Sequence record: OQ067374.1 | Strand: one strand, 5' to 3' | DNA from: Escherichia phage a20 | DNA length: 64,000 nt | Part shown: positions 1-64,000 of the stretch, one piece after another | How the letters are laid out: the number at the start of each line of letters is the position of its first letter | Position numbering within the stretch: the stretch's first letter is position 1 | Position numbers and translations under genes: made by a program | Notes under the pieces: model-generated | Told to the model about the DNA's origin: nothing | What the model saw: only the letters and a program-made list of their open reading frames with translations | Databases searched by the model: none

Positions 1-225
1 GTTCAACGTGATAAGAAAATTCATGAACTCTATAAATTATTCAGTGTTTTAAGTTCTCTTATTGACGCAGAGGTTGCTAATAGAGAAGAAAAACGAAAAT
101 TTAAAGAGCTCAAAAAATTCTTTGCTCTTTTAGAAAAACATGAACATCTTGGCGGCGAATTCCCTAAATTCCCTGACCTTGAAAACAAATCTATTGTCAA
201 AGCGATTATAAATATCTTTAAGTAA
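1..225 (+). CDS. 3' end of an upstream late gene, 5'-truncated by the window edge; position immediately upstream of holin t matches gene 38 (distal tail-fibre assembly/adhesin) in T4 synteny
   Basis: Open frame from nt 1 to TAA at 223-225 (...LGGEFPKFPDLENKSIVKAIINIFK*); synteny only, no motif recognised. Confidence 0.4.
   Translation, partial: VQRDKKIHELYKLFSVLSSLIDAEVANREEKRKFKELKKFFALLEKHEHLGGEFPKFPDLENKSIVKAIINIFK
207..214 (+). promoter_or_regulatory. T4-type late promoter box TATAAATA upstream of holin t
   Basis: Exact TATAAATA on plus strand about 20 nt upstream of the SD (AAGGAGG) and ATG at 235; t is a late gene in T4. Confidence 0.55.
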
Positions 226-234
226 GGAGGTATT

Positions 235-894
235 ATGGCAACACCAAAAGTGTCATTTTCGCCTAGTGATATTCTATTTGGGTTGCTAGATCGTATTTTC
301 AAAGATAACGCTACTGGAAAGGTTTTAATGTCCCGAGTAGCGGTAATTATTCTTTTGTTCCTAATGGCACTAATATGGTACAAAGGAAGTATTTTGCTGG
401 ATTATTATGTAAGAGCTAAGTATGATACTTATACTGAAATAATCCAAAAAGAACGAGCTTTACGTTTTGAATCTGCGGCTCTAGAACAACTGCAAATAGT
501 TCATATCTCATCTGGTGCAGATTTTAGTGCTGTGTATTCTTTCAGACCTAAAAACTTAAATTATTTTGTCGACCTTATAGCTTATGAAGGCAAACTACCT
601 AGCACAATTTCTGAAAAGTCCCTTGGCGGATTCCCGGTGGATAAAACGGCCGATGAATATATAATTCATTTAAGCGGCCGTCATTTCTCATCTAAATCAG
701 AATTTGCATTTTTGCCTACAAAATCTAAGACTGCCGAACTTTCTTATATGTATAGCTGTCCATACTTTAATTTGGATAACATCTATGCCGGAACTGTGAC
801 GATGTATTGGTATAAGGGGAATAATATACTTGAGGAGGACCGCTTAGCGGCTATATGCAACCAAGCGGTCCGAATACTAGGAAGGGCTAAATAA
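235..894 (+). CDS. t: holin (lysis timing protein T)
   Basis: 219 aa; MATPKVSFSPSDILFGLLDRIFKDNATGKVL... with single TM segment VAVIILLFLMALIWY and large periplasmic domain; strong SD; recognised as T4 t-type holin. Confidence 0.9.
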   Translation: MATPKVSFSPSDILFGLLDRIFKDNATGKVLMSRVAVIILLFLMALIWYKGSILLDYYVRAKYDTYTEIIQKERALRFESAALEQLQIVHISSGADFSAVYSFRPKNLNYFVDLIAYEGKLPSTISEKSLGGFPVDKTADEYIIHLSGRHFSSKSEFAFLPTKSKTAELSYMYSCPYFNLDNIYAGTVTMYWYKGNNILEEDRLAAICNQAVRILGRAK

Positions 895-1167
895 TTAGTT
901 GTTAGAATACATCGCTAAATGACGATAAATATTTTCAAAACCTTCATTGAATTCACTAATCAGTGTTTTCTTTTCTTCGGCAGTTAAATTTGTAATTAGT
1001 TTTCTAAAAGAATTCTGATTTAGCTGCCGACCATCTTTTTTAATTCCAATCTCATTCAAGAATCCGATGAAACTTGCTCGGTCTTCAACAATATCTTCCC
1101 TAGAGAATTTAATCAAAATAGAAGCAATAGTAATAATTTCACGTACGATTTCAATGTCTTTATTCAT
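895..1167 (-). CDS. asiA: anti-sigma70 factor AsiA
   Basis: 90 aa; MNKDIEIVREIITIASILIKFSREDIVEDRASF...EFNEGFENIYRHLAMY; length and sequence match T4 AsiA; adjacent to t as in T4. Confidence 0.9.
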   Translation of the reverse strand: MNKDIEIVREIITIASILIKFSREDIVEDRASFIGFLNEIGIKKDGRQLNQNSFRKLITNLTAEEKKTLISEFNEGFENIYRHLAMYSNN

Positions 1168-1213
1168 AACGTTTTATTCATTCCACTTAGTTGATATGGA
1201 TATAGTACCATTA

Positions 1214-1429
1214 TCAGTGTTGATTGTAAACGGCTTTTTCTACGCTTTTAACGTAATCAATGTAGTCTTCCTGTTCGTACGAGTTTAAGGCTAAGAACGA
1301 GGCTAATAGTTCATTATAGACTAAAGCCTCACGCTCACGTTCGGCCTCTACTACGTTCTGAAGATTATGACTCATATTGTTCCTTATAACTATCAATGTA
1401 ATCCTGTATGTCAAAGAATGACATTTCAT
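1214..1429 (-). CDS. hypothetical small protein (arn region); true start may be the internal ATG near 1375
   Basis: ORF track; acidic C-terminal half; overlaps next gene by 65 nt if the longest start is used. Confidence 0.4.
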   Translation of the reverse strand: MKCHSLTYRITLIVIRNNMSHNLQNVVEAEREREALVYNELLASFLALNSYEQEDYIDYVKSVEKAVYNQH

Positions 1430-1751
1430 ATTCTAGGACATTAAGAGCCCGTTCTTCAGTATAGTCAGAACCAAAGACGATAGTGATTTCACCAGGCTTC
1501 ATATGATTGAAATCGACACTAAAAGGAATACGAGAACATACTTCGTCTGCCATATCTACGATAACACTACGACACACTTCTCGGTTAACCTGATAAAGCT
1601 CTGCAAGTTCTTCACATCGAATAACAAGTTCAGTGGCAGGATTTTCTTTGATTTTAGTAAGCATAGTCTTTACCCTTATGTTTTTGTTTACGTTTAGATT
1701 GAAGTTCTGATTTCTTTTTGTCCTTATGGACGGAAGCCTTATTGAAATCAT
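1365..1751 (-). CDS. hypothetical protein
   Basis: ORF track, 128 aa; ATGA-type overlap with upstream gene; N-terminal 29 aa basic/low complexity so start uncertain. Confidence 0.45.
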   Translation of the reverse strand: MISIRLPSIRTKRNQNFNLNVNKNIRVKTMLTKIKENPATELVIRCEELAELYQVNREVCRSVIVDMADEVCSRIPFSVDFNHMKPGEITIVFGSDYTEERALNVLEYEMSFFDIQDYIDSYKEQYES

Positions 1752-1966
1752 GTTTTGCTACAAGATTGTTCATAATGCTTTATAACCTCGTTTAAACATT
1801 TACTAGTGAAAGAAAACTTTTTAGCCACAGAACATTCGATAATGTGCTCTTTCAAATCTTTAGAGTCAGTATAACCCATCTCAGTAATAAAGTGGCGAAT
1901 TAAAGCTTTATTCTTATCATTAACAGAATTAAAATAATCTGCTTTAGAATCAATTATTCTCATCAT
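1748..1966 (-). CDS. hypothetical protein
   Basis: ORF track, 72 aa, tightly packed between neighbours. Confidence 0.45.
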   Translation of the reverse strand: MMRIIDSKADYFNSVNDKNKALIRHFITEMGYTDSKDLKEHIIECSVAKKFSFTSKCLNEVIKHYEQSCSKT

Positions 1967-2231
1967 CTAATTTCCTTAATTGATATTGCAACGAGCTAAT
2001 AATTTCTTCATTCATTTTAATATACATGTCGCGCAAGAAAGGTTTTAACCCATCACGAATAATTGCTAACGTATCACCTTTACATAAATTAACCAAATAA
2101 GGATGGTCTAAAGCATCCCAACCAGGCTGATTAGCATACATACCATAATTTTCTTCCATCATAGCATTCAGGCGTTTGATATGATTAATGTGGGCTTCAA
2201 TAGCATCAATCTGGAGTTGTTTAAGATTCAT
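1950..2231 (-). CDS. hypothetical protein
   Basis: ORF track, 93 aa. Confidence 0.45.
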   Translation of the reverse strand: MNLKQLQIDAIEAHINHIKRLNAMMEENYGMYANQPGWDALDHPYLVNLCKGDTLAIIRDGLKPFLRDMYIKMNEEIISSLQYQLRKLDDENN

Positions 2232-2692
2232 TAGTAAAGGTCCTCAGAGTAAAGTTCTTTTTCATTACCGCCACGTTCAATACGTACCTGTCCAGCATAC
2301 GTTGCAATAATCATTGCTTCTTCACGAGTCCAGTAATTAGAGTATTGATCAATAAAGCCTTGGTCGTCGCCACAAACTTGCTGCGAGACTAATTGAGGAC
2401 CAACTATATCAAGTACTTCAGCCATATCTTTAGAGTAATGACGAGCACCTGGAATAATAAGAGTTCGTCCATCTTTTAATTTAAAACGGTTGGCTGCACA
2501 GACAATTCGTCGTTGGTACTTTTGGTTTTCATCCCAATACAGAGTCTGCCAACATATTTCAGGAACTTCATCTAAAACATTTTGTTCTGTATATTCACCG
2601 CCGTAAGAAGCTAATTTAGCAGCCAGACTTTCCGGAGTCTCACGAGATAAAGCTTTATCTAACAGAGCTAAACGTTCTTTAAAAGTTTTCAT
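2231..2692 (-). CDS. hypothetical protein
   Basis: ORF track, 153 aa; 1-nt overlap with downstream gene. Confidence 0.5.
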
Positions 2693-3018
2693 TTAAACCA
2701 TCCTTTAATACGTTGCCAAATAGATTTTTGTGCTTGTTTATTTACACCAAACGAACGAATAACCGGTTGTGACTGCTGATATTCTTTATAATCTTCTTTA
2801 TAGATTTCGTAAGCTGCATCAACAAATGAACTGATCGCTGCCATGTAGTTTTTACGAAGGCCAAATGGCGCGTCATTATTTTCACGAATAACCGTATATT
2901 GGCCTGCTTTAATCTTTACAATTGTCCCTAAATAAGCCCCGTGGTACCAAATATCCCATCCTTCCTGAGTAGGTTCTGCACATTTACGAAGTTCGTTAAT
3001 AATATTCAGCTTATTCAT
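2689..3018 (-). CDS. hypothetical protein
   Basis: ORF track, 109 aa; ATGA overlap with upstream gene. Confidence 0.5.
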
Positions 3019-3028
3019 TATGTATTCC

Positions 3029-3661
3029 TCACAGTACGTTAGTTACAAGGGTAATGATTTCTTTGGACACATTAGGGAAGTCAATGTAAGTATATTTACC
3101 ACCGATCTTAATCTTAACATCATTTTCAAGAGAAGTAAACAGCTTTGATTCAGTTTCTGACATGTTGTATGCAAAGATTCTAAGAGCGCCATCTCGACGA
3201 ATTTCGATCTGACGAATACCTAGAACTCGTTTTGCAAATCGAACTTCCAAGTTACTACGGTTTTCACCAATTTCTTTAACTTCAACTTTATCTTTAATAT
3301 TTTCAAAAACAAAGTTTGCTAGTTCATGCATTTCAGGAGTAACTCCACGTGCTTTTCTAGTGTTACGTTTCTGAAGAAGTTCTGGAGCATTTTCTTGGGC
3401 AAAGAGGTCTGCAGCTTTTTGGATAATATCCATTGCTTCGCCTGTTGCTATAAGTCCATCACCGGATTTTTCGACTAAACCTTTCTTAATCAATACACCA
3501 ATGTTAGAGTTAACAACCGATGCATTGTATTCCGCTTCTAGAGCTTCACGGACATTGGCAGCAGTGGTGAAGTTGTTCTTAATGATATAAACCATTATTG
3601 CAGCAGTTTTTTCATTCAGAGCGTTTTCAGAAGCTTTGATGATGTAAGTAACTTTAGACAT
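3029..3661 (-). CDS. motA: middle-transcription activator MotA
   Basis: 210 aa; MSKVTYIIKASENALNEKTAAIMVYIIKNNFTTAANVRE...NSNIGVLIKKGLVEKSGDGLI; T4 MotA is 211 aa with the same N-terminus; synteny between asiA and gene 52. Confidence 0.85.
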   Translation of the reverse strand: MSKVTYIIKASENALNEKTAAIMVYIIKNNFTTAANVREALEAEYNASVVNSNIGVLIKKGLVEKSGDGLIATGEAMDIIQKAADLFAQENAPELLQKRNTRKARGVTPEMHELANFVFENIKDKVEVKEIGENRSNLEVRFAKRVLGIRQIEIRRDGALRIFAYNMSETESKLFTSLENDVKIKIGGKYTYIDFPNVSKEIITLVTNVL

Positions 3662-3698
3662 TTTATTTCTCCAATTTGGTTGTTTTGTTTTGATAGGT

Positions 3699-3730
3699 CT
3701 ATAATATCATGTTTGAAGCATATGTAAACT
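3699..3730 (-). promoter_or_regulatory. sigma70-type early promoter for motA (-35 GTTTAC, ~17 nt spacer, -10 TATTAT read on minus strand)
   Basis: Plus-strand text ...ataggtctATAATAtcatgtttgaagcatatGTAAACt...; approx coordinates. Confidence 0.6.
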
Positions 3731-3737
3731 GTTTTGT

Positions 3738-3772
3738 GAGAAAAAAATGCACAAAAGGGAGCCGAAGCTCCC
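3738..3772 (-). terminator. rho-independent terminator after gene 52 (GC stem, UUCG loop, U-tract)
   Basis: gggagc-cgaa-gctccc hairpin preceded on plus strand by A-run (U-tract on minus-strand RNA). Confidence 0.7.
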
Positions 3773-3848
3773 TAATCATGTTTGTCTAACCAATACAGCC
3801 AAATCACTAGTACAGCTATTGCACCGAGAAATCCTAAGGCTAGGGCAC

Positions 3849-5174
3849 TCAAAGTGCCTCCAAGTCTTTAGTGTACTCTGTCACAACATCAGTAGACTTC
3901 CAATACTCATTTTCTTCTTTCTTAGCTTTAGCTTCTTCTGCTAGTTTACGTGCTTCGTCGGAAGTGATATGGAAGATGTTAAGACCTACCAGTTTATCGA
4001 CATGTTCTTTATACATTTCGATTTGTGCTAGCTCTTCAGTCAAAGCTTTACGAGTCTTGTCCTGAATCACAATTTCACCACTGATAACTTTTTTGATGAA
4101 GTGTGCCTTAGCAAAAGCAAGTTTAAATGCTTTTTCAGATTCAAGGATTTTGTTGTCAATACGTTTCTGAACGTAAGTCTTACGGACTTCAACAAAATCT
4201 TTGATTAAGTCCACTACGTTATCGTAGACAGCTAATTTACCCTTTTCATTAATCACTGTGATGTTTTGTGAACGACGTTCGATGAGACTAAAATCTTTCA
4301 TGATTTTTTCATGACGTAGCTCTTCATCATCAGGAAGCGAGTACTCTTTACGGAACTTCACCTTAAACCCAAAGCCGTGTTCACCACAATCATCTTCCCA
4401 AGAGATTAGACCTTTGTCTTCCAACGGGTCAAGAACCTTACTCACATACGTTTCACGGTCGAATTTATATGGGATTTCAGTTATCTGCATTTGAGTGCGA
4501 GATGTGAACTTATATGTTCCGTGAATCTCATAACGCCCATCAACTTCATGTACTTCGCCACGGAATTCCGGGAATTCAACTTTTGGCTTAGTGACATTTT
4601 TACCTTGAAGAGCTTGTAATACAGCCTTTTTTACCGATTTAAAACTATGAGGCAGAATATTTGTTGCGTAACCGGTTGCAATACCAGAAACACCATTCAA
4701 AAGAACTGTCGGAATAATAGGAAGATAGAATTTTGGTGGAATGTGTTCTTTATCTTCATGAGCTGGAGCATATTCAGTATCTTTATATACGTTATAGAAA
4801 TTTTTACTTACACGAGCAAAAATATAACGAGATGCTGCAGCTTTTTGGACTGTTCTAGAACCAAAGTTGCCCTGGCCATCTAACAGTGGATAGTTGTTGT
4901 TCCATGTGTTAGCCATTAATGCACCTGCATCTTGTGCAGAAGATTCACCGTGGTGATAACCTAAATCTGCAACACCGCCTGCAATTGACGCAAGTTTATG
5001 AAATTTTTCTTTATTACCACGAGCCAAATCTAATGCACGATGAACCACAAAACGTTGAACCGGTTTAAATCCATCAATCATGTTTGGGATTGCACGGTTT
5101 TCAACGGTGTACATCGCATATGCTAAGGCTTCGTTATCAATAATACTTTTTAGATTACGAGAATTCAATTGCAT
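3849..5174 (-). CDS. 52: DNA topoisomerase II medium subunit (GyrA-like, gp52)
   Basis: 441 aa; ...AYAMYTVENRAIPNMIDGFKPVQRFVVHRAL...; catalytic-Tyr region typical of type IIA topoisomerase A subunit; T4 gp52 is 442 aa. Confidence 0.93.
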   Translation of the reverse strand: MQLNSRNLKSIIDNEALAYAMYTVENRAIPNMIDGFKPVQRFVVHRALDLARGNKEKFHKLASIAGGVADLGYHHGESSAQDAGALMANTWNNNYPLLDGQGNFGSRTVQKAAASRYIFARVSKNFYNVYKDTEYAPAHEDKEHIPPKFYLPIIPTVLLNGVSGIATGYATNILPHSFKSVKKAVLQALQGKNVTKPKVEFPEFRGEVHEVDGRYEIHGTYKFTSRTQMQITEIPYKFDRETYVSKVLDPLEDKGLISWEDDCGEHGFGFKVKFRKEYSLPDDEELRHEKIMKDFSLIERRSQNITVINEKGKLAVYDNVVDLIKDFVEVRKTYVQKRIDNKILESEKAFKLAFAKAHFIKKVISGEIVIQDKTRKALTEELAQIEMYKEHVDKLVGLNIFHITSDEARKLAEEAKAKKEENEYWKSTDVVTEYTKDLEAL

Positions 5175-5178
5175 ATTT

Positions 5179-5319
5179 TCACCATATTAATGAACGAATA
5201 ATCATTATAACATCTGAAATGAAAAGCACTACTTGGATTAGTCCAAACATCACACCATAGTACAGAACCGTAAGCAACAACAAGAGCCCGAAGGCTCCTG
5301 CTAAGATTTTCTTAATCAT
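5179..5319 (-). CDS. small hydrophobic membrane peptide (46 aa), immediately upstream of gene 52
   Basis: Hand-translated MIKKILAGAFGLLLLLTVLYYGVMFGLIQVVLFISDVIMIIRSLIW; TAATG overlap with upstream peptide; below the 60-aa ORF-track cutoff. Confidence 0.4.
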   Translation of the reverse strand: MIKKILAGAFGLLLLLTVLYYGVMFGLIQVVLFISDVIMIIRSLIW

Positions 5320-5465
5320 TACTCGCCTTTTAATACGTTAAGAAGCGCTAAGACCGCTAAGGTACCTTGTGATACGGCCTGTTGAAATACTGTTGTTTCG
5401 CCTGTAACTAAAGTGCTAACGAATAAAAACGACCAACACAGCAATGCAATAATCCATGCTACCAT
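5319..5465 (-). CDS. small hydrophobic membrane peptide (48 aa; ac/stp-region)
   Basis: Hand-translated MVAWIIALLCWSFLFVSTLVTGETTVFQQAVSQGTLAVLALLNVLKGE; SD GAGGT 9 nt upstream. Confidence 0.4.
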   Translation of the reverse strand: MVAWIIALLCWSFLFVSTLVTGETTVFQQAVSQGTLAVLALLNVLKGE

Positions 5466-5474
5466 TTTAATTAC

Positions 5475-5510
5475 CTCAAAAATAAATTAAAGGCCTATTA
5501 AGCTAGGCCT
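5475..5510 (-). terminator. terminator-like hairpin after ndd
   Basis: aggccta-ttaagc-taggcct hairpin with U-rich tract on minus-strand RNA; approx coordinates. Confidence 0.5.
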
Positions 5511-5517
5511 ATATAAA

Positions 5518-5964
5518 TTAGTAACTCTGCAGAATGAATTTGAAATTATCTGCCAGAAGACGGTTCATTTCAGTGAGTGTTTGATATTCTGATGTATGGT
5601 TGCGAGTGAATGCCAGAGCCAATTGTCCTTTACCGTAACCAGTGGTCAGTGGTTTCATGTTCTTAGCTGCAACAAAGATTACATCATATTCAATATTGTT
5701 AGTGCCCATAGTACGGGCTAGTTGCGAACGGCCTTGACGAATGTGAGAAAGAATTGCATCCAACCCTTGTTTAGAACGTTGACGTCCTACAAAGAATCGT
5801 GCTGCAACTTGACGCCAGTCAGATGAACCTTTAACAAAGAAGTAAAAACCTTCACGAGAACGAAACTCTTTAGAAACTTCAGAACCGTATTCGCCATTAC
5901 GAACTACTGCAACAACTTCACCGCCAACTGCCAGAAGGTCTTTACGAGTTAAATATTTGGACAT
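5518..5964 (-). CDS. ndd: nucleoid disruption protein Ndd
   Basis: 148 aa; ...[29 protein letters not shown]...[45 protein letters not shown]; recognised as T4 Ndd (151 aa). Confidence 0.85.
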
Positions 5965-6006
5965 GCTAATTTCCTCAATTGATTAATGTTTTTGTAATCC
6001 ATGAGA

Positions 6007-6040
6007 GCATTATACTCTGCTCTCAAGAGTTTGTACAATT
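6007..6040 (-). promoter_or_regulatory. early promoter for ndd (-35 TGTACA, 17 nt, -10 TATAAT) with -10 inside a short inverted repeat gagagc...gctctc
   Basis: Plus text gagagcATTATActctgctctcaagagtttGTACAatt. Confidence 0.6.
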
Positions 6041-6241
6041 TTATTCGGTTATATCAGAACGTTCAAAAAGCTCTTCAACAGTTAAACATTCGGTGTCATC
6101 CTCAATAAAGAATCGGGTCCAATACGTTGGGGCGATGCAGTTATGAGTTTGTCCGGCTATAGAAGCTACACGAATAAGCTGCTGACCATTATTCAGGACA
6201 AATTTTTCACCAATTTCAACATCTTTAAAAAGCTTAGCCAT
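6041..6241 (-). CDS. hypothetical small protein (ndd.x)
   Basis: ORF track, 66 aa; own promoter upstream. Confidence 0.5.
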   Translation of the reverse strand: MAKLFKDVEIGEKFVLNNGQQLIRVASIAGQTHNCIAPTYWTRFFIEDDTECLTVEELFERSDITE

Positions 6242-6267
6242 TTTGTGTTCCTCATATTTTGATAGGA

Positions 6268-6300
6268 CTACTATACCATAATCCTACCTTGTTGTAAACA
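6268..6300 (-). promoter_or_regulatory. early promoter (-35 GTTTAC, -10 TATAGT)
   Basis: Plus text gataggactACTATAccataatcctaccttgttGTAAAC. Confidence 0.55.
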
Positions 6301-6491
6301 ATTAAATTACATTAAAATATGTTAAAGCCAACCATGTTCCAGTGAACGAACATGCGATGTAAAAACCCGTATCACAAATTGTTCTTAGTACAATAAGAAG
6401 TGCATTTTTCATAAGTACCTCAATGCAATTGAAAATATTATACAAATCATAGGGATACTAAGCAACCATATTCCAATCCACATTTTAGAGC

Positions 6492-6755
6492 TCATATCTC
6501 AACTTCCGCGAGTTCCATATATCCTTTGTTGATAACCTCTTTAAGGTCTTTAGAAAGAATAACACCAAAATGGTCGTTCATATGTCCGTTAACTAAACGA
6601 GTTATTTCGGCTTCAGATGACATATAAGGCACGTCCGAGTCCCAGTGAGATAGGCCTAAATGGGTATAAATCATCCCTTCGTCATCTGCAGTGTTGTACA
6701 TTGAAACAAATTCGCCTGTTACTTTATGTTTTGCGTAGAAAAATTTAAATTTCAT
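6492..6755 (-). CDS. hypothetical small protein
   Basis: ORF track, 87 aa; own promoter upstream. Confidence 0.5.
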   Translation of the reverse strand: MKFKFFYAKHKVTGEFVSMYNTADDEGMIYTHLGLSHWDSDVPYMSSEAEITRLVNGHMNDHFGVILSKDLKEVINKGYMELAEVEI

Positions 6756-6779
6756 GATGTTATCCTCTTTTAGATAGGA

Positions 6780-6812
6780 CTACTATATCATAGTCCTACT
6801 TAGTTGTAAACA
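6780..6812 (-). promoter_or_regulatory. early promoter (-35 GTTTAC, -10 TATAGT)
   Basis: Plus text tagataggactACTATAtcatagtcctacttagttGTAAAC. Confidence 0.55.
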
Positions 6813-6823
6813 CTTTTATGAAA

Positions 6824-7381
6824 TTAAAGATGAAGATACCACCCGTTGTAGTTGCTCTTGCGGACGATTTTCTTTAGGTCTTCATGGTCTCCCACGAACT
6901 TTATAGAATAAGAGAAGACGTCAGGTGAGGTTTCTTTGACATCTAATATAATAATGCAATCTGCGACTCGATGGTTCAAGAAGGGCCCTATATTGATTCC
7001 ATTACCACCCGGATAATCACCACTGTATCCTGTGGTAACCGAAATCCATTTCGAATCCATCTGATGGGTCTTTACTTCTACGCGTAGACCACAGTACTTA
7101 GGATGAGCTAAAACGTCCCATGCATACGTGTAAGGGTCTTCTACGTCTTCATTACCTTTATTAACATATCCGTCTAGCCAATTTGCTACTACATACTCTG
7201 CAAAGACTGCAACCTTACAACGTCGAACAACGTCTTCTTTTATTTGACCTGGATCTTGTTTCAACGAGTACCGAGCAGTATCAGCGATCTTAACCTTCAT
7301 TTCGCTAGTCAAAAACTCATTCGACAGGATAAATGTCGGAAGACTCTTCAGCCTCAACAGCCCCAAGTTCGTCTTTACCAT
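6824..7381 (-). CDS. candidate endonuclease IV (DenB) by position and size; start chosen at internal ATG with SD GAGG (185 aa), longest ORF would extend to 7444
   Basis: Between ndd and rIIB as in T4; 185 aa matches T4 DenB length; no catalytic motif verified. Confidence 0.4.
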   Translation of the reverse strand: MVKTNLGLLRLKSLPTFILSNEFLTSEMKVKIADTARYSLKQDPGQIKEDVVRRCKVAVFAEYVVANWLDGYVNKGNEDVEDPYTYAWDVLAHPKYCGLRVEVKTHQMDSKWISVTTGYSGDYPGGNGINIGPFLNHRVADCIIILDVKETSPDVFSYSIKFVGDHEDLKKIVRKSNYNGWYLHL

Positions 7382-7604
7382 AGATACCTCTGATGTGTAG
7401 TTCGCCAAAATAAATGCGGTCACCTTCTTCAAGATATTCTGCATCTACAGGCGGAATTTCAATAACAACTTCGTCGCATTCTAACCAGCCGTAGTGTGCA
7501 TCGCCAGGATGTTTTACCAATTTAGCGCAATACACTGATTTACATTTATGATGGCCACGAAGATTAGCGATTTTGGATTCTGATACGTCAAATGGATGAA
7601 TCAT
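7317..7604 (-). CDS. hypothetical acidic protein immediately downstream of rIIB terminator
   Basis: ORF track, 95 aa (...CDEVVIEIPPVDAEYLEEGDRIYFGELH...); overlaps the denB candidate start by about 65 nt. Confidence 0.45.
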   Translation of the reverse strand: MIHPFDVSESKIANLRGHHKCKSVYCAKLVKHPGDAHYGWLECDEVVIEIPPVDAEYLEEGDRIYFGELHIRGIYGKDELGAVEAEESSDIYPVE

Positions 7605-7611
7605 AATTACC

Positions 7612-7640
7612 CCTAAAGAAAAAAGGGGACCGAAGTCCCC
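7612..7640 (-). terminator. rho-independent terminator after rIIB (UUCG-loop hairpin)
   Basis: ggggac-cgaa-gtcccc flanked by A-run on plus strand. Confidence 0.7.
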
Positions 7641-7645
7641 AATTA

Positions 7646-8593
7646 TTATTCTGCAAATAATTCAGTAACGTCTGAAATTACTTCATAACGACATGTACGC
7701 ATCTTAGCATCACCATAGTCAACCGGGATGGATACAACATCACGTGGATGAACTTTAACTTTCACAACTTTATCTGAGCTTGAACCAAAGTGGCGAATAT
7801 AAGATTTAGCACAAACGTGGAGACCGCGAGAACAGGTTTGAGTATCATCGTCGTTAACTCGAGTACGAGGCATTGAAACAACTTTACCAGGCGAGTTATC
7901 AAATGTACCACTATAACAGTCTAAATAGTCCTTACGAACTACTTTCCATGCATAGAAATGTCCGTCTTCAGTGATTTCAATATCATTTGCAACCAAGAAG
8001 TCGAATAAACGTTGTACAGCTTTTTCGCTCGGGTTTTCTAACAGGTTTTCAAGGAACGGCAGATAGAATTTAAAGTCTTCACCTTTTTCCATTGAATCAA
8101 TAATACGGTTAACCAGCCCTGAACGAATCTCTATACCTTGATAAAATAAACTACCACCTTCAATAGTAACATTACCATCAACAAACTTAGTAATAGCTTT
8201 CTTGATGTTAATAAGTTCGACAGCTTTACTAAGGTTTCCTGCGACCAGATTAGCTTTAATTTCTTCAAAATTTGCATGACTTGATGGAGTCGCATTGTAT
8301 GCTACGCGTCCTTCAATAATTGAAATAAATTTAGATGACGCGTTCCATACGATTTCAGGACGATGTCCGCCGATAATAGGTTCATCATTTTCTGGAACTT
8401 CTTCGATTACATAAGAGGCATCGTTTGCTTCAGGGACAACGCCTTCCGCTTTAAAATTCTTAACAATCTTACGAAGAGTATCTGTTGAAATGTCGAAGTA
8501 ATCGGCAATTTCTTTACGGGTCCATTTGCCTGATTCAACCAGGCCGTAAGCTTCTAACTGTTCTTCTTGGGACAAGCATTTGATATTATACAT
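7646..8593 (-). CDS. rIIB: rIIB membrane-associated lysis-inhibition protein
   Basis: 315 aa; MYNIKCLSQEEQ...GSLFYQGIEIRSGLVNRIIDSMEKGEDFKFYLPFLENLLENPSEKAVQRLFDFLVANDIEITEDGHFYAWKVV...; recognised as T4 rIIB (312 aa). Confidence 0.9.
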   Translation of the reverse strand: MYNIKCLSQEEQLEAYGLVESGKWTRKEIADYFDISTDTLRKIVKNFKAEGVVPEANDASYVIEEVPENDEPIIGGHRPEIVWNASSKFISIIEGRVAYNATPSSHANFEEIKANLVAGNLSKAVELINIKKAITKFVDGNVTIEGGSLFYQGIEIRSGLVNRIIDSMEKGEDFKFYLPFLENLLENPSEKAVQRLFDFLVANDIEITEDGHFYAWKVVRKDYLDCYSGTFDNSPGKVVSMPRTRVNDDDTQTCSRGLHVCAKSYIRHFGSSSDKVVKVKVHPRDVVSIPVDYGDAKMRTCRYEVISDVTELFAE

Positions 8594-8602
8594 AATGTTT
8601 CC

Positions 8603-10816
8603 TTATTTGGCCGCTTCCACGGCCTTCATGAATTTAACGATTTGAGCGACCTGTTCTTTTGAAAGAGTACCACGTCGTCCCATGTATTCTGACACAATAT
8701 GATAATTGGTTTCGAATTCAATAACCATTTTATCATCATTATCGTAAGCATTATCTTTAAGCTTATCGAAAATTTTAGCACACAATTCTAACTTCTTATT
8801 CAGTTCTCTGTTAGTAGCACCTGAGAATCGATTCCATCCCCAACGATTATTTACTGTTGAAAGTTTTGCAAAATCTTTACTGATTTCTTTGTTCTTAGAG
8901 CTAAAATACTTACTAAGGAAGTTAAGCTCTTCATTACGAGTAATATGATTCAAATAAGGCTGTGCTCTACGACTTGGTGATACATACTCATCATAATCCA
9001 CTTTATCAATTAGCGTAATATAGTCATTAATTGATTTTTCGAACAAGCATTCTACTTCACCAAGTTTACGAACTTTCTTAGCAATCTGTGGACGGACTAC
9101 AGTGAACTCTTTAATACCTGACAAATCAGCAATACGAGTCAAGAAATTAGAATCATAGTTCAACCAACCTTTATCTGCGTCAAGACATTCAGCGTTAGAA
9201 CGATTACGAATTACAACATAACCTTGAATCTCATCAGCTTTACCGGCCGGAATAAAGAGATCTTCTGATACCCAAACATCGTTTTCATTCTTAAAGAACC
9301 GATGAGCACTTGGGGATTTAGGACGAGGCTGCGATGAACGTTCTTTAACTTCAATCCATGGTTTAACTAATGCAAGAATTTCAGAGGTCTTATAAAATTT
9401 AAGGCTATCACCAGCGAAAATAACCTTTAATCGTTCCAGAAGTTTCATTGCAACTTCATCTTCCGGGTTAATGAATAATACGCTACTACCCCGTCCGGAA
9501 GGAACCTTATCAACGAGTGTTGATGCATCGGTGGAAGTCAAAGCATCGTTCAGAGCACGCATCATTGGTACGCGGCCTTTCACATCGTCAATAACAATAT
9601 CAATATGCTTACGACTAATACCTAGCAGGCTATTAATTGAAATAGTTGCAGACGAGCTTCCGCTTTCACGAATACGACGAAGTCGTGGATCTGAAACGAT
9701 ATCATATACAACGCCAAGGTTGCACCATTCAGGTCCCATTTTAAAACGTTTGTACAACTCAGAATAAGTTAGTTGTTCTTTAGAATATTTCAGTGATTCA
9801 ATATTAGAACCGGCTTTTTCCATGTATTTACGAGCAGAGTAACCAAGAGAATCGATTTCACGGAATACATGACGTGGATATTCACAATCAATCCATTTCT
9901 TAGAATCTTCAGCAAATAATTTTGCATCAATTTCTGCAACACGTTTATGAATATTTGCTACTGTACGTTTATCAAATGACAATGCTTCACGAGACGGGGC
10001 TACATCTAGTTCACCCATAGGGAATTTGATATAAGCTGTAGTGCATCGCGTCATCATCCATGTTTGTTCTTTAATAACACTTCCGATTGGATATACAATA
10101 CCACCATAAACAGCCATGATATTACCACGTTCACCCCATGGAGCTTCCTTGGCCAAATATACATCGTCAAATTCAGGAAAGTATTTAATATCTTTAACAC
10201 CACGAACTTCTGCAATATCGCCGAGAGGACGCATAACATAAGCAATTTCGGATGCGAACTTTTCAAAATCTTCTGGGTTAACCGGTACAACTACTTCTAC
10301 ACCCGTACGGTCATCGGGGCCCATCTTATCTACAAAGGTTGGCTTAATTTGTGGACCTGTGTCATCTTGGTAGATTACGTAACCACGAACTTCACCGTTG
10401 TGATAAGACGTAAGGTTAAACGTATCGGTATATGCTAGTGGAGCTTTAGAGCCGAGTCCGAATCCACCAATGAAATCGTTACTCGATGTTTTAGTTGAAG
10501 CAAAATACGAGTTATAGATTCCTGGCTCTTCGTCATTACCTCGAATGGTGAAATCACTCATACCAGGACCAAAGTCTCGAACTACAAAACGCGGGTCTAA
10601 ACGACCTGGAGCCTGAACAATAAACTTATCAGTGCAACCATTAAGAATTTGTCCATCGATACAGTTTGTGATTAATTCACGTACACAAGCCAATTCTTTG
10701 TTTGTATAAAGGTCATTAGACAAAATCTTATAAACTTTACTATTGCCTTGAATAGTGAATGCTGTGCTCTTACCGCCTGAACCAATAATCGTTTCTTTAG
10801 CCGTTTCAATAATCAT
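8603..10816 (-). CDS. rIIA: rIIA protein (GHKL ATPase-like N-terminal domain)
   Basis: 737 aa; N-terminus ...ELACVRELITNCIDGQ...VVRDFGPGMS...GGFGLGSKAP (histidine-kinase-like ATPase motifs); T4 rIIA is 725 aa; adjacent to rIIB. Confidence 0.9.
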   Translation of the reverse strand: MIIETAKETIIGSGGKSTAFTIQGNSKVYKILSNDLYTNKELACVRELITNCIDGQILNGCTDKFIVQAPGRLDPRFVVRDFGPGMSDFTIRGNDEEPGIYNSYFASTKTSSNDFIGGFGLGSKAPLAYTDTFNLTSYHNGEVRGYVIYQDDTGPQIKPTFVDKMGPDDRTGVEVVVPVNPEDFEKFASEIAYVMRPLGDIAEVRGVKDIKYFPEFDDVYLAKEAPWGERGNIMAVYGGIVYPIGSVIKEQTWMMTRCTTAYIKFPMGELDVAPSREALSFDKRTVANIHKRVAEIDAKLFAEDSKKWIDCEYPRHVFREIDSLGYSARKYMEKAGSNIESLKYSKEQLTYSELYKRFKMGPEWCNLGVVYDIVSDPRLRRIRESGSSSATISINSLLGISRKHIDIVIDDVKGRVPMMRALNDALTSTDASTLVDKVPSGRGSSVLFINPEDEVAMKLLERLKVIFAGDSLKFYKTSEILALVKPWIEVKERSSQPRPKSPSAHRFFKNENDVWVSEDLFIPAGKADEIQGYVVIRNRSNAECLDADKGWLNYDSNFLTRIADLSGIKEFTVVRPQIAKKVRKLGEVECLFEKSINDYITLIDKVDYDEYVSPSRRAQPYLNHITRNEELNFLSKYFSSKNKEISKDFAKLSTVNNRWGWNRFSGATNRELNKKLELCAKIFDKLKDNAYDNDDKMVIEFETNYHIVSEYMGRRGTLSKEQVAQIVKFMKAVEAAK

Positions 10817-10828
10817 ATTTTTCTCTCA

Positions 10829-11029
10829 TCACAAGTTACGTTTAAAAATTTCTGCTACTTCAAGAAGTTCTTCTTTAGTAGCTGTATCGGTTTGTATTTT
10901 ATATCGAATTTCTTTAAAGCGTTCTTTAAAGGACTCTGCCGACTCGATATCAAAAAATCTTTGGATAAGCCGGAATTCCCGGAGCACTGCTTTATCAAAA
11001 AGTTCCAAGTCCACGTTATATGTTCTCAT
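10829..11029 (-). CDS. rIIA.1: small protein in rIIA.1 position
   Basis: ORF track, 66 aa; synteny only. Confidence 0.55.
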   Translation of the reverse strand: MRTYNVDLELFDKAVLREFRLIQRFFDIESAESFKERFKEIRYKIQTDTATKEELLEVAEIFKRNL

Positions 11030-11050
11030 AATATTCTCTTCAGTAGATTC

Positions 11051-11106
11051 CTAGGGCACTATTACTAAAGACCATATAATCTATCATCTTATGTGTAATA
11101 GTGCCT
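11051..11106. repeat. long imperfect inverted repeat (about 14-16 bp arms, ~29-nt AT-rich loop containing TATAAT) between glycosyltransferase gene and rIIA.1
   Basis: cctagggcactattac ... gtaatagtgcctcagg. Confidence 0.6.
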
Positions 11107-11121
11107 CAGGCTATTCAGGAT

Positions 11122-12222
11122 TTACGCTGTGAAGATTTTATCCCACATCGCAACAACTGCATCTCGGTTATACTTCTTCCATACTGCTTCAGCACGTTTA
11201 ACTCGAGCTTCGTATGTGTCAGTGAATTCTAATACAGCTTTTGTGTAAAGCGCAACTACTTCTTTCTTAGGAGTAGAGGAATCAATTTCTACACGCACAG
11301 TATCTGGGTCGTATTCGAATGTCGCATGAGGATAATCCTTAAAAACTAACTGGATTACAGGGACACCTTTAGAGATGGCTTCAATAGAACTATTCTCTAC
11401 CGTACCTGTGTCAGGACACGTATTAATAAGTGCTTTAGCCGTTTTAAGACGTTCCATGATTTCACTGTGTGGAGCATCAATAATAACAGGATATTTAGCT
11501 GGTGGTGCCCATTTACTAGGACAGTATCCTACACCATTTTCGCCTAGTGCTTTAATCGCTTCAAGAGCAACATCAGTACGACGCATTTTAGTGTCATAAC
11601 GTTGTGCACTAATAATCAGATCAGTCGCCGGAAGAACTTCAGGTTTCTCATTCAAACAAATAACCGGATAATCTTCGGCTTCAAACAACGGATTTGCTCG
11701 CCAATAATCATAATCGATTTTGTCAGTCAGACCTGAAGTCATATAACAATATTTGCGTTCAAATTCACGGAAGGCTTTAGTAGGAGCATAACTCTTACCG
11801 CCATTCTTATGAATTTGAATAGTCTGGTCCCAAATTTGAACAATGCCACGAGATACTGGTTCAAATGGTGTTGCCATAAAATTCTTATGAACTTTAGAGA
11901 GACCTGCGTCTTTAATTGCCTGAACGGTTAGTTTAGTCGGTTCCATAGTAACAACAAAATCGTATTCATGGATGCCGGCTAGTTCAACAATCTTACGAGC
12001 CATAGTATAACTCATACCTAGACTGAATTTAGTCAGATGACCAACAGGATGGTGTGTAACTTTCCAGTCACCAAACATGTCATTATCAAAGCCGATATAA
12101 TCAATATCGGCACCGATAGAAACTAAATATTTCAACACGTTCAAATGAACCGCTTCAAGACCACCTTGTACACGGTCAGGATTAAATGGGACTGCACGAG
12201 ATGGGATAAACATAACTTTCAT
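11122..12222 (-). CDS. putative GT-B fold glycosyltransferase (candidate DNA hmC sugar transferase)
   Basis: 366 aa; N-terminal MKVMFIP...GGLEAV...LVSIG and C-terminal ...ENSSIEAISKGVPVIQ motif typical of GT-B (GT4-like) enzymes; sits between rIIA.1 and gene 39 where T4 has gene 60/mobA. Confidence 0.55.
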   Translation of the reverse strand: MKVMFIPSRAVPFNPDRVQGGLEAVHLNVLKYLVSIGADIDYIGFDNDMFGDWKVTHHPVGHLTKFSLGMSYTMARKIVELAGIHEYDFVVTMEPTKLTVQAIKDAGLSKVHKNFMATPFEPVSRGIVQIWDQTIQIHKNGGKSYAPTKAFREFERKYCYMTSGLTDKIDYDYWRANPLFEAEDYPVICLNEKPEVLPATDLIISAQRYDTKMRRTDVALEAIKALGENGVGYCPSKWAPPAKYPVIIDAPHSEIMERLKTAKALINTCPDTGTVENSSIEAISKGVPVIQLVFKDYPHATFEYDPDTVRVEIDSSTPKKEVVALYTKAVLEFTDTYEARVKRAEAVWKKYNRDAVVAMWDKIFTA

Positions 12223-12235
12223 AATTAAGCCTTAT

Positions 12236-12266
12236 TAAAATTAAAATGAAGCTCCCGAAGGAGCTT
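12236..12266 (-). terminator. terminator-like hairpin overlapping the stop of the HNH gene
   Basis: aagctcc-cgaa-ggagctt with downstream U-rich tract on minus-strand RNA. Confidence 0.55.
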
Positions 12267-13062
12267 AGGACATCCAACACATTTTATAACCTTTGCAGGT
12301 TCTGTTAGGATTATTTAATGCTTTCAATATATTAGAAGACCCTATATCTAAATACTCTCTTAATTCATAAAGATAGTTAAAATCAATAGTTTCACCTGTT
12401 TTTACACTTGTGATTCTTATAGGCCTTCTTTCATATTTAGATTTATACAACTCTCTAGTCTTAGCTTTAGTTTCTTCCGACCTAGGAGTGTATGGTTTAA
12501 ATCCTTTTGTTTTAAATGTTTCCATTCTTGATTTAGTTATTTTATCCTGGTGTTCTTTTGTTTTTACAGGTGCTTTTCGCCCATTCTCCCAAGATAACTT
12601 GTTGGCCTGTATTATTTTATCTATTGCTTCTTGCGTATGAGTTTTACCATAAAATGGATTTAATTCGCCTATACGTTGTGAAGCAATATGTGACATTAAT
12701 TCTCTTGTTGCTTTAGTATGTTTTTTACCTTTAAATGGGTTGCCGTTTTTAGCAATCCATTCTTTCATAAATCTAGAGTGCTCTTTAGAGAATTCTTGTT
12801 TAAGCCAATCATAATCTCTAGAATTTCTAGCTCCCATGTAAAAAGCTCTAATAGCCATAAGCATAGAACGGTTCTTATGAATTTTATAAAGCAATAAATG
12901 GGCGATAAAATGCTCTCTAGGGGTCATTTTAACTAGATTTGATTTATCATTACTCCCACCCATAGATTTTGGCAATATATGATGTGTCTCAGTATAATTA
13001 GGAATAATGCTGCGGTTTTTAGCCGCAGCGATAAGTTTATCATAAATTTTACGATAATTCAT
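12265..13062 (-). CDS. HNH-family homing endonuclease (Mob-like) with NUMOD3-type repeats
   Basis: ...ETHHILPKSMGGSNDKSNLVKMTPREHFIAHLLLYKIH... plus repeated NPF(Y/K)GK(T/K)HT; start taken at MNYRKIY giving TAATG overlap with gene 39 stop. Confidence 0.8.
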   Translation of the reverse strand: MNYRKIYDKLIAAAKNRSIIPNYTETHHILPKSMGGSNDKSNLVKMTPREHFIAHLLLYKIHKNRSMLMAIRAFYMGARNSRDYDWLKQEFSKEHSRFMKEWIAKNGNPFKGKKHTKATRELMSHIASQRIGELNPFYGKTHTQEAIDKIIQANKLSWENGRKAPVKTKEHQDKITKSRMETFKTKGFKPYTPRSEETKAKTRELYKSKYERRPIRITSVKTGETIDFNYLYELREYLDIGSSNILKALNNPNRTCKGYKMCWMS

Positions 13063-14882
13063 TATCCTAGCATCCAATCTTTACGGAGTTCAGGGTCGTT
13101 ACCCATGAGCATTTCAAATAGTTCTTTCCAATTTTCAGGAAGTTTAACTACGTCGTACACAGGGTTTTGAATCATTTCTTTATATTCATCTCGCTGAAGT
13201 GAGCCCAATCCCTTGATGTATCGAATACTATGCTTAGGCAGTGTATCTTTAGCTTCTTCATACTCAGCTACAGTATAAAACCATTTTTGAGTTTTGCCAA
13301 TTTGTGCAATAATTACAGGCGTTTTAACAAAGCGAATACGTCCTTGTTCAAACAATTCAGGCCAATTACTAAAGAAAGCAAGCAAAGCTGGATAGATACT
13401 TCCAAGACCGTCATGATCGGCATCGGTCATAATTGCAATATTACGATAGTTCGTATTCTCTGCCTTTTCACCAAGAATAAGACCTGTGATAGCACAGATA
13501 TCAAAGAGCTCTTTGTTCTTCATCATATCAGCATATGACATACCCCAGCTATTCATCACCTTACCACGTAATGGGAATCCGCCGTGTAGTTCACGGTCAC
13601 GAACATCAATGAGATAACCAATTGCCGAATCACCTTCTGTTAAAAACAATGTCGTATCTGCATCTTTACCACATTGGTTAGCTTTAATATGCTTATGAAC
13701 CTTAGCTTTAGTTGCCTTTTTAGCTGCTTTAGTTTCTGCAGCCTTTTCTGCCGCCAATTTACGAGCTAATGCTGCTTCAACAATAGGCATAATCAAGGCT
13801 TCGTTTTTAAGAAGTGCCTGAGCAATTTTCTTAGCATCTAATTGGATATGATTACGAATATCACCATACGTTGACGTTAAACGTTCTTTAGTCTGAGAAT
13901 CAAAACGCATGTTGCTCATGTCTCTAATAAACATCAACATTGTGAGACATTCTTTAACACGAGCTTTAGTGACTTCAATACCCTTATATTTCTTTTTAAT
14001 ACCCGGCAAAAGATGTTCACAGATATCATCCATTACACATTCAACATGATGACCACCGTTTTTAGTATGGATGTTATTCACATAAGTTAAATGACGGAAG
14101 CCATCTGGTGATGTTGTGAATGCTATAGAGACTTTATCATTTTCTTGAATGATGTTATCTTCACCAAATTGTTTAGCAAATCGTTTAAAATTACCATCAA
14201 CCTTTTTACCATTAAATGTGAACTTGATATCAGGATAAACGACTGCCAATGTTTGAAGTCGGTCTAAAGTAATATCTAAATAAATTTGAGATAAATTATG
14301 CTCTTCAAATGAAGAGAAATCAGGAGTGAAGATTACTTTAGTGCCTTTACCTTTAGATTTCTTAGAAGACCATGATTTGTTTTCCATTCCGTTTGAACAG
14401 TTAACAGTGATTTCATTTTCGCCATCTGACGTGATGCCTGTAAACAACGTAGAGAAGATATTAGTTAAACTACTCCCGACGCCGTTCATACCACCAGTCT
14501 TGCGTTCAGAGTCATCACCAAAGTTACCACCAGCCTTTGGAATAGTCCAGGCTGCTACAGGCCCAGGAATTTGTTCACCTGTTTGGTCGGTAACTAAACC
14601 TTGAGGAATACCACGTCCGTTATCTTCCACCGAAACTTGATTATTTTTAATTTGCACATCAATTTTATTTGCAAACTTAAATGATGTACGAATAGCTTCA
14701 TCAACCGAGTTGTCAATAATCTCATCGATTAATTTAACCAGACCAGGAACATATTCAACTTGTTGATATTTACCAAACAAAAAACGCTCGTGTGCTTCTT
14801 TAGCCGAAGAACCAATATACATACCACTACGTTTCTTAATATGTTCTACATCTGACAATACCTTAATTTCATTTTTAATCAT
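13062..14882 (-). CDS. 39: DNA topoisomerase II large subunit, unsplit (gp39 fused with gp60-equivalent C-terminus)
   Basis: 606 aa; GyrB-like ATPase motifs (EIIDNSVDEA, VEDNGRGIP, GGxxGxG region) then TOPRIM region LFLTEGDSA...MTDADHDGLGS; one continuous ORF, no gene 60 split. Confidence 0.92.
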   Translation of the reverse strand: MIKNEIKVLSDVEHIKKRSGMYIGSSAKEAHERFLFGKYQQVEYVPGLVKLIDEIIDNSVDEAIRTSFKFANKIDVQIKNNQVSVEDNGRGIPQGLVTDQTGEQIPGPVAAWTIPKAGGNFGDDSERKTGGMNGVGSSLTNIFSTLFTGITSDGENEITVNCSNGMENKSWSSKKSKGKGTKVIFTPDFSSFEEHNLSQIYLDITLDRLQTLAVVYPDIKFTFNGKKVDGNFKRFAKQFGEDNIIQENDKVSIAFTTSPDGFRHLTYVNNIHTKNGGHHVECVMDDICEHLLPGIKKKYKGIEVTKARVKECLTMLMFIRDMSNMRFDSQTKERLTSTYGDIRNHIQLDAKKIAQALLKNEALIMPIVEAALARKLAAEKAAETKAAKKATKAKVHKHIKANQCGKDADTTLFLTEGDSAIGYLIDVRDRELHGGFPLRGKVMNSWGMSYADMMKNKELFDICAITGLILGEKAENTNYRNIAIMTDADHDGLGSIYPALLAFFSNWPELFEQGRIRFVKTPVIIAQIGKTQKWFYTVAEYEEAKDTLPKHSIRYIKGLGSLQRDEYKEMIQNPVYDVVKLPENWKELFEMLMGNDPELRKDWMLG

Positions 14883-14914
14883 GTTGTCTCCTCGTTATGA
14901 AGGTATTCTATCAT

Positions 14915-14947
14915 CCGAAATCTAAAGCAAAAAGGGCCGAAGCCCTT
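14915..14947 (-). terminator. UUCG-loop hairpin terminator upstream of gene 39 (overlaps stop of preceding gene)
   Basis: aagggc-cgaa-gccctt with A-run on plus strand. Confidence 0.6.
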
Positions 14948-15368
14948 ATTTAAATTTAATTTTCTGAAGTGCATCAATTGCAGCCAAACGCCCTTGTTCA
15001 CTTTTAACTGTAATGACCACATCGCCTGATACGATCACCGAACCATCAACAAATTCTATAGAGCCTTTTTTGAAATCGACAGCTGTATCTGGTTCCGGAA
15101 CTTCTTCAAAGAATTTAAATTCTGCACCATAAAGCAGAATATCACCTTGCATACTAATGATTGTACGTCCAGGTCCATCGGTTTCAGCGGCAATCATTGA
15201 AACACCATAACCAATCATCTCTTCTACAATAAAATCTCTTGATAATAAAACTGTATGCAGAGTAGTGTTAAGACGTTTACCAGTCGTATTAAGAATTCTC
15301 AAGAAATTATCTTCCTGTCCTTTGATAATACGATATTTCTTACCAACTTCAAAACCTTTAAAAGCCAT
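14946..15368 (-). CDS. hypothetical protein (goF/39.x position)
   Basis: ORF track, 140 aa; ...MIGYGVSMIAAETDGPGRTIISMQGDILLYGAEFK... Confidence 0.5.
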   Translation of the reverse strand: MAFKGFEVGKKYRIIKGQEDNFLRILNTTGKRLNTTLHTVLLSRDFIVEEMIGYGVSMIAAETDGPGRTIISMQGDILLYGAEFKFFEEVPEPDTAVDFKKGSIEFVDGSVIVSGDVVITVKSEQGRLAAIDALQKIKFK

Positions 15369-15370
15369 AA

Positions 15371-15550
15371 TTAACCCTTCTTAAGTAAGTCGTAAAAACC
15401 ACCGTTCACATGTTTAGGAGCAGAAACCCGACGAGTAGACAGACGATGACATTCAGGGCAAACATCGTTTTCTCGTTCAGAAATTCTTTTAATTTTTTCA
15501 TATTCATGACCACAATCTTCAGATTGACATTTATAGTCGTATAACGGCAT
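15371..15550 (-). CDS. small zinc-ribbon protein (59 aa)
   Basis: Hand-translated [37 protein letters not shown]...; C-x4-C ... C-x2-C; TAATG overlap with upstream gene; fits exactly between neighbours. Confidence 0.5.
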   Translation of the reverse strand: MPLYDYKCQSEDCGHEYEKIKRISERENDVCPECHRLSTRRVSAPKHVNGGFYDLLKKG

Positions 15551-15981
15551 TATTGTTCCTTAAAGTGAGCTTTCAACATTTGATACAAAGACCATGCCTG
15601 GTCATTATTTTCGATAGTAATAGTCATCACAGGAAATTCAGACAATTCATCAAGTTCACCAGAATCTTGCTCTTCGGACGCTTGATACGGATTTCCAACT
15701 TCGTCAAAGAACTCTGCTTCATTCGTGGAGAGCCAGATAAAGTTTTCATCAAGGATATCACCGCCTGTTGCGTATCCAACCGTGCCAGTAGATGTCACAA
15801 TTTTAGTAGGACGACCAAGATGGTCAACATCTAATACTTTAAATGGTTCCATGCCAAGACGTCGTGCATAAATCCCATTATCAGTGTGGTCTTTAATAAA
15901 CTCTTCTTGGGCACGTTTATCTTTAAATTGGTACCATGAGTTAACGCGGAATTTATTAGCCATTAGTAAGTTTCCTTCCAA
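15550..15981 (-). CDS. hypothetical protein
   Basis: ORF track, 143 aa. Confidence 0.55.
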
Positions 15982-16190
15982 TAAGTTGTACCGTTTTCAG
16001 TGATTTCACGGAAGATACCATAGATAGGCATTTCATCGCCGAGTTTTTCGTAAACGTAAACCACTTCAGTGTAGCATAAAAATTCGGTCCAGTTTTTCTG
16101 TACAACAACTAAATCAGGATTAAACAGAACATCTTCAAACTCATCGATGTTTGAATCAGTAGTTACGTTTTTAATGATTTGACGTTTCAT
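15963..16190 (-). CDS. hypothetical small protein; start moved to internal ATG with SD AGAGGAG because the longer ORF start lies inside the promoter
   Basis: ORF track 15963..16235 trimmed to MKRQIIKNV... (75 aa). Confidence 0.5.
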
Positions 16191-16216
16191 AATATTCTCC
16201 TCTTGTTTTGATAGGT

Positions 16217-16249
16217 CTATAGTATCATAGACCATAGTTGTTGTACATC
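16217..16249 (-). promoter_or_regulatory. early promoter (-35 TGTACA, 17 nt, -10 TACTAT) with -10 embedded in inverted repeat ggtctat...atagacc
   Basis: Plus text gataggtctATAGTAtcatagaccatagttgtTGTACA. Confidence 0.55.
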
Positions 16250-16772
16250 ATTTTAGCAAAATAAAATCAACTTGTTCTGCCAATGAACGTCTAAACATTA
16301 ATTGACAACTTCCGAGGATGAAATCAGGTGCTTCATAGACCGCGATGTAGTATCCTTTAGCTTTCAAGAGTTCAACATCCACCTGGTCATCAAACCATGC
16401 ATAAACCGCGTCAACACTTTCAAATCCAAAATAGAACCCTTGAGCCCAATCTTCACTCAATTCAAATGTGTGCTCAATTCTATAGTATCTTAAGATATTT
16501 TGTTCAAGGAGTTTGTCTTCATTTACTGTAGGACGATTAGGGACATTATAGTTGTCGCCGTGATGGTAGAAGTTACCTGAGAGTATTCCATGCTTATCAA
16601 GGAACTCCCATGTTTCTTCAGAGTTGTCGGTGCCCGACCAACCGTATGGCGAACGAGGTTCTTTATTCCAAGAGGTTTCCCAAATTCTGACGGCTTTACC
16701 GTCTTCGATAGCAATTCCCGGTAATGATTCACGTTGAGTACAAAAACTACGTTCTACGCGGTAAACTAACAT
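16248..16772 (-). CDS. hypothetical protein
   Basis: ORF track, 174 aa; strong SD GAGGAG. Confidence 0.55.
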   Translation of the reverse strand: MLVYRVERSFCTQRESLPGIAIEDGKAVRIWETSWNKEPRSPYGWSGTDNSEETWEFLDKHGILSGNFYHHGDNYNVPNRPTVNEDKLLEQNILRYYRIEHTFELSEDWAQGFYFGFESVDAVYAWFDDQVDVELLKAKGYYIAVYEAPDFILGSCQLMFRRSLAEQVDFILLK

Positions 16773-16796
16773 ATTATTCTCCTCTGGTTGATATGG

Positions 16797-16829
16797 TTAT
16801 AATACCAAAACCAGAGGAGAAGTAAACAA
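16797..16829 (-). promoter_or_regulatory. early promoter (-35 GTTTAC, 17 nt, -10 TATTAT) lying in the loop of an 11-bp perfect inverted repeat that includes the SD of the downstream gene
   Basis: ctcctctggtt gatatggttATAATAcca aaccagaggag aaGTAAAC. Confidence 0.55.
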
Positions 16830-16831
16830 CT

Positions 16832-17251
16832 TTATGCGAAAGCAGCTGGGCTATATTTTTTAATTTGGAATTCAGGAACTACCATGAACTGTCCAGCGAA
16901 AACGATGTTATAAAGCTTAACACCATCTTCTACCCAACGGTCGCTAATAAATCCGGCGATTTGCTTAGTTTTCCACGGTGTTCCATCAGTTGCCGCAGCA
17001 ATAGTGAATTCATGGTCTTTTTCAACAGAAACTGATCTGCATAGTCCCCATTTGAACGCTTTTTCTTCTGGTTCAATGAATTGGCTTTTAACGTAACCAA
17101 TGTTACCATCAGCGTCACGAACTTTAACTTCATTACGTCCAAAAACCGGATCGCTCACAGAAAGAACTTCAACCAACTTCCCGGCAACTTTAGAGCGAGA
17201 AGCAACAGATACATATACGTAATCACCTGTAGAGAGATTTACAATATTCAT
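16832..17251 (-). CDS. paralog A of a three-member tandem family (MotB-position)
   Basis: 139 aa; shares VSVASRSKVAGKLVEV, KAFKWGLC and GFISDRWVEDGVKLYNIVFAGQF with next gene. Confidence 0.6.
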   Translation of the reverse strand: MNIVNLSTGDYVYVSVASRSKVAGKLVEVLSVSDPVFGRNEVKVRDADGNIGYVKSQFIEPEEKAFKWGLCRSVSVEKDHEFTIAAATDGTPWKTKQIAGFISDRWVEDGVKLYNIVFAGQFMVVPEFQIKKYSPAAFA

Positions 17252-17260
17252 AATAATTCC

Positions 17261-17734
17261 TTAAGCTTTACGAGGAGACACATAGCGAGTGATTTCAGAT
17301 TCTTTAACAACTCGGAAGTCACCTAAGAATACGATATTGTATAACTTTTCACCATCTTCAACCCATTGGTCACTAATGAAGCCACACATAGTATCAGTTT
17401 TGCTTGGATAACCGTATTCGTCGATGAAATCAAATTCTTTATCAGTCTGGAATTCAACACCTTTACACAAGGCCCATTTGAACTGTACATTAGGCTCTGT
17501 GGATTCAACTTTTTCTCTTGAAGCAAGAGCACCACTCACAGGAGTTTCCAAAAATTTAGGACTTACGTAAGCGTACTGAGTTTCAGTTTTTCCAGAACTA
17601 GGAATGATTCGAACTTTAACTTCTTTAACACGACCAGTACCATTAGTACGAAGTCCTACCACTTCAACTAGACGACCTGCAGCTTTAGAACGAGATGCAG
17701 ACGATACACGCTTAATTTCACCAATAGTAATCAT
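17261..17734 (-). CDS. paralog B of tandem family (MotB-position)
   Basis: 157 aa; VSSASRSKAAGRLVEV...FKWALC...GFISDQWVEDGEKLYNIVFLGDF. Confidence 0.6.
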   Translation of the reverse strand: MITIGEIKRVSSASRSKAAGRLVEVVGLRTNGTGRVKEVKVRIIPSSGKTETQYAYVSPKFLETPVSGALASREKVESTEPNVQFKWALCKGVEFQTDKEFDFIDEYGYPSKTDTMCGFISDQWVEDGEKLYNIVFLGDFRVVKESEITRYVSPRKA

Positions 17735-17761
17735 AATTTCTCTCTTTGTTTAAATTGAATT

Positions 17762-17792
17762 CACTATACTCCATCCATCCTTGGATGTACAA
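17762..17792 (-). promoter_or_regulatory. early promoter (-35 TGTACA, 17 nt, -10 TATAGT)
   Basis: Plus text tcACTATActccatccatccttggaTGTACAac. Confidence 0.6.
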
Positions 17793-17794
17793 CA

Positions 17795-18289
17795 TTAATT
17801 AAGGATATTAACCACAGCACTACGTGGAACTACACTAAAATCACCTGCATGAACAACGTTCAGAAGTTCAACACCATTTTCAATCCATTGGTCAGTTACC
17901 CATCCATTTACTGGACCGGCGAACGGTCGACGAATTGAAACATATTTACACAACAAATCAGTAGGCTCAATAGGCTTAATCAGAGTACCGTACATACAAG
18001 CGATATCCATATCAATACAGATGTCTTTAACGGGTTCTACTTCTTCAATCAACAGTTCAAAGTCGGTGCTTGGAAGGGCGGTAGTAGAAATTGTACCGTA
18101 TGAATTTTTAATTTCTAAGAATAACCAAGGGCCTTCAGCTTGTTTGATAAAGTTAACAATAGTGAAACTATTACCTTGAGTGGCACCTAAAATTTCACAA
18201 AACTTTTCATAAGCTCGCACTGAAGCACCGTACCAGTTGATTTGTTTTTCGTCTTTCAGGATGTAAGTAGCCGTAGTATTGATATTCAT
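17795..18289 (-). CDS. paralog C of tandem family (shares C-terminal module only)
   Basis: 164 aa; ...GWVTDQWIENGVELLNVVHAGDFSVVPRS. Confidence 0.55.
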   Translation of the reverse strand: MNINTTATYILKDEKQINWYGASVRAYEKFCEILGATQGNSFTIVNFIKQAEGPWLFLEIKNSYGTISTTALPSTDFELLIEEVEPVKDICIDMDIACMYGTLIKPIEPTDLLCKYVSIRRPFAGPVNGWVTDQWIENGVELLNVVHAGDFSVVPRSAVVNILN

Positions 18290-18318
18290 AATGTTTTTCC
18301 TGTTTGGTTAAGATAGAA

Positions 18319-18351
18319 AGATTATACTCCAACCATCCTTGGTTGTAAACT
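18319..18351 (-). promoter_or_regulatory. early promoter; 30-mer attatactccaaccatccttggttgtaaac repeated near-identically at ~60483 and ~61503
   Basis: Plus text gATTATActccaaccatccttggttGTAAAC. Confidence 0.6.
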
Positions 18352-18355
18352 GGTT

Positions 18356-19033
18356 TTATCGCTGTTTTACACTTAACGGGTCAGGATTCTCAGGGACATC
18401 TTCAAGGCCAAGCGCATAACGCTGAGCATATTTTAACATCAAAATATCTTTAGCACAATCATGAATACTATCATGGGCAACGAATCCTTTTAGCGTACCC
18501 ATCGGTAATGGACACATACTTAATCCTCGTGTCAAAGAGTAAGCTTCGATTGCCGTACGAATATCACGTTGAGCCCAGAATTTAACAGGTTCTAATTTAT
18601 CAGTATCAATATCTGGTTCAAGAACACCTTCATCACGATAGAGGTCACGAATCAAATCGACCAAGATCGGGAAGTCAAAGCTCATACCACGGCACCACAT
18701 CTGTGATTTCCATTGGTCAACTTTATTAGCTCGGCAATAGTCTAAAAAGATTTTAATGCCTTCAAGCGTAGTGACATCGTCTTCAGACGGAGCCAAGTTT
18801 TTACGCGCTTCAACCGATTGTTCTTTCCACCATTTCATAGTTGATTTAGCGAAAACTCGCTTCCCTTTCTGAGAAGCTAAATTAAATTTAATTCGCTTAC
18901 CTCGTTGAACAAGTTCTTCAAATGATTCAACAACTTCAGGGTCGGAATTATATGCAATAACCGCAAGGTCAATAACAGCCGCTTTTGATGTATTGCCGAA
19001 TGTTTCAAAGTCTATAATAACATCAGTGCTCAT
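18356..19033 (-). CDS. dexA: exonuclease A (DEDDh 3'-5' exonuclease)
   Basis: 225 aa; VIIDFETFG (Exo I motif) and ...HDSIHDCAKD; T4 DexA 227 aa; synteny next to dda. Confidence 0.85.
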   Translation of the reverse strand: MSTDVIIDFETFGNTSKAAVIDLAVIAYNSDPEVVESFEELVQRGKRIKFNLASQKGKRVFAKSTMKWWKEQSVEARKNLAPSEDDVTTLEGIKIFLDYCRANKVDQWKSQMWCRGMSFDFPILVDLIRDLYRDEGVLEPDIDTDKLEPVKFWAQRDIRTAIEAYSLTRGLSMCPLPMGTLKGFVAHDSIHDCAKDILMLKYAQRYALGLEDVPENPDPLSVKQR

Positions 19034-19042
19034 AATTTTCTC

Positions 19043-20356
19043 TCAAATAAAATGGACGTCAAAACGACCACGAGTCGTGCCGACATACAATAACTGTTTA
19101 GCTAATTCTGAATCAGCATAATGGATACACGGTGTATAAACAAAGGCCGTGTCAACAGACATACCCTGGGCCTTATGGAAGGTTGATACTGGTAGTGCCT
19201 TCACCTTAGTGAACATACGTTTAGCATCCCAGAATTCGCTCCATGGAGCTTTACCACCTTTATTCCAGAATTTGTATGTTTCTGCAGTCTTAGCCAAAAA
19301 CAAATTGAATTTATAAAGCTCTTCTTCAGAAGAAATAACCTTTATATCTTCGCGGATATATTCTTCATCATCCCCATATGTTTCTACTGTAAGATTCCAG
19401 TATCGTATCATATATTCGCCTGAAACACCACGTGCTTTAACGAATGTAGACGTTTCTACAGCATCTCGAATACGAACGAATTGCCCGTTATTGAAAAGCA
19501 TTTCGGTCATATTTTTACCATCTAGCTTATATGTCTTAGTAAATGGCTCTTGTAGAACAATGACTTCGTCTTTAATAAATGGTTTTTCTGTTTCAAGAAG
19601 TTTTCGGCGAATAATTGAATTTAACTTGTCCACCGACTTATTTGTGAATGCCATCATTCGATTTTCGAAAAGGTCTTCAGGAGTTTTAACGACGTTAAAA
19701 TAGTTCATCATATACGATTTAAGGTCTGTATATCCATGAACACCGTGTCCATCAACTACTTTATCGTAAATCCATTTGCCATTACGAATATCAGTCGCAA
19801 CATCAATAATTGGTGCATTGCTACGTTTAACTTCTGTAAGGTTGCATTGCACGAAGTCTTTGTGAGTGAAGAAAGGACTTAGATACGCAGTTGATTCGCC
19901 TGGGTCTACCGGACGAATCTGGCATCGGTCGCCGATTCCAATTACTGTACACCATTTAGGGATACTAGCTAACATTATTTTAAACAGAGAACGGTCACAC
20001 ATTGACGCTTCATCAAATAACAGTACACGGCACAAGGCTAAGTCGGGAACCTTTTTCTGTTCAAACAATACGTTTTCTTCGTATGTAGTTGGGTTGATTT
20101 TAAGAATGCTATGAATAGTCGATGCTTCTTGACCTGCAAGTTTGCTTAGAACCTTTTTAGCAGCATGTGTAGGGGCTGCTAAAATAATACCTGATTCTCC
20201 AGAAGAAATAAGGGCTTCAACGATGAATCTAGTAAGGGTTGTTTTACCTGTACCAGCAGGCCCATTAATAGTTACGTGATGTTTCTTTTCTTTAATAGCG
20301 TTCATAACAACGTTGAAGGCGTTTTTCTGGCCTTCAGTCAAATCATCAAATGTCAT
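19043..20356 (-). CDS. dda: Dda DNA helicase (SF1B)
   Basis: 437 aa; Walker A GPAGTGKTT, ...LLFDEASM (Walker B); T4 Dda 439 aa. Confidence 0.9.
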   Translation of the reverse strand: MTFDDLTEGQKNAFNVVMNAIKEKKHHVTINGPAGTGKTTLTRFIVEALISSGESGIILAAPTHAAKKVLSKLAGQEASTIHSILKINPTTYEENVLFEQKKVPDLALCRVLLFDEASMCDRSLFKIMLASIPKWCTVIGIGDRCQIRPVDPGESTAYLSPFFTHKDFVQCNLTEVKRSNAPIIDVATDIRNGKWIYDKVVDGHGVHGYTDLKSYMMNYFNVVKTPEDLFENRMMAFTNKSVDKLNSIIRRKLLETEKPFIKDEVIVLQEPFTKTYKLDGKNMTEMLFNNGQFVRIRDAVETSTFVKARGVSGEYMIRYWNLTVETYGDDEEYIREDIKVISSEEELYKFNLFLAKTAETYKFWNKGGKAPWSEFWDAKRMFTKVKALPVSTFHKAQGMSVDTAFVYTPCIHYADSELAKQLLYVGTTRGRFDVHFI

Positions 20357-20664
20357 CGTAAAGTCCCTGCAATTGGAATACTAACAATACGGCCTGTGTC
20401 CAGGATTCGTTGATACAATCTTTGCGTCTCCGCATCTAGTTTAACGTGTTTCATTTCAAGCTTATTAAACCAGAACTTACGCGGAGTTTCGACCATTCTT
20501 AGAACTCCCATTTTTAAATCTGTTTTATACTGTGTTTTCAAAGTATCGAAAACTTTATCTGCAATATCCTTTCTAAAAAATACTGCAGGACGATGCTCAT
20601 CAAGTGGAACCGGGACAGTAAATCCTTCCATATCTCGATAAACTATTGCATATACATAAACCAT
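20353..20664 (-). CDS. hypothetical protein (dda.1 position)
   Basis: ORF track, 103 aa; ATGA overlap with dda. Confidence 0.55.
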   Translation of the reverse strand: MVYVYAIVYRDMEGFTVPVPLDEHRPAVFFRKDIADKVFDTLKTQYKTDLKMGVLRMVETPRKFWFNKLEMKHVKLDAETQRLYQRILDTGRIVSIPIAGTLR

Positions 20665-20666
20665 AA

Positions 20667-21413
20667 TTAACCTTTAATCAGTTGGAATAATGATGCGCTA
20701 AGTGGTAAGCCACGTTTCAATTTTAATTTACCAATGAAACCAATCTTTTCAAAACGTTGCAGACCTTGGATAACTTTATCATATGTATCGAAAAGCGATT
20801 CAGCGTCAGTTAATTTAGTTTTAGTTTTCCAGTCAGAGCCTTTAAGAAGAACGTTGAGTTTAGTAAGTTCATGGCCTTCTGCTTGATGTGAGCCATTAAT
20901 GCGTGCTTTCAAAGCAACAATTCTAAGTTTAGATTCGTTAGATAAAGGTTGATTTTTCATCATGTTCGCCATATGCTTAACACGATTTTCACGTTTTGCT
21001 CGGATTTTTAAAATAGTACCATAAACATTTTTAATTTGGGCCCATTTCTTCTCGTCGAGATTAAGTTTCTCTACTTTACGGGCAGAAGGATTAGCAATAC
21101 GTCTTGCAACAGCGTCACGTTTCTCAATAAGTTCTTCTAGTGTTAAATCAGAACGAGCCGTGTTATATTTTTTCTTAACTGGGATAACATTACCTTTAAT
21201 GTAGCCTATATCATTATTAAAACGTTCTAAGGATAATTTCTCACCTTCAACAGAGTTATTAAAAGATTCACCTGAGTAAGCGCAGACCTTTTGATCAAGA
21301 ATGTTTTTAAGGTAATTAAAGTCTAAGTTAAAATCCTTGGAGCGTCTCTTCGCAGAAGCTCTGGTGTGGTCAAGACGACGATTGATTTTGTTAATTTTAT
21401 TATTTGATAACAT
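20667..21413 (-). CDS. basic protein in srd position (sigma-related/transcription modifier candidate)
   Basis: ORF track, 248 aa, Lys/Arg-rich; synteny between dda.1 and modA; no motif verified. Confidence 0.45.
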   Translation of the reverse strand: MLSNNKINKINRRLDHTRASAKRRSKDFNLDFNYLKNILDQKVCAYSGESFNNSVEGEKLSLERFNNDIGYIKGNVIPVKKKYNTARSDLTLEELIEKRDAVARRIANPSARKVEKLNLDEKKWAQIKNVYGTILKIRAKRENRVKHMANMMKNQPLSNESKLRIVALKARINGSHQAEGHELTKLNVLLKGSDWKTKTKLTDAESLFDTYDKVIQGLQRFEKIGFIGKLKLKRGLPLSASLFQLIKG

Positions 21414-21459
21414 AATATTTTCCTCTGTCTTACGGACGTTAAGGTCATTTAGCTGATAA

Positions 21460-21492
21460 GTCTATAATATCATGCCCTCAGGTAGTGTACAC
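21460..21492 (-). promoter_or_regulatory. early promoter (-35 TGTACA, -10 TATTAT/ATTATA)
   Basis: Plus text gataagtctATAATATcatgccctcaggtagTGTACAc. Confidence 0.5.
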
Positions 21493-21566
21493 TCTTTTTT
21501 CGTAAAATGCTTTAATTTTTTATGTGTTATAATGGTTCTGAGTTCCATCCGGTTATTCCAATTCAG

Positions 21567-22175
21567 TCAGTAACTGACAATAGACAGATTCCAGATTGTA
21601 TAACGTCCATCTTGAATAATAGAATCTACACGCAGTGTAGTCCCTATAGGGAGCATAAATTCACATTCGTCAGATATAAGTCTAGCATTAGACCGTCTTG
21701 TCGCTTCAGGGAAAGCTCCATTGAACTCACAAGATGGCGCAGCCAGAATCATGTTAAGCATATGTTCGCGGAAGTTGAAAGCAAATGGTGCATCTTTGAT
21801 GCAGAACATATTAAATGTTCCGTAAAAATTATACGAAGCAAAGTTACGTGCTACACCGAACACTGGGCTGAAGCTCATTACTCTGTCAAATTTAATAATA
21901 CTACCAATGCCTTTATCATCGAGTGTGGCCATAGTTTTCTTAGAGATTCCACGATACATTGTCTCAGGAACAGAAGACGACCAATTTCTACGAACAATTG
22001 CACTTAAATCTTGTTGGATGCTATCGGGCTTGTTTTCCATACACTGCCACAGTACACTTTGTTCAATGTCGCTGAATTGCTCATCGATTTTGTACTGAAG
22101 CATATCTTGATAATCTGGACATTGAGCACGACGAACCATTTCTTCAATTTCACACTCGTTATACGGCATAAACAT
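21567..22175 (-). CDS. modA: ADP-ribosyltransferase ModA-like
   Basis: 202 aa; ...YRGISKKTMATL...SFSPVFGVARNF...; R / S-x-S / E-type layout shared with next gene; T4 ModA 200 aa. Confidence 0.7.
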   Translation of the reverse strand: MFMPYNECEIEEMVRRAQCPDYQDMLQYKIDEQFSDIEQSVLWQCMENKPDSIQQDLSAIVRRNWSSSVPETMYRGISKKTMATLDDKGIGSIIKFDRVMSFSPVFGVARNFASYNFYGTFNMFCIKDAPFAFNFREHMLNMILAAPSCEFNGAFPEATRRSNARLISDECEFMLPIGTTLRVDSIIQDGRYTIWNLSIVSY

Positions 22176-22202
22176 TTAGGTTTCTCCTGTGGTTGATAAA
22201 GG

Positions 22203-22233
22203 TATAGTATCATCGTCTGTAGAGTTTGTACAC
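22203..22233 (-). promoter_or_regulatory. early promoter upstream of modA (-35 TGTACA, -10 TACTAT)
   Basis: Plus text ggtATAGTAtcatcgtctgtagagttTGTACAc. Confidence 0.5.
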
Positions 22234-22814
22234 TAAAAATTCAACATTTTCAAATGAATGATTTTGTATAATCGAGATAAAGGGTCATATTCTAAGTCTT
22301 CAATTTCCACAATCTCAAATCTAGAGATACCTGAGACCATGTACTCTCGTTCAGATTCAATCATATCTAGGACGTCAACACGCTTTTCTTCCATAACATG
22401 CTTAGGGTTCTTTCCGGCGAGTACAATGTTAATCATGTTTTGGTAGTAATCAAAAATGAATGGAGCATTCCTGAGACTAAGAATAGTGTACGTCTGATAT
22501 TCCCATCTCCCGGAGAATTGACGAGCTGTACTGAAATCAGTTGTGAATGATGTTACTCGTCCAGGAGACCAATGGCATCCAACAGAAAGAAGGGAAAGAC
22601 GTTCTACTTCTTCTGGAGTTACACCACGGTAGAGTTCTACTGGTACTGTAGAAGTCATATGCTTACGAACAAGATGGTCTAATTCATAGTGGAAATCCGG
22701 GTCTTCCTTAGAATCAGTGCAAGCCCAGAGAATGTTTTGTTCTTGGCGGGTGAATTTGCTATCAATCAGATTTGTTAGGTATTCACGTTCTTGAAGTTCA
22801 GATTGACATGTCAT
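22233..22814 (-). CDS. modB: ADP-ribosyltransferase ModB-like (paralog of modA)
   Basis: 193 aa; ...YRGVTPEEVERL...HWSPGRVTSFTTDFSTARQF...ESEREYMVS. Confidence 0.7.
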   Translation of the reverse strand: MTCQSELQEREYLTNLIDSKFTRQEQNILWACTDSKEDPDFHYELDHLVRKHMTSTVPVELYRGVTPEEVERLSLLSVGCHWSPGRVTSFTTDFSTARQFSGRWEYQTYTILSLRNAPFIFDYYQNMINIVLAGKNPKHVMEEKRVDVLDMIESEREYMVSGISRFEIVEIEDLEYDPLSRLYKIIHLKMLNF

Positions 22815-22869
22815 GATAGACCTCCATTTAAAGATAAGCCTATCATAACACGAGAGGAGGGAATGTAAA

Positions 22870-23037
22870 CTACTTTTTAAGCTTTCCTACTAAAGGTCCA
22901 TCAGGACCAGGTTGTTCTAACATGAATAAGGACGCTTTAAAAAGCAATGTCAACCCTTTCACCATTCGATACCATGTCTCGAAGTCTTTTTCCTTGATTT
23001 CTAGTAAGAATTTCTCTTTCATTTCCAAGGACTCCAT
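22870..23037 (-). CDS. possible small ORF (55 aa)
   Basis: Hand-translated MESLEMKEKFLLEIKEKDFETWYRMVKGLTLLFKASLFMLEQPGPDGPLVGKLKK; approx coordinates. Confidence 0.3.
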   Translation of the reverse strand: MESLEMKEKFLLEIKEKDFETWYRMVKGLTLLFKASLFMLEQPGPDGPLVGKLKK

Positions 23038-23207
23038 GGTGGAGGGTCATCATAATAAGAGGCAAGGTCTTTCAGGGCTTCAACAGGTAAACTAAAGCCG
23101 TGTCGTTGTATAATACTATCTAGTTCATCAACAAGTTCACTACGATGCACTTTAGGAGCCTCAACTTCAGGCTCGTCAAACATACTCATAAGGTCCATAT
23201 TATTCAC
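23019..23207 (-). CDS. hypothetical small acidic protein
   Basis: ORF track, 62 aa. Confidence 0.45.
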   Translation of the reverse strand: MNNMDLMSMFDEPEVEAPKVHRSELVDELDSIIQRHGFSLPVEALKDLASYYDDPPPWSPWK

Positions 23208-23664
23208 CTAAATAAAAACTAGGCTGCTCGGAGAATGTTTCTAGTGCTACACCTTTTGTCTTAAAAAATTTCCAAATGGCTCGTTGCAAATGGATTAAAT
23301 CTGCTAATGATGTAATAAAGTATTTTTTGGCAAAATACTTATGGTCTCGCTTTTCAAACAAGTCTAAACGCTTTTCAGGATTCACATAAACTGCATTTTC
23401 CGTAGATTCATACCCTAAGTCCTTTATGCCTTCTTCAAGACTAAACGGAGAATTTTTAGAATGAGTAATAGCTCCAACTCGCTCTACACGAATTTTGTAA
23501 CCTTTAGGAATCTGCAATTTGCAGAATTCTTCTACGATATATTGCGGATTATTTAGACTTTTGTTAATGAGAATAGCTATTTCTAGTGGAGTCTTATCTT
23601 CCACTGGTATATGTTTAAATGACTTGGCTTCAAGCAAATACATTTTAAATAACATAGCATCCAT
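23200..23664 (-). CDS. hypothetical protein (mrh position)
   Basis: ORF track, 154 aa. Confidence 0.5.
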   Translation of the reverse strand: MDAMLFKMYLLEAKSFKHIPVEDKTPLEIAILINKSLNNPQYIVEEFCKLQIPKGYKIRVERVGAITHSKNSPFSLEEGIKDLGYESTENAVYVNPEKRLDLFEKRDHKYFAKKYFITSLADLIHLQRAIWKFFKTKGVALETFSEQPSFYLGE

Positions 23665-23870
23665 TATAATTTCCTCGATGGTTCACCCATATAAAGTTTT
23701 ACAATACGTTCGCCTTCATCTTCGACGAGCTTTTCTTCATGTTTCTGGAATTCTTTAGCCATATTCTCTTCAAGAACATCCAGCCAATCTTCTGGACCGA
23801 CACCATCGTCCCAGCTTTTAAACCATTTAACTATCTTGTTCATTCGCAGCTCCCTGAGCTTGAACCACAA
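23664..23870 (-). CDS. hypothetical small protein (srh position)
   Basis: ORF track, 68 aa. Confidence 0.45.
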   Translation of the reverse strand: MWFKLRELRMNKIVKWFKSWDDGVGPEDWLDVLEENMAKEFQKHEEKLVEDEGERIVKLYMGEPSRKL

Positions 23871-24088
23871 TCAGAATAACTTGACCCAGAATCACCAGGC
23901 CAAGACGATACGTATGAATGATTATAACTTGAAGAGCTTGAAGCATTAACATGTTTTGTTTTTGGACGAACAACTTCTTCTATCATGCCGTCACCAATGT
24001 ATTCCCAAGCCTTTTCATGTGTATCAGGAATAGGCATCATACCTTCGCCTGGTTTAACAGCAAACAACTTCTTCAGCATCGTAAGCAT
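23840..24088 (-). CDS. hypothetical Ser-rich small protein; start placed at internal ATG with SD GAGGA
   Basis: ORF track 23840..24160 trimmed; C-terminus ...SSSSSYNHSYVSSWPGDSGSSYSDCGSSSGSCE. Confidence 0.4.
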   Translation of the reverse strand: MLTMLKKLFAVKPGEGMMPIPDTHEKAWEYIGDGMIEEVVRPKTKHVNASSSSSYNHSYVSSWPGDSGSSYSDCGSSSGSCE

Positions 24089-24281
24089 TAATTGTTCCTC
24101 GAACAAAACGAACACCACCATCATCCCAACGGATTTCGGCATTAAATTTGATGTCTTCACCGTCCATCATGAATGAGTGTACGACTACGTCGTCATAATA
24201 TCCAAGACCGTACTTTAATGAAACTTCTTGAGCAATCAAAGCACCTAATGTGTTATTAGGTTTAATCCAACGATTTAACAT
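24054..24281 (-). CDS. hypothetical small protein; start placed at internal ATG with strong SD AGGAG
   Basis: ORF track 24054..24350 trimmed to MLNRWIKPNNTLGALIAQEV... (75 aa). Confidence 0.45.
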   Translation of the reverse strand: MLNRWIKPNNTLGALIAQEVSLKYGLGYYDDVVVHSFMMDGEDIKFNAEIRWDDGGVRFVRGTINAYDAEEVVCC

Positions 24282-24343
24282 ATTGTTCTCCTCTTGAGTA
24301 AGTAAGAATATCTTAACACAGTTTTTAGTGGTTGTAAACTGTA

Positions 24344-24376
24344 GAAACAAAAAAAGGAATCCCGAAGGATTCCTTA
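24344..24376 (-). terminator. rho-independent terminator after soc (UUCG-type loop, long U-tract)
   Basis: ggaatcc-cgaa-ggattcc preceded on plus strand by aaaaaaa. Confidence 0.7.
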
Positions 24377-24382
24377 AATTAT

Positions 24383-24619
24383 TTAACCGCTTACTGGTGT
24401 AGGGGTAAACATTGCAGCGTTCTTAGTTTTCCAAGTTGCTGCATCAGAAACGACATCAGAATAAGCTGCCTTTTCTGATGGAAAGATTTGGTAATGAGAA
24501 TCTGCAATCCGATGTTCGTTTGAATAAATCTCAAACGGTACAGAAACTTCCATACCTTTAACTTCTTTGCCTTCACCAGCCGGATGTGTAAAGGTTTTGA
24601 TATTAACGTAACCACCCAT
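24383..24619 (-). CDS. soc: small outer capsid protein Soc
   Basis: 78 aa; MGGYVNIKTF...HYQIFPSEKAAYS...; recognised as T4 Soc (80 aa). Confidence 0.9.
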   Translation of the reverse strand: MGGYVNIKTFTHPAGEGKEVKGMEVSVPFEIYSNEHRIADSHYQIFPSEKAAYSDVVSDAATWKTKNAAMFTPTPVSG

Positions 24620-24650
24620 AATTAACTCCTTTGTTGTTTAATTACAGGTG

Positions 24651-24658
24651 TATTTATA
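24651..24658 (-). promoter_or_regulatory. late promoter box TATAAATA upstream of soc
   Basis: Plus-strand tatttata about 30 nt upstream of soc ATG; leader contains AAGGAG inside a taattaa...ttaatta inverted repeat; approx coordinates. Confidence 0.5.
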
Positions 24659-24664
24659 ACTTAA

Positions 24665-25186
24665 TCAGTAACCATTATCCTGACGTTCAAAGTTGTGTTG
24701 GTTTTTCAAGTAGTAAAGTTTAAAGATTTCTTCAGCGGAAAGACCCAGACCTTGGAACATATTCAGAACAAAGTGGAGGATATCAATCATCTCGAATTTA
24801 ATTTCAAGCTGGTCTTCAGGAGACAGTTCATCGATACGACGATTTCGATATTCAGCATGTTGTGCTTTCCATGGCTTCCATACAGAGCTAGCGGTTTTCT
24901 CACCATTGCTCATACCACCAAGTGAAGTCAGCAGTTCACGGAATTCATCATCAATATAATCTTTCTGATTACGCAGCCAATCAACAACATCACCAGCAGT
25001 GGCCAATTCATCAGGATGTTTGTTATGTTCAGGCTTGTCATTTGCCAGACGAACCTGTAAAGATTTCTGCATATCAAGCATTACCTGCAGTGGGTCTTTA
25101 TCTTCGTGAATCAGAGCATTAAAATAAGCTTCTTCTGCTTTATCAACACCAGAAATAAGTTGTGAACATTCGTTAAAGTGTGCCAT
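24665..25186 (-). CDS. 56: dCTP/dUTP pyrophosphatase (MazG-like dCTPase, gp56)
   Basis: 173 aa from MAHFNECSQLISGVDKAEEAYF...; longest ORF begins with a non-ATG codon 15 nt upstream; T4 gp56 171 aa. Confidence 0.85.
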   Translation of the reverse strand: MAHFNECSQLISGVDKAEEAYFNALIHEDKDPLQVMLDMQKSLQVRLANDKPEHNKHPDELATAGDVVDWLRNQKDYIDDEFRELLTSLGGMSNGEKTASSVWKPWKAQHAEYRNRRIDELSPEDQLEIKFEMIDILHFVLNMFQGLGLSAEEIFKLYYLKNQHNFERQDNGY

Positions 25187-25274
25187 TATTTTTCCTTTCA
25201 ATTCAGTATAAGAGAGTTAATTCTAACATTAATTTTATAAAGCGTAATAAATAATAGGTAACTAAGGAGATATT

Positions 25275-25463
25275 ATGTTTAAACTTCCATCGTTAATCAA
25301 CGCTATTAAAGGCAATAAAAAGAAAACTGCAATAGTTGTAGGTGGCATTATTTCATGGAACTTCGGGATTGCACCGTTGTTAGTTGCCCATGGTGTTATG
25401 GTTCCTTCTGTTCCATTGGATACTGTAGTTGATTTGGCCTTTGCTATTATAGGGCTTGTTTAA
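25275..25463 (+). CDS. small hydrophobic protein on the plus strand
   Basis: 62 aa; strong SD TAAGGAG 7 nt upstream; two predicted TM segments (AIVVGGIISWNFGIAPLLVAHGV / VDLAFAIIGLV). Confidence 0.55.
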   Translation: MFKLPSLINAIKGNKKKTAIVVGGIISWNFGIAPLLVAHGVMVPSVPLDTVVDLAFAIIGLV

Positions 25464-26482
25464 ATCTTCGAATAACGAGATAATCTCATTTTAGCATGCA
25501 ACCCACTTGAAATATTCTGTTTCATATATTCTAAAATTTCTTGTGGTGTTGCATTTTCTTTCATTACCATATCATTCACATCCTTTGATCTCCATGGAGC
25601 TCGGTCCCAGAACATGACACGTTCGTCTGCATCAACTAATCGCTTCATGCGAGCTATAGTATCCGGATGCCTAGGTTCATTATCCATTACCCATACCCGA
25701 CGTTCTTTAAATGGTACCACATCTAAATCTATTGAGCCGCCTGTAATAGCGATTGCATTGGGTATGAATAAACTATCAATAGGGCCTTCCATTACCCAGA
25801 CGTCTCCTTCCTTAACACGTTCAACACCATAAATTTTTGTTGCAGACTCAAACGCTTTAATAGTGATATATTTCTGAGGAGCATCTTTACGAAGTGCACG
25901 TCCTTGGAATGACTCAGCCTTCCCATCTTTATTAAAAATAGGAATCACTAAACGTGGTTCGTGGATCTCTTTCTTATACGTACCAGGTTGAATCTTGTTG
26001 ACCAATTTGGGCCATTCTAATGTGAACCATAATCTGTTCCATGATTCTTTAGGAATACACCGAGACTTAACATATTTCACAATAGGATGCTCTTCAGGCA
26101 ACTTGTCCAGACGAGAACAAGACGGCAAAGAATTTATAGTCTTTTTCTCTGGCTCCGGCTTAGCTTCAGGAACCTTTTCAATCTTTGGTTCCATTCTAGC
26201 TTTTTCTTTACGAACTTCCATTAGATATTCGCGATAAAGCTCTTCATCATACTCTTTTAAGTATCCGGAAATTGTATTGTGGTATTGACAGTTATAGCAA
26301 TGTACATTACCAGGAGTACCGCCATAATACCAACCGCGAGCTTTCATTGCATCTGTCTGAGAGTCGCCACAAACTGGACAACGAAACGTTAATTTAAATG
26401 TGCTTGAATTATTGATTTGTCTAAAACGAGGGAGGTGAGAAAACGCACGATAAGCAAATTCATTATCTATCCATTCAGCCAT
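25460..26482 (-). CDS. 61: DNA primase (gp61)
   Basis: 340 aa; N-terminal zinc ribbon CPVCGDSQTD...HCYNCQYH followed by TOPRIM-like region; T4 gp61 342 aa. Confidence 0.9.
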   Translation of the reverse strand: MAEWIDNEFAYRAFSHLPRFRQINNSSTFKLTFRCPVCGDSQTDAMKARGWYYGGTPGNVHCYNCQYHNTISGYLKEYDEELYREYLMEVRKEKARMEPKIEKVPEAKPEPEKKTINSLPSCSRLDKLPEEHPIVKYVKSRCIPKESWNRLWFTLEWPKLVNKIQPGTYKKEIHEPRLVIPIFNKDGKAESFQGRALRKDAPQKYITIKAFESATKIYGVERVKEGDVWVMEGPIDSLFIPNAIAITGGSIDLDVVPFKERRVWVMDNEPRHPDTIARMKRLVDADERVMFWDRAPWRSKDVNDMVMKENATPQEILEYMKQNISSGLHAKMRLSRYSKI

Positions 26483-26523
26483 AGTATTCTCCAGAGGCCT
26501 TAAATTAATTTAAGGCCATCATA

Positions 26524-27018
26524 TCACAACTTATTAATATTTACTTTAATTCGCTTTCTTTTCTTGGAAGGAATTTGGTCTGGACCTTTATTTACGACTG
26601 CACCTGTAGTTGTTCCTGATGCAATAGCTTGAGGACTGCCGCCTGAATCACCAGCAACCATATCCTCAAATAAAGGGAGTTCTTTAAATATTTCTTTCTG
26701 TTGTTCTTCCGTAATGTTATAGCGTGAAGCTACAGCACTCCAGGCAGACATCATTGAGGCCATTCCATTAAGACCCGGAACAGTGCTCATCATTCGCTTC
26801 ATTGAACGAACTGAAGCATGAAAAGGTGTATAAGCCGCTTTCTCTTCGGGAGTAGAAGGACGTTTAAGAACACTTCCACGTTCATCGATGATTTTGGCTT
26901 CGTATGCTTTCCATTCGGTAAAAGGTTTTTGCATTAGTCGAATAAACTTATATGCGTAAACAGAATCTATTGCAGTGTTAATAATACCCATAGGTACCTC
27001 CTGAGTATATTTAATCAA
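26524..27018 (-). CDS. hypothetical protein (61.1 position)
   Basis: ORF track, 164 aa. Confidence 0.5.
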   Translation of the reverse strand: MIKYTQEVPMGIINTAIDSVYAYKFIRLMQKPFTEWKAYEAKIIDERGSVLKRPSTPEEKAAYTPFHASVRSMKRMMSTVPGLNGMASMMSAWSAVASRYNITEEQQKEIFKELPLFEDMVAGDSGGSPQAIASGTTTGAVVNKGPDQIPSKKRKRIKVNINKL

Positions 27019-27208
27019 TTACAAAGATTGCTTTGTCACCATTTATATCTGTGACTTCATATGTAGTGCCTTCATACCGTGGAATATTCCAAATTACACC
27101 GTCATTAGCTTTTACGCTAATATGGCATTGGTGTTTTGAAACAACTTCATAATCTTCAAAACTTGTAAAAACACTAATTTTAGAACCAGTGCAAATTGCA
27201 GTAGTCAT
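27011..27208 (-). CDS. hypothetical small protein
   Basis: ORF track, 65 aa. Confidence 0.45.
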   Translation of the reverse strand: MTTAICTGSKISVFTSFEDYEVVSKHQCHISVKANDGVIWNIPRYEGTTYEVTDINGDKAIFVID

Positions 27209-27209
27209 T

Positions 27210-27869
27210 TTAACCTCGATTCATAAATGCATTAAATATTTGGTCATCAACAGAAATTTCTAATTCGACTTCAATTGCTTCGGCCTTTTCTTCAGGTGGT
27301 AATTCGTATCCACACACTACAATTTTTTCATCGATATCAAAATATACAGAAGCAATACGATTAATGTTATTTTCAGTTAAGTCTAAATCAACATCAACAT
27401 CTTTTTGACCTACACTTAAAGGATAACTAATACGGGTTATTTTATTATCTTTAACAAAGAGTCCACCAACATACTCTGTACTACGTTTGAAGTTTACACG
27501 TTTCCGAATTGAAAGATATGATGCATCTTTACCGTGAGCTCGGCTCATAGGACATAATGAATAGCTAGAATAAGAGATGTCAAATCCTACACCTTCAATA
27601 TGAGCCAACGTGTCATGATTAAACCAATTATAATCATATGCCAAATCCATTATATTGTAATATGTGAAAGGCACAGGATTAACATCATATGTTGTACCTT
27701 TAAAATCTGCCCAGGCAACGATTTCGTTATCTTTAACAATTACAAAAATTACACCGAGATGGTATCCGTTATTATTTTCATTCGGCGTTATATTATAACA
27801 TTGTGCATTAGGAAATTTACCATATTTAAATGGCGCATTTTTGTGCATATAATAAATCATATTATTCAC
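27210..27869 (-). CDS. hypothetical protein
   Basis: ORF track, 219 aa. Confidence 0.5.
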   Translation of the reverse strand: MNNMIYYMHKNAPFKYGKFPNAQCYNITPNENNNGYHLGVIFVIVKDNEIVAWADFKGTTYDVNPVPFTYYNIMDLAYDYNWFNHDTLAHIEGVGFDISYSSYSLCPMSRAHGKDASYLSIRKRVNFKRSTEYVGGLFVKDNKITRISYPLSVGQKDVDVDLDLTENNINRIASVYFDIDEKIVVCGYELPPEEKAEAIEVELEISVDDQIFNAFMNRG

Positions 27870-28155
27870 CTGTGATTTCGGTTACGATATCTTTGTTATC
27901 GAAATTAGGGTCACAATACAAAACATAGTTGTACTGCATGATACCGCCAGACTTAAGTTGTTCAACAACTTTATTAACCATATTAGGACGGTCTCGTTTA
28001 GTGATGTTCATGATATCAGAGAAGATTTGTTGTTCAACATCTTCTTGATTTGCAGTCATTGACCACTCACAGAGGTCTTTATCATAACCTGCCGTAACTG
28101 GAGCCGGTGCACATGATACTGCAAGTAAGATTGCTGCCAATGATAACTTTTTCAT
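27862..28155 (-). CDS. sp: periplasmic spackle protein (lysozyme inhibitor / superinfection exclusion)
   Basis: 97 aa; signal peptide MKKLSLAAILLAVSCAPAPVTAGYDKDLCEWSMTA...SGGIMQYNYVLYCD; recognised as T4 Sp (97 aa). Confidence 0.8.
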   Translation of the reverse strand: MKKLSLAAILLAVSCAPAPVTAGYDKDLCEWSMTANQEDVEQQIFSDIMNITKRDRPNMVNKVVEQLKSGGIMQYNYVLYCDPNFDNKDIVTEITGE

Positions 28156-28183
28156 TTTAACTCCTTAGTTGATTTGATAGGAC

Positions 28184-28214
28184 TACTATACTATAGTACA
28201 TCTATAATGTAAAC
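28184..28214 (-). promoter_or_regulatory. early promoter upstream of sp (-35 GTTTAC, -10 TATAGT)
   Basis: Plus text gactACTATActatagtacatctataatGTAAAC. Confidence 0.55.
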
Positions 28215-28218
28215 AAGT

Positions 28219-28467
28219 TTATTCTTTTTCGCGAATAATAATTACTTGTTGAGGCTGCTGAGCAGATTTCTTTTCGGCAACGATAGACCAAATTAAAGTT
28301 CCAATCCAACCAACCATCGTCCAGTTAAAGAGTAAAGATACAAAGAAGATTGCTGTTGTGCTTTTTGTGCCACGAATAAGTGCGATTACCCAAGGCAACA
28401 TGTAAATGATGATTGAACCAATACCTGCGATTAAAACTGCTACTGAACTAGCCACGAGTAATTCCAT
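28219..28467 (-). CDS. small inner-membrane protein (two TM segments)
   Basis: ORF track trimmed to MELLVASSVAVLIAGIGSIIIYMLPWVIALI... (82 aa) with SD AGAGGA. Confidence 0.5.
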   Translation of the reverse strand: MELLVASSVAVLIAGIGSIIIYMLPWVIALIRGTKSTTAIFFVSLLFNWTMVGWIGTLIWSIVAEKKSAQQPQQVIIIREKE

Positions 28468-28493
28468 GTTAATTTCCTCTTGATTTGTTATGT

Positions 28494-28526
28494 TTATAGT
28501 ATCTTGTTTTAACTTTGGTGTAACCA
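28494..28526 (-). promoter_or_regulatory. early promoter (-35 GTTACA, -10 TACTAT)
   Basis: Plus text tgtttATAGTAtcttgttttaactttggTGTAAC. Confidence 0.45.
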
Positions 28527-28527
28527 A

Positions 28528-28896
28528 TTAATTAAATTTGTTTAAACGTTCAATACACTGGACGTAGTTATTCGCGATTTGTTTCTGGGTAGGCTCTTTA
28601 CCAGTTGTTTCAACATAGCGAATGAATGCGATTTCAGTAGCCTGTAAGCAATGTTCTTTAACGCGTTGTTCTTTTGACAATGCTACAGTATCAGAGTCAC
28701 GATAACGTTGAGCATGGGCATCAGCTTGAATCATTCGATTACCTACAGTAACCGGGTCTTCCACTTCAACTTTAGGTTGGTCGTACTGTTTAACATTCGG
28801 ATTGTAAATCAGTTGGCCAACGTTATTAGGGATAAAGCCATGGGCACCACATCCTGTTAATCCAAATACCATTGCTAAAGCGATTAATTTTTTCAT
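28528..28896 (-). CDS. predicted lipoprotein
   Basis: 122 aa; MKKLIALAMVFGLTGCGAHG (signal peptide with lipobox LTGC). Confidence 0.6.
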   Translation of the reverse strand: MKKLIALAMVFGLTGCGAHGFIPNNVGQLIYNPNVKQYDQPKVEVEDPVTVGNRMIQADAHAQRYRDSDTVALSKEQRVKEHCLQATEIAFIRYVETTGKEPTQKQIANNYVQCIERLNKFN

Positions 28897-28922
28897 TTCA
28901 ATTTCCTCTGTAGTTGATAGAA

Positions 28923-28955
28923 AGATAGTAACACAGTATGTGGGGCTTGTAAACA
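28923..28955 (-). promoter_or_regulatory. early promoter upstream of lipoprotein gene
   Basis: Plus text aaagATAGTAacacagtatgtggggcttGTAAAC; approx coordinates. Confidence 0.5.
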
Positions 28956-28967
28956 GTTATTTTAAAA

Positions 28968-29156
28968 TTATCGAAAATCTGCTTCGAAAACTTTCTCGTC
29001 ATTAACAAATGCTTTAACTAATGCTTTGTTCACTTCAGCAAGTTGTACCGTAACCCACTCGATTTCTTCGCGATCACCTGATAACATCATATCTTTAGTG
29101 AACATCTCACCGCTTTTAAACCAACCGATAAAAGTAACTTTAGTTAATTTGCTCAT
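28968..29156 (-). CDS. dmd: Dmd-like antitoxin (discriminator of mRNA degradation; inhibits host RnlA/LsoA-type toxins)
   Basis: 62 aa from MSKLTKVTFIGWFKSGEMFTKDMM...AEVNKALVKAFVNDEKVFEADFR; recognised from T4 Dmd (60 aa); ATGA overlap with upstream gene. Confidence 0.65.
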   Translation of the reverse strand: MSKLTKVTFIGWFKSGEMFTKDMMLSGDREEIEWVTVQLAEVNKALVKAFVNDEKVFEADFR

Positions 29157-29470
29157 ATTTCCTCGCAAAATGCCCATTCAGCGTGATAAACTGTAGCGCC
29201 TTTAGTATCATTCATTTGAACTACATCTACCGGAGAAATTACTCGGTAGAGACGTGGTTCACCTCCATAAGAGCGTGCTGCTCGTCCTGCATAAATCTTT
29301 GCTAAACCGATATCTTCAGTAAAGAATACACGATCCAAGTTTTTCTTACGTCCAGTTTCAGACAGAACTCCTGTTTCTTCAGGAGGACAAAGCATGTTTT
29401 CGATGTTAGCTGAACTACTTGAACCGTGATAAAAAATCTTAAATTCTGCTTTACAATCGATGGTTTTCAT
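29153..29470 (-). CDS. hypothetical protein
   Basis: ORF track, 105 aa. Confidence 0.5.
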   Translation of the reverse strand: MKTIDCKAEFKIFYHGSSSSANIENMLCPPEETGVLSETGRKKNLDRVFFTEDIGLAKIYAGRAARSYGGEPRLYRVISPVDVVQMNDTKGATVYHAEWAFCEEI

Positions 29471-29494
29471 TTTGTTCTCCAGTAGTTGATAGGT

Positions 29495-29526
29495 CTATAA
29501 TAACACAACTACTGGAGAAGTAAACT
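29495..29526 (-). promoter_or_regulatory. early promoter (-35 GTTTAC, 17 nt, -10 TATTAT) within the loop of a 12-bp perfect inverted repeat that contains the downstream SD
   Basis: ctccagtagttg ataggtctATAATAaca caactactggag aaGTAAAC. Confidence 0.6.
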
Positions 29527-29900
29527 TAAAAACGTAATTTAGATATATCTGCGTTGATTTCGTTTTGGTTTGCGTCGTATGCAATTAAACGAACCGCTTT
29601 AGATGGGTCATTCAATGCATAGAAATGATGGAACATTGCTCGAACGATATCACCATTTACGAGTTCTACCTGGATAGGAGAACCTTTTTCGAGTTGGAAA
29701 TGTTCATAAGCTTTGATGGTTCGTAGATAATCAAGTTTTTGATTTCCGGCTCCAACTATTTGTACGATACGTTTGCCCATATTTTCCATACGAGATACAA
29801 TAGTTTTAGGAGCAAGAATAACGTAGGTTGCCAGTGGAGAAACTACTTCAACAGTTGTGTTTTCGGTGATTGCAGTAAAAATTGCTTGAGACATATTCAT
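29526..29900 (-). CDS. hypothetical protein
   Basis: ORF track, 124 aa. Confidence 0.5.
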   Translation of the reverse strand: MNMSQAIFTAITENTTVEVVSPLATYVILAPKTIVSRMENMGKRIVQIVGAGNQKLDYLRTIKAYEHFQLEKGSPIQVELVNGDIVRAMFHHFYALNDPSKAVRLIAYDANQNEINADISKLRF

Positions 29901-29959
29901 AATGTTTTCCTCTTGGTTGGTGTAAGTACATCATATCATGCCTAGAGGAAGATGTAAAC

Positions 29960-29990
29960 CCCGAAAGGAGACCGAAGTCTCCTTTTTATT
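29960..29990. terminator. stable hairpin immediately after gene 41 stop; U-tract is better on the plus-strand side, so orientation is ambiguous
   Basis: aggagac-cgaa-gtctcct followed by ttttt on plus strand. Confidence 0.5.
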
Positions 29991-31431
29991 AAAATTTTAA
30001 CTCATTGGCTAAGCTATCTAGGTCAGCACGTGTTGCTTTGGCTTTACCTACGCGTTCCGTACGATTCACCTCTGCCTGACGCATCTGAGCACCTGCGTTT
30101 TCATTTACTGTGTTAGGTGTGTTCATGCCTTCTTGCTCAATCTCAATCCATTTCTGGTTGCCTTTACGTACACCCATCAGGAATTTATTCCACTTATTCT
30201 TATCACCATATCGTGATTTGATTTGTTTGATAAGTTGTTGTTCAGCTTGTGCAAGTTCTTCGGTTTCAATTACGGCCAACATGAAATCTGCCGTTGCTGG
30301 TAAACCTGCTGATTCTGCAATATCGCTCATGTTCATATCCGAAGCATCCCATGCTGCACGTCCTACTTGAGCTGCAGTCCATAGAACTGTTTCAGATTCT
30401 ACTGCTAATGCACGAAGTTCTTCTGCGATAGCTTTAACTAATGTGTAGCTATTTTCAGTGTAAACTCTGATACGACAAGACCCACAAATACCTAAGTAAT
30501 CAACCATGATTACAGATGGCACAAAGTTCTTCTTAAGTTTTAACTCATTAAGCAATGCACGAAATGTATTAGCATTAGCTCCACCGGTAGGATACTGTTT
30601 AACTACTAAACGTCCTAATGTGGATTTTGAACGCCATTTTTCCATCTTGGCTTTATATTCAGCATAAGATACGTTACCATCATCGATATCATCAAGTGAT
30701 ACGTCAAGCATGTTTGCATCTATACGCTTAGCGCAAACTTCTTCAGCCATTTCCATGGAAATATAAAGAACATTATGACCTGTTTGAAGATAATCTGCAG
30801 CAAGTGAACAAAGGCCTAAAGATTTACCAACGTTAACACCGGCCATTAAAACATTCAGTGTACCGGTTTCAGCACCACCTTTAGTGATTTTATTCAGAAT
30901 GTTTAATTTGAACGGGACCTTACGTGCTTTATTTAGATAAGAAAGCCAGCGTGCTTCGTAGTCTTCCATCCAGTCATGTCCAACATAACTATCAAACGAA
31001 ATTGAAAGTGCTTGACGCATAATATCAGGAATAGCTCCTACATCAGGCATTTTCTTGTTACGTTGTTCTGGAGGTAGTTCAGCATTAGACTGAATCTCAA
31101 TGATTTTGGATGTAGCATTATACATCGCTTTTTGCTGGACATATTTCTCAGTTTCTTTAACCAACCATTCGTGGTCTTCAGGAGTATCAGCCAATTTTTC
31201 AATTAGGTCTGAAGTTCCTTTATATTCGGCTTCAGTTAAAGAACTGTTATCTAAAGCCACCTTTAATGCATTGATAGATGGCATTGCATTATATTCGTTA
31301 ACGTGGCTCTTTATAATTTTAAAGACATTTTTTGCCGGTCCACGCTCAAAATACTCAGAATCCATATAAGGCCAGACCTTAGAAAAATAAGCCTGGTCGT
31401 ATACTAGATGAGACAAAATAATTTCTACCAC
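29989..31431 (-). CDS. 41: replicative DNA helicase (DnaB-like, gp41); GTG start
   Basis: 480 aa; MVEIILSHLVYDQAYFSKVWPYMDSEYF...; Walker A GVNVGKS; T4 gp41 475 aa. Confidence 0.92.
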   Translation of the reverse strand: MVEIILSHLVYDQAYFSKVWPYMDSEYFERGPAKNVFKIIKSHVNEYNAMPSINALKVALDNSSLTEAEYKGTSDLIEKLADTPEDHEWLVKETEKYVQQKAMYNATSKIIEIQSNAELPPEQRNKKMPDVGAIPDIMRQALSISFDSYVGHDWMEDYEARWLSYLNKARKVPFKLNILNKITKGGAETGTLNVLMAGVNVGKSLGLCSLAADYLQTGHNVLYISMEMAEEVCAKRIDANMLDVSLDDIDDGNVSYAEYKAKMEKWRSKSTLGRLVVKQYPTGGANANTFRALLNELKLKKNFVPSVIMVDYLGICGSCRIRVYTENSYTLVKAIAEELRALAVESETVLWTAAQVGRAAWDASDMNMSDIAESAGLPATADFMLAVIETEELAQAEQQLIKQIKSRYGDKNKWNKFLMGVRKGNQKWIEIEQEGMNTPNTVNENAGAQMRQAEVNRTERVGKAKATRADLDSLANELKF

Positions 31432-31440
31432 GATAACTCC

Positions 31441-31803
31441 TTAAAAGAATTTAAATTTTTTCTTGGTTCGTTCATTAAAAGCTTGTTGTACTTGCATTGT
31501 AACACATTTTTCAACATGTGGTGCAAGTTCTGCTTTTCTGTCCTGGTCAAGAACTGCAAAGTCCATTACGATTTTACCATCAACCCAGTCTAGTTTTGTA
31601 ATATAGACTATATGATGGGAACCGTCTTCAAGTGTAATCAGAATCTCTTGAATGACATTTTCCATTGCTGAACGGATAATTTTAAGAGATTCATTAAACA
31701 CTCGTTCTTTGCGAATGTCTTCCCCTTCCGAAGAAGGGGATTCATCAACGATTTCTAGATTTAAATCATCGAGATTATTCATCGAAATCTTCCATTTCGT
31801 CAA
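31441..31803 (-). CDS. 40: gp40-position protein (head vertex assembly chaperone in T4)
   Basis: 120 aa; synteny between uvsX and 41; no motif verified. Confidence 0.55.
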   Translation of the reverse strand: MTKWKISMNNLDDLNLEIVDESPSSEGEDIRKERVFNESLKIIRSAMENVIQEILITLEDGSHHIVYITKLDWVDGKIVMDFAVLDQDRKAELAPHVEKCVTMQVQQAFNERTKKKFKFF

Positions 31804-32947
31804 GGTCGTTTTCTATATCTGCTGCAGACGGAGCATCAGAAGTTTTAACCGGAACTTTAGTTGTTGCTTTGCAATTAATAAGGTCATTAACAGCGTCATC
31901 AACTTCTTTAATAGAAGAGATAGCACCTAGTTTATATTTAGTTTCAATTGCATCTCGGAAAGGTTTGTGTTTAAACAAAGGTCCCCAGAATTCTACACAA
32001 TCAGTAGCTTTAGCACGCCATGATTTCTCTTCACGAATCATTTCACCTGTTTCTTCGTCAAGGAATTCGCGAGCATACCAACCGGCTTTAGGCTTAACTA
32101 CAAAACCAATTTCAGTTGCCATTTCTAACAAGCCACTGAATGGGTCAATACCGCCATCAAAATTAACCGTGATCGGGAAAGTAGATTTCTCTTTAACTGT
32201 GCGAGATTTTTCTGCTTTCAACGTGAAGTCATAACCGGTCAATTCTGTACCTTCTTTAACCTGACGTTTAGAGATAAAAAATACCGTGTTGGCAGAATAA
32301 AGAATACCTGTACCACCGCCCATAATCTCTTTAGGATACAATCCGCCAATTTCCATTGCTGTATGGTTAATTGCAACACACGGAATATCTTTAATAGTCA
32401 GATACGGGGTCACAATGCGGAACAGAGATTTAAGTGCCTTAGCACGAGACATATCACCTACAACTTTCTCGTTCAATGCATCTTCGGTTTCTTTCTTAGA
32501 TGCAGTATTACCAATCGAGTCAATAAAGATAATAACTTTATCACCGCGTTCAATAGCGTCAAGCTGATTAGTCATATCGACTTTAAGTTGTTCGACAGAT
32601 TGAATCGGAGTATGAACTACACGGTCTAAATCAACACCCATTGAACGAAAATAAGATTCTGAAGCACCGAATTCTGAGTCATAAAACAAACAGATTGCAT
32701 CTTTATATTTCTTCATATACGCTGCAACCATAGTCAGCCCAAACAACGTTTTAAAGTGTTTAGAAGGAGCAGCAAAAATAGTTAAGCCTGATTGCAACCC
32801 TGCATTCAGTGCACCACCTAATGCAATATTCAACATCGGAATACGAGTAGGGACTTCATCACGATTATTAAACAGCTTAGACTTAGTCAAGTCTGCAGTC
32901 ATTTTAGAAGTAGAAGCTTTAATCAGACGAGATTTTAAATCAGACAT
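31775..32947 (-). CDS. uvsX: UvsX recombinase (RecA/Rad51 family)
   Basis: 390 aa; ...GLTIFAAPSKHFKT (Walker A-like) ...; T4 UvsX 391 aa. Confidence 0.92.
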   Translation of the reverse strand: MSDLKSRLIKASTSKMTADLTKSKLFNNRDEVPTRIPMLNIALGGALNAGLQSGLTIFAAPSKHFKTLFGLTMVAAYMKKYKDAICLFYDSEFGASESYFRSMGVDLDRVVHTPIQSVEQLKVDMTNQLDAIERGDKVIIFIDSIGNTASKKETEDALNEKVVGDMSRAKALKSLFRIVTPYLTIKDIPCVAINHTAMEIGGLYPKEIMGGGTGILYSANTVFFISKRQVKEGTELTGYDFTLKAEKSRTVKEKSTFPITVNFDGGIDPFSGLLEMATEIGFVVKPKAGWYAREFLDEETGEMIREEKSWRAKATDCVEFWGPLFKHKPFRDAIETKYKLGAISSIKEVDDAVNDLINCKATTKVPVKTSDAPSAADIENDLDEMEDFDE

Positions 32948-32998
32948 TGTATTTTTCCATAGGCATCATTATATTTTACTCATGTTTAAAAGATAAGA

Positions 32999-33030
32999 TG
33001 ATTATATACTAAGGGTTATACAGCATTTAA
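32999..33030 (-). promoter_or_regulatory. MotA-dependent middle promoter candidate for uvsX (MotA box TGCTGTA, 12-nt spacer, -10 TATAAT)
   Basis: Plus text ATTATAtactaagggttaTACAGCAttt; uvsX is a middle gene in T4. Confidence 0.5.
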
Positions 33031-33045
33031 AACTTTAAATGGCTC

Positions 33046-33594
33046 TTAACGAGCCCATTTGATGATTTCTGTAATCAAAACATTACGTTCGCTTGCATTA
33101 AATCCTATAACTTTGTTAGCACCATCATGATTAAGTAATTGATACGTTTGGATTTTGTTATGAATTGCAAACTCTTCAAAATGTGAAATGACTGTATTAA
33201 AACCGAATGAAGACAAAGTAATAAGGTCGTCTTCAAAACTTTCAGTCATTTCGTTACGTGTTAAAATAATTGTGAACACATCATGGTTTTGGCAAAGACG
33301 AACATAATCCTGTTCATAAACGTCAAGAACCGAGTCCGCATCTTGTCGAATACGTCCATAAACCCAGTTACTAATATATCCACGGTCTAACAGATAAATC
33401 TTAGTAGGGTCTAAATAATTCAACATCGTTTCGAAACAGCCAACTTCATTTCGAGACTTAACATCGAAACGTCCATCAACTGTTCGTTTAGGGAAATCAA
33501 TCTTTACATATCTTTCACTAATTTCCATTATGTCATTAATGAAAGTTGTTTTACCAGCATTATCCGGGCCATCTACTAAAATAATTTTAGCCAT
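33046..33594 (-). CDS. P-loop nucleotide/nucleoside monophosphate kinase-like protein (thymidylate-kinase-like)
   Basis: 182 aa; Walker A LVDGPDNAGKTT and LLDRGYIS (DR-Y motif) as in dNMP/thymidylate kinases. Confidence 0.55.
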   Translation of the reverse strand: MAKIILVDGPDNAGKTTFINDIMEISERYVKIDFPKRTVDGRFDVKSRNEVGCFETMLNYLDPTKIYLLDRGYISNWVYGRIRQDADSVLDVYEQDYVRLCQNHDVFTIILTRNEMTESFEDDLITLSSFGFNTVISHFEEFAIHNKIQTYQLLNHDGANKVIGFNASERNVLITEIIKWAR

Positions 33595-33595
33595 T

Positions 33596-34495
33596 TTATT
33601 CCTCGATTACGACATCTTCATATTTAGGTATATTATACGGTGAAGAAATTAAAGCATTAAAGTAGATGAACTCACCAAGACCTGGATGAAATACTTCTTC
33701 AGGATTTTCGAAATATTGAATCTTCGGACGTCCTTTAAGAATTTGATAGTATTCAGTTTTAGTTGGTTTAAAAATTCGAATCAACGCTTCTTCAGGATAC
33801 TTATTTCTGTCGAAGCTATTATTTGGATCGGTTATATAAAGCGGTTGGCCTAATTGAATTGCACATTCAACCACTTGTTCAAAACGATAGCATGGGTCAC
33901 TAATTCGAAATGGATGAAAAATACCATCTAGATGAATAGGAGCCAAATCACCTACAAGACGCTGCATGATGGAAGGACGTATAACTTTCTGCGTTACGAT
34001 AATCTTATTACCATCTGCACCTGCGTTAACCAGCACTTCTTTTTGACGTTCATTCAACACAGTAGTTTGAAGTGAACGATTAACCGACAACATATCGGTT
34101 TTTAAGAATTCGTCAATATAAAAACGTGGTTTATTAGGGTCTGCAGTGATATTGAAATTGAATTCTACATCAAAAGCGCCGTCATATCCGGTGATATCTG
34201 TGATTAGAAAATCACAATCATAATAAGCAATTAATGAATCAACCACAAATTCATTTTCAGTCCAGAAATATTTACGAGTGTTATACGCGTTATCTTTATA
34301 CCATAATGGAACAAACTTAAATTCTGGGAAAAGACGTTCACATTCTTTAATATCAGATGCATTACGTGGATATGTAATCACATCACCTGGATTAGCACGG
34401 TGCAAATGAAGTTGGAAGTTGCCATCCTTAAGGATAGCATACTGCCCAGTTTCATAAGACCGCATACTCAAAATAGGTACGCGGAAAATAGCCAT
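33596..34495 (-). CDS. protein of unassigned family occupying the T4 beta-glucosyltransferase position (candidate DNA-modifying transferase)
   Basis: 299 aa; no motif recognised; adjacent to the hydroxymethylase; T4 has bgt between uvsX and 42. Confidence 0.5.
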   Translation of the reverse strand: MAIFRVPILSMRSYETGQYAILKDGNFQLHLHRANPGDVITYPRNASDIKECERLFPEFKFVPLWYKDNAYNTRKYFWTENEFVVDSLIAYYDCDFLITDITGYDGAFDVEFNFNITADPNKPRFYIDEFLKTDMLSVNRSLQTTVLNERQKEVLVNAGADGNKIIVTQKVIRPSIMQRLVGDLAPIHLDGIFHPFRISDPCYRFEQVVECAIQLGQPLYITDPNNSFDRNKYPEEALIRIFKPTKTEYYQILKGRPKIQYFENPEEVFHPGLGEFIYFNALISSPYNIPKYEDVVIEE

Positions 34496-35211
34496 TAGTC
34501 AAGGAATCCTTTAACATAATCAAAATCACGTTCAAACACATGGGCACTTACCATGGTATGAGTATAATCACCAACTTCTACACCACATTCGTTAGCGATA
34601 TAATGAAGTAATTTTCCTTGGAGATAAAAATCCAACTGCATAACAACAGCACAGTTCTGAGAACGCATATGACAGTGGGTATAAAGCTTACCATCACGAA
34701 TATAATAAGTCACTGAGTCAGTACATGGATATTCAAGAGTTTCGTCCGAATCAAGCAAAGCCTGATCAGAACTTTCTAGAATTTGGAACACAACTCTTCG
34801 AGAGTTAGGCTTCTCTTTAAGTTCTTTTAGAAGAGCTGGTAATTGGGCCGCAATGCGAGGACCATAGAAAGTGTTGAAGTTCGCCGGCAAAACATCTGAT
34901 TTTGGTTTAGAAATAAATTTAGCGACATTAGGATATGCCTTAAACGCTTCTTCTGCGTTGGTACCACCAGAAATCATAAACTTCCAGAAGTCTTCGGCAT
35001 ATTCATAAGAGATGCGGTTAATACGTGGGTCAGTCATTTTGAATGATGATGGAGTGTCAACAACTACTGTCATAGACCCAATTTCATTACAACGTCCAAT
35101 ACGAGAATCAGTTACGAATTCCGGGTTTTCTAAAATTTCACGATTGACTGCTTTAAATGCGGTTTGAAAATCTGCGGCTTTGATATATTTCATTGTGTTA
35201 TGTTTTCCCAT
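34495..35211 (-). CDS. 42: thymidylate-synthase-superfamily pyrimidine hydroxymethylase (gp42-like, divergent)
   Basis: 238 aa; ...KPNSRRVVFQI...EYPCTDSVTYYIRDGKLYTHCHMRSQN... (catalytic Cys context and R-S-x-N/D region of TS/dCMP-HMase fold); position of T4 gene 42. Confidence 0.7.
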   Translation of the reverse strand: MGKHNTMKYIKAADFQTAFKAVNREILENPEFVTDSRIGRCNEIGSMTVVVDTPSSFKMTDPRINRISYEYAEDFWKFMISGGTNAEEAFKAYPNVAKFISKPKSDVLPANFNTFYGPRIAAQLPALLKELKEKPNSRRVVFQILESSDQALLDSDETLEYPCTDSVTYYIRDGKLYTHCHMRSQNCAVVMQLDFYLQGKLLHYIANECGVEVGDYTHTMVSAHVFERDFDYVKGFLD

Positions 35212-35253
35212 GTTTACCTCAATACAATTTATTATATACTCAATTCATAAAGC

Positions 35254-35493
35254 TTATTTGAATTTCTTAGCGATGTTGATATAACGTAAAGCTTCAGCAT
35301 CGATACTTCCAAGAACACTATGAAGAAATGCATCAGCGTAGTATTCCAATTGAACAGGTTCTTTAATCACTTTAGCCGCTTTGGTTCCAAACAGGCCCAT
35401 AAGGGCCTTTTTAAGAATTTGTTCATTAGTGTTCAGTTTCATAGTCAAAATCTCTTCATTAAGTTGGTGGTTAAAAGTTTTTCTAGAAATCAT
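35254..35493 (-). CDS. hypothetical small protein
   Basis: ORF track, 79 aa. Confidence 0.45.
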   Translation of the reverse strand: MISRKTFNHQLNEEILTMKLNTNEQILKKALMGLFGTKAAKVIKEPVQLEYYADAFLHSVLGSIDAEALRYINIAKKFK

Positions 35494-36650
35494 TCTGGGT
35501 ACCTCAAAGCGTCATCAGAGTTAGTTATATCAATAATAGATATAGAATTTTCTGATAACCCATTTTTAGATAACTGACGTTTATAATATCTTTCACAATA
35601 TGTACACGTCGTCCCGCAGATTTCATTAGCACAATCGAAATCTGGATGTCTGAACCACCTTTTTTCTAAAAAGCCATCTAACAAAGAGGTTTCAATATTT
35701 ACTGTATGTGAAAACTCAGTTTCGTTTTCAAGAGTGAAAATAGTCTCTAAAGGCTTCCACAGTTCTAACAAATTACCTTCAAACTTTTCAGAAGCGTATG
35801 CTTCAAGAACTTTCAAAATGTAGTCTGTGCTACCTGTACGTCCTGAAACTTTGAATTGAGTGATACCAATATCATTATAAAGTTTCAAATCTTGAGGACG
35901 AACAAAACGAGTTCTCAACCAGTTAAATGGGTCTGTATCACGAGCTTTAATGCAGTGTTGCATTGGATATCCGTTTAAGGATTTAGCATCATCAGCTGTA
36001 ACATCAGTACTATGGAAAATATAGCAAGAGTCACGATAGCTACAATGTGTTGTATACCCTTTACCAGCATTAGAACAGAACTCATTTACAAGAACTTCAA
36101 ATATTATATTGTTCTTATTGCAAAACTCTGCTGCACGCTTCAGGAAAGAAACTGAACGGTTCTTATGAATTCCACAGCAGACCTTTTTGATATTATATTG
36201 GTCATGCAAGTATTTGATTTGAGTTACAGCATCGACATGTAGAATTGTTGAAACTTCAATCTCAATGTCTTTATTGACTTCACGAACAATTTCCATAACA
36301 ACAGGGTTAGCGATAGTAATACGCCATACGCCTATTGACCAAAGATACTGAACATAATCCTGAATAGCTTTCTTCTTCCACTCAACTAGTTCTCTTTTTG
36401 AACCAGGATTTATCGTGTTGAGTGTATAGTTAAAGCAAATACCTAATTCGTTACAACGTTTAACGTAATCTTCTAACATCTTTTTGTCAACGTCAGGAAG
36501 CCTAAAATCAGGTCTGGCTGCTACAAAAGCCATTTCTCTTGTAGAGCCGTATACTTCGTTTATCAAGCTATTAGGATAAGTTTTATTGAGCTCTACGATT
36601 TTATCAAGAAGAGCTAAATCAAAATTCGTTCCAATTTTAAAAGTATTCAT
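35490..36650 (-). CDS. Cys-rich putative Fe-S enzyme of unassigned family
   Basis: 386 aa; clusters KKVCCGIH, EFCSNAGKGYTTHCSYRDSCY and C-terminal DCANEICGTTCTYCERYY (contains a CxxxCxxC spacing). Confidence 0.5.
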   Translation of the reverse strand: MNTFKIGTNFDLALLDKIVELNKTYPNSLINEVYGSTREMAFVAARPDFRLPDVDKKMLEDYVKRCNELGICFNYTLNTINPGSKRELVEWKKKAIQDYVQYLWSIGVWRITIANPVVMEIVREVNKDIEIEVSTILHVDAVTQIKYLHDQYNIKKVCCGIHKNRSVSFLKRAAEFCNKNNIIFEVLVNEFCSNAGKGYTTHCSYRDSCYIFHSTDVTADDAKSLNGYPMQHCIKARDTDPFNWLRTRFVRPQDLKLYNDIGITQFKVSGRTGSTDYILKVLEAYASEKFEGNLLELWKPLETIFTLENETEFSHTVNIETSLLDGFLEKRWFRHPDFDCANEICGTTCTYCERYYKRQLSKNGLSENSISIIDITNSDDALRYPE

Positions 36651-36707
36651 TTTTTTTGCATCTCACGTTAATTGATGCGATGGTTTTTGCAGGTCTTACT
36701 TAAATTA

Positions 36708-37097
36708 TTATAGATTCGGTTTATATGATTTAAATGTTTCGAATTCGCCTTTATTCATAAGAGCTTTGAATTCGTCAGGACGCATAGCTTTGTCGTCGAT
36801 AATCCAATCATATACTGGTTTATGTGTTAGCAAATTATGGTACTTCAAACCAATGTTTTCCAAGTTCTGAATCAGACTTGGGAGAATGTCAATTGCTATA
36901 CGTCCAGGACCTACTGACTTCATACCGCGAGCAGTGTAAAGCGTTATGGTATGCCCTGCATCATACAGAGCATTAATAGCAGTCACCATTTCGACGTCTG
37001 GTTTGAAGTTCACGTAATCACGATTGTTATTCCACTCTGTTATACAATCATCGACGTCCACGCAAAGATGTAATGGTTTCATAGCAATATCCTTCAA
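36708..37097 (-). CDS. small HAD-superfamily phosphatase
   Basis: 129 aa; motif I LCVDVDDCIT (DxDx[T/V]), ITLYTAR, and K...IIDD; start may be the ATG 15 nt downstream. Confidence 0.6.
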   Translation of the reverse strand: MKDIAMKPLHLCVDVDDCITEWNNNRDYVNFKPDVEMVTAINALYDAGHTITLYTARGMKSVGPGRIAIDILPSLIQNLENIGLKYHNLLTHKPVYDWIIDDKAMRPDEFKALMNKGEFETFKSYKPNL

Positions 37098-37809
37098 TAG
37101 AATTTTTAATATTATCAGCTATACGCTTTCTAGGAATACCCGTTTTCTTTTCAGCTATCCTAAGAGATTCATAGTAATTTTCGTTTATTTTAACAAATTT
37201 TTGAGACTTGTGAGCATTTTTGCTTTCGTCCTGATATCGATAATTAAGATATTTAGGCGATTTTACTCTCTTTTGAATCGTGGCAGAAGATATACCCAAA
37301 TCTTTAGCCGCTTCCCGACAGGATTCATAATATTTGCCATCTACATTAATCTTTAGACCATGTAATGCAGGTTTACCATACCTCCTGTGCTTTTCTTTAC
37401 CCCTAGCTATAGATTCAGCTGACAAAGTTTTACCCCATCTTGGGTTTTTATCACCAACTAAACGTCCTTTATTTGCCTTAGAAATTTTATCCTTGGACCT
37501 TTGGGATAACCCGTCAGAACCGCCTTCGCCACCAGTTTTAAGATTGTAATAATTTGGGTCTTTAACTATGTCTAATGTTATTAGAGCCTTTTCAGCTATT
37601 TTTAATTCTTCTCTCGAGCTATGGTAGGAAATGATTTCTTTAAGAAAATTTTCCTTCCCGTATTTCCTTTCAGCCTTTTTATATAATTTACCAGAACCTT
37701 TATATAAATCTAAAGGCTCGGCTTCTTCAGCCGAGTGCATTCCTAAATAAACTTTACCGTTTATAAGATTAGTAGTTTTGTAGAGATAATGTATCAAATT
37801 CGTTCCCAT
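37048..37809 (-). CDS. GIY-YIG homing endonuclease (Seg-like)
   Basis: 253 aa; N-terminal HYLYKTTNLINGKVYLGMHS...YKGSG (GIY-YIG module), basic DNA-binding C-terminal region; overlaps both neighbours. Confidence 0.8.
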   Translation of the reverse strand: MGTNLIHYLYKTTNLINGKVYLGMHSAEEAEPLDLYKGSGKLYKKAERKYGKENFLKEIISYHSSREELKIAEKALITLDIVKDPNYYNLKTGGEGGSDGLSQRSKDKISKANKGRLVGDKNPRWGKTLSAESIARGKEKHRRYGKPALHGLKINVDGKYYESCREAAKDLGISSATIQKRVKSPKYLNYRYQDESKNAHKSQKFVKINENYYESLRIAEKKTGIPRKRIADNIKNSIEGYCYETITSLRGRR

Positions 37810-39479
37810 TGATGAGTGATATCGCCACCGATTGGACGATAGGAAACACCAGTTTCTTTATCAGTTAGTACCCATTTACCAGGATTTTTTGTAATCAGAG
37901 TAGCCGTTACAGGTTCTGCTACGTCATAACTAATAGAGCCGTCTTGAAGTACACGGCCCATATTACGTAATTGCTTAGTCAGAAGTTCCATACCTTTATA
38001 ATATGCGGCTACCGCTTTAAGTGGATTATTCTTGAAATAACCACCTAATGCAATCCAGATAATTGCCACTGCCAAATGATGATACTCGTTAAACGAACTC
38101 ATCTTTCCATATTTGTAAACTAATGGATTGATGTTAATAGTCACATTACAAGTTGTTTCATCAATAGTAAACTGTCCCCAGGTCGGATTAGCATTGAATT
38201 CATCATAACCTGAAACAGCATAAAGCACTTTAGCTTCATCATACAATTTTGGCCCGTAAATCTTGGTTTCGCCAAAATATCCACGAGGGTCGATAAACTT
38301 AACTTCGCCGTTATCAGTAATCATAGTATTACTGAAGTTCGGGTCACCATGAATAACAGAGTACTGTCCCTGAGAACGGTTATGATAACGAATAAGATGT
38401 TCTAAAGCTTGTTTCAGCATTGGCTTCAGACGTCCAATCTTAGTGTAGTTCACATGTGTGATTTTACCAAATGAATCAATCAATGGTTGAATGCTTTCAC
38501 AACGATCAATAACTTTCGTATAGAATTCTTTAGTGAAATCACGACGAACAGTTTCAGGACTTACAAAATAAGTGTCTGTGCTGAATTTCAGTGCATCTAA
38601 AATTGTATCAACAATTTGTGGACGAGCAAGACTTGATTTGGATTTAATATATTCAAATGCCGGCTTACCTTTAATGCGTTCCATTTCAAAGTTATTTTCA
38701 TTAACAGAAACTAACTGAGGGACTGAATCTGATTTCACTTTCAAATACCACGAAATCTCATCTTTCTGAAGAGCTCGGCCCTGTTCGGTTAATGCGAATT
38801 TAGTTACAGTTTCTTCACCGATTTCAACTGCATTAAAACTACGATTAAGTTCACGAACTTCATGAGCTTTTTCAAGTTTAGGCATATCACCTAAATCAAT
38901 TAGATTCATAAGCTCTGATTTATTGAATGCGCCGCTGTAAAGGAATTCTACGAAATCACGTCCTTTGCAGTATTCATGAATTTCTTCATCAGTAGAACCC
39001 ATATAGAATTCCCAGTCTTTGAACTGATAAATTCCTACAACATTACCACCTGTTGAACCTACGTTAGTGATATTTTCACCGTCGAAATTATATCGACATT
39101 CGTCGCCCTTAACATAGATTGCGTTAACATTCCAAGACCATGAACCAAAATCGGGAATAATATCACACCAGTTAACAATTACATTATGGCCGTCTAAATC
39201 TTTGTGTAATTTAGCAAGAGCATAAGCAGATCCATACGCTTCATCAACTGTACGAATAGTCACATTGAACCCTTCTTGCTCACAATAAGCTCGAACAGTT
39301 TCAGCAAATTTTGAATGAACTACTACAATAATTTCATCTGCGCCTAGGTCAGAATAAATTGTATACAAATTGCTCAGAATAGTGTCTTGTTTATAGTTAA
39401 CAAGCACCTTAGGAATATGGTGAGTAATTGGATATAAACGAGTTGCCAGTCCAGCACCAAGAATAACAGCTTTTTTCAT
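37794..39479 (-). CDS. bifunctional sugar-1-phosphate nucleotidyltransferase (N-terminal) / APH-ChoK-type kinase (C-terminal)
   Basis: 561 aa; N-term MKKAVILGAGLATRLYPIT...PKVLV (G-x-G-x-x-R-L nucleotidyltransferase signature, LicC/RmlA-like); C-term HGDPNFSNTMIT...VKFIDPRGY (Brenner HxDxxxxN and DxxG of aminoglycoside/choline kinase fold). Confidence 0.7.
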   Translation of the reverse strand: MKKAVILGAGLATRLYPITHHIPKVLVNYKQDTILSNLYTIYSDLGADEIIVVVHSKFAETVRAYCEQEGFNVTIRTVDEAYGSAYALAKLHKDLDGHNVIVNWCDIIPDFGSWSWNVNAIYVKGDECRYNFDGENITNVGSTGGNVVGIYQFKDWEFYMGSTDEEIHEYCKGRDFVEFLYSGAFNKSELMNLIDLGDMPKLEKAHEVRELNRSFNAVEIGEETVTKFALTEQGRALQKDEISWYLKVKSDSVPQLVSVNENNFEMERIKGKPAFEYIKSKSSLARPQIVDTILDALKFSTDTYFVSPETVRRDFTKEFYTKVIDRCESIQPLIDSFGKITHVNYTKIGRLKPMLKQALEHLIRYHNRSQGQYSVIHGDPNFSNTMITDNGEVKFIDPRGYFGETKIYGPKLYDEAKVLYAVSGYDEFNANPTWGQFTIDETTCNVTININPLVYKYGKMSSFNEYHHLAVAIIWIALGGYFKNNPLKAVAAYYKGMELLTKQLRNMGRVLQDGSISYDVAEPVTATLITKNPGKWVLTDKETGVSYRPIGGDITHQWERI

Positions 39480-39520
39480 GTTGTGGTCCTCATTGGTAAG
39501 TAGGAGTATTGTACACTATT

Positions 39521-39664
39521 CTAGTTAAAGCATTCATACTTTGCTTGTAGTCCAATCATAATCCATCCAATTACAAGTGTTGGAATCATTACCGGAGCCG
39601 TTAAGCTCCAGTAGATAGTCATGACAAGCATCAATAGTAAAAGTCCTATTGCTATTGCTTTCAT
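39521..39664 (-). CDS. small hydrophobic membrane peptide (47 aa) between the sugar-isomerase gene and the fused kinase gene
   Basis: Hand-translated MKAIAIGLLLLMLVMTIYWSLTAPVMIPTLVIGWIMIGLQAKYECFN; TAATG overlap with SIS gene stop; imm-like position. Confidence 0.4.
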   Translation of the reverse strand: MKAIAIGLLLLMLVMTIYWSLTAPVMIPTLVIGWIMIGLQAKYECFN

Positions 39665-40296
39665 TATTCGCCTCGTAACATGGCACCTAGTGCACCACCA
39701 GGGTGGAACTTAAGGAAATCATTAGAGGTAAATCCACGTTCAGACGAAAGGTTGATAGCAAACGTATCGATAAGCGCTAACAACAATGTAGTGGACATAG
39801 TCGGAGCCAGAGAATTCTCATCAACCTCTACTGCGATGCCTGTACAGAAAGAGTAATCAAAAAGGGCTTCATTTTCTTGTGGAATGTCTGGGTTACAATG
39901 CAACAGAATCTGTTTGACGTTCGGACGAATCATTTTAAGATGCTTAGCCACGCCTATCATTTCTTCAGTTTTACCAGAACGACTAATATGAATCAACACA
40001 TCATTAGGCGCAATGAATCCTGCATCACCGTGAGAATAATGCCCAGTGTTCAAGTACATACTCGGGATACCTAGTGAAGCAAAAGTCTCGGAAGCTTTAG
40101 TTGCGATATTAGCATTCTTACCAACACCTGTAATAATTACTCGGCTTTCATAATTACTAAGTCCCGGGCGTCGAAGAGTTTCTAGAATAGCATTATAACG
40201 AGCAGGGTTTTGACTAATTACTTTGGCCATAGCGGCCAAAGAAGAAGCTTGTTTTATGATTGCGTCAATAGCGATAGTAATAGGAGTAGTTTTCAT
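39664..40296 (-). CDS. single-domain SIS sugar-phosphate isomerase, KdsD/GutQ-type (arabinose-5-phosphate isomerase-like)
   Basis: 210 aa; VIITGVGKNANIATKASETFASLGIPSMYLN...SHGDAGFIAPNDVLIHISRSGKTEE...LAPTMSTTLLLAL...GFTSNDFLKFHPGGALG closely parallels KdsD core motifs; lacks CBS domains. Confidence 0.8.
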   Translation of the reverse strand: MKTTPITIAIDAIIKQASSLAAMAKVISQNPARYNAILETLRRPGLSNYESRVIITGVGKNANIATKASETFASLGIPSMYLNTGHYSHGDAGFIAPNDVLIHISRSGKTEEMIGVAKHLKMIRPNVKQILLHCNPDIPQENEALFDYSFCTGIAVEVDENSLAPTMSTTLLLALIDTFAINLSSERGFTSNDFLKFHPGGALGAMLRGE

Positions 40297-40336
40297 ATTT
40301 CTCTCATTTAATTAGTTTACCGTCCATGGCATTATA

Positions 40337-43048
40337 TCAAAAATCGAACATATCGAACAGAGATGCTTTCTTCTCGTAATCGAGTTTCGCTGCTGATGTG
40401 AATCCTTCAAGTGGTTTAATAAATGTCTTCTCAAGGAGAACAGTGTAGTCCATCCAATGAAGTACGTCGTCTTTAATTAAATCTGTGATTTCAGTGCCAG
40501 AAGGCCATGCGATACATTTATCACCGAATGGGTTTCCTTCACGTAAAGGCAGAACATATACTTTTTCACCTTCTACAACTTGCGGTGCATCGATATTACC
40601 TTTGATAGCCCGGTTATATGTCAGAATTCCACGAATATGGAACGGACATTTGGGACCAGGGAATCCACCTACGTCATATTTAGCAATGTTATTCGCAGAA
40701 GATACCGACGCGATGCTAATATAATTCAATTGGCGGAATTCTTTTTCAAACTCTTTAAAATATTCTTGTAATGATTCTTCACCTTCTTGAAGCATACGAC
40801 GAATACATTCTTTAAGAGCTTTCTGTACTGCTTTAGGAGTCGAAGATTTCTGTGTTTCGAGACCCATGATTTTAAGCTTAGGTTCAGCGTATCTGGTTCC
40901 TTCCATATCCCACACGTTTAATGCATAACGTTTCTTACCAGTCCAGAATCCACCAATACCTTTAGAACCGAGCGGAGGACCAGCGATAGCTTCTCGGTCC
41001 ATGAACATCAAATGTTGCTTATTATTCATGTATTCGCACATTTCACGGAAACCTCTATCAATAGCAGGTTCCATACGTTCACGAGCGAACTTATCTAAGA
41101 AGTCTACCCAATGGTTGGTATCACGGAATTTAGATTCACCAACCTTATCGATAATTTTATCAGCAGATACGTAAATAGAGTCTGTATCACCATATAGAAC
41201 GAAAGCTTCACCTTCTGTACCACAAACTTCATTCAGATATTCATTAACTTTACGTTCAATCCACTGTAAAGCCATTTGACCAAATGTTGTGATTGCAGTA
41301 GCATTACGCAAATCATAATAACGGAACCAAACGTTGCCAAGTGCACCATAAAGTGAGTTGATAAGCAATTTACGGTTAATCTGTGCAGTCATACCTGCAA
41401 CTTCAGTACGTTGAGCTCTAAACAACATTTCATTAAGAGATTTAGCAGACAACTTTTTAATCTTTTCTTTAATCTCATCACTGAAGTCGAAACGATAATC
41501 AACATCTAATGGTTCGTCAACAGAAAGATTAGGATTATGCAATGCCTCTTTAATTATTTCACCATTACGTTGAGCTGCAAGCATGTAACCTTTATGTTCT
41601 TTACGTTGATTAAAGACCTTAGTGATTTCAGTTGGAACTACACCATCACGGTCTTTATAATACATCATGCCGTTAGGAGAGCAACTGTACACATCTGAAG
41701 GACGTTCAGCGATTGCGTTAATATAATCATGCAGTGGAGCTACTTTAAACGTTCCTGCTATTGTTTCCGGGCTAATATTCACTTGGCGAATAATACTTGG
41801 ATACAGAGATGTAAGGTCGAAACTCATTACATATTTGTATCGATTTGGAATAGGTTCCTTAACAAAAGCGCCAGGATAAGGTTGAACCGGGTGAGAACGA
41901 CCTTGTGGAATCACCTTGTTCTGCTCTTTAAGGCTATTAAAAATAATAGCATCCCATGTTTTAATTGGACTGAACACAGATTGAATCTGAATTTTAGCAT
42001 AATAACCCATGTCCAAGCTCAAGTTAATGAACTGGCGTTTAGCATCAATTTGCAATACACGATATACGTCGATGATGTTATAGCTTATATATCGTTGATG
42101 ATTACTTTCGCGAAGTTTAGAAATAGGACCGTCATATTTCAGTTTACCAACGTTCAATTCAAATTCTGAAATGTAATCCAGAGAATACGACGGTTGATTG
42201 GTAAAAGAGAATTTTTTGTAAAGGTCAATGTAATCAAGAACAGAGATACCGAACAATGTAATGATTTCACGAGAACCATACATGTTTTCGATAACTTTAA
42301 CACGAGTTTTACGATGCGGTGATAAACGTTTCGCAGTAGATTCGCCAAAAATATTCTTGATTCGGTTATACACATATGGAATATCAAATGACTCAACGTT
42401 CCATCCAGTCAAAATGACAGGAGTTTTCTGTTGCCAGAAGTTGAGATATTCCATCAACAATTCTTTTTCGTTATCGAACGGCATATAAATGATTTTATCG
42501 ATAATTTCAGATGGAACTTCATCACCGCCTTGTTCTTGAAGCTTAGCAGCGATTTCAATAGACCATTCTTCTACATTACCATACGGAGAATTCAATAGAT
42601 CAAATACGTAGAACCTGTCGTCAATTGAGTCATAATGGGTGATAGCATCAATCGGATGTTTTGCTTGTGACGGCTCAGGGAACCCATCCGGAGATGTTAC
42701 TTCGATGTCGAAGTTAGCCACACGAATTTTTGTATGGTCGTATTTGATTTCATAGTTATAAGTGTCAGACAAATACGCCAATTTGAAATCGTCCATGCCA
42801 AGTGCTTCAAGTCCGATATCTTCCATGCGTTTAATCCATTGGGAGGCATCACGCATATTAGCGAACAACTTACGAGTACACGGTTTACCGTAGATATCGA
42901 AATATTTCGTAGCCTGACTTTCTGGACAATGAGCAAACAGTGATGGTTTATATTCTACTTCACGAGTACGTTCACGGCCATTAGAATCGATGTAACGTTC
43001 AAAAATTGAATCACCAATCTGTTCAACCGTTAAGTAAAATTCTTTCAT
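40337..43048 (-). CDS. 43: family-B DNA polymerase with 3'-5' exonuclease (gp43), RB69-type
   Basis: 903 aa; exo motifs FDIEV / YNIIDV, polymerase motifs DxxSLYPS, K(x3)NSxYG, YGDTDS; N-terminus MKEFYLTVEQIGDSIFERYIDSNGRERTREV. Confidence 0.97.
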   Translation of the reverse strand: MKEFYLTVEQIGDSIFERYIDSNGRERTREVEYKPSLFAHCPESQATKYFDIYGKPCTRKLFANMRDASQWIKRMEDIGLEALGMDDFKLAYLSDTYNYEIKYDHTKIRVANFDIEVTSPDGFPEPSQAKHPIDAITHYDSIDDRFYVFDLLNSPYGNVEEWSIEIAAKLQEQGGDEVPSEIIDKIIYMPFDNEKELLMEYLNFWQQKTPVILTGWNVESFDIPYVYNRIKNIFGESTAKRLSPHRKTRVKVIENMYGSREIITLFGISVLDYIDLYKKFSFTNQPSYSLDYISEFELNVGKLKYDGPISKLRESNHQRYISYNIIDVYRVLQIDAKRQFINLSLDMGYYAKIQIQSVFSPIKTWDAIIFNSLKEQNKVIPQGRSHPVQPYPGAFVKEPIPNRYKYVMSFDLTSLYPSIIRQVNISPETIAGTFKVAPLHDYINAIAERPSDVYSCSPNGMMYYKDRDGVVPTEITKVFNQRKEHKGYMLAAQRNGEIIKEALHNPNLSVDEPLDVDYRFDFSDEIKEKIKKLSAKSLNEMLFRAQRTEVAGMTAQINRKLLINSLYGALGNVWFRYYDLRNATAITTFGQMALQWIERKVNEYLNEVCGTEGEAFVLYGDTDSIYVSADKIIDKVGESKFRDTNHWVDFLDKFARERMEPAIDRGFREMCEYMNNKQHLMFMDREAIAGPPLGSKGIGGFWTGKKRYALNVWDMEGTRYAEPKLKIMGLETQKSSTPKAVQKALKECIRRMLQEGEESLQEYFKEFEKEFRQLNYISIASVSSANNIAKYDVGGFPGPKCPFHIRGILTYNRAIKGNIDAPQVVEGEKVYVLPLREGNPFGDKCIAWPSGTEITDLIKDDVLHWMDYTVLLEKTFIKPLEGFTSAAKLDYEKKASLFDMFDF

Positions 43049-43078
43049 TTAATTTCCTTTAGACGAGTTATTGTCTTT
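43049..43078 (-). promoter_or_regulatory. candidate gp43 translational operator: small hairpin with 8-nt loop AAUAACUC immediately 5' of the gene 43 SD
   Basis: mRNA sense agac-aauaacuc-gucu then aaaGGAaauuaa AUG; T4-type gp43 autogenously represses translation via such a hairpin. Confidence 0.5.
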
Positions 43079-43094
43079 TGTTTGTTGATGAACT

Positions 43095-43125
43095 TATTAT
43101 ACTCCAAATGGGACCGAAGTCCCAT
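43095..43125 (-). terminator. UUCG-loop hairpin between regA and gene 43, overlapping a TATAAT -10-like element
   Basis: atgggac-cgaa-gtcccat; adjacent plus-strand attata. Confidence 0.5.
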
Positions 43126-43129
43126 TGCT

Positions 43130-43498
43130 TTAATTACCAATTGTATATTTTGCTTTCAAAGTCCAGTCATCTTTCTGTTTAAAAGAGATAACACGAAAGT
43201 TATTAGTCAGGCCAAACAGATCTTCACGAGCAGAGTCTTCAATAACAATCAAGCCCCAGTCTTCAAGCAACTGGGCAATCGAATCACGTCGCTGATAGTC
43301 TTCACCGTCAATATCAACCTGACGTCCATCCATACGCAACATTTCTTTAAAGTGGACGATGTAATATTTACCTTGCTTTTGGAGTATATGACAGGACTGA
43401 TAAAGGACTTTATCCTTGTTATTAGCGATGCCCATACGGGTCAAAGTCTCTTTGACTTTCAGAAAATCTTCAGGGTTCTTCAATTTAATTTCGATCAT
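43130..43498 (-). CDS. regA: translational repressor RegA
   Basis: 122 aa from MIEIKLKNPEDFLKVKETLTRMGIANNKDKVLYQSCHILQKQGKYYIVHFKEMLRMDGRQV...; recognised as T4 RegA. Confidence 0.9.
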   Translation of the reverse strand: MIEIKLKNPEDFLKVKETLTRMGIANNKDKVLYQSCHILQKQGKYYIVHFKEMLRMDGRQVDIDGEDYQRRDSIAQLLEDWGLIVIEDSAREDLFGLTNNFRVISFKQKDDWTLKAKYTIGN

Positions 43499-43500
43499 TT

Positions 43501-44064
43501 TTACCATTCCAATGCTAATTTTTTAAATTGTTTTTGTTCTTTCACATTTTTTGTAACTTCTTTGAGAAACTCATCAGTGACCATGGCCTTCAGTTCTTTA
43601 AGGACTATTGGCAACTTGTTATTTTTTTCAAGGAGCCGCTTATACTCGGTAGCATCATTCATGTTGATTGTGTAATGTTTCATCAACAGTTTGATAACTA
43701 GTAACTCTGAAGTGTCTTCAACTAGTTTAGCCCATTTAGAGAATCGACGACCACGCGGAATTGCCGCCATCATATAGTTGAAGTGTGCTTCATCACTTAA
43801 TTCAGAACCGACTAAGTTCATCATGTAAACAGCTGGCATACATTCCGGGAACTGGGATAATGAGTTCTCAACCATAAATTTTGAGTAGTCGACCTGAGCA
43901 ATTGACATAGATTTCTTTTCATTAATAGCATTAATGATTTTAAAGAATTCATTCTCAGGTTTTTCTTTAAACATATCAGCACATTTTTGAATCGCATCAG
44001 CGTCATTAGACTTCCATGCAATTTGGTGCTCGTTAAGCCGGACGTCATCATCGAATAAGTTCAT
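43501..44064 (-). CDS. 62: clamp-loader small subunit (gp62)
   Basis: 187 aa, same length as T4 gp62; synteny between regA and 44. Confidence 0.8.
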
Positions 44065-44065
44065 A

Positions 44066-45028
44066 TTATTTCCAAGTCAGTTCACAAGTCAATTGAAGAA
44101 GCATATACATAACATGTAATTCAATATTACTAGCTAGTCCATGAAACTTATTATTTTCGCCTGCAATTTCGTAAAGCGAAATAATACTTTTACCAGGTGC
44201 AACTTGGTCATAACATTCTGAAACTAATTTATCGATGAACCATGAATAATCTGCAGCATATTTTGGAGCTAATGCACGAAGTTGTTTGATATCTTTGTTC
44301 TTCATTGCTTCGATAACATCAGAGACTGTGCCACGGTCATTAGTTACGATAGACAGAATACCTGCATCGAGAACACCTTTAGACGAGTACTGGTCTAATT
44401 GTCCAATTGTACGACGAAAGTCCGGGAAGTTCTTTTTAACCAGAGCTGCAACAACTTTCATATCAGCGATTTCGATATTTTCGTTCTTACAGATTTCAAC
44501 CATACGATGAATCATTTTCTTCATCATCGAGATTTTATCTTCTTCGGTTGGACGTCCGAATTCGATAACTCGACAACGACTACGTAATGGTTCAATAATT
44601 CCATCGATGTTGTTAGCAGTAATAATAATAGAACAGTTACTAGAGAATTCTTCCATGAATGTACGAAGGTGCCGTTGTGATTCAGCAAGGCCACTACGGT
44701 CAAATTCATCGATAACGATAACTTTCGGCTTGCCTTCCATTGAGACTGAACGAGCGAATGCAGTTAACGGACCACGCACAAAATCAATCTTACAATCAGA
44801 ACCGTTGACGAACATCATTTCAGCGTTGATATCGTTACATAATGCTTTTGCTACGGTTGTTTTACCTGTACCAGGAGAAGGAGAGTGCAAAATAATATGA
44901 GGAAGTTTTCCTTTAGATACTAAAGACTTGAATGTTTCATGGTCATACGCAGGCAGAATACATTCGTCAATGGAAGAAGGACGATATTTCTGTTCTAGAA
45001 TGTGTTCTTTGGAATTGATAGTAATCAT
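44066..45028 (-). CDS. 44: clamp-loader ATPase subunit (gp44, AAA+)
   Basis: 320 aa; Walker [11 protein letters not shown], Walker [12 protein letters not shown] motif (LRSRC). Confidence 0.92.
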
Positions 45029-45103
45029 GTAATTTTCCTCATTATCATTAAACTGGAGGATTTCTCCTCCATAATCGTACTACATTAAACGTAAAGCTTT
45101 GAC

Positions 45104-45790
45104 TTAGAAGTCGTGAGTAGAATCGGCTTCCATCGCAATAACATAACTTACTTGAGAGCTTTCAAACTTGGCTGCAACTTTATCACCAGCTCCCCACAAC
45201 ATTACTTTATAGTTACCTGGCTGGATTTTCATATTAGCCATATTGATTACGAAGTTAAAGTTGTTAGAACCATCATAATCGGTAAGAGTCAAAGAATACT
45301 TAGGACGAGTTAGTCCAGAATCTTCAACTTTATTATAGCCGTTGATAACAATTTTACCATCTTTATTTGTAATAGCAATTGTATCAATCTGAAGACCACG
45401 TGAAACTCGAAGCAATTGTTGAAGGTCTTCGGCTTTAATTTCAGTAATCACAGAAGCCACTGGGAATTGAATTGGCTTATTAGGAAAAACAATGGTGCTC
45501 TTGTCAGCGGCAGGCCAATAAACTGTGGAACGTGTGTCTGCAATTTTAATATTGCCATCAGTGTGCATTGAAATTTCAGCATCATCAGACACTAGACTCA
45601 AAATGCTTAAGAAGCTATTCAAATCATAAAGTGCTACGTCAAAATCAATTTCATCGGAGATATTTGCTTCCGCATAAGTGGTGCCATTAACTGCACGAGT
45701 CATAATAAATTTACCTTGACTCAGCAGAATGCCGGAGTTAATAGAGGCAAAGTTTTTCAGAATAGCGATAGTATCTTTAGACAGTTTCAT
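45104..45790 (-). CDS. 45: sliding clamp (gp45)
   Basis: 228 aa from MKLSKDTIAILKNFASINSGILLSQGKFIMTRAVNGTTYAEANISDEIDFDVALYDLN...; recognised as T4/RB69 gp45. Confidence 0.92.
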   Translation of the reverse strand: MKLSKDTIAILKNFASINSGILLSQGKFIMTRAVNGTTYAEANISDEIDFDVALYDLNSFLSILSLVSDDAEISMHTDGNIKIADTRSTVYWPAADKSTIVFPNKPIQFPVASVITEIKAEDLQQLLRVSRGLQIDTIAITNKDGKIVINGYNKVEDSGLTRPKYSLTLTDYDGSNNFNFVINMANMKIQPGNYKVMLWGAGDKVAAKFESSQVSYVIAMEADSTHDF

Positions 45791-45832
45791 TTTATTTCCT
45801 TTCAAGACAATTCAAAGTTTATAACAAATTTA

Positions 45833-46249
45833 TTATGCAGCAACCATCTGCTTTTTAATAGCTTCAGGCAGTGATTCAATATATTCTGGAATTTTAGAAG
45901 CAACAATTTCGCCAGCTGCAATTAGTTGTTCGTCGGCATCAACACAATAGAAATCTTCCAGACGCTCAGAACCGTCTTTATCAAGAACGATTTTTCCGCC
46001 AGCTTCAATAGAATCTTTATAGTGCTTACGCATCAGATGAATCCACATATCAGATACATCGTTATCAATAAAACCATAAATCATAAAACGAGTTTCTTGT
46101 GGCAAAGATTGGAGTTTTTTAGCACTTGCGTCATCACAATGCAGGACCCATGCTTTACGAACACGATTATGGTTATGTGGGTTAGCGTCAGTACGGATAG
46201 AAGTAACTTTCAGATCAGCAGCAGTGAAACCTTTAGCAGTAGTAAACAT
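45833..46249 (-). CDS. rpbA: RNA polymerase-binding protein RpbA-position protein
   Basis: 138 aa; synteny immediately downstream of gene 45. Confidence 0.5.
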   Translation of the reverse strand: MFTTAKGFTAADLKVTSIRTDANPHNHNRVRKAWVLHCDDASAKKLQSLPQETRFMIYGFIDNDVSDMWIHLMRKHYKDSIEAGGKIVLDKDGSERLEDFYCVDADEQLIAAGEIVASKIPEYIESLPEAIKKQMVAA

Positions 46250-46261
46250 ATTATTTCTCTC

Positions 46262-46453
46262 TTATTCGTAGAAGTCGGTAACTGTCCATGCGGAATTGCG
46301 ATTAGACATTATTTTATTATACTCATCTTTAAAAGCAGATTTGAGCATTTGTTCAGTAACAATATGTTCTTCACCTGAAAACGTATTGGTCAAAACATAT
46401 CTTTTAATTTCAGGGACAACGAGAAGATGTTGTCCGGTTGAATACTCCGCCAT
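46262..46453 (-). CDS. hypothetical small protein (45.2 position)
   Basis: ORF track, 63 aa. Confidence 0.45.
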   Translation of the reverse strand: MAEYSTGQHLLVVPEIKRYVLTNTFSGEEHIVTEQMLKSAFKDEYNKIMSNRNSAWTVTDFYE

Positions 46454-46530
46454 TATAAATCTCCGTGATTAAAGCAATATAAATAGGTTTATCAATTTAT
46501 CTGTTGCTGTATCAAATAAGGATTTAGTAA

Positions 46531-47247
46531 ATGAATTATAACTCAATATACGAAAAGCTTATCACCAATGCTAAATCAAGAAGTTTAGATGGTTATACAG
46601 AACGTCATCACATTATACCACAATGTTTAGGTGGAAGTGATGATGCTTTAAACTTAGTAGACTTAACACCGGAAGAACATTATTTGGCACATCAACTGTT
46701 GGTAAAAATCCATCCAGATAATGCCTCTTTAATATATGCCGCTCGTATGATGACCATATCATCTCCTAAAGCAGATAGAAGCAAAAACAAATTATTTGGA
46801 TGGCTTCGACGTAAGAATCAAGAAGTTCAAAAGAATAAAGAATTCACTGCTGAAACCCGTAAGAAAATGTCCGAGTCTGCAAAAAATAAACCAAAGATTA
46901 CCTGTCCACATTGTGGTTTAACTGGAACTGAAGGAAACATGCGACGTTGGCATTTTGATAATTGTAAACAAGGTCCAACGCCTAAAATAGTAAAACTTGA
47001 TCAAGAAACAAAAGATAAAATAATTAAAACCATGGCCACGAAAATTTGGAAAGAAGATTCTTGCCCGTTTTGTGGCTTAACTACTAAGTTATCGGCGTTA
47101 AAGCCACATATAAAATTCTGTAAATCAAATCCTAACAGAAAGAAAAAAGAGGACAAGAAAATTAAATGTCCTCATTGCGATAAAATAGGGATCCCTGCTA
47201 ATATGCATCGTTGGCATTTCGATAATTGTAAATATAAGCCTCATTAA
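46531..47247 (+). CDS. HNH-family homing endonuclease with three C-terminal CxxC...C zinc-finger repeats, plus strand
   Basis: 238 aa; ...YTERHHIIPQCLGGSDDALNLVDLTPEEHYLAHQLLVKIH...; repeats CPHCGLTGTEGNMRRWHFDNCK / CPFCGLTTK / CPHCDKIGIPANMHRWHFDNCK; SD AAGGA; convergent with gene 46. Confidence 0.8.
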   Translation: MNYNSIYEKLITNAKSRSLDGYTERHHIIPQCLGGSDDALNLVDLTPEEHYLAHQLLVKIHPDNASLIYAARMMTISSPKADRSKNKLFGWLRRKNQEVQKNKEFTAETRKKMSESAKNKPKITCPHCGLTGTEGNMRRWHFDNCKQGPTPKIVKLDQETKDKIIKTMATKIWKEDSCPFCGLTTKLSALKPHIKFCKSNPNRKKKEDKKIKCPHCDKIGIPANMHRWHFDNCKYKPH

Positions 47248-48932
47248 GAGGCTTTCATTACAGTAAATCGTCCAACTTTGCTCATTTGAAGATGTTGTCC
47301 ATAAGCTTGTGGGTCATGGTCTCTGTGACTAATTATAAACACGTTTGCATCGGTTAGAGAGTTAAGAATTGTTGAAATAGCTTTAATACCTTCAGAATCA
47401 GTCGCGGAATCCATGACTTCGTCCATAATTAATGTATTGATTCTAACGCCAGAGACCTTTTCAGCGATATCTCGCCATGTAAACAACAATGCGATATCGA
47501 TACGTGCCTTTTCACCTTGACTAAACGAAGCATAACTGAATTCTTCACGTCCACGTGATTTTATAGATTCATTGAATTCTTCGTCAATAGAAAACACATA
47601 ATCAGCTTCCATGATTTTAAGATAATGGTTAATCTGCTTGTTGAACAGAGGCACATATTTTTTAATGATAGCACCTTTAATACCAGAATCTTTTAACATA
47701 TCTGTGATAATACCGCGATGGTATTTTTCAAGAACGATATCCGATTTTGTTTTAATGATTTTATCAAGTTCTTTTTGAAGCAAAGCTATCTCATCGGCAT
47801 GGTCGATAAATTCCGCCGAGGCTTGTTCTATTGCAGCTTTAACTTTCTTAGCTTTATCAATAGTGGCAATCATTGCTTGTTTCTTGGTACGAATATCAGA
47901 TGCAAGGTCCTGTTTAGTCTTAACATTAGCTCTATATTCGTCCACTAGGACACTCAGATTATCTCTGTGACATGTAAGTTGCTCGAATGAGTGATTACAT
48001 TCGTGAAGCTTATCGGTAATCTTAGAGACAATAGGATCACCCTGGTGCAACTGTGATGCACAAGTAGGACATGTACCGCCATCATGATACATCTTAATAA
48101 CTTTGTTATATGAGTCAATTTTAGATTTAATCAAGAATGCTTCTTGTCCTATCTTGTTGAATGCCTCAGTAGGGTCTTCGTCAAGAACGATATTAAGTAG
48201 ACGCTCGTTAGCTTCTTCGATTTCTGCTTTTAATGAACGAGCTTCTTTGGCTAGGTCGTCATACATATTCTGTAGACGCGCTACATTATCACCAGATAAT
48301 TTCTTTTGGCGTTCGATATTCTCGTTATAAATCTTAATTTGTTGGATAACACCATCTTTCTTGGCATCGAGAACTTGTCCCTGGGAATTAAGTTCTCGAA
48401 CTTGAGACTTATTGATTTTATCCATTTCAGCGAGTGTGCCGACTTCTAAAAGGTCTTCGACAAGTTTTCTACGAGCAGGGGTGCTAAGAGCCATGAAAGG
48501 GGTATACCCTGCCGTCCCAAGCACAACGATTTGTTTAAAAGACGCGTATGACATTCCGATGCTACGTTCAAATTCTTCTTGGAAGTCACGACTGCTGGCA
48601 GATTCATCAAGACGAACACCGTCAACGGAGATTTCGAAAATATTGGGCTTTTGGCCACGTCTAATGAAGTATTTTTTATCATCGAATTCCATCCAAAGCT
48701 CAACTAAGAGCTCTTTCTTGTTCGTGCTATTAATGATTTGTCCTTTCTTAACATCACGAAATGGTTTACCGAAAAGTCCGAAAGTAATGGCTTCTAACAT
48801 CGTAGATTTACCACCGCCATTTTTACCAGTGATTAATGTCTTTTGGACTTTATCTAATTGGATATCAATAGGATTCCCACCTACCGACATGATGTTTTGA
48901 TAACGAACACGATTTAATTTAAATGATTTCAT
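47244..48932 (-). CDS. 46: recombination endonuclease subunit gp46 (Rad50/SbcC-like ATPase)
   Basis: 562 aa; Walker A GKNGGGKST, long coiled-coil middle, zinc hook CPTC, signature SGGE-like and Walker B LIMDEV. Confidence 0.9.
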   Translation of the reverse strand: MKSFKLNRVRYQNIMSVGGNPIDIQLDKVQKTLITGKNGGGKSTMLEAITFGLFGKPFRDVKKGQIINSTNKKELLVELWMEFDDKKYFIRRGQKPNIFEISVDGVRLDESASSRDFQEEFERSIGMSYASFKQIVVLGTAGYTPFMALSTPARRKLVEDLLEVGTLAEMDKINKSQVRELNSQGQVLDAKKDGVIQQIKIYNENIERQKKLSGDNVARLQNMYDDLAKEARSLKAEIEEANERLLNIVLDEDPTEAFNKIGQEAFLIKSKIDSYNKVIKMYHDGGTCPTCASQLHQGDPIVSKITDKLHECNHSFEQLTCHRDNLSVLVDEYRANVKTKQDLASDIRTKKQAMIATIDKAKKVKAAIEQASAEFIDHADEIALLQKELDKIIKTKSDIVLEKYHRGIITDMLKDSGIKGAIIKKYVPLFNKQINHYLKIMEADYVFSIDEEFNESIKSRGREEFSYASFSQGEKARIDIALLFTWRDIAEKVSGVRINTLIMDEVMDSATDSEGIKAISTILNSLTDANVFIISHRDHDPQAYGQHLQMSKVGRFTVMKAS

Positions 48933-49183
48933 ATGTATTCTCTTCGAATGAAGTCCTCTACATATTTTAACATGTCATCCCTATCAGCAAAATATTCATC
49001 TAGTTCTGCATACATAACAACACCTGGTGCGTACTCACAGGTAACATACATTGTTCCAAAGAAACGAGGAGTTGATTCCTCGTAATTCTCAGTCCATTCA
49101 ACGATACCAATATAACCGTCACCAATACTAAATTCATGACGATGGATTTCATAATCAGTCTTCGTCATTATACGCATCCTCAA
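48929..49183 (-). CDS. hypothetical small protein (46.1)
   Basis: ORF track, 84 aa. Confidence 0.45.
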   Translation of the reverse strand: MRMRIMTKTDYEIHRHEFSIGDGYIGIVEWTENYEESTPRFFGTMYVTCEYAPGVVMYAELDEYFADRDDMLKYVEDFIRREYI

Positions 49184-49412
49184 TACACGCTTCAGCCATT
49201 TTAAGAATAGAGCCAGGAGTATCGTTGTCCATTATATTAAAGCTAAATTCAATAGCCCAGTCGGTGCAGACATGAACTGCTTTAACTTCATTGCCTTCAA
49301 CGCGTAATGGCTCAATCCAATACTTGATAGTGTTCTCGAATCCATCATCATCTTTAACGTCCATTTCAACTTCAAGCCTGAGTCCAGCATTGTTAAATTC
49401 ATCTAAAGTCAT
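49155..49412 (-). CDS. hypothetical small protein (46.2)
   Basis: ORF track, 85 aa. Confidence 0.45.
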   Translation of the reverse strand: MTLDEFNNAGLRLEVEMDVKDDDGFENTIKYWIEPLRVEGNEVKAVHVCTDWAIEFSFNIMDNDTPGSILKMAEACIEDAYNDED

Positions 49413-50428
49413 TGTGTTGCCTCAATATAAAGTTCGTTGGAATATTTGACCAGCGCTTCTCTGTCTTCGTCTGAGATATCTGGAATCGCGTCAATATATT
49501 CTTTAATGATATCTTGAAGTGATTTAATCTCGATTTCCTGGTCGTCATCAGATTCAACACTGTTATCAACTTTAGAAACCATACGAAGAGAGTGAACTAC
49601 TTTTTCAAGTTCAGATTCAAACTTAGTCAACTCTGAATCAATTTCTGATACTATAACACGTACAGCTAGATTAGTATAATCAGAATAATTGATTTTGCCT
49701 TTAAACGGATAAGTGATTCGTCGATGCCATGTTGTTTCATTAGGAATAAATTCCATACGTTCAACATCAGTGTCAAATACCCAGAATCCGCGCGGGTCGT
49801 TCTCATCACCTGCAGTAAGGGTCCATGGTGTCCCAATATATTTGACGTTAGCAGCTTCAGAGATTGTGTGGAAGTGGCCAGACCAGACTTGTTTATAAGT
49901 CTTTAAGAAATCAGGTTCAAGCCCATGAGACTTCATCCCTTTATAGAAATAAAAGCCATTCAGTTCCCAGTGCCCAACACAATACGCTGCAGAAGAAGTC
50001 TTGATGTGCTCTAAGATTTCACCTGTATTTTCTTCACACATCCATGGAACGATATCAATCAGACATCCGTCAAAATCTACAGTAGTTGGATGCTCGTAAA
50101 TAGTAAAGTTTTCAAATTGAGTTAACAATTCAGAAACAGTGTTAGGTGTTATTGTATTCTTAAACGCCATGTCATGGTTTCCTATCGTGACATGAACGTG
50201 AATGCCTGCTTTAGAAATCATATCAACGATTTCACGATTGAATTCCATTGTACGATGTGTTATTGCTTTACGGACGTCGAACCAATCACCGTACTGAATC
50301 CAAGTTTTAATCCCGTGTTTCTTAGAGTATTCAATTGCTTGACGAATACCATCACGTTGAATATCTTGAACCCATGGGTCGTCTTGTTTGACTCCGATAT
50401 GGAAGTCGCCTAAGTGCAAAATTTTCAT
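49409..50428 (-). CDS. 47: recombination nuclease subunit gp47 (Mre11/SbcD-like phosphoesterase)
   Basis: 339 aa; MKILHLGDFHIG..., GDWFD, GNHD, calcineurin-like phosphoesterase motifs. Confidence 0.9.
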   Translation of the reverse strand: MKILHLGDFHIGVKQDDPWVQDIQRDGIRQAIEYSKKHGIKTWIQYGDWFDVRKAITHRTMEFNREIVDMISKAGIHVHVTIGNHDMAFKNTITPNTVSELLTQFENFTIYEHPTTVDFDGCLIDIVPWMCEENTGEILEHIKTSSAAYCVGHWELNGFYFYKGMKSHGLEPDFLKTYKQVWSGHFHTISEAANVKYIGTPWTLTAGDENDPRGFWVFDTDVERMEFIPNETTWHRRITYPFKGKINYSDYTNLAVRVIVSEIDSELTKFESELEKVVHSLRMVSKVDNSVESDDDQEIEIKSLQDIIKEYIDAIPDISDEDREALVKYSNELYIEATQ

Positions 50429-50466
50429 ATTATTTCCTCATTAGTTAATTCATTTTATCATCCGTT

Positions 50467-50499
50467 TATAAAGCAAAAAAGGAACTCCGAAGAGTTCCT
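50467..50499 (-). terminator. rho-independent terminator upstream of gene 47
   Basis: aggaactc-cgaa-gagttcct with aaaaaa on plus strand (U-tract on RNA). Confidence 0.65.
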
Positions 50500-50671
50500 A
50501 TCCACATAGTACACCGTACAGAGGCTCATTTGAACTTTTAAATCGAATGGGCTTGTACGTAATAGTTCCTTCGGCTTTAGCTTTATCATAAGACTCTTTA
50601 AAACGTCTCGTTCTTTCTGCTTTGCCTTTACGGATTTTATCGAAATTTTCAGAAGTCGGGATGTTCGTCAT
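50498..50671 (-). CDS. possible small basic protein (57 aa)
   Basis: Hand-translated MTNIPTSENFDKIRKGKAERTRRFKESYDKAKAEG...; SD GAGAGGTG; approx coordinates. Confidence 0.35.
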   Translation of the reverse strand: MTNIPTSENFDKIRKGKAERTRRFKESYDKAKAEGTITYKPIRFKSSNEPLYGVLCG

Positions 50672-50710
50672 GCATAAGCACCTCTCAGAAAATGCCTAAA
50701 TCAATTTCTC

Positions 50711-50932
50711 TCATCGTTTCCACCATTTCTTAACTTGAAATGAATCGACCCACACGAGTTGTTTTGGGTCTGCCTTTACAATAGGCGGACAAATTTCTGT
50801 AATAGAACCGTCGTGATATTCCTTTTCAGAAATTTTAACACAAAGAGGACCTCCCAATTTAAGGGTGAACCCTGCGTTCAGCTTCAGACGTTTAAACTTT
50901 GTTTGAACTAGCGCCATTAATGATGTCCTCAA
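50711..50932 (-). CDS. hypothetical small protein
   Basis: ORF track, 73 aa. Confidence 0.45.
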   Translation of the reverse strand: MRTSLMALVQTKFKRLKLNAGFTLKLGGPLCVKISEKEYHDGSITEICPPIVKADPKQLVWVDSFQVKKWWKR

Positions 50933-51215
50933 TAGCCTGACGAGTAGTAACCCACTGGATTTTAATTAACTTGTCATTATATGGTTGTCGTAGAATATCC
51001 CGAGATTTCTTAATAGCATATTCGTAAGCTTCGAAGTTGTTTTGAATTGCTGCTTCTTGAGCATGAGCATAAAGACGGTTTAGTTCAAAACGATTCTTTT
51101 TAAGAATCTTTTCGGATTTTTTACGTGCTTCAGCTTCATTTTTCTTTTGGATTTCTTGTAGCATTTTAGCTACTGCATCTTCTGCTTCTTTATTTTCAAT
51201 AATCTCGGTAGTCAT
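50892..51215 (-). CDS. hypothetical protein (coiled-coil, Lys/Glu-rich)
   Basis: ORF track, 107 aa. Confidence 0.45.
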   Translation of the reverse strand: MTTEIIENKEAEDAVAKMLQEIQKKNEAEARKKSEKILKKNRFELNRLYAHAQEAAIQNNFEAYEYAIKKSRDILRQPYNDKLIKIQWVTTRQAIEDIINGASSNKV

Positions 51216-51216
51216 A

Positions 51217-51510
51217 TTATCTCATTAAATTAAAATAAAAACGTCCATCCTCTTCAATACAGAACTCATACTCAACCGGAGTCCCATTTATCGAAAATGA
51301 CACGTCATGTGGGTTCAAAGGGTCGATGTCAAAATTAATTTTAAATTCACGACCCAACAGTTTTACCAAATAAGGGATTGCTTCGTCAAAAGGTTCTTCT
51401 AAGTAGTTAGAGATGTCAATTGTCATCCTCATATAAAAAATCCAAACTAGGCGAATCGCTAACAACTTCCTTCTTTTCAGCCCCAGGAGCTTTATAAGCG
51501 GATTCTTCAT
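51217..51510 (-). CDS. hypothetical small protein; start uncertain, overlaps 3' end of gene 55 in every candidate frame start
   Basis: ORF track, 97 aa; internal ATGs at about 51432/51426. Confidence 0.35.
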
Positions 51511-51973
51511 AATGCGTCATTTTATCGTAGATGTCTTGAATAAACGTTTCATCTACCAACGCTACCATATCATCGTCATGACTGTCGTAGACATTATGAA
51601 CGAAGTAACTATATTTCTTTGCAACTTCCTTACGTTCTTTTTTGATACGTTGGACAAAAGCATTAAAACAAGCTCGAGTTATGTATGCATGTGGGTTATT
51701 GTACTTAGTTTCGTCGAAATTATGAAGTCCCTTAATAGAGGCTTCAATCCCATCTGCAATCATCTCCTGCTTCCAAGACTGGGTATATCCTGAAAAGTTG
51801 AAACGTTTGGACAGGCCTTCGGCGATAAGCATAATTGCTAAACCGATGGTATCATTCTGACGAATAATTTTGTTTGGGTCTTTATTATTTAAGAGCTCCT
51901 TTTTCCACTCGATTATAGCGGCGAGAAGCTCTTTATTATTCACATAGTTATTTTTAGGTTTTTGTTCAGTCAT
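51416..51973 (-). CDS. 55: late-transcription sigma factor gp55
   Basis: 185 aa; [26 protein letters not shown]...; same length as T4 gp55; strong SD. Confidence 0.9.
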
Positions 51974-52045
51974 AAGTACCTCTTAGCTCAATTCATAGGT
52001 CTATTATATCATAATATTTAGAGACCTATCTTAAAGCACGAGATA

Positions 52046-52315
52046 CTATCGGAGCAAACAATAAGCCTGAAACACTTTTTCCATTAAACGTTTGAACTCA
52101 TGGATATCGATATAAAGCTCAGTAAGACCGGCATTATAAAGAAAATCTAAAAAGTTCTCATGTGTTTCGTTATAGTCGCCTTCGTTTAATTGAGATACAT
52201 GAGTTTCCCAAAAACCAACACCTTTAACGAATGGAAAATACGTGACTTTCATGTATTCGTCAACATAAAATTCGCCCAGCTTTTCTTCAGTTATACTGAT
52301 TCGAGTTAATTTCAT
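52046..52315 (-). CDS. hypothetical protein
   Basis: ORF track, 89 aa. Confidence 0.45.
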   Translation of the reverse strand: MKLTRISITEEKLGEFYVDEYMKVTYFPFVKGVGFWETHVSQLNEGDYNETHENFLDFLYNAGLTELYIDIHEFKRLMEKVFQAYCLLR

Positions 52316-52539
52316 TCTAGTTCCTTTGCTGCTTCAAGAGCAGCATCCAGCGAATCAAATTGGTCAACGAAATCAATATTCAACGCATCGTCAACCGTAG
52401 CATATAACCACCATTGTTTGAATTCATATTCTAGGATAAATCCAGGCCCTTCAATCTGAGGAAGACCTAGGCTATTTGTACCAACTTCGTAACCAGCTAG
52501 ACGCAGGTCATTAATCAAAGTTTCTGTTAATACGCTCAT
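52312..52539 (-). CDS. hypothetical protein
   Basis: ORF track, 75 aa; ATGA overlaps on both sides. Confidence 0.45.
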   Translation of the reverse strand: MSVLTETLINDLRLAGYEVGTNSLGLPQIEGPGFILEYEFKQWWLYATVDDALNIDFVDQFDSLDAALEAAKELE

Positions 52540-52868
52540 TTTACCGCCTTAACAATTTTCAGGTCAACGAATTTTTTCTTACGTTGATTTTTCATACGAC
52601 GGATAGTCTTTTCAGAGATTTCATGTTTCTGATAAGCTTTAGATTCAACACCAAATGCAGTAACGTCAAATTCAGAAAGAATATATTGTACTAGAATTTC
52701 ACGAATAGAATTACGTCCAATTTTCTGGTCGTGTTTTTGCATGATTTCATAAAGACGGAATTCCCACGCGTCAAGAACTTGAGGAGTAACAATATTGCCG
52801 GATTCCAGAAGAGCAACAACTTTATCGAAAGCGAAAGAATTAACTACGTTTTTGATTTTAGTAGACAT
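52536..52868 (-). CDS. hypothetical protein; start moved to internal ATG with SD GAGGA because longer start lies inside the promoter
   Basis: ORF track 52536..52916 trimmed to MSTKIKNVVNSF... (110 aa). Confidence 0.45.
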   Translation of the reverse strand: MSTKIKNVVNSFAFDKVVALLESGNIVTPQVLDAWEFRLYEIMQKHDQKIGRNSIREILVQYILSEFDVTAFGVESKAYQKHEISEKTIRRMKNQRKKKFVDLKIVKAVK

Positions 52869-52903
52869 ATTATTTTCCTCGGTTATTTTATTATCCAACG
52901 AGA

Positions 52904-52936
52904 GAATTATACTCATCTCTCAAGAGTTTGTATACT
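52904..52936 (-). promoter_or_regulatory. early promoter (-35 TATACA/TGTATA, 17 nt, -10 TATAAT) with -10 inside inverted repeat gagag...ctctc
   Basis: Plus text gagagaATTATActcatctctcaagagttTGTATAc. Confidence 0.5.
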
Positions 52937-53174
52937 ATTTTTTAAGCATGAAAAGTAAGTAATTTGTATCACGTGGAGTAATATCAACACCCATATCAAA
53001 GATGCCTTTATAGATTGGGTATTTGTTTTCGGTTGTATCGAAGCTGAAACTATTTCCATCACAACTAACAGTAATAGCATCTGTTAAAATGTCATACTCA
53101 ATCCTAACAATTGAATCCCCAATTTTAACGTCGAGGTGTTTTTTGAATTTGATAAAATCTAATTCTTGGGCCAT
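52935..53174 (-). CDS. hypothetical protein
   Basis: ORF track, 79 aa. Confidence 0.45.
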   Translation of the reverse strand: MAQELDFIKFKKHLDVKIGDSIVRIEYDILTDAITVSCDGNSFSFDTTENKYPIYKGIFDMGVDITPRDTNYLLFMLKK

Positions 53175-53203
53175 GATATTTTCCTCATTTTAAGACGATA
53201 GGA

Positions 53204-53236
53204 AGATAATAACATGACTTCCTATCGTTGTACATT
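53204..53236 (-). promoter_or_regulatory. early promoter (-35 TGTACA, 17 nt, -10 TATTAT) inside inverted repeat gataggaag...cttcctatc
   Basis: Plus text gataggaagATAATAacatgacttcctatcgtTGTACA. Confidence 0.55.
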
Positions 53237-53237
53237 A

Positions 53238-53438
53238 TTAACCGAACTTTTTAGCGCCTTTCCAGCCTTCGTACATAACTGCACAAGTCAGTAGTACAGC
53301 GTGCTGGCATTCTTTGTATTTGTAAATCCAGAACCAGCGTAAGAAGTCTTCATCCTCAACGCCGTTGAGTTTCATATTGGCAAAGAATTCGGCACGTTCT
53401 TCACGAAGTTTTTGAGATAACATAGATTCAGGATTCAT
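53238..53438 (-). CDS. hypothetical small protein
   Basis: ORF track, 66 aa. Confidence 0.45.
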   Translation of the reverse strand: MNPESMLSQKLREERAEFFANMKLNGVEDEDFLRWFWIYKYKECQHAVLLTCAVMYEGWKGAKKFG

Positions 53439-53569
53439 TTTATATTCCAGACCCCATTTTCATCGATGAACTTAATCCAGTCATTTACAGACCATTTAGT
53501 TGTATCACCCTTTGGATTAACATTTAAAGTGTAGAACCCTTGCTTAAAAAGCCAGCGTTTGATATTCAT
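53435..53569 (-). CDS. hypothetical small protein; start moved to internal ATG with strong SD GAGGA
   Basis: ORF track 53435..53662 trimmed to MNIKRWLFKQGFYTLNVNPKGD... (44 aa). Confidence 0.35.
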   Translation of the reverse strand: MNIKRWLFKQGFYTLNVNPKGDTTKWSVNDWIKFIDENGVWNIK

Positions 53570-53576
53570 AATTTCC

Positions 53577-53897
53577 TCAACTGTAACGATAACATTCGTT
53601 AGCTTTACGTTTGGCTTCAGTATGAGAAGTATTATAATCATAATCTTCTTTACTGTAAACATCTTTTTTCAACTTACGAACTTCTTTGCGGAGTTGTCGA
53701 TTCATTTCATTCTTGACTTCAGAATCAACGCCTTTCATACGTTTCCATTTATCTGAGCGGAAAATGTTTTCAACCATGTCTTTGTGGCTAACACCGTCAG
53801 GAGCTTTACGCTTACCAAAATAGTCGTAATCGCGAACTTTCAAATCTTTACGACGATATGTTTTACCCATAAGTACCTCAGAGGTTGATTGATACAA
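53577..53897 (-). CDS. hypothetical basic protein
   Basis: ORF track, 106 aa, Lys/Arg-rich. Confidence 0.45.
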   Translation of the reverse strand: MYQSTSEVLMGKTYRRKDLKVRDYDYFGKRKAPDGVSHKDMVENIFRSDKWKRMKGVDSEVKNEMNRQLRKEVRKLKKDVYSKEDYDYNTSHTEAKRKANECYRYS

Positions 53898-54126
53898 TGC
53901 GTTTGATAAAATTCACTTCACTTACTGAAAGGTCTTTAAGGCCAATTGCTTCTAAACGCTGAGTAAGCGTCAACATCGGGATATAATCCCATTGAGTTTT
54001 ATTTGCTTGATAAGTACGAACGCCATTAGCAATTTCAACATGCAAATCGGAAATGGTAACGAATACCGGTCGCTCGTCATTAACTTTAAGGGTTAGAACA
54101 ACTTTCTTTGAATCTAAACTAATCAT
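53878..54126 (-). CDS. hypothetical protein
   Basis: ORF track, 82 aa. Confidence 0.45.
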   Translation of the reverse strand: MISLDSKKVVLTLKVNDERPVFVTISDLHVEIANGVRTYQANKTQWDYIPMLTLTQRLEAIGLKDLSVSEVNFIKRIVSINL

Positions 54127-54305
54127 GGCTTAATTTCCTTCGCAATTGAACAGAAGATACCACGGTCACAAAGCATTTCGCCAATTTCTGGATATTTGAT
54201 TGAACGGTACCAAACATCCAGGCTTGAAACTCTGGTTATCTGTACTGCATTACCGTTGACGGAATAGTACTGGTCAACCTTAATTTCTTTATCTTCAATT
54301 GTCAT
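54123..54305 (-). CDS. hypothetical small protein; start moved to internal ATG with strong SD AGAGGAAA
   Basis: ORF track 54123..54425 trimmed to MTIEDKEIKVDQYYSVNGNAVQ... (60 aa). Confidence 0.4.
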   Translation of the reverse strand: MTIEDKEIKVDQYYSVNGNAVQITRVSSLDVWYRSIKYPEIGEMLCDRGIFCSIAKEIKP

Positions 54306-54470
54306 TTTATTTTCCTCTATAGTAGATGGTTTAATCTTAACACGTCTATTGAGGATGTAAACTGTTTTATGAAAATATTTTCGATTTGAGAGGGGCACAA
54401 GGAGATAGTGAAGTGAAGATTCCAATGGATTATATTAGAAATGAGATAAAGAAGACCAGGCGGCACCTGG

Positions 54471-54779
54471 TCAATCTTCTATGATATCAGAGTCATATCC
54501 TAATGAAATCAAGGACTTTTTAAACTCTGCAATATTCTTTTGTTTCTTATCATTTAAAAATATGACAGGATAACGAATATTAAGTGAAGTGAATCCTGCA
54601 CGTTTAGCAAGAGATACGATTAAAGGACGGTCATATTCAATCTTACCATTATTAGTGAGGACTTTATAAAATGTATAAGGAGCATTGAGCTCCTTTAAAA
54701 GTTTTGTAACAGTATAACATCCTGGACAACGTCCTACTTCTTCAGGGATGCCATAAATTTCAATCTTGTTGTGTTCCAC
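54471..54779 (-). CDS. nrdH: glutaredoxin-like protein NrdH
   Basis: 102 aa; redox motif CPGC near N-terminus; adjacent to nrdG/nrdD. Confidence 0.75.
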   Translation of the reverse strand: MEHNKIEIYGIPEEVGRCPGCYTVTKLLKELNAPYTFYKVLTNNGKIEYDRPLIVSLAKRAGFTSLNIRYPVIFLNDKKQKNIAEFKKSLISLGYDSDIIED

Positions 54780-54781
54780 AA

Positions 54782-54994
54782 TTATTCCTTGCCAAGAACA
54801 GAATTCAGTTTATTAGTAATTTTGTCCAAACGTTCATTGAATTCGCTGGAGGATAAACCCTTTTCCGGAGAAATTAAACTAATCACGAAAAATACAACAG
54901 TAAAAGGAATAAGAAAAATAGCTCCAACTGCCATAAACAAAAAGAATGTTACAGTTGTAAGAAAATCAGCTAAACCTTTACGAAATTTATACAT
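54782..54994 (-). CDS. small membrane protein
   Basis: ORF track, 70 aa; two hydrophobic segments. Confidence 0.45.
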   Translation of the reverse strand: MYKFRKGLADFLTTVTFFLFMAVGAIFLIPFTVVFFVISLISPEKGLSSSEFNERLDKITNKLNSVLGKE

Positions 54995-55104
54995 ATTTAC
55001 CCTTAATTAACTAAGCATTGATAAGCACTAAACTATATTGGGAATAAAATTCTGGACCAAAATGAAAAATCATATCATTTATAGTATCCATAATATAATT
55101 CAAT

Positions 55105-55575
55105 TTAATCATGTTTCCACACCCCATCGGTATTTGTCCAAAGTCGCTGATTATCTGATCCTCGCCACAGCTTTTTAGTCGGAAGATTTTTCTCATACTT
55201 CCCATCAATAATAACATCAACATATTTAAGCATTTCTAGCTGTTTAATATCTTCAAACTTATATCCTGTCCACAACCAAATGCTTTTATTTGGATAAAGA
55301 TTTTTTACTGTTTGAGCAATGCAATGAATAACATCTCGATTGTCAGGATAGAGAGGGTCTCCTCCAGTTATAGTCAATCCTTCTATATAATCATTATTCA
55401 AACATTCAATTAATTGTTCTAGTGTTTCACCGGTGAATGGAATACCATTTCTAGCATTCCATGTTGATTTATTATAACACCCTTCGCATTTATGCAAACA
55501 ACCTGTAACGAAAAGAACGACCCTGCAACCAGGGCCATTCACAAAATCGCAAGGATAAAATCTATCATAATTCAT
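55105..55575 (-). CDS. nrdG: anaerobic ribonucleotide reductase activating protein (radical SAM)
   Basis: 156 aa; CDFVNGPGCRVVLFVTGCLHKCEGCYN (radical-SAM-type Cys cluster of NrdG); ATGA overlap with nrdD. Confidence 0.9.
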   Translation of the reverse strand: MNYDRFYPCDFVNGPGCRVVLFVTGCLHKCEGCYNKSTWNARNGIPFTGETLEQLIECLNNDYIEGLTITGGDPLYPDNRDVIHCIAQTVKNLYPNKSIWLWTGYKFEDIKQLEMLKYVDVIIDGKYEKNLPTKKLWRGSDNQRLWTNTDGVWKHD

Positions 55576-57389
55576 TGGTGTTTAACCCTATGCATGATTT
55601 CTTTATTTTTGCCTAGATTAAATCCGCGTTCGTTCGGATTTCCAAGATAACCGCATGTTCTTCTTATGGTGTTCATCTTTTTAGGATCAGTTTCTCCACA
55701 AACTGAACAAACAAATCCGTTTTCAGTAGGAGTCATTTCATGGGTACTTCCGCATGTAAAACATTTATCTACTGGCATATTAACACCAAAATAATCTAAA
55801 TGTTGTGCAGCATAATCCCATACAGCCTCAAGTCCTTTTAAGTTATTTTTCATATCAGGAAGTTCAACATAAGAAATATGACCGCCGGTCGCTATGAAAT
55901 GATATGGCGCTTCACGAGAAATCTTTTCAAACGGAGTAATATTTTCTTCTACTGAAACATGGAAACTATTAGTGTACCAGCCTTTATCAGTGACATCCTT
56001 TACACTTCCATATTTTTCTGTGTCGAGTTTACAGAAACGATAACACAAGTTTTCGGCAGGAGTAGAATATAAACTAAAAGCAAAACCGGTTCTTTCGGTC
56101 CACTGCTTAAGACGAGCATTCATTTTAGTTAAAATTTCCTGTCCAATATCACGACCGACAAGAATATTCAATTCGTGAATACCAATGTATCCTAGGGACA
56201 CTGAACTTCTACCGTTTTTAAATAACTCAATTATATCGTCATCAGGTTTAAGACGAACCCCGAATGCACCTTCTTGGTAAAGAATAGGAGCAACAGTCGC
56301 TTTAACTCCTTTTAAGGAACTAATTCTACACATCAAGGCTTCAAAACACAGGTCCATTCGTTCGTTAAATAGCTCAACAAATTTCTGTTCATTGAACTGT
56401 GTTCCAATATAAGAATCTAATGCTATACGAGGAAGATTCAGTGTTACAACGCCAAGATTATTACGACCGTCAAGAATTTCATTTCCAGTTGAATCTTTCC
56501 ATACACTCAAGAAACTACGGCAGCCCATTGGAGAAACAGGAACAGATGAACCGGTAATAGCTTTATTATTCTTAACCGAAATAACGTCAGGATACATTCT
56601 TTTGCTTGCACATTCTAACGCAAGTTGTTTAATATCATAGTTTGGATCGTCTTTATAAAGATTAACACCTTCTTCAATGAACATAACAAGCTTAGGGAAA
56701 ATAGGAGTTATCCCATCACGACCAAGACCTTTAATACGATTTTTCAGAATTGCTTTCTGAATCATTCGTTCAGTCCAGTCAGTTCCCGTACCAAATGTAA
56801 TTGTTACAAAAGGCGTTTGTCCGTTTGAACTAAAGAGAGTGTTTACTTCATATTCATAAGCTTGGAATGCGTCATAGACATCTTTTTCTGTTTTGGATTG
56901 AGCATAATTCAACGCATCAGCGATTTGCCATTTTTCTGCATCTTCAATATGTTTTGCATAGGTGCGTTTAACATAAGGAGAAAGTACTTTATCTACATTA
57001 GCAAAAGTCGTTCCGCCGTATTGGTGAGAAGCAACCTGTGCAGTAATTTGTGCCATAATTGCAGTAGCAACGCCAATTGATTTAGGAGTTTCAATCTGCG
57101 CATTACCTAGCTTAAATCCGTTTTCAAGCATTCCTTTTAAATCTACTAAACAACAATTAGTAAATGGAAGAGCAGGGGAATAATCAATATCATGGAAATG
57201 GATAATTCCGCTTTCATGTGCTTTCATAATAAAAGACGGGACCATATTTTTGGCAATGTGTTTAGACACAATACCAGCCATAAGGTCCCGTTGAGTTGGA
57301 AAAACACGAGAATCTTTATTAGCATTCTCGTTTAAAAGGTCTTTATTAGTTTTATGAATCAATCCTTCAATTTCTTTTTCAATTGTCAT
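55572..57389 (-). CDS. nrdD: anaerobic ribonucleoside-triphosphate reductase (glycyl radical enzyme), uninterrupted
   Basis: 605 aa; C-terminal Zn site CxxC...CxxC and glycyl-radical motif RTCGYLG; no intron. Confidence 0.95.
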   Translation of the reverse strand: MTIEKEIEGLIHKTNKDLLNENANKDSRVFPTQRDLMAGIVSKHIAKNMVPSFIMKAHESGIIHFHDIDYSPALPFTNCCLVDLKGMLENGFKLGNAQIETPKSIGVATAIMAQITAQVASHQYGGTTFANVDKVLSPYVKRTYAKHIEDAEKWQIADALNYAQSKTEKDVYDAFQAYEYEVNTLFSSNGQTPFVTITFGTGTDWTERMIQKAILKNRIKGLGRDGITPIFPKLVMFIEEGVNLYKDDPNYDIKQLALECASKRMYPDVISVKNNKAITGSSVPVSPMGCRSFLSVWKDSTGNEILDGRNNLGVVTLNLPRIALDSYIGTQFNEQKFVELFNERMDLCFEALMCRISSLKGVKATVAPILYQEGAFGVRLKPDDDIIELFKNGRSSVSLGYIGIHELNILVGRDIGQEILTKMNARLKQWTERTGFAFSLYSTPAENLCYRFCKLDTEKYGSVKDVTDKGWYTNSFHVSVEENITPFEKISREAPYHFIATGGHISYVELPDMKNNLKGLEAVWDYAAQHLDYFGVNMPVDKCFTCGSTHEMTPTENGFVCSVCGETDPKKMNTIRRTCGYLGNPNERGFNLGKNKEIMHRVKHQ

Positions 57390-57859
57390 TTTAAACTCTT
57401 TCTAAGTTGCTTCTTAAATGAAGCTATTAACTGTGTTTTGGTGTCAGATTCATTATATTCAAATCCTCTTTGAAGCATCTCAGCCATCATTTCCTCTTTA
57501 CCTAGTCTTGAGAACTCTTTAGTTTTGTCTGGAACAAAATTAGGATGGATATTATTATAAGAATAATCTTGTTTCAAATAAGCAAGAAGAGCTTCAAGCC
57601 ATTCGAGGTAGTCAACATCACGTCCTTTAAGACCGGAACGGTTGAACTTATGCTTCATTTGACCTTCTGCTGCGTTGCACAGATTACAGAGTAATCCACG
57701 AACTCTACCGGCTTTTGGCCCGTTTAATTCGTGGTCGTGGTCAAGATGGTTACCTTGAACATCAGGGTCTAATTCACGGTGGCAAATAGGACACTTACCA
57801 TTCTGTGCATCATAAAATTTTTGTTTTTCTTCTTTATATTTTGCGCCTGATAATAACAT
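57386..57859 (-). CDS. 49: endonuclease VII (Holliday junction resolvase, gp49)
   Basis: 157 aa; ...KFYDAQNGKCPICHRELDPDVQGNHLDHDHELNGPKAGRVRGLLCNLCNAAEGQ...; recognised as T4 EndoVII. Confidence 0.92.
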   Translation of the reverse strand: MLLSGAKYKEEKQKFYDAQNGKCPICHRELDPDVQGNHLDHDHELNGPKAGRVRGLLCNLCNAAEGQMKHKFNRSGLKGRDVDYLEWLEALLAYLKQDYSYNNIHPNFVPDKTKEFSRLGKEEMMAEMLQRGFEYNESDTKTQLIASFKKQLRKSLK

Positions 57860-57888
57860 GATAAACCCTTACCTTAAATAGATAAGGG

Positions 57889-57896
57889 TATTTATA
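57889..57896 (-). promoter_or_regulatory. late promoter box TATAAATA upstream of gene 49, positioned at the 5' arm of a hairpin that contains the gene 49 SD
   Basis: Plus-strand tatttata; hairpin accctta-(11 nt)-taagggt between box and ATG. Confidence 0.55.
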
Positions 57897-57898
57897 AT

Positions 57899-58069
57899 TT
57901 AGTAAACGTTATAAAAGTTACGATGAGAACGTTTAGCTTTGCGAAGCTGACGTTTAGTAGGACGAACTGTAAATGGTTGTCCGGAGAAAAAATTCGGATC
58001 GGTTTTAATAAGCAAATACCAATCATGCTTGCCATTTTTTAATAAACGGTACAATAATTTAACTTGCAT
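57899..58069 (-). CDS. possible small basic protein (56 aa)
   Basis: Hand-translated MQVKLLYRLLKNGKHDWYLLIKTDPNFFSGQPFTVRPTKRQLRKAKRSHRNFYNVY. Confidence 0.3.
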   Translation of the reverse strand: MQVKLLYRLLKNGKHDWYLLIKTDPNFFSGQPFTVRPTKRQLRKAKRSHRNFYNVY

Positions 58070-58197
58070 AATAATCTCTTCCCATTTCCATATTAATTAA
58101 TTCATTTATTGAAGGTTCATCATAACACGTTTCTTCGTCGTTGTAAACTGTTTCGACGTCTGGCTCGACTGTCTCCCATCGAGCCGAATACCACGGT

Positions 58198-58533
58198 TTA
58201 ACCGCGGAGCTTATCGAGCTCTTCATAATCAATCCAGGATTCTAGTCCGGACGGCAAATCAGATTCAACATTCCACAGAAGCTCTTCGATGGCTTGTAGG
58301 CGATTATATTCTTCAACAGTAATAGTAACCATTGTTTCAGGCTTTTTAACCATCATGTCATTCATCAGAATGTACAGGTCTTCACAAACAGCTGGGTCGT
58401 CCCATGTCCATATTTCAGCATCTCGAACCAATGAAGCCGGAATCAAATTTAAAACTTCAAGCTTAGTAGGAGCGTCAGGGCCGAGAAGAGTTGCTACAAA
58501 TTTATATGCTTTGGCGAAATCAATATTGTTCAT
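58198..58533 (-). CDS. hypothetical acidic protein
   Basis: ORF track, 111 aa. Confidence 0.45.
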   Translation of the reverse strand: MNNIDFAKAYKFVATLLGPDAPTKLEVLNLIPASLVRDAEIWTWDDPAVCEDLYILMNDMMVKKPETMVTITVEEYNRLQAIEELLWNVESDLPSGLESWIDYEELDKLRG

Positions 58534-58793
58534 TTAAAATATTCTCGCAGTTGGTCAAATCCACCAATGTGACTTCCGTCAGGAGCAAACACTTGAGGCA
58601 TAGTCAATCCGACTTGTGATTCACGACCAAGCTTAACCAGAAGCTCAGCAATTTTCTCATCATCGAACACACCTTTTTCTGGCATAACATTAATGAATTC
58701 GAATGGCTGTTTCTTAACAGTCAGCAATCTTTTCGCATTATCACAGAAAACACAACGGTGAATAGTAGAGTCATACCCGTACACTTTAAACAT
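58530..58793 (-). CDS. nrdC: thioredoxin/glutaredoxin NrdC
   Basis: 87 aa from MFKVYGYDSTIHRCVFCDNAKRLLTVKKQPFEFINVMPEKGVFDDEKIAELL...; CxxC active site; recognised as T4 NrdC. Confidence 0.88.
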   Translation of the reverse strand: MFKVYGYDSTIHRCVFCDNAKRLLTVKKQPFEFINVMPEKGVFDDEKIAELLVKLGRESQVGLTMPQVFAPDGSHIGGFDQLREYFK

Positions 58794-59199
58794 TATTTTT
58801 CCTTTCATCGATTAAATATGCAACACCAAATACAATACATGTAATAAAACCTGTGATACCGATAGAGAACATCAACACTGTACCAAAGAACCAAATCAGG
58901 TTATCTTTAGTAGTTTGTTTGATATCCATCTCACGAATTTCTATAGCTATCGTATCACCTTTATTCAGAAGCGTATAAAACGACGGTGATACACGCCTGT
59001 CAAAAACTCGTCCTTGCTCATCTTTATAGACGGCAATAAATTCTAATTTAGAATATTTTCCTGTAGATTGACCTGAAATTAATTCCACTACCTCCACAGG
59101 AATTACTTTAGTTTCCATGTAAGTATTCTGGCTGTTCCAAATGAATGGAATGATGGCAAAAACTAAAGCTGCAATAAAACAACGAAGGCTATATCTCAT
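58786..59199 (-). CDS. membrane protein (N-terminal and C-terminal TM segments)
   Basis: ORF track, 137 aa. Confidence 0.5.
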   Translation of the reverse strand: MRYSLRCFIAALVFAIIPFIWNSQNTYMETKVIPVEVVELISGQSTGKYSKLEFIAVYKDEQGRVFDRRVSPSFYTLLNKGDTIAIEIREMDIKQTTKDNLIWFFGTVLMFSIGITGFITCIVFGVAYLIDERKNNV

Positions 59200-59504
59200 T
59201 ATAATGTTCTCTCAAATTTGTGGAAGCATTTACGGCATTTCAATTTCAAGTTATCAGTGGTCCAGTTAACCAGTTGGACTTGGATAGTTCCACATTCTGG
59301 GCATGGATGTTTTGCTGCCGATTTGGCAGCATTTTCACGTCGTTCAACCATTTTCATGATTTCGTTCCATGCCGGAGGAACGAACTCTTCTTCACCGTGG
59401 ATTTTATCTCGCTGAACAAATTCAATCTTTGAACTATCATCAATAAACTTAACCAAGTCATGATTAGTGCTCATATCAATATCCTCTAAAAGACGTAGTT
59501 TCAT
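59199..59504 (-). CDS. zinc-ribbon protein
   Basis: 101 aa; CPECG...CRKC. Confidence 0.5.
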   Translation of the reverse strand: MKLRLLEDIDMSTNHDLVKFIDDSSKIEFVQRDKIHGEEEFVPPAWNEIMKMVERRENAAKSAAKHPCPECGTIQVQLVNWTTDNLKLKCRKCFHKFERTL

Positions 59505-60454
59505 TATAAAACCTCAATGGCATTTCGTAAACCATCCGCTTTCGCATTCAGAGCTTTTAACGATTTAGTTTGTTCTGCAATCTGGGCTTCGACTTCTTTC
59601 AGACGAGATTTGAGATATTCGCGTTCTTCTCTTAAGTTATCAACTTTTTCTGCTTTAGGCTCTTTAATAGGCTTAGGTTTATACGTATTAGGGTTCTTCA
59701 GTTTAATTTGAATTCGAGAACTGAATAACATTGAACCGTTATCTTCGGTTTCACTGTGTATTTCTACCACGTCCATGATTCTTAACATCATGCGAAGTTT
59801 ATAAGACAGCGAACGAACGGTTTTATTGTGCTTCTTAATTTCTTCAGCTTTCATGGTGCCGAGATTACGTGAGTAGTAATAAGGAACCTGAATATCAATT
59901 GATAATGATGCGGTACCATTACCGGTTGGTTTGAACACTGCAGTAACCCAATCTTTAGCATGAACTGTATTTGTACGATCATCGCCGCCTGTGAATAATT
60001 TACGAGAATGTTTAAAAAGCATATTCACTTGGTTATTGAATTCACAAGCAAATTTATCAGCAAATTTAGTTTCAGGAATGGTAGTTAACCAATCAGCCAA
60101 ATGAGTCTTTTTAACATCATTAACAATAGTGAATTCAACCAAATCGGTTTTAGATGTCACAGATTTAATAAAGCTCGGCTTCATAAAGTTTTTAATGTTA
60201 TCGCGAGCTACAGTAGAAGATAATAAACGAGAACGTTTGAACCATTGAAGCAACGTCCCTAACGAATGAGAATACGCATTTTGAGTATCTTTACAGATAT
60301 GATTTTCTTGGCCTATGTATGTACCAAAATCGCGAAGAATACCACTTACTACATCTCGGTGTGGAACATCAAATCCTAGTGCACCAGAAGCACGTTGGGC
60401 ATGAACGTTAGCGATAAGACCTGCAAAGTATTCAATGTAATGTGAACGTGTCAT
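59504..60454 (-). CDS. hypothetical protein with C-terminal coiled-coil (member 1 of three adjacent ~320-aa proteins)
   Basis: 316 aa; C-terminus ...EEREYLKSRLKEVEAQIAEQTKSLKALNAKADGLRNAIEVL. Confidence 0.55.
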   Translation of the reverse strand: MTRSHYIEYFAGLIANVHAQRASGALGFDVPHRDVVSGILRDFGTYIGQENHICKDTQNAYSHSLGTLLQWFKRSRLLSSTVARDNIKNFMKPSFIKSVTSKTDLVEFTIVNDVKKTHLADWLTTIPETKFADKFACEFNNQVNMLFKHSRKLFTGGDDRTNTVHAKDWVTAVFKPTGNGTASLSIDIQVPYYYSRNLGTMKAEEIKKHNKTVRSLSYKLRMMLRIMDVVEIHSETEDNGSMLFSSRIQIKLKNPNTYKPKPIKEPKAEKVDNLREEREYLKSRLKEVEAQIAEQTKSLKALNAKADGLRNAIEVL

Positions 60455-60480
60455 AATATTTTCCTCTCGTTAAGATAGAT

Positions 60481-60513
60481 TCATTATACTCCAACCATCC
60501 TTGGTTGTAAACT
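60481..60513 (-). promoter_or_regulatory. early promoter; near-identical copy of the 18319 promoter 30-mer
   Basis: Plus text tcATTATActccaaccatccttggttGTAAAC. Confidence 0.6.
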
Positions 60514-60516
60514 ATT

Positions 60517-61476
60517 TTATGATTTTAACGCATTCATTGCGTTAAAAAGTTTAGAATACTGCAACTGGAGATTCGTTACAACACTTTGAGCATCACGAAG
60601 CTTAGCTTGTGCTTTGTCAAGTTCAACAGACAGTTGGTCCATAGTGGCCTTGATTTGATTGTAACGGTAATCTTCGGCCGGAAGAAGGTCATTAGAAACA
60701 TTTAGTTTTACTGCAGACAGTTTGCACACATTTGGCAAACCTTTAAACATTGATTTACCCGAAGTAGAATAAGCACTTAGGACTTCGGCCTGTTCAATTG
60801 GGGTCCCAGTAAGCGATGCTTCAAACAATGCATTTTCCTTTTTAAGATTTTGATAATATTCGGAGTCTTTGTGCCACCATGGCGCAGGAACCTTTTTACC
60901 AATAGATACACGAGCCTGGATAGCGATATGGCCCTTATTCTTGATAGGGTCGATAATATTAAGCTCACGAGAATAAATTGCTTTAATCTGGTGGATATTA
61001 TCACCTAAAACTTCCAACGCTTGGTGGAATACACGAGCAACGTTATCATTCTTAGGTTTATACGTAAGAGTGAACTCGTTCTCACTGATAACCATGATTT
61101 CTAACTTATCGTAAGTATATTTCAAATGTTTCATGTTAATTGCTTGAGGACGAATACGAGAAGCAATGGCCATCAGATTGTTAAGGTTATTCCGGAACTG
61201 CTTAGCGAAATATTGTCCTTCACCACCAATACAAAAATTACGAAGTTTCTGTTTGGCTAATAAACGGCTGAACTCACCATTTTTAATGAACTCTTTAACG
61301 GGTGTGTTAGTAACGCATTCAAATTGAGTAAACTTACGAGAAGTAATCCCATAATATGAACAGATTTCCTCAATCTCTTCAGGAGTCTTTACAGGCATAC
61401 GGATAGGATTAGGTCCTGGAGTATATGCGTTCGAGGTAAATTCTTTGATAAGTTCTCTACGTGTAATAAAAGCCAT
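60517..61476 (-). CDS. hypothetical protein with C-terminal coiled-coil (member 2)
   Basis: 319 aa; C-terminus ...MDQLSVELDKAQAKLRDAQSVVTNLQLQYSKLFNAMNALKS. Confidence 0.55.
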   Translation of the reverse strand: MAFITRRELIKEFTSNAYTPGPNPIRMPVKTPEEIEEICSYYGITSRKFTQFECVTNTPVKEFIKNGEFSRLLAKQKLRNFCIGGEGQYFAKQFRNNLNNLMAIASRIRPQAINMKHLKYTYDKLEIMVISENEFTLTYKPKNDNVARVFHQALEVLGDNIHQIKAIYSRELNIIDPIKNKGHIAIQARVSIGKKVPAPWWHKDSEYYQNLKKENALFEASLTGTPIEQAEVLSAYSTSGKSMFKGLPNVCKLSAVKLNVSNDLLPAEDYRYNQIKATMDQLSVELDKAQAKLRDAQSVVTNLQLQYSKLFNAMNALKS

Positions 61477-61500
61477 TTTATATTCCTCATGTTGAAAAAT

Positions 61501-61533
61501 TTATTATACTCCAACCATCCTTGGTTGTACATC
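61501..61533 (-). promoter_or_regulatory. early promoter; third copy of the repeated promoter (one substitution in -35: TGTACA)
   Basis: Plus text ttATTATActccaaccatccttggttGTACAtc. Confidence 0.6.
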
Positions 61534-62527
61534 ATTCCTTAAGAAGTTTTACTACTTGAATAAGATTAGCTCGTTCTGTTTTATTTTTACCGTTTAAGCC
61601 TGCTAATCGTGAGATTTCATCGTCAGTCTGTTGAATAGTTACATTAAGTTCGTTAATCAAAGCTTCAAAGTATTTGATTTGCTCAGCATGTTTTGATTCA
61701 AATTTCTGAACCGGAATAACGTCTTGATTCAGTTCATCAATAAGGTCTTTAAGAGCATCTTCTTGGTTGATATCATATTCAACTTCTTTTATTTCTTCAA
61801 CGAGCTCGTCTTTATATCTAACGTCTTTTAGTCCTGGAGCTGGTCCTAAAATCTCTTCTTTAAGAGTACAAACATATCCAATACGATATCCAGTGCCGTC
61901 TCGCTTGATATCAACTTCGTCGATAAATCCACAATGTTTAAGACCAGAGCCGATTAGGTTAAAATATCCTTGACGTCGTCCTTCAAACGTTACACGAACT
62001 ACTAAGACGGTTTTGCCACTGACCTTTTGAAGCTCACATTTATAAAAGTCTGTTGAACCTGAATAACATGGATGAGTTTTAAAGTTCATCTGACGATCTA
62101 GACCCATTTGTAAGCGTGCTGATACGGCCATAAAACGTGTTTGGTTCTCGTTAAGATGAGCAACAATCCATTTCAAAGGCATTTTACACTGTTCACGACC
62201 GAACAAATCAGTACGTCCTAGATTACGCAGGATGTTGTTAGAGTTAATCATCGACAGAACGTTAAGTTTATTCAGCGCGCTGAAGATTCCATCAGCCATT
62301 GATTTTCCGTAACCTTTACACGCTTTAATAAGCGCTCGCGGCAGATTAGTATAGATTTCAGACGGCATATGAAAATCAAATTTACTAGTCAGTAATTGAT
62401 GAACTTGGATAGCAATTTGCTCATAATTAAGTGCTCTGCGATCATTATGGTCTTTAAACCACACTTTAATCTGTGAAGCACATAAACCGTTAATTTCATG
62501 TTTTACCGCATCAGATGTAATGCTCAT
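61532..62527 (-). CDS. hypothetical protein with C-terminal coiled-coil (member 3)
   Basis: 331 aa; C-terminus ...EALINELNVTIQQTDDEISRLAGLNGKNKTERANLIQVVKLLKE. Confidence 0.55.
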   Translation of the reverse strand: MSITSDAVKHEINGLCASQIKVWFKDHNDRRALNYEQIAIQVHQLLTSKFDFHMPSEIYTNLPRALIKACKGYGKSMADGIFSALNKLNVLSMINSNNILRNLGRTDLFGREQCKMPLKWIVAHLNENQTRFMAVSARLQMGLDRQMNFKTHPCYSGSTDFYKCELQKVSGKTVLVVRVTFEGRRQGYFNLIGSGLKHCGFIDEVDIKRDGTGYRIGYVCTLKEEILGPAPGLKDVRYKDELVEEIKEVEYDINQEDALKDLIDELNQDVIPVQKFESKHAEQIKYFEALINELNVTIQQTDDEISRLAGLNGKNKTERANLIQVVKLLKE

Positions 62528-62589
62528 AACTATTTCCTCAGATTGAATTGGAACTCAAAACCATTATAACCCGTCCTTGGGTAAAGCGT

Positions 62590-63117
62590 TTATGCGTGAA
62601 CCGTCTTTAAACGTTCTTCAAATTTCCGAAGAGTACTAATACGTTCTGCTTTCTGTTTTGTATAGTTTGCAATACGTTCTGAAGTGAGAGCGTATCGTTC
62701 GTTTACTGTTTCTTTCATGAAGTCAGGGATTTCACGAGAAGCTTTAATTTCATCAAACTTATCGAGTACTGCCTGGTCTTCAGCGATTAAATTTTCGTAC
62801 ATCTCGATATCTTTCTTGATAAACTCGATATCTTCCTGGGTTACTTTGGATAAACGAGACGCTTTATCCTTTTTGTACTGCTCGTTAGTTTCACGAGACC
62901 AGAATAATGTACGTTTTTTGTTAGTGTTTTTGTAGACTTCCACAATTCCAACTGAATCGATGATAGCAATCCAATTCCAGCGAGATTTGAAAATCTGACC
63001 TCCATCCACGGTAATCTCGTTACCATAAGCAACGTCATTAAAGAACTTGCTTTGTGCTTCAGATTTAAATTTACCGTCGTTATAATTTACCAGGTTGAAA
63101 ATATCTTTAGCGTTCAT
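62590..63117 (-). CDS. hypothetical protein
   Basis: ORF track, 175 aa; SD GGAGGT. Confidence 0.5.
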   Translation of the reverse strand: MNAKDIFNLVNYNDGKFKSEAQSKFFNDVAYGNEITVDGGQIFKSRWNWIAIIDSVGIVEVYKNTNKKRTLFWSRETNEQYKKDKASRLSKVTQEDIEFIKKDIEMYENLIAEDQAVLDKFDEIKASREIPDFMKETVNERYALTSERIANYTKQKAERISTLRKFEERLKTVHA

Positions 63118-63142
63118 GTTTTACCTCCAGTAGTTGATAGGT

Positions 63143-63174
63143 CTATAATAACATAACCATAGACCTTGTAAACA
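63143..63174 (-). promoter_or_regulatory. early promoter (-35 GTTTAC, 17 nt, -10 TATTAT); 5' leader shares ~27 nt with the 29495 promoter region
   Basis: Plus text ctccagtagttgataggtctATAATAacataaccatagaccttGTAAAC. Confidence 0.6.
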
Positions 63175-63175
63175 A

Positions 63176-63463
63176 CTAAAAGAAACTTTTTTCGGTATTT
63201 TTTCCACTGAACCAAACAGACTTCGGTATTTTTTGTAATTTTTCAGATTTAAGTTTCTCTTCCTGTTCTTTCTTATATGCATCCTTGTCGTACTGGAACA
63301 ACTCTAGGGCATTCTTTTGTAGACGGTCTAAGGTAATTAAGGCTTTAGTTTTTCCTTTCAAGGAAGAGTCCTGGCGAACCTCCTCGCTATATTGCATCGT
63401 AGAACTAACCATACGATGAGCATACAGTTCGACTGCGGCTTTAATTTTTTGCATAAAATCCAT
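63176..63463 (-). CDS. hypothetical Lys/Glu-rich protein
   Basis: ORF track, 95 aa; SD AGAGGA. Confidence 0.5.
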   Translation of the reverse strand: MDFMQKIKAAVELYAHRMVSSTMQYSEEVRQDSSLKGKTKALITLDRLQKNALELFQYDKDAYKKEQEEKLKSEKLQKIPKSVWFSGKNTEKSFF

Positions 63464-63601
63464 AACATATCCTCTTTGATTTGTACACCATTATTTTTAA
63501 ATATTTCTATGCCCTCAGTAAGTTCCTGGTGTCCTTCTTTGAGGTAAGCCATATGATTATTCATCTTTATGGCTTTTGTTACCTCAGAACTTCCTATAAG
63601 C

Positions 63602-64000
63602 TTATTTCAGTAAAGTTACTTCAGAGATTTCCTCCCAACCATCTTTATCAGTTGAAATAAAATCCGCTACATAAAGAGCCGTACGTAATGATACATTGCG
63701 AAGACGAGATACGTTAGCCTTCATCCAGGACAATGCTTTATACGTTTCTGCATCCGTCAGGCCACGTTTCTGCATCATGTCAGTAGATAATATTACATCT
63801 TCAACTCGAACCATAATCTCTTCATTAGAGTGTACTCCAAGGTCCAAATACACTGAACGAGATACTAAAGCTTGAAGGTGCGGAGCAAGTTTCGAACCGC
63901 GTTCTAACTCTTTATCGATATCAACGTTTGTAATGAAAACGATAGTACCTTCAAACTCAAATTCTTTATCAATACCCTTATCATCGAGATAAGATGACGC
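63602..64000 (-). CDS. 3' portion of a gene whose 5' end lies beyond the right window edge (hypothetical protein)
   Basis: Open frame continues in-frame from nt 64000 through the 63602..63853 ORF (...FEGTIVFITNVDIDKELERGSKLAPHLQALVSRSVYLDLGVHSNEE...); the ORF-track start at 63853 is an internal GTG. Confidence 0.55.
   Translation of the reverse strand, partial: ASSYLDDKGIDKEFEFEGTIVFITNVDIDKELERGSKLAPHLQALVSRSVYLDLGVHSNEEIMVRVEDVILSTDMMQKRGLTDAETYKALSWMKANVSRLRNVSLRTALYVADFISTDKDGWEEISEVTLLK

Follow-up and report, generated by a model that had tools for sequence, protein, structure and literature searches.

The region between the helicase gene 41 and the primase gene 61 of Escherichia phage a20 (OQ067374.1) is very probably an early accessory segment, in which the already named genes act independently of one another. 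We analyzed a stretch of 64,000 nucleotides of this phage (hereafter, the window), where the cluster, followed along the minus strand, is ordered as ORF105-dmd, a putative promoter with imm.1-imm, sp, and adfA (Table 1). The phage is a Mosigvirus, an RB69-like T-even coliphage, and Escherichia phage NRG-P0074 matches the window at 99.5% identity. Approximately 150 records were at least 95% identical across at least 80% of a 3-kb query, gene order being viewed in NRG-P0074 and RB69 only. The RB69 GenBank record already names dmd, 61.4, imm.1, imm, and sp, and therefore the dmd-imm.1-imm-sp cluster is already known and annotated in RB69-like phages.

A first-pass annotation, made from the letters of the window, had placed here four ORFs (spackle, a two-TM protein, a lipoprotein, and a Dmd-like protein) as an early module for superinfection exclusion and counter-defence. 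The ORF list confirms the four ORFs and their position between genes 61 and 41; all of them (4/4) are genuine and lie on the minus strand, and the spackle and Dmd identifications stand (see the E-values in Table 1). The membrane protein and the lipoprotein, considered not assignable at that time, are instead Imm (PF14373) and Imm.1 (PF17578/DUF5481), both named in RB69. The genes are indeed of early type, and superinfection exclusion and counter-defence are combined in one region; the occurrence of these genes at different loci in T4, however, weakens the case for a coherent module. The 41-61 region has the look of an accessory segment of variable content rather than of a fixed functional unit.

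Table 1. Genes and promoter-like elements of the segment between genes 61 and 41, in window coordinates.
Feature	Coordinates	Strand	Description
Primase gene 61	25460-26482		Cluster flank
adfA (gp61.2, anti-DarT factor A)	27210..27848	minus	PF23813 7.6e-120; directly downstream of sp
sp (gp61.3)	27862..28155	minus	97 aa; PF25676 T4_Spackle 1.1e-42; phrog_1586
sp promoter-like site	28185-28214 (in 28156..28218)	minus	GTTTACA-N17-TATAGT, then AAGGAG RBS
imm	28219..28467	minus	82 aa, ATG start; PF14373 1.8e-15; phrog_1039 1.1e-30
imm promoter-like site	28496-28525 (spacer 28468..28527)	minus	Near-consensus GGTTACA-N17-TACTAT and RBS
imm.1	28528..28896	minus	122 aa lipobox protein; PF17578 DUF5481 3.7e-9; phrog_1754 5.1e-29
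imm.1 promoter-like site and 5'UTR	28925-28954 (in 28897..28967)	minus	CTGTTTACAAG...TACTAT...CTATCAACTAC
dmd (gp61.5)	28968..29156	minus	62 aa; PF17587 2.7e-20; phrog_2102
ORF105 (= RB69ORF040c)	29153..29470	minus	105 aa; ADP-ribosyltransferase fold
ORF105 PeSL-type element	29471..29525	minus	GTTTACT-N16-TATTAT in 14-bp stem; promoter-like site 29524-29497
Helicase gene 41	29989-31431		Other cluster flank

The family assignments of the four proteins all exceed the curated Pfam cut-offs, and PHROGs matched as well. The NCBIfam profiles gave no match for Sp, Imm, Imm.1, Dmd, or ORF105, and the Rfam search of positions 26400-30100 on both strands found no RNA element, with a single chance-level miRNA match far under the gathering score. 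The plus-strand ORFs of the region were rejected as genes: they are short, nested inside the minus-strand genes, and without family support.

Sp scored 145 bits against PF25676 (cut-off 27), with residues 1-96 of 96 covered, and is 66% identical to T4 Sp (tblastn). The phmmer search matched it to the PDB structure 6x6o at 1.4e-39 (the other solved Spackle structure is 7cn6), and in the alignment to 6x6o, Cys29, Cys81, S32-M33-T34-A35, Q37, and the Asn of QYNY (N76) are all kept; the gp5-contact residues and the inhibitory mechanism of Sp are described in PMC7677548. A signal peptide is predicted, with a hydrophobic N-terminus and cleavage after A22 as in T4. On the basis of T4 and RB69 experiments, Sp would be secreted to the periplasm and would there inhibit gp5, the tail-tip lysozyme that incoming phages carry.

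Imm scored 56.9 bits against PF14373 (Imm_superinfect, cut-off 27.9), and it is 99% identical to RB69 Imm and 65% identical, over the full length of 83 aa, to T4 Imm (tblastn 6.8e-32); an alignment of seven genera or lineages contains 24 invariant columns. The two-TM architecture proposed by the first-pass annotation was recovered as two hydrophobic segments: Kyte-Doolittle windows of 19 residues with values of at least 1.6 begin at residues 1-16 and 40-41, the call being a hydropathy calculation and not a topology predictor. Basic residues are found at positions 32/35 and 66/67. A longer, TTG-start imm (28219-28527) was rejected, as the ATG start has a good RBS and agrees with the RB69 and NRG-P0074 annotations. 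By analogy with its homologues, Imm is taken to be the inner-membrane superinfection immunity protein, which would enter the inner membrane through its two hydrophobic segments and stop the DNA of later T-even phages from reaching the cytoplasm. Imm and Sp block genome translocation of secondary phages (PMC6832632).

Imm.1 scored 37.3 bits against PF17578 (cut-off 27) and is 32% identical to T4 Imm.1 (tblastn 3.1e-15). The first-pass annotation had read an LTGC lipobox in this protein and suggested signal-peptide and lipobox prediction as a check, and the motif is found at residues 13-16 (LTG-C16), after a basic (MKK...) and hydrophobic N-terminus, with Gly at position +2. In E. coli, Gly (and not Asp) at +2 leads to outer-membrane sorting, which makes the outer membrane the probable destination of Imm.1. 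The lipobox is canonical in the Imm.1 of T4, SEA1, and P0128 and non-canonical (VTTGC) in P0129, and its Cys is missing from the P0002 and P0005 lineages; therefore, lipid anchoring is not universal in the family. In the AlphaFold2 (AF2) model, which was built on a 7-sequence alignment and is confident for the C-terminal hairpin only, residues 1-58 have pLDDT below 50 and the helices 75-98 and 104-120 have pLDDT of about 85; the conserved Cys83 and Cys114 lie in this small helical domain. The best Foldseek match of the model in the PDB had E = 3.6, i.e. no fold match, and so generic a helical hairpin gave no functional hint. Imm.1 would thus be pictured as exported, lipidated at Cys16, and probably located in the outer membrane, with a linker of ~45-60 residues and the Cys83/Cys114 hairpin extending into the periplasm.

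The Imm.1 family is tiny and found in T-even-type phages only: 5.8 billion proteins contained 6 clusters of it, and 1.84 billion representatives, searched exhaustively with a profile, contained 6 proteins. Neither the word-indexed searches (3, then 6 clusters) nor the profile searches yielded bacterial relatives or informative names. In the literature, Imm.1 appears as a group marker, with speculation on exclusion, and we found no study of it.

Wherever an inspected locus has imm.1, this gene immediately precedes imm: in the window the two genes are on the same strand with a gap of 60 nt, and the arrangement recurs in T4 and RB69, in Gelderlandvirus SEA1, and on three metagenome contigs. At an identity of at least 60%, the phage records were 656 for Imm.1 vs 657 for Imm. 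Dhakavirus and Gaprivervirus have imm without imm.1, and a plasmid-borne imm by itself is said, in the work of Lu & Henning from 1989, to exclude T4; therefore, Imm.1 is not strictly needed by Imm. As a best guess, Imm.1 could assist Imm-type exclusion, either as an accessory protein or by setting its specificity. A more novel reading, less likely than not, is that Imm.1 represents an unrecognized third component of T-even superinfection exclusion, which faces the periplasm, travels with imm in one promoter-bearing cassette, and tunes or extends what Imm excludes. If this is the case, Imm.1 could help explain how Imm stops DNA entry. In any event, this small family with its constant place before imm offers a cheap and well-defined experimental target for work on this block.

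A possible but doubtful alternative is that Imm.1 is an independent envelope factor, such as a lipoprotein that masks a receptor or porin as T5 Llp does, or a periplasmic inhibitor of a host enzyme, which shares a promoter with imm. The export signal, the lipobox, the two cysteines, and the small helical domain are compatible with such a factor, as is the existence of genera with imm alone; moreover, the identity between T4 and the window is 32% for Imm.1 vs 65% for Imm, which is typical of proteins tracking a variable partner. However, imm.1 keeps its place directly before imm in all the contexts examined and was relocated along with it, and neither Foldseek on the PDB nor the profile searches linked it, by sequence or by fold, to Llp or known inhibitors.

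Dmd scored 72.9 bits against PF17587 (cut-off 27) and is 56% identical to T4 Dmd (tblastn). The phmmer search matched it to the crystal structure 5I8J at 5.8e-36, with 59/62 identical residues (~95%), and to 5hy3_B ('Antitoxin Dmd') at 2.8e-17. A 69-aa version of dmd (to 29177) was rejected, as the ATG start has a good RBS and fits the RB69 and NRG-P0074 annotations. Orthology to T4 Dmd points to a small cytoplasmic protein that would act, in the manner of an antitoxin, on the HEPN RNases RnlA and LsoA of the host, binding and blocking these toxins when their own labile antitoxins are lost after host shut-off (Dmd as an RnlA inhibitor is summarized in PMC9391042).

Directly upstream of dmd lies ORF105, for which fold comparison found a minimal ADP-ribosyltransferase (ART) fold; Pfam gave no match, and the sequence search of the PDB was empty up to E = 10. 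Its residues H15, Y60, and E103 are invariant and might be a candidate H-Y-[EDQ] triad. The ORF105 stop overlaps the dmd ATG (ATGA, gap -4), and the pattern scan found no promoter-like site of dmd's own, its start being located in the ORF105 stop. As judged from this arrangement, ORF105 and dmd are apparently translationally coupled in one transcription unit, which would be driven by the promoter/stem-loop element upstream of ORF105. The adjacency and the shared promoter-like site correspond to the gene arrangement expected of a type II toxin-antitoxin pair.

Could the main role of Dmd, or a second one, be that of antitoxin to ORF105 of the phage itself, within a toxin-antitoxin-like module, rather than simply that of an anti-RnlA/LsoA protein? 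The overlap, the missing dmd promoter, and the invariant residues would fit, the adjacency recurs in RB69 and in Dhakavirus IME281, and an ART-Dmd pairing has been explicitly proposed (PMC9503650). Nevertheless, we consider it unlikely, as the co-occurrence of the two proteins is loose. Indeed, Dmd was found in 800 records vs 609 for the ART, with largely different taxon sets and no consistent co-occurrence. The 609 phage records with ORF105 homologues include Aeromonas, Acinetobacter, and Klebsiella phages, in which tblastn did not detect Dmd; in the three such loci inspected, the ORFs downstream had no match to the Dmd Pfam model. Conversely, T4 has Dmd without ORF105, and the ~570 records with Dmd below 60% identity are mostly T4-like. 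Furthermore, ORF105 is strongly conserved across genera (60-99% identity), which is unusual in a toxin, and the targets of T4 Dmd shown by experiment are host RnlA and LsoA. Action on these host toxins is the reading of Dmd that we retain.

At the other end of the cluster, residue 164 of AdfA is Arg (counted from the MHKN start), i.e. the RB69-type allele, and the meaning of the allele is given in PMC11257639. The adfA gene is the next one after sp. The absence of tifA and the Arg164 allele of AdfA predict the sensitivity of the phage to the ToxIN and DarTG1 defences, which matters for host range and phage therapy. The adfA gene and its position, the absence of tifA, and the ART-fold ORF105 coupled to dmd had been overlooked by the first-pass annotation.

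To evaluate the early promoters, we scanned the whole window with the T4-type pattern GTTTACW-N17-TAYWAT, allowing at most one mismatch. The scan identified 15 early-promoter-like sites, all on the minus strand, vs 1.4 ± 1.2 expected. The promoters are here sequence matches to the consensus. On this basis, sp, imm, and imm.1 each carry a promoter-like sequence and dmd does not, so that the earlier claim of an early promoter for most of the genes applies to three out of four. The imm site scores under the threshold of a generic sigma-70 scan. The promoter/leader motif of imm.1 also precedes T4 imm.1, and the imm.1 and ORF105 leaders have a 33-nt repeat in common. The stem-loop upstream of ORF105 has a DNA folding energy of -12.7 kcal/mol (z = -4.98).

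The gene identities and order, the promoter-like sequences, the export signals, and the relocation come directly from our analysis, whereas the biochemical functions are carried over from T4 and RB69 experiments and the role suggested for Imm.1 is purely an inference. In the overall explanation that we favor, the genes would be neighbors because the hyperplastic region shuffles promoter-bearing cassettes, and not because they belong to one machine.

The comparison with known phages is coherent with this explanation. RB69 (NC_004928), of the same genus as the window, has 41, ORF041c, ORF040c, dmd, 61.4, imm.1, imm, sp, and 61.2 in the same order and on the same strand; the locus RB69p035-p040 corresponds to sp, imm, imm.1, 61.4/tifA, dmd, and ORF040c. 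The flanks of dmd and imm.1 align almost base-for-base between the two phages, but RB69 has a ~205-bp tifA (61.4) between these genes, which the window lacks. Downstream, 61.1 and ORF032c of RB69 are replaced in the window by one ORF of 164 aa. In Dhakavirus, other ORFs are found between dmd and sp.

T4 has orthologous Sp, Imm, Dmd, and Imm.1, the same type of early promoter, and imm.1 directly upstream of imm. Nevertheless, genes 43 and 42 flank its promoter-imm.1-imm cassette, which is ~6 kb from sp with core genes between; tifA (61.4) fills the dmd-sp gap, and dmd comes directly after gene 41, without ORF124 or ORF105. In the window, the 42-43 interval contains other genes and neither imm nor imm.1; a search for a further imm where T4 has its own was negative, the single imm and the single imm.1 being beside sp. 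In T4, imm is followed by a hydrophobic ORF of 47 aa, which has a homologue near gene 43 of the window (39521-39664, 54% identity, 1.9e-14). The imm.1-imm cassette was thus relocated to the neighborhood of sp, with a small relic ORF left at the old site.

It is improbable that Imm.1, Imm, and Sp form a selected three-layer barrier (outer membrane, periplasm, and inner membrane) with adaptive linkage, although their genes are contiguous in the window and RB69, each with an early-promoter-like site, and their predicted locations are complementary (lipobox Gly +2, Sec signal peptide, two TM segments), because in T4 and other Tequatroviruses exclusion works regardless of the distance between imm.1-imm and sp, the segment content differs between close relatives, and the imm and sp mutant phenotypes of Cornett 1974 and Obringer 1988 are reportedly separable. 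Cassette shuffling with independent gene functions remains our preferred explanation.

Promoter-early stem-loops (PeSL) are shuffling elements of T4-type phages (PMC4122927). The sites before ORF105 and ORF124 resemble the PeSL elements described in PMC2839356 and PMC4122927, having a TTTACW-N16/17-TAYWAT promoter in a stem-loop, whereas the imm.1, imm, and sp sites have the promoter without a significant stem-loop. PeSL elements may have had a role in the relocation of imm.1-imm.

Finally, Iyer, Burroughs & Aravind (2022) predicted that p0068-family ARTs form a toxin-antitoxin pair with Dmd (PMC9503650). What ties ORF105 to this family is the ART fold only, and the distribution data often show the two genes apart; the likeness lies in an ART-fold gene directly upstream of dmd and overlapping it, in an Escherichia phage, so that the coupled pair found here corresponds to a published prediction.

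As the first-pass annotation had claimed, four small ORFs lie between the primase and helicase genes. The minus strand carries every gene in this segment of the window. All four proteins exceeded the Pfam gathering cut-off, with concordant PHROGs. The spackle and Dmd-like calls were upheld: Sp matched T4_Spackle (1.1e-42; 66% identical to T4 Sp) and the dmd product matched Dmd (2.7e-20; 56% identical to T4 Dmd). The hydropathy profiles showed the proposed two-TM protein (two hydrophobic segments in the 82-aa product) and lipoprotein (a hydrophobic stretch at the N terminus of the 122-aa product, bearing an LTGC lipobox with Cys16). These two had been considered not assignable from sequence, which did not hold: the former is Imm (Imm_superinfect, 1.8e-15; 65% identity to T4 Imm over its full 83 residues, 6.8e-32) and the latter Imm.1 (DUF5481, 3.7e-9; 32% identical to T4 Imm.1, 3.1e-15), which has diverged from its T4 counterpart much faster than Imm has. 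Furthermore, Sp aligned end to end with PDB 6x6o; Cys29 and Cys81 are retained, as are the residues that Shi et al. (PMC7677548) list as contacting gp5. Window Dmd is identical at 59/62 residues to the crystallised Dmd (PDB 5i8j), whose sequence carries the same three substitutions separating RB69 Dmd from window Dmd.

Genes of the segment, from the ORF list
Gene	Position	Strand	Length (aa)
gene 41 (helicase)	29989-31431	-	480
ORF124	29526-29900	-	124
ORF105	29153-29470	-	105
dmd	28968-29156	-	62
imm.1 (lipoprotein)	28528-28896	-	122
imm (two-TM protein)	28219-28467	-	82
sp	27862-28155	-	97
61.2 (adfA)	27210-27848	-	212
61.1-like	27011-27208	-	65
ORF164	26524-27018	-	164
gene 61 (primase)	25460-26482	-	340

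A 3-kb query around the feature matched 359 phage records, the top one being Escherichia phage NRG-P0074 (Mosigvirus, the RB69-like T-even phages), with 99.5% identity across the entire query. The GenBank order in RB69 is 41, ORF041c, ORF040c, dmd, 61.4, imm.1, imm, sp, 61.2. Since that record names imm.1 and imm at this very position, the cluster is already known. ORF124 corresponds to RB69ORF041c (phrog_10668) and is the first gene past the gene 41 terminator, with its own early-promoter-like site; it could be linked to neither a family nor a function, and T4 lacks an equivalent there. ORF164, annotated as 155 aa in NRG-P0074, spans RB69 61.1 and ORF032c, which are two genes there. Its overall match is phrog_2086, with sub-matches to phrog_1823 and phrog_18642, and it is either a fusion in the window or split in RB69.

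The position of imm.1 and imm differs from that in T4, where the order is 43, imm.1, imm, 42, about 6 kb away from sp, and 61.4 fills the dmd-sp gap. The window has only one imm and one imm.1, both adjoining sp. Its dCMP hydroxymethylase-like gene 42 (34495-35211) and its gene 43 (40337-43048) are separated by an interval (35254-40296, -) that holds not imm.1-imm but genes for a U32-peptidase-like protein, a homing endonuclease of the GIY-YIG/NUMOD type, an NTP-transferase of 561 aa, and an arabinose-5-phosphate isomerase-like SIS-domain protein; these may be sugar-nucleotide genes for RB69-type DNA hypermodification. A 49-aa hydrophobic T4 ORF overlapping the end of imm has a 54%-identical, 47-aa homologue at 39521-39664 (-) (1.9e-14), by the neighbour of gene 43. 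By homology, this ORF is a relic of a former imm.1-imm site near gene 43; the RB69 annotators noted the same relic as "similar to T4 42-imm intercistronic region". The promoter and leader 5' of imm.1, CTGTTTACAAG...TACTAT...CTATCAACTAC, are common to T4 and the window. The single copies by sp, the relic, and this common leader together indicate that promoter, imm.1, and imm moved as one block. Moreover, imm adjoins gene 43 or 42 in Dhakavirus, Gaprivervirus, and Gelderlandvirus, so the position beside sp looks derived.

Gene content of the segment varies even among close relatives. Indeed, tifA (61.4), a ToxN inhibitor in T4 (PMC9391042), lies between dmd and imm.1 in RB69 and is cleanly absent from the window, a difference of ~205 bp (28897-28967 versus 4691-4964 of the RB69 locus L009). 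Some other Mosigviruses carry tifA and matched the 3-kb query in two pieces spanning ~206 extra bases, so the presence of tifA varies within Mosigvirus. T4 and RB69 TifA belong to Pfam DUF7279, which also matched (1.1e-14) a 56-aa ORF at 57899-58069 (-), beside an endonuclease VII-like gene and with a TifA-like basic motif, VRPTKRQ[IL]R. This ORF may be a TifA paralogue, possibly compensating for the missing tifA.

The Imm.1 family is very small: three, then six 90%-identity clusters emerged among 5.8 billion proteins, and an exhaustive profile search of 1.84 billion representatives gave six members. In phage genomes, tblastn found Imm.1 in 656 records (154 of window type, 502 of T4 type), nearly equal to the 657 with Imm at ≥60% identity. 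It lies directly 5' of imm in all contexts examined: T4, RB69, the window, three metagenome contigs, and Salmonella phage SEA1, whose 148-aa LAGC lipoprotein shares its PHROG (1.5e-45). In Dhakavirus and Gaprivervirus, imm is present and Imm.1 absent. The canonical lipobox is kept in most Imm.1 lineages, none with Asp at +2. A third lineage (P0002 and P0005; contig L003, 4001-4372), 46-48% identical to the window protein, was also observed at the T4-type position (43, imm.1, imm, 42). Its members lack the lipobox Cys; in its place they have a signal of the signal-peptidase-I type (AHA|), and lipid anchoring is thus not a property of the whole family. The full-length members in the alignments all conserve two Cys, residues 83 and 114 of the window protein. 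The AlphaFold model, from a shallow alignment of 7 sequences, has low confidence in its N-terminal half (residues 1-58), whereas its C-terminal helical hairpin (75-98 and 104-120) has a pLDDT of ~85; a fold search gave no PDB match. The sole literature mention found treats Imm.1 as a T4-group marker whose exclusion role is "to be proven" (PMC5885020). We infer a periplasm-facing, probably outer-membrane-anchored lipoprotein assisting or tuning Imm-type exclusion. It could just as well be an envelope factor that has no relation to Imm and shares its promoter, and a functional partnership with Imm is a tentative, rather unlikely proposal.

ORF105 (RB69ORF040c) had no Pfam or PDB sequence match; it has >149 homologues (60-99% identity) in many T4-like genera. 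The ORF105-dmd pair is tentatively taken to be the putative toxin-antitoxin pair of a p0068-family ART and Dmd predicted in Escherichia, Shigella, and Salmonella phages (Iyer, Burroughs & Aravind, PMC9503650), which would make Dmd a counter to the phage's own ORF105. The distribution argues against obligate pairing: the ART gene occurs in 609 phage records, some of them from Aeromonas, Acinetobacter, and Klebsiella phages where Dmd was not detected. Dmd-bearing records are mostly T4-like, and the ART gene is missing from T4 itself. We therefore consider this anti-self role improbable and keep as the probable main role of Dmd, by orthology with T4 (PMC9391042), its action on RnlA/LsoA.

On the other side, the gene 3' of sp is adfA (gp61.2, anti-DarT factor A; PF23813, 7.6e-120). 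Its residue 164 is Arg, the RB69-type allele, which does not neutralise DarT1 (PMC11257639); the phage is thus predicted to be sensitive to DarTG1 unless another factor, e.g., AdfN, is intact.

The early consensus of T4/PST-like phages is TTTACW-N17-TAYWAT (PMC4122927). Scanning the whole window for GTTTACW-N17-TAYWAT with ≤1 mismatch returned 15 sites, 15/15 on the minus strand (1.4 ± 1.2 expected). Such sites lie immediately 5' of sp, imm, imm.1, and ORF124, and ORF105 has a 16-nt-spacer version. The dmd gene has none of its own, and its start codon and the stop codon of ORF105 overlap as ATGA; the proposal that most of the four genes have their own early promoter is consistent with promoter-like sites at three. 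Host RNA polymerase would transcribe the genes from these sites. Sp would be exported and block the gp5 lysozyme of incoming phages, as shown for T4 Sp (PMC7677548), Imm would stop secondary genome translocation from the inner membrane, as in T4 genetics (summarised in PMC6832632), and Dmd would neutralise the RnlA/LsoA toxins, as in T4.

The first-pass reading of a superinfection-exclusion and counter-defence module was therefore partly right: genes of both kinds are present by orthology, but a single machine is not the preferred interpretation. Most likely, the genes lie together because promoter-bearing cassettes have accreted in this variable region. At 29466-29530 (-), a PeSL-type (promoter-early stem-loop) element has a 14-bp stem around the ORF105 promoter (z = -4.98). 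A second PeSL-type element, at 29901-29988 (-) past gene 41, combines a terminator hairpin (GGAGAC-UUCG-GUCUCC) with a stem-enclosed promoter 3' of the hairpin and 5' of ORF124 (z = -4.05). A 33-nt repeat is common to the ORF105 and imm.1 leaders. Stem-enclosed promoter, terminator with stem-loop, and repeated leader are typical of the hyperplastic regions in which, according to Krisch and colleagues, cassettes are shuffled.

Follow-up and report, generated by a model that had tools for sequence, protein, structure and literature searches.

Gene content of the interval between uvsX and gene 43

The stretch of DNA analysed here, called the window below, covers 64,000 nucleotides of Escherichia phage a20 (OQ067374.1), and its positions 33046-40296 hold a block of minus-strand genes in the slot between uvsX and gene 43. 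A sequence-only reading had stated that this slot holds bgt, gene 42 and imm in T4, with which the T4 order uvsX-segA-bgt-42-imm-imm.1-43 agrees, and all seven proteins that it listed were found as co-directional ORFs: a P-loop thymidylate-kinase-like nucleotide kinase (33046-33594, 182 aa, RB69 gp45), a predicted GT-B glycosyltransferase (33596-34495, 299 aa, gp46:47), a thymidylate synthase (TS) homolog (34495-35211, 238 aa, gp48), a U32-family protein (35490-36650, 386 aa, gp50), a small HAD phosphatase (36708-37097, gp51), a fused nucleotidyltransferase/kinase (37794-39479, 561 aa, gp52:53) and a single-domain SIS isomerase (39664-40296, 210 aa, gp55). Packing is tight, with start codons that touch or overlap the stop codons of neighbouring genes. 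The DNA of the block is of the Mosigvirus (RB69-like) type. Over 150 sequenced phages share it at 98-99% identity, among them NRG-P0074 at 99.0% and RB69 at 98%, so that chance is no concern.

Three further ORFs of the block, all on the minus strand, had been overlooked. The first (37048-37809, 253 aa) matches the I-TevI DNA-binding, NUMOD1, NUMOD3 and SegE GIY-YIG families in Pfam, its counterpart is labelled homing endonuclease in the NRG-P0074 record, and it sits on some 720 bp of inserted DNA (around 37070-37789) that RB69 lacks, as a gap in the blastn alignment shows; this GIY-YIG homing endonuclease is outside the modification pathway. The second (35254-35493, 79 aa, RB69 gp49, phrog_8601), whose start overlaps the stop of the U32 gene, occurs in 162 phage records and evolves fast; an identity as chorismate mutase was rejected, as Pfam gave no match and hhalign against a CM_2 set gave a probability of 0.4%. 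The third (39534-39686, about 47-50 aa) takes the position of RB69 ORF054c, is hypothetical in NRG-P0074 and RB69 and has no PHROG match.

Two minus-strand genes elsewhere in the window also belong to the discussion. The 366-aa protein that the earlier reading had named lies outside the block, at 11122-12222, and is a second glycosyltransferase (RB69 gp3/ORF003c homolog, phrog_8302, labelled glycosyltransferase in NRG-P0074), and a dCTP pyrophosphatase homologous to T4 gp56 and RB69 gp28 is found at 24665-25201 (NTP pyrophosphohydrolase in NRG-P0074). The T4 alpha- and beta-glucosyltransferases had been described as absent, and tblastn indeed gave no match to either in the whole window at E<=1; the flanking gp47 and gp55 do occur there.

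The probable pathway to arabinosyl-5-hydroxycytosine

The block is very probably the Mosigvirus pathway that swaps cytosine in DNA for mono- and di-arabinofuranosyl-5-hydroxycytosine. The earlier proposal that the genes serve an RB69-type phage to hypermodify its DNA with sugar stands, with an acceptor other than the 5-hydroxymethylcytosine (hmC) originally suggested: papers of 2025-2026 give the RB69-type base as arabinosyl-5-hydroxycytosine and not arabinosyl-hmC, with an ether link from 5-hydroxycytosine shown by NMR, MS and 18O2 labelling (PMC13326640), and the hmC assignment of 2018 has been called erroneous (PMC13390438). According to the sequence-only reading, a gp42-type hydroxymethylase would form hmdCMP and the block would arabinosylate hmC. 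This has in its favour that arabinosyl-hmC was reported for RB69 in 2018 (PMC6024577), that the block occupies the bgt/42 slot, and that its TS-superfamily enzyme (PF00303) carries the dCMP-specifying Asp (N177D) and L143E, as T4 gp42 does. However, such a model is now scarcely tenable in view of the chemistry above and of the enzyme itself, which keeps C146 but has D169N and W80A, with loss of the folate-site Trp80, whereas T4 gp42 retains D171 and W82. The window protein is identical at 236 of 238 positions to RB69 gp48, whose activity has been demonstrated and which forms 5hodC in E. coli (PMC13326640), and is near-identical to PDB entries 9iqc, 9ir2 and 9iqu (E about 1e-160); judged by this identity it is a flavin- and O2-dependent dCMP 5-hydroxylase (5hodCMP synthase).

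In the base branch, the dCTPase would yield dCMP, in line with the dCTP depletion and dCMP supply ascribed to gp56-type enzymes (PMC13326640 Table 1), the TS homolog would hydroxylate C5 of dCMP with flavin and O2, and a dNMP kinase and NDP kinase would lead to 5hodCTP for incorporation by the polymerase. The 182-aa kinase of the block matches phrog_761 'thymidylate kinase' (E 3.7e-45) and, weakly and at its P-loop, TIGR00041.

The sugar branch would begin with the SIS protein (PF01380, phrog_5670), a predicted arabinose-5-phosphate (A5P) isomerase that scores 112.9 bits with TIGR00393 KpsF/GutQ and 107.6 bits with KdsD, both under the equivalog cut-offs because CBS domains are missing; conversion of ribulose-5-P to arabinofuranose-5-P is the role proposed for the RB69 gp55-type isomerase (PMC13326640). 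The 561-aa protein, equivalent to AfhE of phage HY126, consists of an N-terminal sugar-1-P nucleotidyl(uridylyl)transferase (PF00483, residues 3-99), with matches to PDB 1jyk and further NDP-sugar pyrophosphorylases and to NCBIfam nucleotidyltransferases, and a C-terminal APH/choline-kinase-like kinase, with weak kinase-family matches in Pfam at residues 308-409. The HAD protein, equivalent to AfhF, matches TIGR01689 (capsule biosynthesis phosphatase), is near-identical to PDB 9iqw over residues 8-129 (E 8.5e-80) and resembles 1xpj (E 7e-11); its true start is likely the ATG at 37082, giving 124 aa. The kinase domain would convert A5P to arabinose-1,5-bisphosphate, the phosphatase would strip off the 5-phosphate, and the nucleotidyltransferase domain would form UDP-arabinofuranose. 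According to PMC13326640, both activities are reported for the HY126 enzyme, the phosphatase acts from Ara-1,5-P2 to Ara-1-P, and the order, for which He et al. 2026 is cited, is kinase, phosphatase, uridylyltransferase (A5P to Ara-1,5-P2 to Ara-1-P to UDP-Araf). Formation of arabinose-5-P from ribulose-5-P and its activation to an NDP-pentose had been foreseen correctly (PMC13326640), while the order with dephosphorylation first gives way to this one.

The first arabinose would be placed on the 5-OH of the base by the 299-aa protein, and the second would be added by the 366-aa one. Pfam and NCBIfam searches gave no sequence-family match for the former, but its AF2 model (pLDDT 95.1) resembles MshA 3c4q, GT4 mannosyltransferases and UDP-GlcNAc 2-epimerases in Foldseek, and on this predicted fold it is a GT-B glycosyltransferase, which favours its earlier nomination as a candidate. 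Both transferase roles, base-proximal and second, are proposals in PMC13326640.

Relative to the ara-5hoC system of RB69, HY126, Bas46-47 and NP (RB69 gp45-gp55 and gp3; 'Afh' in HY126), phage a20 matches it in gene content and gene order, with DNA 98-99% identical, adds the GIY-YIG gene between the HAD and nucleotidyltransferase/kinase genes, and has intact copies of two genes which single extra bases split in the RB69 record, the transferase gene by an A at 24953 and the nucleotidyltransferase/kinase gene by a G at 29126. With the T4 glucosyl-hmC system (gp42, alpha- and beta-glucosyltransferases, gp56 dCTPase, gp1 kinase), it shares the slot, a TS-superfamily enzyme that alters dCMP before replication, a dCTPase that excludes dCTP and a UDP-sugar donor. 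In contrast to T4, however, the a20 enzyme hydroxylates where gp42 hydroxymethylates, a pentofuranose made by phage-encoded enzymes replaces the host UDP-glucose, and the GT-B transferases show no sequence relationship to a-gt and b-gt.

The enzymology, once held not to be assignable from established annotation, can now be read from near-identical crystallised enzymes (9iqc, 9ir2, 9iqu, 9iqw). The hydroxylase, kinase/pyrophosphorylase, phosphatase and DNA chemistry have been demonstrated by others on near-identical proteins; the roles of the SIS protein, the P-loop kinase and the two transferases are inferred. The gene cluster and its pathway are already published, which leaves the U32 protein as the residual lead.

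The U32 protein and its gene neighbourhoods

The U32 protein (PF01136 Peptidase_U32, 42.2 bits against a GA of 22.4) is 100% identical to its HY126 counterpart, and its AF2 model (pLDDT 93.6) is a U32 TIM-barrel with U32 Mk0906 (5d88) as the best PDB match. In a set of 108 sequences reaching down to 46% identity, C158, C192, C203, C209, C233, C340, C345, C349 and C352 are invariant and C177 is near-invariant, ten residues that back the earlier description of a plausible Fe-S protein. No other protein of the block is as well conserved: its median identity among T4-like genera is 85%, while that of DNA polymerase is 71%.

Its loci fall into a T4-like set, in which the gene lies inside a DNA-modification operon in 15 of 15 cases, and a divergent set of 40. 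Counts in the latter are not independent, several loci being near-duplicates: an Aat1-family transferase is found in 24/40, the fused nucleotidyltransferase/kinase in 17/40 and the SIS isomerase in 10/40, while in most of these loci a TMK-like gene also stands beside the U32 and glycosyltransferase clusters. In 24/40 the U32 gene adjoins a gene for a DNA-type glycosyltransferase (Aat1 family, TAGT), and the start and stop codons of the two often overlap. No TS-type hydroxylase lies within 8-10 kb on either side of a divergent U32 gene (0/40; the single TS match is a canonical ThyA), although the contigs are visible to 10 kb on either side and such genes could lie farther out. Chorismate mutase, the enzyme that forms prephenate, adjoins U32 in 24 of 55 loci as confirmed by Pfam (13/15 T4-like and 11/40 divergent, five of the latter with a fusion to DAHP synthase); the window itself has none.

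Conversely, the clusters of Acinetobacter phage DLP3/Lazarusvirus and of Dhakavirus share the SIS, nucleotidyltransferase/kinase, HAD, TS hydroxylase, Aat1-family transferase and TMK-like genes and are without U32, the 79-aa ORF and chorismate mutase, their HAD and TS genes abutting directly; DLP3 adds a third arabinose by extra transferases. TS-only clusters include phages of Acinetobacter, a strict aerobe, and the DAHPS-chorismate mutase fusions of U32-only clusters have their nearest cellular relatives in Bacteroidales-type anaerobes. The correlation with host lifestyle is imperfect, since the hydroxylase occurs without U32 in about 40 records of Escherichia phages (Dhakavirus type).

A possible O2-independent route to 5-hydroxypyrimidines

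The U32 family includes RlhA (ho5C2501 in 23S rRNA), TrhP (ho5U34 in tRNA) and UbiU/UbiV (ubiquinone), which are O2-independent, prephenate-dependent Fe-S enzymes (PMC5727448, PMC6599085, PMC6747719, PMC10990095). By analogy with them we propose that the phage protein may be an O2-independent pyrimidine 5-hydroxylase, which would provide a second route to the 5-hydroxylated pyrimidine with prephenate as oxygen donor. The proposed C5 hydroxylation parallels RlhA and TrhP, gp50 has the U32 domain, the TIM-barrel and an invariant Cys set that would suit Fe-S, the first Cys of gp50 (C192) aligns with C169 of UbiU and C170 of TrhP, and the chorismate mutase linkage fits the prephenate requirement of the family. 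Its high conservation, the divergent loci that combine it with transferase and sugar genes but show no TS-type hydroxylase within 8-10 kb, and the aerobic and anaerobic links of the TS-only and U32-only clusters also speak for the proposal. The similarity is nevertheless marginal: BLAST is not significant, and hhalign gives a probability of at most 19%. In gp50 the Cys are spaced CX10CX5CX23C against the canonical CX6CX15CX3/4C, an extra invariant CX4CX3CX2C motif is found in the C-terminal part, and the putative substrate, a deoxynucleotide or DNA, would differ from the RNA on which RlhA and TrhP act. The lack of a chorismate mutase in the window and the Dhakavirus-type records without U32 also count against the proposal.

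Among the alternatives, the best surviving but still unlikely one takes the protein from base hydroxylation to the sugar branch, where it would reduce a sugar or heterocycle or assist in UDP-arabinose synthesis. RB69 gp50 is labelled 'sugar or heterocycle reductase' in Lee et al. Table 1, and BASEL phage records speak of a 'putative enzyme involved in UDP-arabinose biosynthesis'. The gene also stands between those for the HAD phosphatase and the TS homolog, and epimerase-like genes adjoin U32 in loci L013 and L011. However, we know of no U32 member that acts on sugars, the Acinetobacter and Dhakavirus phages share the sugar genes without U32, and DLP3, where measured, has the same arabinosyl-5hoC. 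Moreover, the chorismate mutase linkage has no evident place in pentose activation, the neighbours in L008, L011, L015 and L016 are dCMP deaminase, TMK and DNA polymerase instead of sugar genes, and the AfhE and AfhF equivalents are reported sufficient from A5P to UDP-Ara (PMC13326640). It is more improbable still that the protein hydroxylates host or phage RNA to ho5C or ho5U and tunes translation, unrelated to DNA modification: the only known nucleic-acid substrates of the family are 23S rRNA C2501 and tRNA U34 (PMC5727448, PMC6599085), but gp50 is without the C-terminal domains of RlhA and TrhP, to both of which it is only marginally similar, and its genes keep to DNA-modification operons and DNA-type glycosyltransferases in the proportions given above. 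The database labels 'peptidase' and 'collagenase-like PrtC protease' would make it a peptidase; this reading, or that of a non-functional passenger, is hardly credible for a protein more conserved than DNA polymerase, with its Cys set and its context of nucleotide and glycosylation genes maintained, in a family since reinterpreted as Fe-S hydroxylases.

For the proposed O2-independent hydroxylase there are precedents in organisms living at variable oxygen, where TrhO/TrhP and UbiI-H-F/UbiU-V are jointly encoded pairs of O2-dependent and O2-independent enzymes for one product (PMC6599085, PMC6747719). Compared with such pairs, the redundancy of TS and U32 enzymes here is suggested by gene distribution. 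NrdAB and NrdDG of T4-like phages form a further pair of aerobic and anaerobic enzymes. If the proposal is true, the U32 route would permit phages to modify their DNA in anoxic hosts.

The arabinosyl-5-hydroxycytosine cluster

A series of minus-strand open reading frames (ORFs) whose stops and starts abut or overlap fills the interval 33046-40296, flanked by uvsX (31775-32947) and the family-B DNA polymerase gene (40337-43048). As the sequence-only reading had described, this is the slot which in T4 is occupied by segA, beta-gt, gene 42, imm and imm.1. At the DNA level the block shares 99.0% identity with Escherichia phage NRG-P0074, and identity is about 98% with RB69 and with over 150 further Mosigvirus genomes; the annotated copies compared give RB69 the same gene order. 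In transcription order, all on the minus strand, the block encodes a KpsF/GutQ-type isomerase of 210 aa with a single SIS domain (PF01380; TIGR00393, 113 bits), a short ORF (about 50 aa), a nucleotidyltransferase (NT)/kinase fusion of 561 aa (PF00483 at residues 3-99, PDB 1jyk, with a choline/aminoglycoside-kinase-like C-terminal half), a 253-aa GIY-YIG/NUMOD homing endonuclease (37048-37809), a small HAD phosphatase (TIGR01689; PDB 9iqw, E 8.5e-80), a 386-aa Peptidase_U32 protein (PF01136; 35490-36650), a 79-aa ORF, a 238-aa thymidylate-synthase (TS) homolog (PF00303), a 299-aa protein that matches no sequence family and has a GT-B model, and a 182-aa thymidylate-kinase (TMK)-like P-loop protein (phrog_761; 33046-33594). 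All the proteins listed in the sequence-only reading were found, although it omitted the homing endonuclease and the small ORFs, and its "366-aa" protein lies outside the block at 11122-12222, between rIIA and topoisomerase (phrog_8302; annotated as a glycosyltransferase in NRG-P0074). The window also holds a dCTPase gene at 24665-25201.

We consider it highly probable that this block is, at its core, the Mosigvirus cluster for DNA hypermodification with arabinosyl-5-hydroxycytosine (ara-5hoC), which is already known and whose pathway has since been solved in the literature. In 2018 RB69 was reported to contain "arabinosyl-hmC" (PMC6024577). Lee et al. (NAR 2026, PMC13326640) identified by LC-MS and NMR mono- and di-arabinosylated 5-hydroxycytosine in RB69 DNA, with the sugar joined by an ether bond to the oxygen directly on C5, and found that the TS homolog gp48 binds flavin and converts dCMP to 5hodCMP with oxygen from 18O2. 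Both 5-ara-dC and 5-ara-ara-dC were confirmed in Mosigvirus NP, and the hmC assignment was termed erroneous (PMC13390438). As far as the account in PMC13326640 goes, He et al. (Nat Chem Biol 2026) provided an HY126 enzyme crystal structure and an in vitro reconstitution; for the sugar route, the bifunctional enzyme phosphorylates arabinose-5-P at C1, the HAD enzyme then removes the C5 phosphate, and uridylylation leads to UDP-arabinofuranose.

The window TS homolog is identical to RB69 gp48 at 236 of 238 positions and is separated from PDB 9iqc, 9ir2 and 9iqu by about six differences. It keeps the catalytic Cys (C163) and carries the changes D169N, N177D and L143E in ThyA numbering (window residues N186, D194 and E160), D169N being the hydroxylase signature defined in PMC13326640, while the folate-site Trp80 is replaced by Ala (A97). 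In the T4 glucosyl-hmC system, by contrast, gp42 has D171 and W82. The enzyme which had been taken for a "gp42-like" hydroxymethylase is therefore of the hydroxylase type, as RB69 gp48 makes 5hodCMP. By domain assignment, the genes of the UDP-arabinofuranose branch all appear to be present, namely the SIS arabinose-5-P isomerase, the fused kinase/nucleotidyltransferase and the HAD phosphatase. The model of the 299-aa protein (pLDDT 95.1) has a GT-B glycosyltransferase fold, and its best structural matches are MshA (3c4q), GT4 mannosyltransferases and UDP-GlcNAc 2-epimerases, the same as those of Lee et al.; a sequence search of the PDB gave no match for this protein or for the U32 protein. Hence both of the GT-B proteins predicted to be DNA arabinosyltransferases, the in-cluster gp46:47 type and the gp3 type at 11122-12222, are present in the window. 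The DNA composition is known for RB69 and Mosigvirus NP, and, by the 98-99% identity of the block, mono- and di-arabinosyl-5-hydroxycytosine probably take the place of cytosine in the virion DNA of the window phage as well.

The sugar-nucleotide logic and the RB69 connection had thus been correctly inferred from sequence alone (98-99% identity; PMC13326640), and so had the absence of T4-type glucosyltransferases: T4 alpha- and beta-gt gave no tblastn match at E<=1 in the whole window, although the neighbours gp47 and gp55 are there, at 76% and 91%. However, the acceptor base is 5-hydroxycytosine and not hmC (PMC13326640, PMC13390438), and the proposed order, with dephosphorylation first, should be reversed, since the kinase precedes the phosphatase (He et al. 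2026, to the extent cited in PMC13326640). The opinion that the enzymology could not be assigned is out of date, as the pathway is reported in PMC13326640 and the work it cites.

The endonuclease gene at 37048-37809 separates the HAD phosphatase gene from the NT/kinase gene, each of which it overlaps at the annotated end. The corresponding insertion (about 37070-37789) is missing in RB69 and in most Mosigvirus genomes, and these cover only 90% of the block, split over two segments. A second homing-endonuclease-like ORF of 270 aa with an HNH-type motif (12265-13077; "homing endonuclease" in NRG-P0074) separates the gene for the topoisomerase large subunit from that for the 366-aa glycosyltransferase, so that both modification loci adjoin a mobile endonuclease. 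Compared with the window, the RB69 record (L002, NC_004928) has one extra base each at 24953 (A) and 29126 (G), which split ORF046/047 (glycosyltransferase) and ORF052/053 (NT/kinase); both genes, of 299 and 561 aa, are uninterrupted in the window, in agreement with the published view that these are sequencing errors. The TMK-like P-loop gene occurs in every T4-like cluster and in most divergent U32/glycosyltransferase loci (L008, L013-L016, L034-L065 among the compared genomes), and phosphorylation of 5hodCMP has already been reported for the RB69 gp1-type dNMP kinase.

A divergent U32 protein in the cluster

With the flagged pathway itself solved since the 2018 report, the remaining value of the cluster is its U32 gene (35490-36650), the homolog of RB69 gp50. 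Lee et al. gave gp50 in a table only, as "sugar or heterocycle reductase", and did not discuss it; one of the pathways they cited is that of the U32 family, which was not tied to gp50 (PMC13326640). BASEL phage records annotate the gene as "putative enzyme involved in UDP-arabinose biosynthesis", and the Thanatos paper contains no genetics on it. Literature searches for the Afh gene names and for a link of U32 proteins with phages gave nothing further outside He et al. 2026 and Mahler et al. 2025, which may address gp50.

In E. coli, the U32 family includes RlhA, needed for ho5C2501 in 23S rRNA, TrhP, needed for ho5U34 in tRNA, and UbiU/UbiV, required for three hydroxylations in anaerobic ubiquinone synthesis; all are O2-independent and Fe-S cluster-dependent, and prephenate as the oxygen donor was shown for UbiU/V and proposed family-wide (PMC5727448, PMC6599085, PMC6747719, PMC10990095). 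The phage protein scores 42.2 bits for PF01136 against a gathering score (GA) of 22.4, and its AF2 model (pLDDT 93.6, pTM 0.92) shows the U32 TIM-barrel fold, with 5d88 (U32 Mk0906) as the best solved match at E 1.4e-7. To our knowledge, 5d88 is the only U32 structure. Similarity to the characterised members is low: BLASTP against E. coli RlhA, TrhP, UbiU and UbiV was not significant (E at least 0.05), the hhalign probability is 19% for TrhP and 6% for UbiU with the N-terminal barrel alone aligned, and the NCBIfam UbiU match reaches 18.5 bits against a cut-off of 440. By sequence comparison, the phage protein belongs to a distinct U32 subfamily, marginally similar to the characterised paralogs. 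Its median identity across T4-like genera, 85%, is the highest of the block; the hydroxylase has 80%, DNA polymerase 71% and the remaining proteins 60-72%.

The earlier suggestion of an Fe-S protein for this Cys-rich product gains support from 108 homologs, down to 46% identity, in which nine Cys (158, 192, 203, 209, 233, 340, 345, 349 and 352) are invariant and C177 is 97% conserved. The canonical [4Fe-4S] spacing CX6CX15CX3/4C (CX6CX16CX38C in UbiU) is absent, and the invariant C192, C203, C209 and C233 form CX10CX5CX23C. Mapping of the Fe-S Cys by direct BLASTP or MAFFT alignment to RlhA, TrhP, UbiU and UbiV was not significant or unreliable. Judged from the preceding strand, which does align (LEVFAFGSLC169 in UbiU, IEIFVHGALC170 in TrhP and FEVLVNEFC192 in the phage), C192 stands at the position homologous to UbiU C169 and TrhP C170. 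Residues 340-352 hold a further invariant CX4CX3CX2C (C340, C345, C349, C352), which is not found in the characterised E. coli U32 hydroxylases and suggests a second metal or Fe-S site; its C345/C349/C352 part is similar to a cluster-binding motif of the form CX3CX2C with an aromatic residue.

Distribution of U32 and its gene neighbours

Among phage records, the TS-type hydroxylase was found in 345 and U32 in 221. Acinetobacter is a strict aerobe, and in 57 records of its phages, DLP3 included, the hydroxylase is present and the HAD and TS genes abut with no U32 gene between them. Dhakavirus coliphages also lack U32. U32 thus behaves as an accessory cassette for which host lifestyle is an incomplete predictor, and a strict rule that U32 is present if and only if the host is a facultative anaerobe is broken by the Dhakavirus phages.

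Beyond T4-like phages, there is a large group of U32 homologs of about 360 aa with 40-58% identity, on phage contigs up to 466 kb. We examined 40 such divergent loci, some of them near-duplicates, with flanks of 8-10 kb on either side. Of the 40, 24 have an Aat1-family homolog of the 299-aa transferase, 17 have the fused NT/kinase, 10 have the SIS isomerase and two have a TET-associated glycosyltransferase, and the sole TS-family match within these flanks is a canonical ThyA. This gene content indicates that U32 occupies the place which the hydroxylase has in T4-like clusters. For example, the non-T4-like contig L050 (IMGVR_UViG_3300011005_000048, 199 kb) carries at 3626-12386, in order, a radical-SAM-like gene, an Aat1-family glycosyltransferase, a TMK-like kinase, SIS, the fused NT/kinase, a fusion of DAHP synthase (DAHPS; PF00793, 84.8 bits) with type II chorismate mutase (CM; PF01817, 86 bits), HAD, U32 and an RNase_T exonuclease, with no TS homolog in the stretch viewed; L046, L047, L049 and L060 have similar clusters.

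In two loci, L014 (8001-10000) and L042, the U32 stop overlaps the start of a TET-associated glycosyltransferase gene (PF20691, above GA), with UDP-galactopyranose mutase and dUTPase/DCD genes nearby and no TET/JBP gene visible, which suggests a hydroxylase-transferase pair with U32 replacing TET. A radical-SAM/SPASM gene is seen about 2-4 kb from U32 in L015 (5980-7011), L016 (5972-7000), L009 (12160-13185) and L008 (1-249), and L009 additionally has a second, distant U32 paralog and genes for NT5C, dNK and nucleoside 2-deoxyribosyltransferase.

The product of chorismate mutase is prephenate. In a profile search, chorismate mutase adjoins U32 in 24 of 55 loci, five times fused to DAHP synthase; a stand-alone ORF follows U32 directly in six jumbo-phage loci, and, unexpectedly, 13 of 15 T4-like loci have an ORF of about 80 aa between the U32 and hydroxylase genes. 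All the CM ORFs tested exceed the Pfam gathering score (36-86 bits against 27). Those of the T4-like loci (Pfam CM_2, type II; 36-48 bits) are annotated merely as "hypothetical protein" and occur in phages of Klebsiella, Enterobacter, Pectobacterium, Yersinia, Proteus and Serratia; they stand about 1.1-1.5 kb downstream of the U32 start in L022-L033 and L035 (e.g. L023, 11161-11397; L025, 11131-11400). The nearest named cellular relatives of the DAHPS-CM fusion belong to Bacteroidota (Parabacteroides, Odoribacter, Paludibacter and Bacteroidales MAGs), and this relationship suggests anaerobic hosts for the phages that have U32 only.

Another reading of the DAHP_synth_1 protein beside U32, as a Kdo-8-P synthase using arabinose-5-P, is disfavoured by its scores (237 bits for DAHPS against 63 bits for KDO8PS) and by the fusion to chorismate mutase in five loci. 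No chorismate mutase was found in Mosigvirus, the window phage included. The 79-aa window ORF is not a candidate, for it has no Pfam match and an hhalign probability of 0.4%, and PM2/TG1-type phages have it alongside a true CM_2 ORF. In the window phage the reaction proposed for U32 would consequently depend on host prephenate.

A possible anoxic route to hydroxypyrimidine DNA

We give an even chance to the proposal, drawn from sequence and gene context, that U32 catalyses a prephenate-dependent C5 hydroxylation of deoxypyrimidines without O2, paired with the TS-type enzyme in phages of facultative anaerobes and acting alone, together with CM/DAHPS, in a large and so far undescribed group of probable Bacteroidales phages. 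The protein would hydroxylate C5 of a deoxypyrimidine, as nucleotide or in DNA. The published phage hydroxylase requires O2, whereas RlhA, TrhP, UbiU and UbiV do not; in phages of facultative anaerobes U32 may run parallel to the O2- and flavin-using enzyme as an aerobic/anaerobic pair, analogous to the TrhO/TrhP and UbiIHF/UbiUV pairs. In phages of anaerobes U32 alone would make the hydroxyl acceptor for DNA glycosylation, and phage-encoded chorismate mutase or DAHP synthase would supply prephenate.

DNA with ara-5hoC resists many restriction enzymes and changes the sensitivity to type IV systems and to other defences, a matter of relevance to phage therapy, for which Mosigvirus phages are common candidates. 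If U32 is an anoxic route, it would explain how an O2-requiring hydroxylase can be reconciled with phage replication in gut bacteria. The proposal, if true, would give U32 hydroxylases their first substrate that is DNA or a deoxynucleotide, and prephenate-dependent hydroxylation would reach beyond RNA and quinones to the precursors of DNA. It would also account for O-glycosylated hydroxypyrimidine DNA made without oxygen, and phages of anaerobes would be expected to harbour a widespread, unexplored class of DNA with glycosylated hydroxypyrimidines.

Follow-up and report, generated by a model that had tools for sequence, protein, structure and literature searches.

A compact GT-B glycosyltransferase and a thymidylate-kinase-like protein in the predicted arabinosyl-5-hydroxycytosine pathway of an RB69-like phage

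What takes the place of the T4 beta-glucosyltransferase gene in Escherichia phage a20, and at which step of DNA modification do the proteins encoded there act? In T4, segA and b-gt occupy the slot next to uvsX. In the 64,000-nucleotide stretch of a20 DNA analyzed here (record OQ067374.1; hereafter, the window), the pair of genes between uvsX and a gene 42-like ThyA homolog encodes a 299-aa protein (GT1) and a 182-aa P-loop kinase. The ORF list confirms both reading frames and their placement in the b-gt slot, as first read from the sequence. Arabinosyl-5-hydroxycytosine shields phages from restriction enzymes, some CRISPR-Cas types, and glycosylase defenses, RB69-like phages are common phage therapy candidates, and GT1 and the kinase represent the least understood steps of the pathway.

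The gene pair and its surroundings

By nucleotide identity, the window is RB69-like Mosigvirus DNA. Its identity reaches 99.1% with Escherichia phage NRG-P0074 (Mosigvirus) and is approximately 98% with many RB69-like phages, among them the BASEL phage Bas47. The features relevant to the locus are as follows.

11122..12222, minus strand: GT2, 366 aa, GT4-like, homolog of RB69 ORF003c; proposed second-arabinose transferase
31775..32947: uvsX, the other flank of the GT1-kinase pair
33046..33594, minus strand: thymidylate-kinase-like P-loop kinase, 182 aa; homolog of RB69 gp45 and DLP3 gp78
33596..34495, minus strand: GT1, 299 aa, compact GT-B glycosyltransferase; homolog of RB69 gp46:47, DLP3 gp79, and Thanatos TH1_063
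34495..35211, minus strand: ThyA/gp42 homolog, predicted flavin-dependent dCMP 5-hydroxylase (5-hydroxy-dCMP synthase)
35254..35493, minus strand: conserved 79-aa ORF inside the cluster (PHROG 8601, E value of 2.6e-51), present in a subset of related loci only
35490..36650, minus strand: U32 "peptidase"-family protein, 386 aa, homolog of RB69 gp50 (Pfam Peptidase_U32, E value of 7.3e-11)
36708..37097, minus strand: HAD-type phosphatase, homolog of AfhF and RB69 gp51 (PHROG 1238; NCBIfam capsule biosynthesis phosphatase, E value of 1.1e-13)
37794..39479, minus strand: homolog of AfhE and RB69 gp52:53, 561 aa, bifunctional sugar kinase/nucleotidyltransferase
39664..40296, minus strand: arabinose-5-phosphate isomerase (SIS, KdsD/GutQ-like), homolog of RB69 gp55

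The hydroxylase, GT1, and kinase genes are tightly packed, an arrangement in keeping with coupled expression. The hydroxylase stop and the GT1 start overlap in TAATG, and the GT1 stop and the kinase start are 1 base apart (TAAAATG), with GAGG just 5' of this junction. Both members of the pair are real genes, with many invariant residues across relatives down to approximately 37 to 42% identity. Among the genes for sugar activation, the AfhE homolog matches Pfam NTP_transferase in its N-terminal part and, weakly, APH/fructosamine-kinase families in its C-terminal part, while the isomerase matches Pfam SIS and the NCBIfam KpsF/GutQ (E value of 2e-32) and KdsD (E value of 7.2e-31) families. GT2 is 98.9% identical to RB69 ORF003c and matches 9iqz with an E value of 3e-250.

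Arabinose in RB69 DNA was described by Thomas et al. in 2018 in a base termed arabinosyl-hmC, with ORF003c as the proposed transferase (PMC6024577). Lee et al. have since identified the RB69 base by NMR as beta-Araf-3-alpha-Araf-5-hydroxy-dC (2026, PMC13326640). In the same study, RB69 gp48, the ThyA homolog, was found to produce 5-hydroxy-dCMP with flavin and O2, gp159, the gp1-type kinase of RB69, was found to phosphorylate 5-hydroxy-dCMP, and gp48 together with gp159 was enough to place 5hoC in Escherichia coli DNA (PMC13326640). The HAD-type phosphatase (AfhF/RB69 gp51) was assigned a role in the UDP-arabinofuranose pathway and AfhE/RB69 gp52:53 a role in UDP-arabinofuranose synthesis; the nucleotidyltransferase of HY126 AfhE, as reported by Lee et al., has been shown to make UDP-arabinose (PMC13326640). 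Based on AlphaFold models, gp46:47 was named "arabinosyltransferase 1" and gp45 "nucleotide kinase" (Lee et al., NAR, PMC13326640). Both genes of the pair are already described in this 2025-2026 literature; the comparative patterns reported below are new here.

Acceptor base, transferase fold, and kinase family

The neighboring ThyA homolog bears on the identity of the acceptor base. Its identity is approximately 98% to PDB entries 9iqc, 9ir2, and 9iqu but only 25% to T4 gp42. The protein has the ThyA fold and carries RSQN...LD where ThyA has RSxD...FN (RSAD...FN in Staphylococcus aureus 4dq1) and T4 gp42 has RSND...RND. Both D169N and N177D (E. coli numbering), defined as the signature of 5-hydroxy-dCMP synthases (PMC13326640), are present. 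Judged by these residues, the protein is a 5-hydroxy-dCMP synthase and not a hydroxymethylase, which points to 5-hydroxycytosine rather than hmC as the acceptor base. The hmC acceptor proposed in the original prediction was rejected on this ground, its "gene 42" being a D169N hydroxylase.

GT1 had been described as lacking any recognizable glycosyltransferase motif and, at the level of sequence, this is correct, since searches of Pfam, NCBIfam, and the PDB all came back empty. GT1 falls into no Pfam or NCBIfam family, neither the Glycos_transf_1 nor the Glyco_trans_4 profile of Pfam matches it, and no PDB sequence match was obtained with the single sequence or with a 42-sequence profile. The search for homologs yielded 138 proteins: those with names are annotated as "hypothetical" in phages, and the remainder are metagenomic sequences without names. 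Alignment of the family revealed the invariant motifs S10-M-R-S13, K23-D-G-N26, R33, R74, and F193-x-P-F-R197-x-x-D200, with further invariant positions at T222-x-P-N225, K246, and H270-P-G272. In GT4-like enzymes, the NDP-sugar is bound in the C-domain by a basic residue at the pyrophosphate and an acidic residue at the ribose or sugar; in the GT1 alignment, R197 (in FPFRISD), K246, and H270-P271-G272, followed by a conserved E/D, are located in the C-terminal half.

The fold of GT1 comprises two Rossmann-like alpha/beta domains with the active-site cleft between them, as in GT-B enzymes. Its structural neighbors are sucrose-phosphate synthase (6kih; 17.6), BshA (6n1x; 16.7), PimA (2gej; 15.6), a glycosyltransferase of phage HY126 (9iqz; 14.3), and T4 alpha-GT (1y6f; 13.0). 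These ordinary GT-B neighbors indicate a compact GT-B/GT4-like enzyme and run against the suggestion of a novel fold. A relationship to T4 beta-glucosyltransferase was ruled out, as GT1 is without detectable homology to T4 b-gt. The proposal of a DNA sugar transferase with a new fold was thus borne out in part: the new fold fell away, while GT1 emerged as a homolog of arabinosyltransferase 1, being 99% identical to the RB69 ORF047c/046c region. The ORF is intact in the window and in two pieces in the RB69 reference record, a split in agreement with the sequencing error that Lee et al. describe. In line with this identity and with the adjoining D169N-type 5-hydroxy-dCMP synthase, GT1 belongs to the arabinosyltransferase 1 family and is predicted to be the first (base-proximal, alpha) arabinofuranosyltransferase acting on 5-hydroxycytosine. 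In the literature consulted, no transferase activity is reported for the GT1 family.

The kinase starts with MAKIILVDGPDNAGKTT and contains LLDRGYISNWVYG internally, with both GPDNAGKTT and LLDRGY present. Its description as thymidylate-kinase-like is also upheld, as it has the P-loop NMP-kinase fold, is nearest to thymidylate kinases (TMKs), and possesses P-loop, FP(E)R, and DR(Y/F/H) motifs. The motifs G9-x-D11-N-A-G-K15-T16, F34-P35-K36-R37, and D70-R71 are retained, with R37 replaced by K or S in 2 of 19 sequences. Invariant in the alignment are G9, D11-N-A-G-K-T16, F34-P-K36, R42, R48-N-E50, F54-E55, D70-R71, S75-N76, Y79, R113, and D122-D123. The family profile matches vaccinia and yeast TMK over the P-loop and FP(K/Q/E)R, and the DR-x-x-x-S-x-x-x-Y region corresponds to yeast TMK in a below-threshold segment (-1.0 bits). 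PF02223 did not match the kinase at E values up to 0.1, and TIGR00041 reached 16 bits with a cutoff of 83. The invariant set presumably includes the NMP-phosphate- and deoxyribose-binding positions of TMKs. Invariant Leu58 would occupy the place of the TMK Arg that lies 4 residues past the stacking Phe and reads thymine O4, and invariant Asn12 would occupy that of the P-loop Arg of type I TMKs. From these positions, we infer that the protein is a putative pyrimidine dNMP kinase with a substrate other than thymine. Assignment of the kinase to the 5-hmdU DNA kinase (5-HMUDK) family was rejected. Only residues 1 to 22 align with gp54 of phage M6, a true DNA kinase, in hmmsearch, and hhalign yields a probability of 84% over the N-terminal half, around the P-loop; this P-loop-only likeness, together with the lack of DR and FPKR in gp54, argues against membership.

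Distribution of the module and kinase fusions

The arrangement of the cluster was compared across 51 viral loci retrieved by the GT1 profile. A ThyA-like gene lies directly upstream of GT1 in approximately 48 of the 51 loci and the kinase directly downstream in most of them; in the JS98-like, Klebsiella-phage-like, and Proteus-phage-like groups, the kinase is relocated but still lies within the cluster. The trio is kept in distant metagenomic loci (L031 to L044) in which GT1 is approximately 38% identical, and AfhE, HAD, isomerase, and U32 genes are all absent within 6 kb there. In one of these loci (L036), the hydroxylase is preceded by a flavodoxin-fold protein, and with GT1 and the kinase the two make up a self-contained module of four genes. 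Hydroxylase, GT1, and kinase are a nearly invariant trio over the 51 loci, independent of the sugar-activation genes. The trio is probably the conserved core of a phage pathway that replaces cytosine by glycosylated 5-hydroxycytosine. The earlier suggestion that the kinase might act in the sugar pathway is disfavored by this pattern, as the kinase stays with the hydroxylase and GT1 where AfhE, HAD, and isomerase genes are not nearby; it appears to belong to the nucleotide side of the pathway and not to sugar activation.

Among sequenced phage records, GT1 is present in 348 and the kinase in 350, their tallies per genus being almost the same, and GT2 is present in only 211. The Klebsiella, Serratia, Yersinia, and Proteus groups lack GT2, whose genus tally contains no Shewanella record. 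Given these counts and the groups lacking GT2, GT1 is presumably the universal, base-proximal transferase and GT2 an accessory one.

An exhaustive profile search with the kinase returned 305 representatives at E values up to 0.001. In some of these relatives, the kinase domain is N-terminal and is followed by a C-terminal extension of approximately 140 to 170 aa. In two of them (P0179 and P0180), Pfam identifies an HhH-GPD domain, and six others (P0185, P0187, P0190, P0195, P0196, and P0244) match these two over the same extension by alignment; another (P0250) has a UDG-superfamily domain instead of HhH-GPD. The kinase-HhH fusion family had no match in IMG/VR. The fusions lie in the same type of module as the window kinase, with the following gene contents.

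L055: dCMP deaminase, 137-aa gene, dUTPase/DCD, hydroxylase (RSNN...YD, D169N), 63-aa gene, kinase-HhH, FMN reductase, SIS isomerase, AfhE-like
L056: hydroxylase, kinase-HhH, GT1 N terminus (contig end)
L058 and L060: kinase-HhH followed by a distant GT1 that carries SMRS and FFLSRLSD motifs

The HhH-GPD and UDG superfamilies include host enzymes that excise 5-hydroxycytosine and 5-hydroxyuracil. The fusions link the kinase family to DNA base-flipping modules. The pairing of 5-HMUDK with an HhH-fold transferase is known (PMC8989533); identification of the fused HhH domain as aGPT-Pplase was rejected, at a probability of 0.3%.

The U32 protein of the window has a C-terminal Cys cluster, CANEICGTTCTYC, and a weak match to UbiU. 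The U32 family includes UbiU/UbiV and TrhP, which take part in O2-independent hydroxylations. Another member is RlhA; 5-hydroxycytidine in 23S rRNA requires this protein, which relies on Fe-S clusters and prephenate (PMC5727448). Lee et al. describe the RB69 U32 gene only as a "sugar or heterocycle reductase" (PMC13326640). Across the 51 loci, a U32 gene occurs with the cluster in many loci of enterobacterial phages and is not near it in the Acinetobacter and Pseudomonas phage loci. Two loci from non-T4-like phages with a DnaE-type polymerase (L051 and L053) have an operon of a kinase or kinase-like gene, GT1, and U32, in that order, and in L053, dUTPase-like and GT47-like genes precede it. 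A ThyA homolog is absent over approximately 12 kb in both. The presence of U32 beside kinase and GT1 genes without a ThyA homolog, together with the family membership of RlhA, suggests an oxygen-independent route to 5-hydroxycytosine, for which the U32 protein is a candidate factor.

Order of the pathway and related systems

We regard a T4-like order, with the kinase acting on 5-hydroxy-dCMP, as the most likely scheme (probability of roughly 0.6). The ThyA homolog would use flavin and O2 to convert dCMP into 5-hydroxy-dCMP, as described for near-identical proteins. The TMK-like kinase would convert the modified dCMP into the diphosphate, host NDP kinase would complete the triphosphate, and the polymerase would incorporate it. 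GT1 would then use UDP-Araf to attach the first arabinofuranose at the 5-hydroxyl, a role suggested by its fold, synteny, and distribution. The base-proximal sugar has an alpha linkage, as would be expected from a GT4-like fold, since such enzymes are usually retaining. The isomerase, AfhE-like, and HAD genes downstream would provide UDP-Araf, and the separate 366-aa GT2 would add the second sugar. Three observations weigh against parts of this scheme. Because gp159 already performs the 5-hydroxy-dCMP step, the TMK-like kinase may have another substrate; fusions of the kinase to HhH-GPD or UDG-type domains are not predicted by a plain dNMP kinase role; and published assays of homologous glycosyltransferases gave negative or ambiguous results. 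Individual DLP3 glycosyltransferases supplied with UDP-Araf or UDP-Arap did not arabinosylate 5hoC-DNA, and, as Lee et al. note, their data do not distinguish the mononucleotide from the DNA as the site of the first arabinosylation (PMC13326640). Thanatos TH1_063, supplied with UDP-xylose, did not glycosylate DNA, dCMP, or dCTP, and in vitro it formed UDP-xylose from UTP and xylose-1-phosphate (PMC12838424).

The failure of individual transferases on 5hoC-DNA (PMC13326640) would be explained if GT1 arabinosylated 5-hydroxy-dCMP before replication, the TMK-like kinase took arabinosyl-5-hydroxy-dCMP, the polymerase used the glycosylated dCTP, and GT2 extended the sugar on DNA. With such a route, DNA glycosylation at the nucleotide level would be seen for the first time, and the presence of a kinase in addition to gp1 would be accounted for: the TMK-like kinase persists in nearly every GT1 genome (350 versus 348 records) despite the gp1-type kinase, it usually adjoins GT1, and it retains the NMP-phosphate and deoxyribose residues. 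The structural neighbors of GT1 include GT4 enzymes with small anionic acceptors (sucrose-phosphate synthase and BshA). The two families are acidic (median pI of 5.13 for GT1 and 5.02 for the kinase) and the DNA-acting comparators T4 beta-GT (9.05) and M6 5-HMUDK (8.66) are basic, although pI and net charge are weak predictors of DNA binding and beta-GT was the only T4 transferase compared. However, nucleotide-level glycosylation has no known precedent in any phage, the evidence in its favor is all indirect, the kinase relatives with DNA-glycosylase domains point to DNA, and the minimal set of hydroxylase, kinase, and transferase fits the T4 precedent equally well, so that we consider the route unlikely. 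The same fusions, located in hydroxylase/GT1 modules (L055, L056, and L058), and the precedent of 5-HMUDK with an HhH-fold transferase (PMC8989533) would suit a kinase that works on DNA with a base-flipping partner, either phosphorylating the modified base or sugar or serving in 5-hydroxypyrimidine quality control. We find this improbable, as the window kinase has no fused domain and belongs to an acidic family, its likeness to M6 gp54 is confined to the vicinity of the P-loop while DR and FPKR are kept, and the HhH domain is unrelated to aGPT-Pplase. Moreover, phosphate is absent from the final RB69 base, and a free hydroxyl is needed by a Leloir-type glycosyltransferase (PMC13326640).

The formation of UDP-xylose from UTP and xylose-1-phosphate by TH1_063, which is 47.5% identical to GT1 (PMC12838424), raises the further prospect that GT1 supplies the activated sugar as a UDP-pentose pyrophosphorylase and is not a base transferase. 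This is very improbable: the fold of GT1 is GT-B and not that of a nucleotidyltransferase, the AfhE homolog already brings a nucleotidyltransferase domain shown to be active in HY126, GT1 persists in modules without sugar-activation genes nearby, and the activity of TH1_063 could be a side or reverse reaction of a glycosyltransferase. The T4-like order remains our preferred reading. The sugar-gene-independent trio, the kinase/glycosylase-type fusions, and the ThyA-free kinase-GT1-U32 modules provide leads that bear on the site of first sugar addition and on a possible oxygen-independent 5-hydroxycytosine route.

Among known systems, T4 beta-gt resembles GT1 in its uvsX/ThyA-family slot, its GT-B superfamily membership, and, as predicted for GT1, its decoration of the C5-oxygen of a modified cytosine. 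T4 alpha-GT and the GT4-family retaining transferases (6kih, BshA, PimA, and 9iqz) differ from GT1, which is only 8 to 12% identical to them, is approximately 60 to 100 residues shorter, and has its own invariant motifs. In comparison with type I TMKs (vaccinia, yeast, and human), the kinase lies below the Pfam and NCBIfam thresholds, and it resembles T4 gp1 and RB69 gp159 as a P-loop, putative dNMP kinase of a modified-cytosine phage. Like M6 gp54 (5-HMUDK), which is accompanied by the HhH-fold aGPT-Pplase, it is a P-loop kinase encoded in a base-hypermodification cluster of a phage, and HhH-type domains are also fused to relatives of the window kinase. The closest counterparts are those of the RB69-type pathway: the kinase shows no difference from the "nucleotide kinase" of RB69 (gp45), DLP3 (gp78), and RL38J1_214 (PMC13326640), and nothing substantive sets GT1 apart from RB69 gp46:47, Acinetobacter phage DLP3 gp79, and Thanatos TH1_063.

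A U32-family gene in the 5-hydroxycytosine cluster

Upstream of the predicted 5-hydroxy-dCMP synthase (the ThyA-like hydroxylase), the window's 5-hydroxycytosine cluster contains two further genes on the same strand, which overlap by 4 bases:

Window 35254-35493, (-): conserved 79-aa ORF (PHROG 8601), between the hydroxylase and U32 genes
Window 35490-36650, (-): U32 'peptidase'-family gene

The 79-aa ORF occurs in only part of the related clusters. The U32 protein belongs to the same family as RlhA and carries a cysteine cluster at its C-terminal end, CANEICGTTCTYC. Further members of the U32 family, UbiU/V and TrhP, act in O2-independent hydroxylations. Formation of 5-hydroxycytidine in rRNA requires RlhA, together with Fe-S clusters and prephenate (PMC5727448), and the known ThyA-like hydroxylase needs O2 (PMC13326640). 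The window U32 protein, annotated in the published work only as a 'sugar or heterocycle reductase' (PMC13326640), is thus a candidate that may provide 5-hydroxycytosine by an oxygen-independent route.

Operons running from a TMK-like kinase or kinase-like gene through the predicted first arabinosyltransferase gene (GT1) to a U32 gene were found in two loci:

L053 2706-6865: kinase or kinase-like gene, GT1, U32; preceded by dUTPase-like and GT47-like genes
L051 5466-8051: kinase or kinase-like gene, GT1, U32

Both are non-T4-like phage contigs encoding DnaG primase and a DnaE-type polymerase, with RecA also present in L053, and no ThyA homolog was found within ~12 kb in either. This arrangement shows that kinase and GT1 genes can be associated as a pair with a U32 protein in the position that the hydroxylase normally occupies.

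Probable flavin reductases and kinase fusions in distant modules

In two distant modules, a gene for a candidate redox partner adjoins a hydroxylase of the D169N type:

L036 4790-5293, (+): flavodoxin-fold protein
L055 9068-9613, (+): FMN reductase

These proteins are likely the flavin-reductase partners of the flavin-dependent dCMP hydroxylase; no flavodoxin-fold or FMN reductase gene was found in the window's cluster.

Eight relatives of the kinase (P0179, P0180, P0185, P0187, P0190, P0195, P0196, and P0244) are fused to a C-terminal HhH-GPD domain of the EndoIII/MutY type, while P0250 has a UDG-superfamily domain at its C terminus instead. The fusion genes (loci L055-L060) lie in the same module of hydroxylase, GT1, FMN-reductase, isomerase, and AfhE-like genes. 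Inspection by eye revealed that most HhH-type fusions retain a PLD motif at the expected site of the catalytic Asp.

Public annotations, homing endonucleases, and GT2

Pathway genes carry misleading public annotations in two loci. In NRG-P0074 (L001, PQ480333), the label 'dCMP deaminase' is attached to the AfhE-like gene, 'phosphoheptose isomerase' to that of the HAD phosphatase, and 'thymidylate synthase' to that of the hydroxylase; in phage M6 (L062, NC_007809), the characterized 5-hmdU DNA kinase gp54 is labeled 'terminase small subunit'.

A homing-endonuclease gene lies within the window's cluster and a homing-endonuclease-like ORF beside the proposed second arabinosyltransferase gene (GT2):

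Window 37048-37809, (-): GIY-YIG homing endonuclease, inserted between the AfhE-like and HAD phosphatase genes and overlapping the start of the latter
Window 12265-13077, (-): HNH/NUMOD3 homing-endonuclease-like ORF, adjoining GT2, before the topoisomerase gene
Window 11122-12222, (-): GT2, RB69 ORF003c type

Among the matches listed, 3 of the 25 closest relatives covered the GIY-YIG region in full, and the remainder of those 25 matched in two pieces (89% coverage). GT2 itself matched the crystallized HY126 glycosyltransferase (9iqz/9ir0) with an E value of 3e-250.
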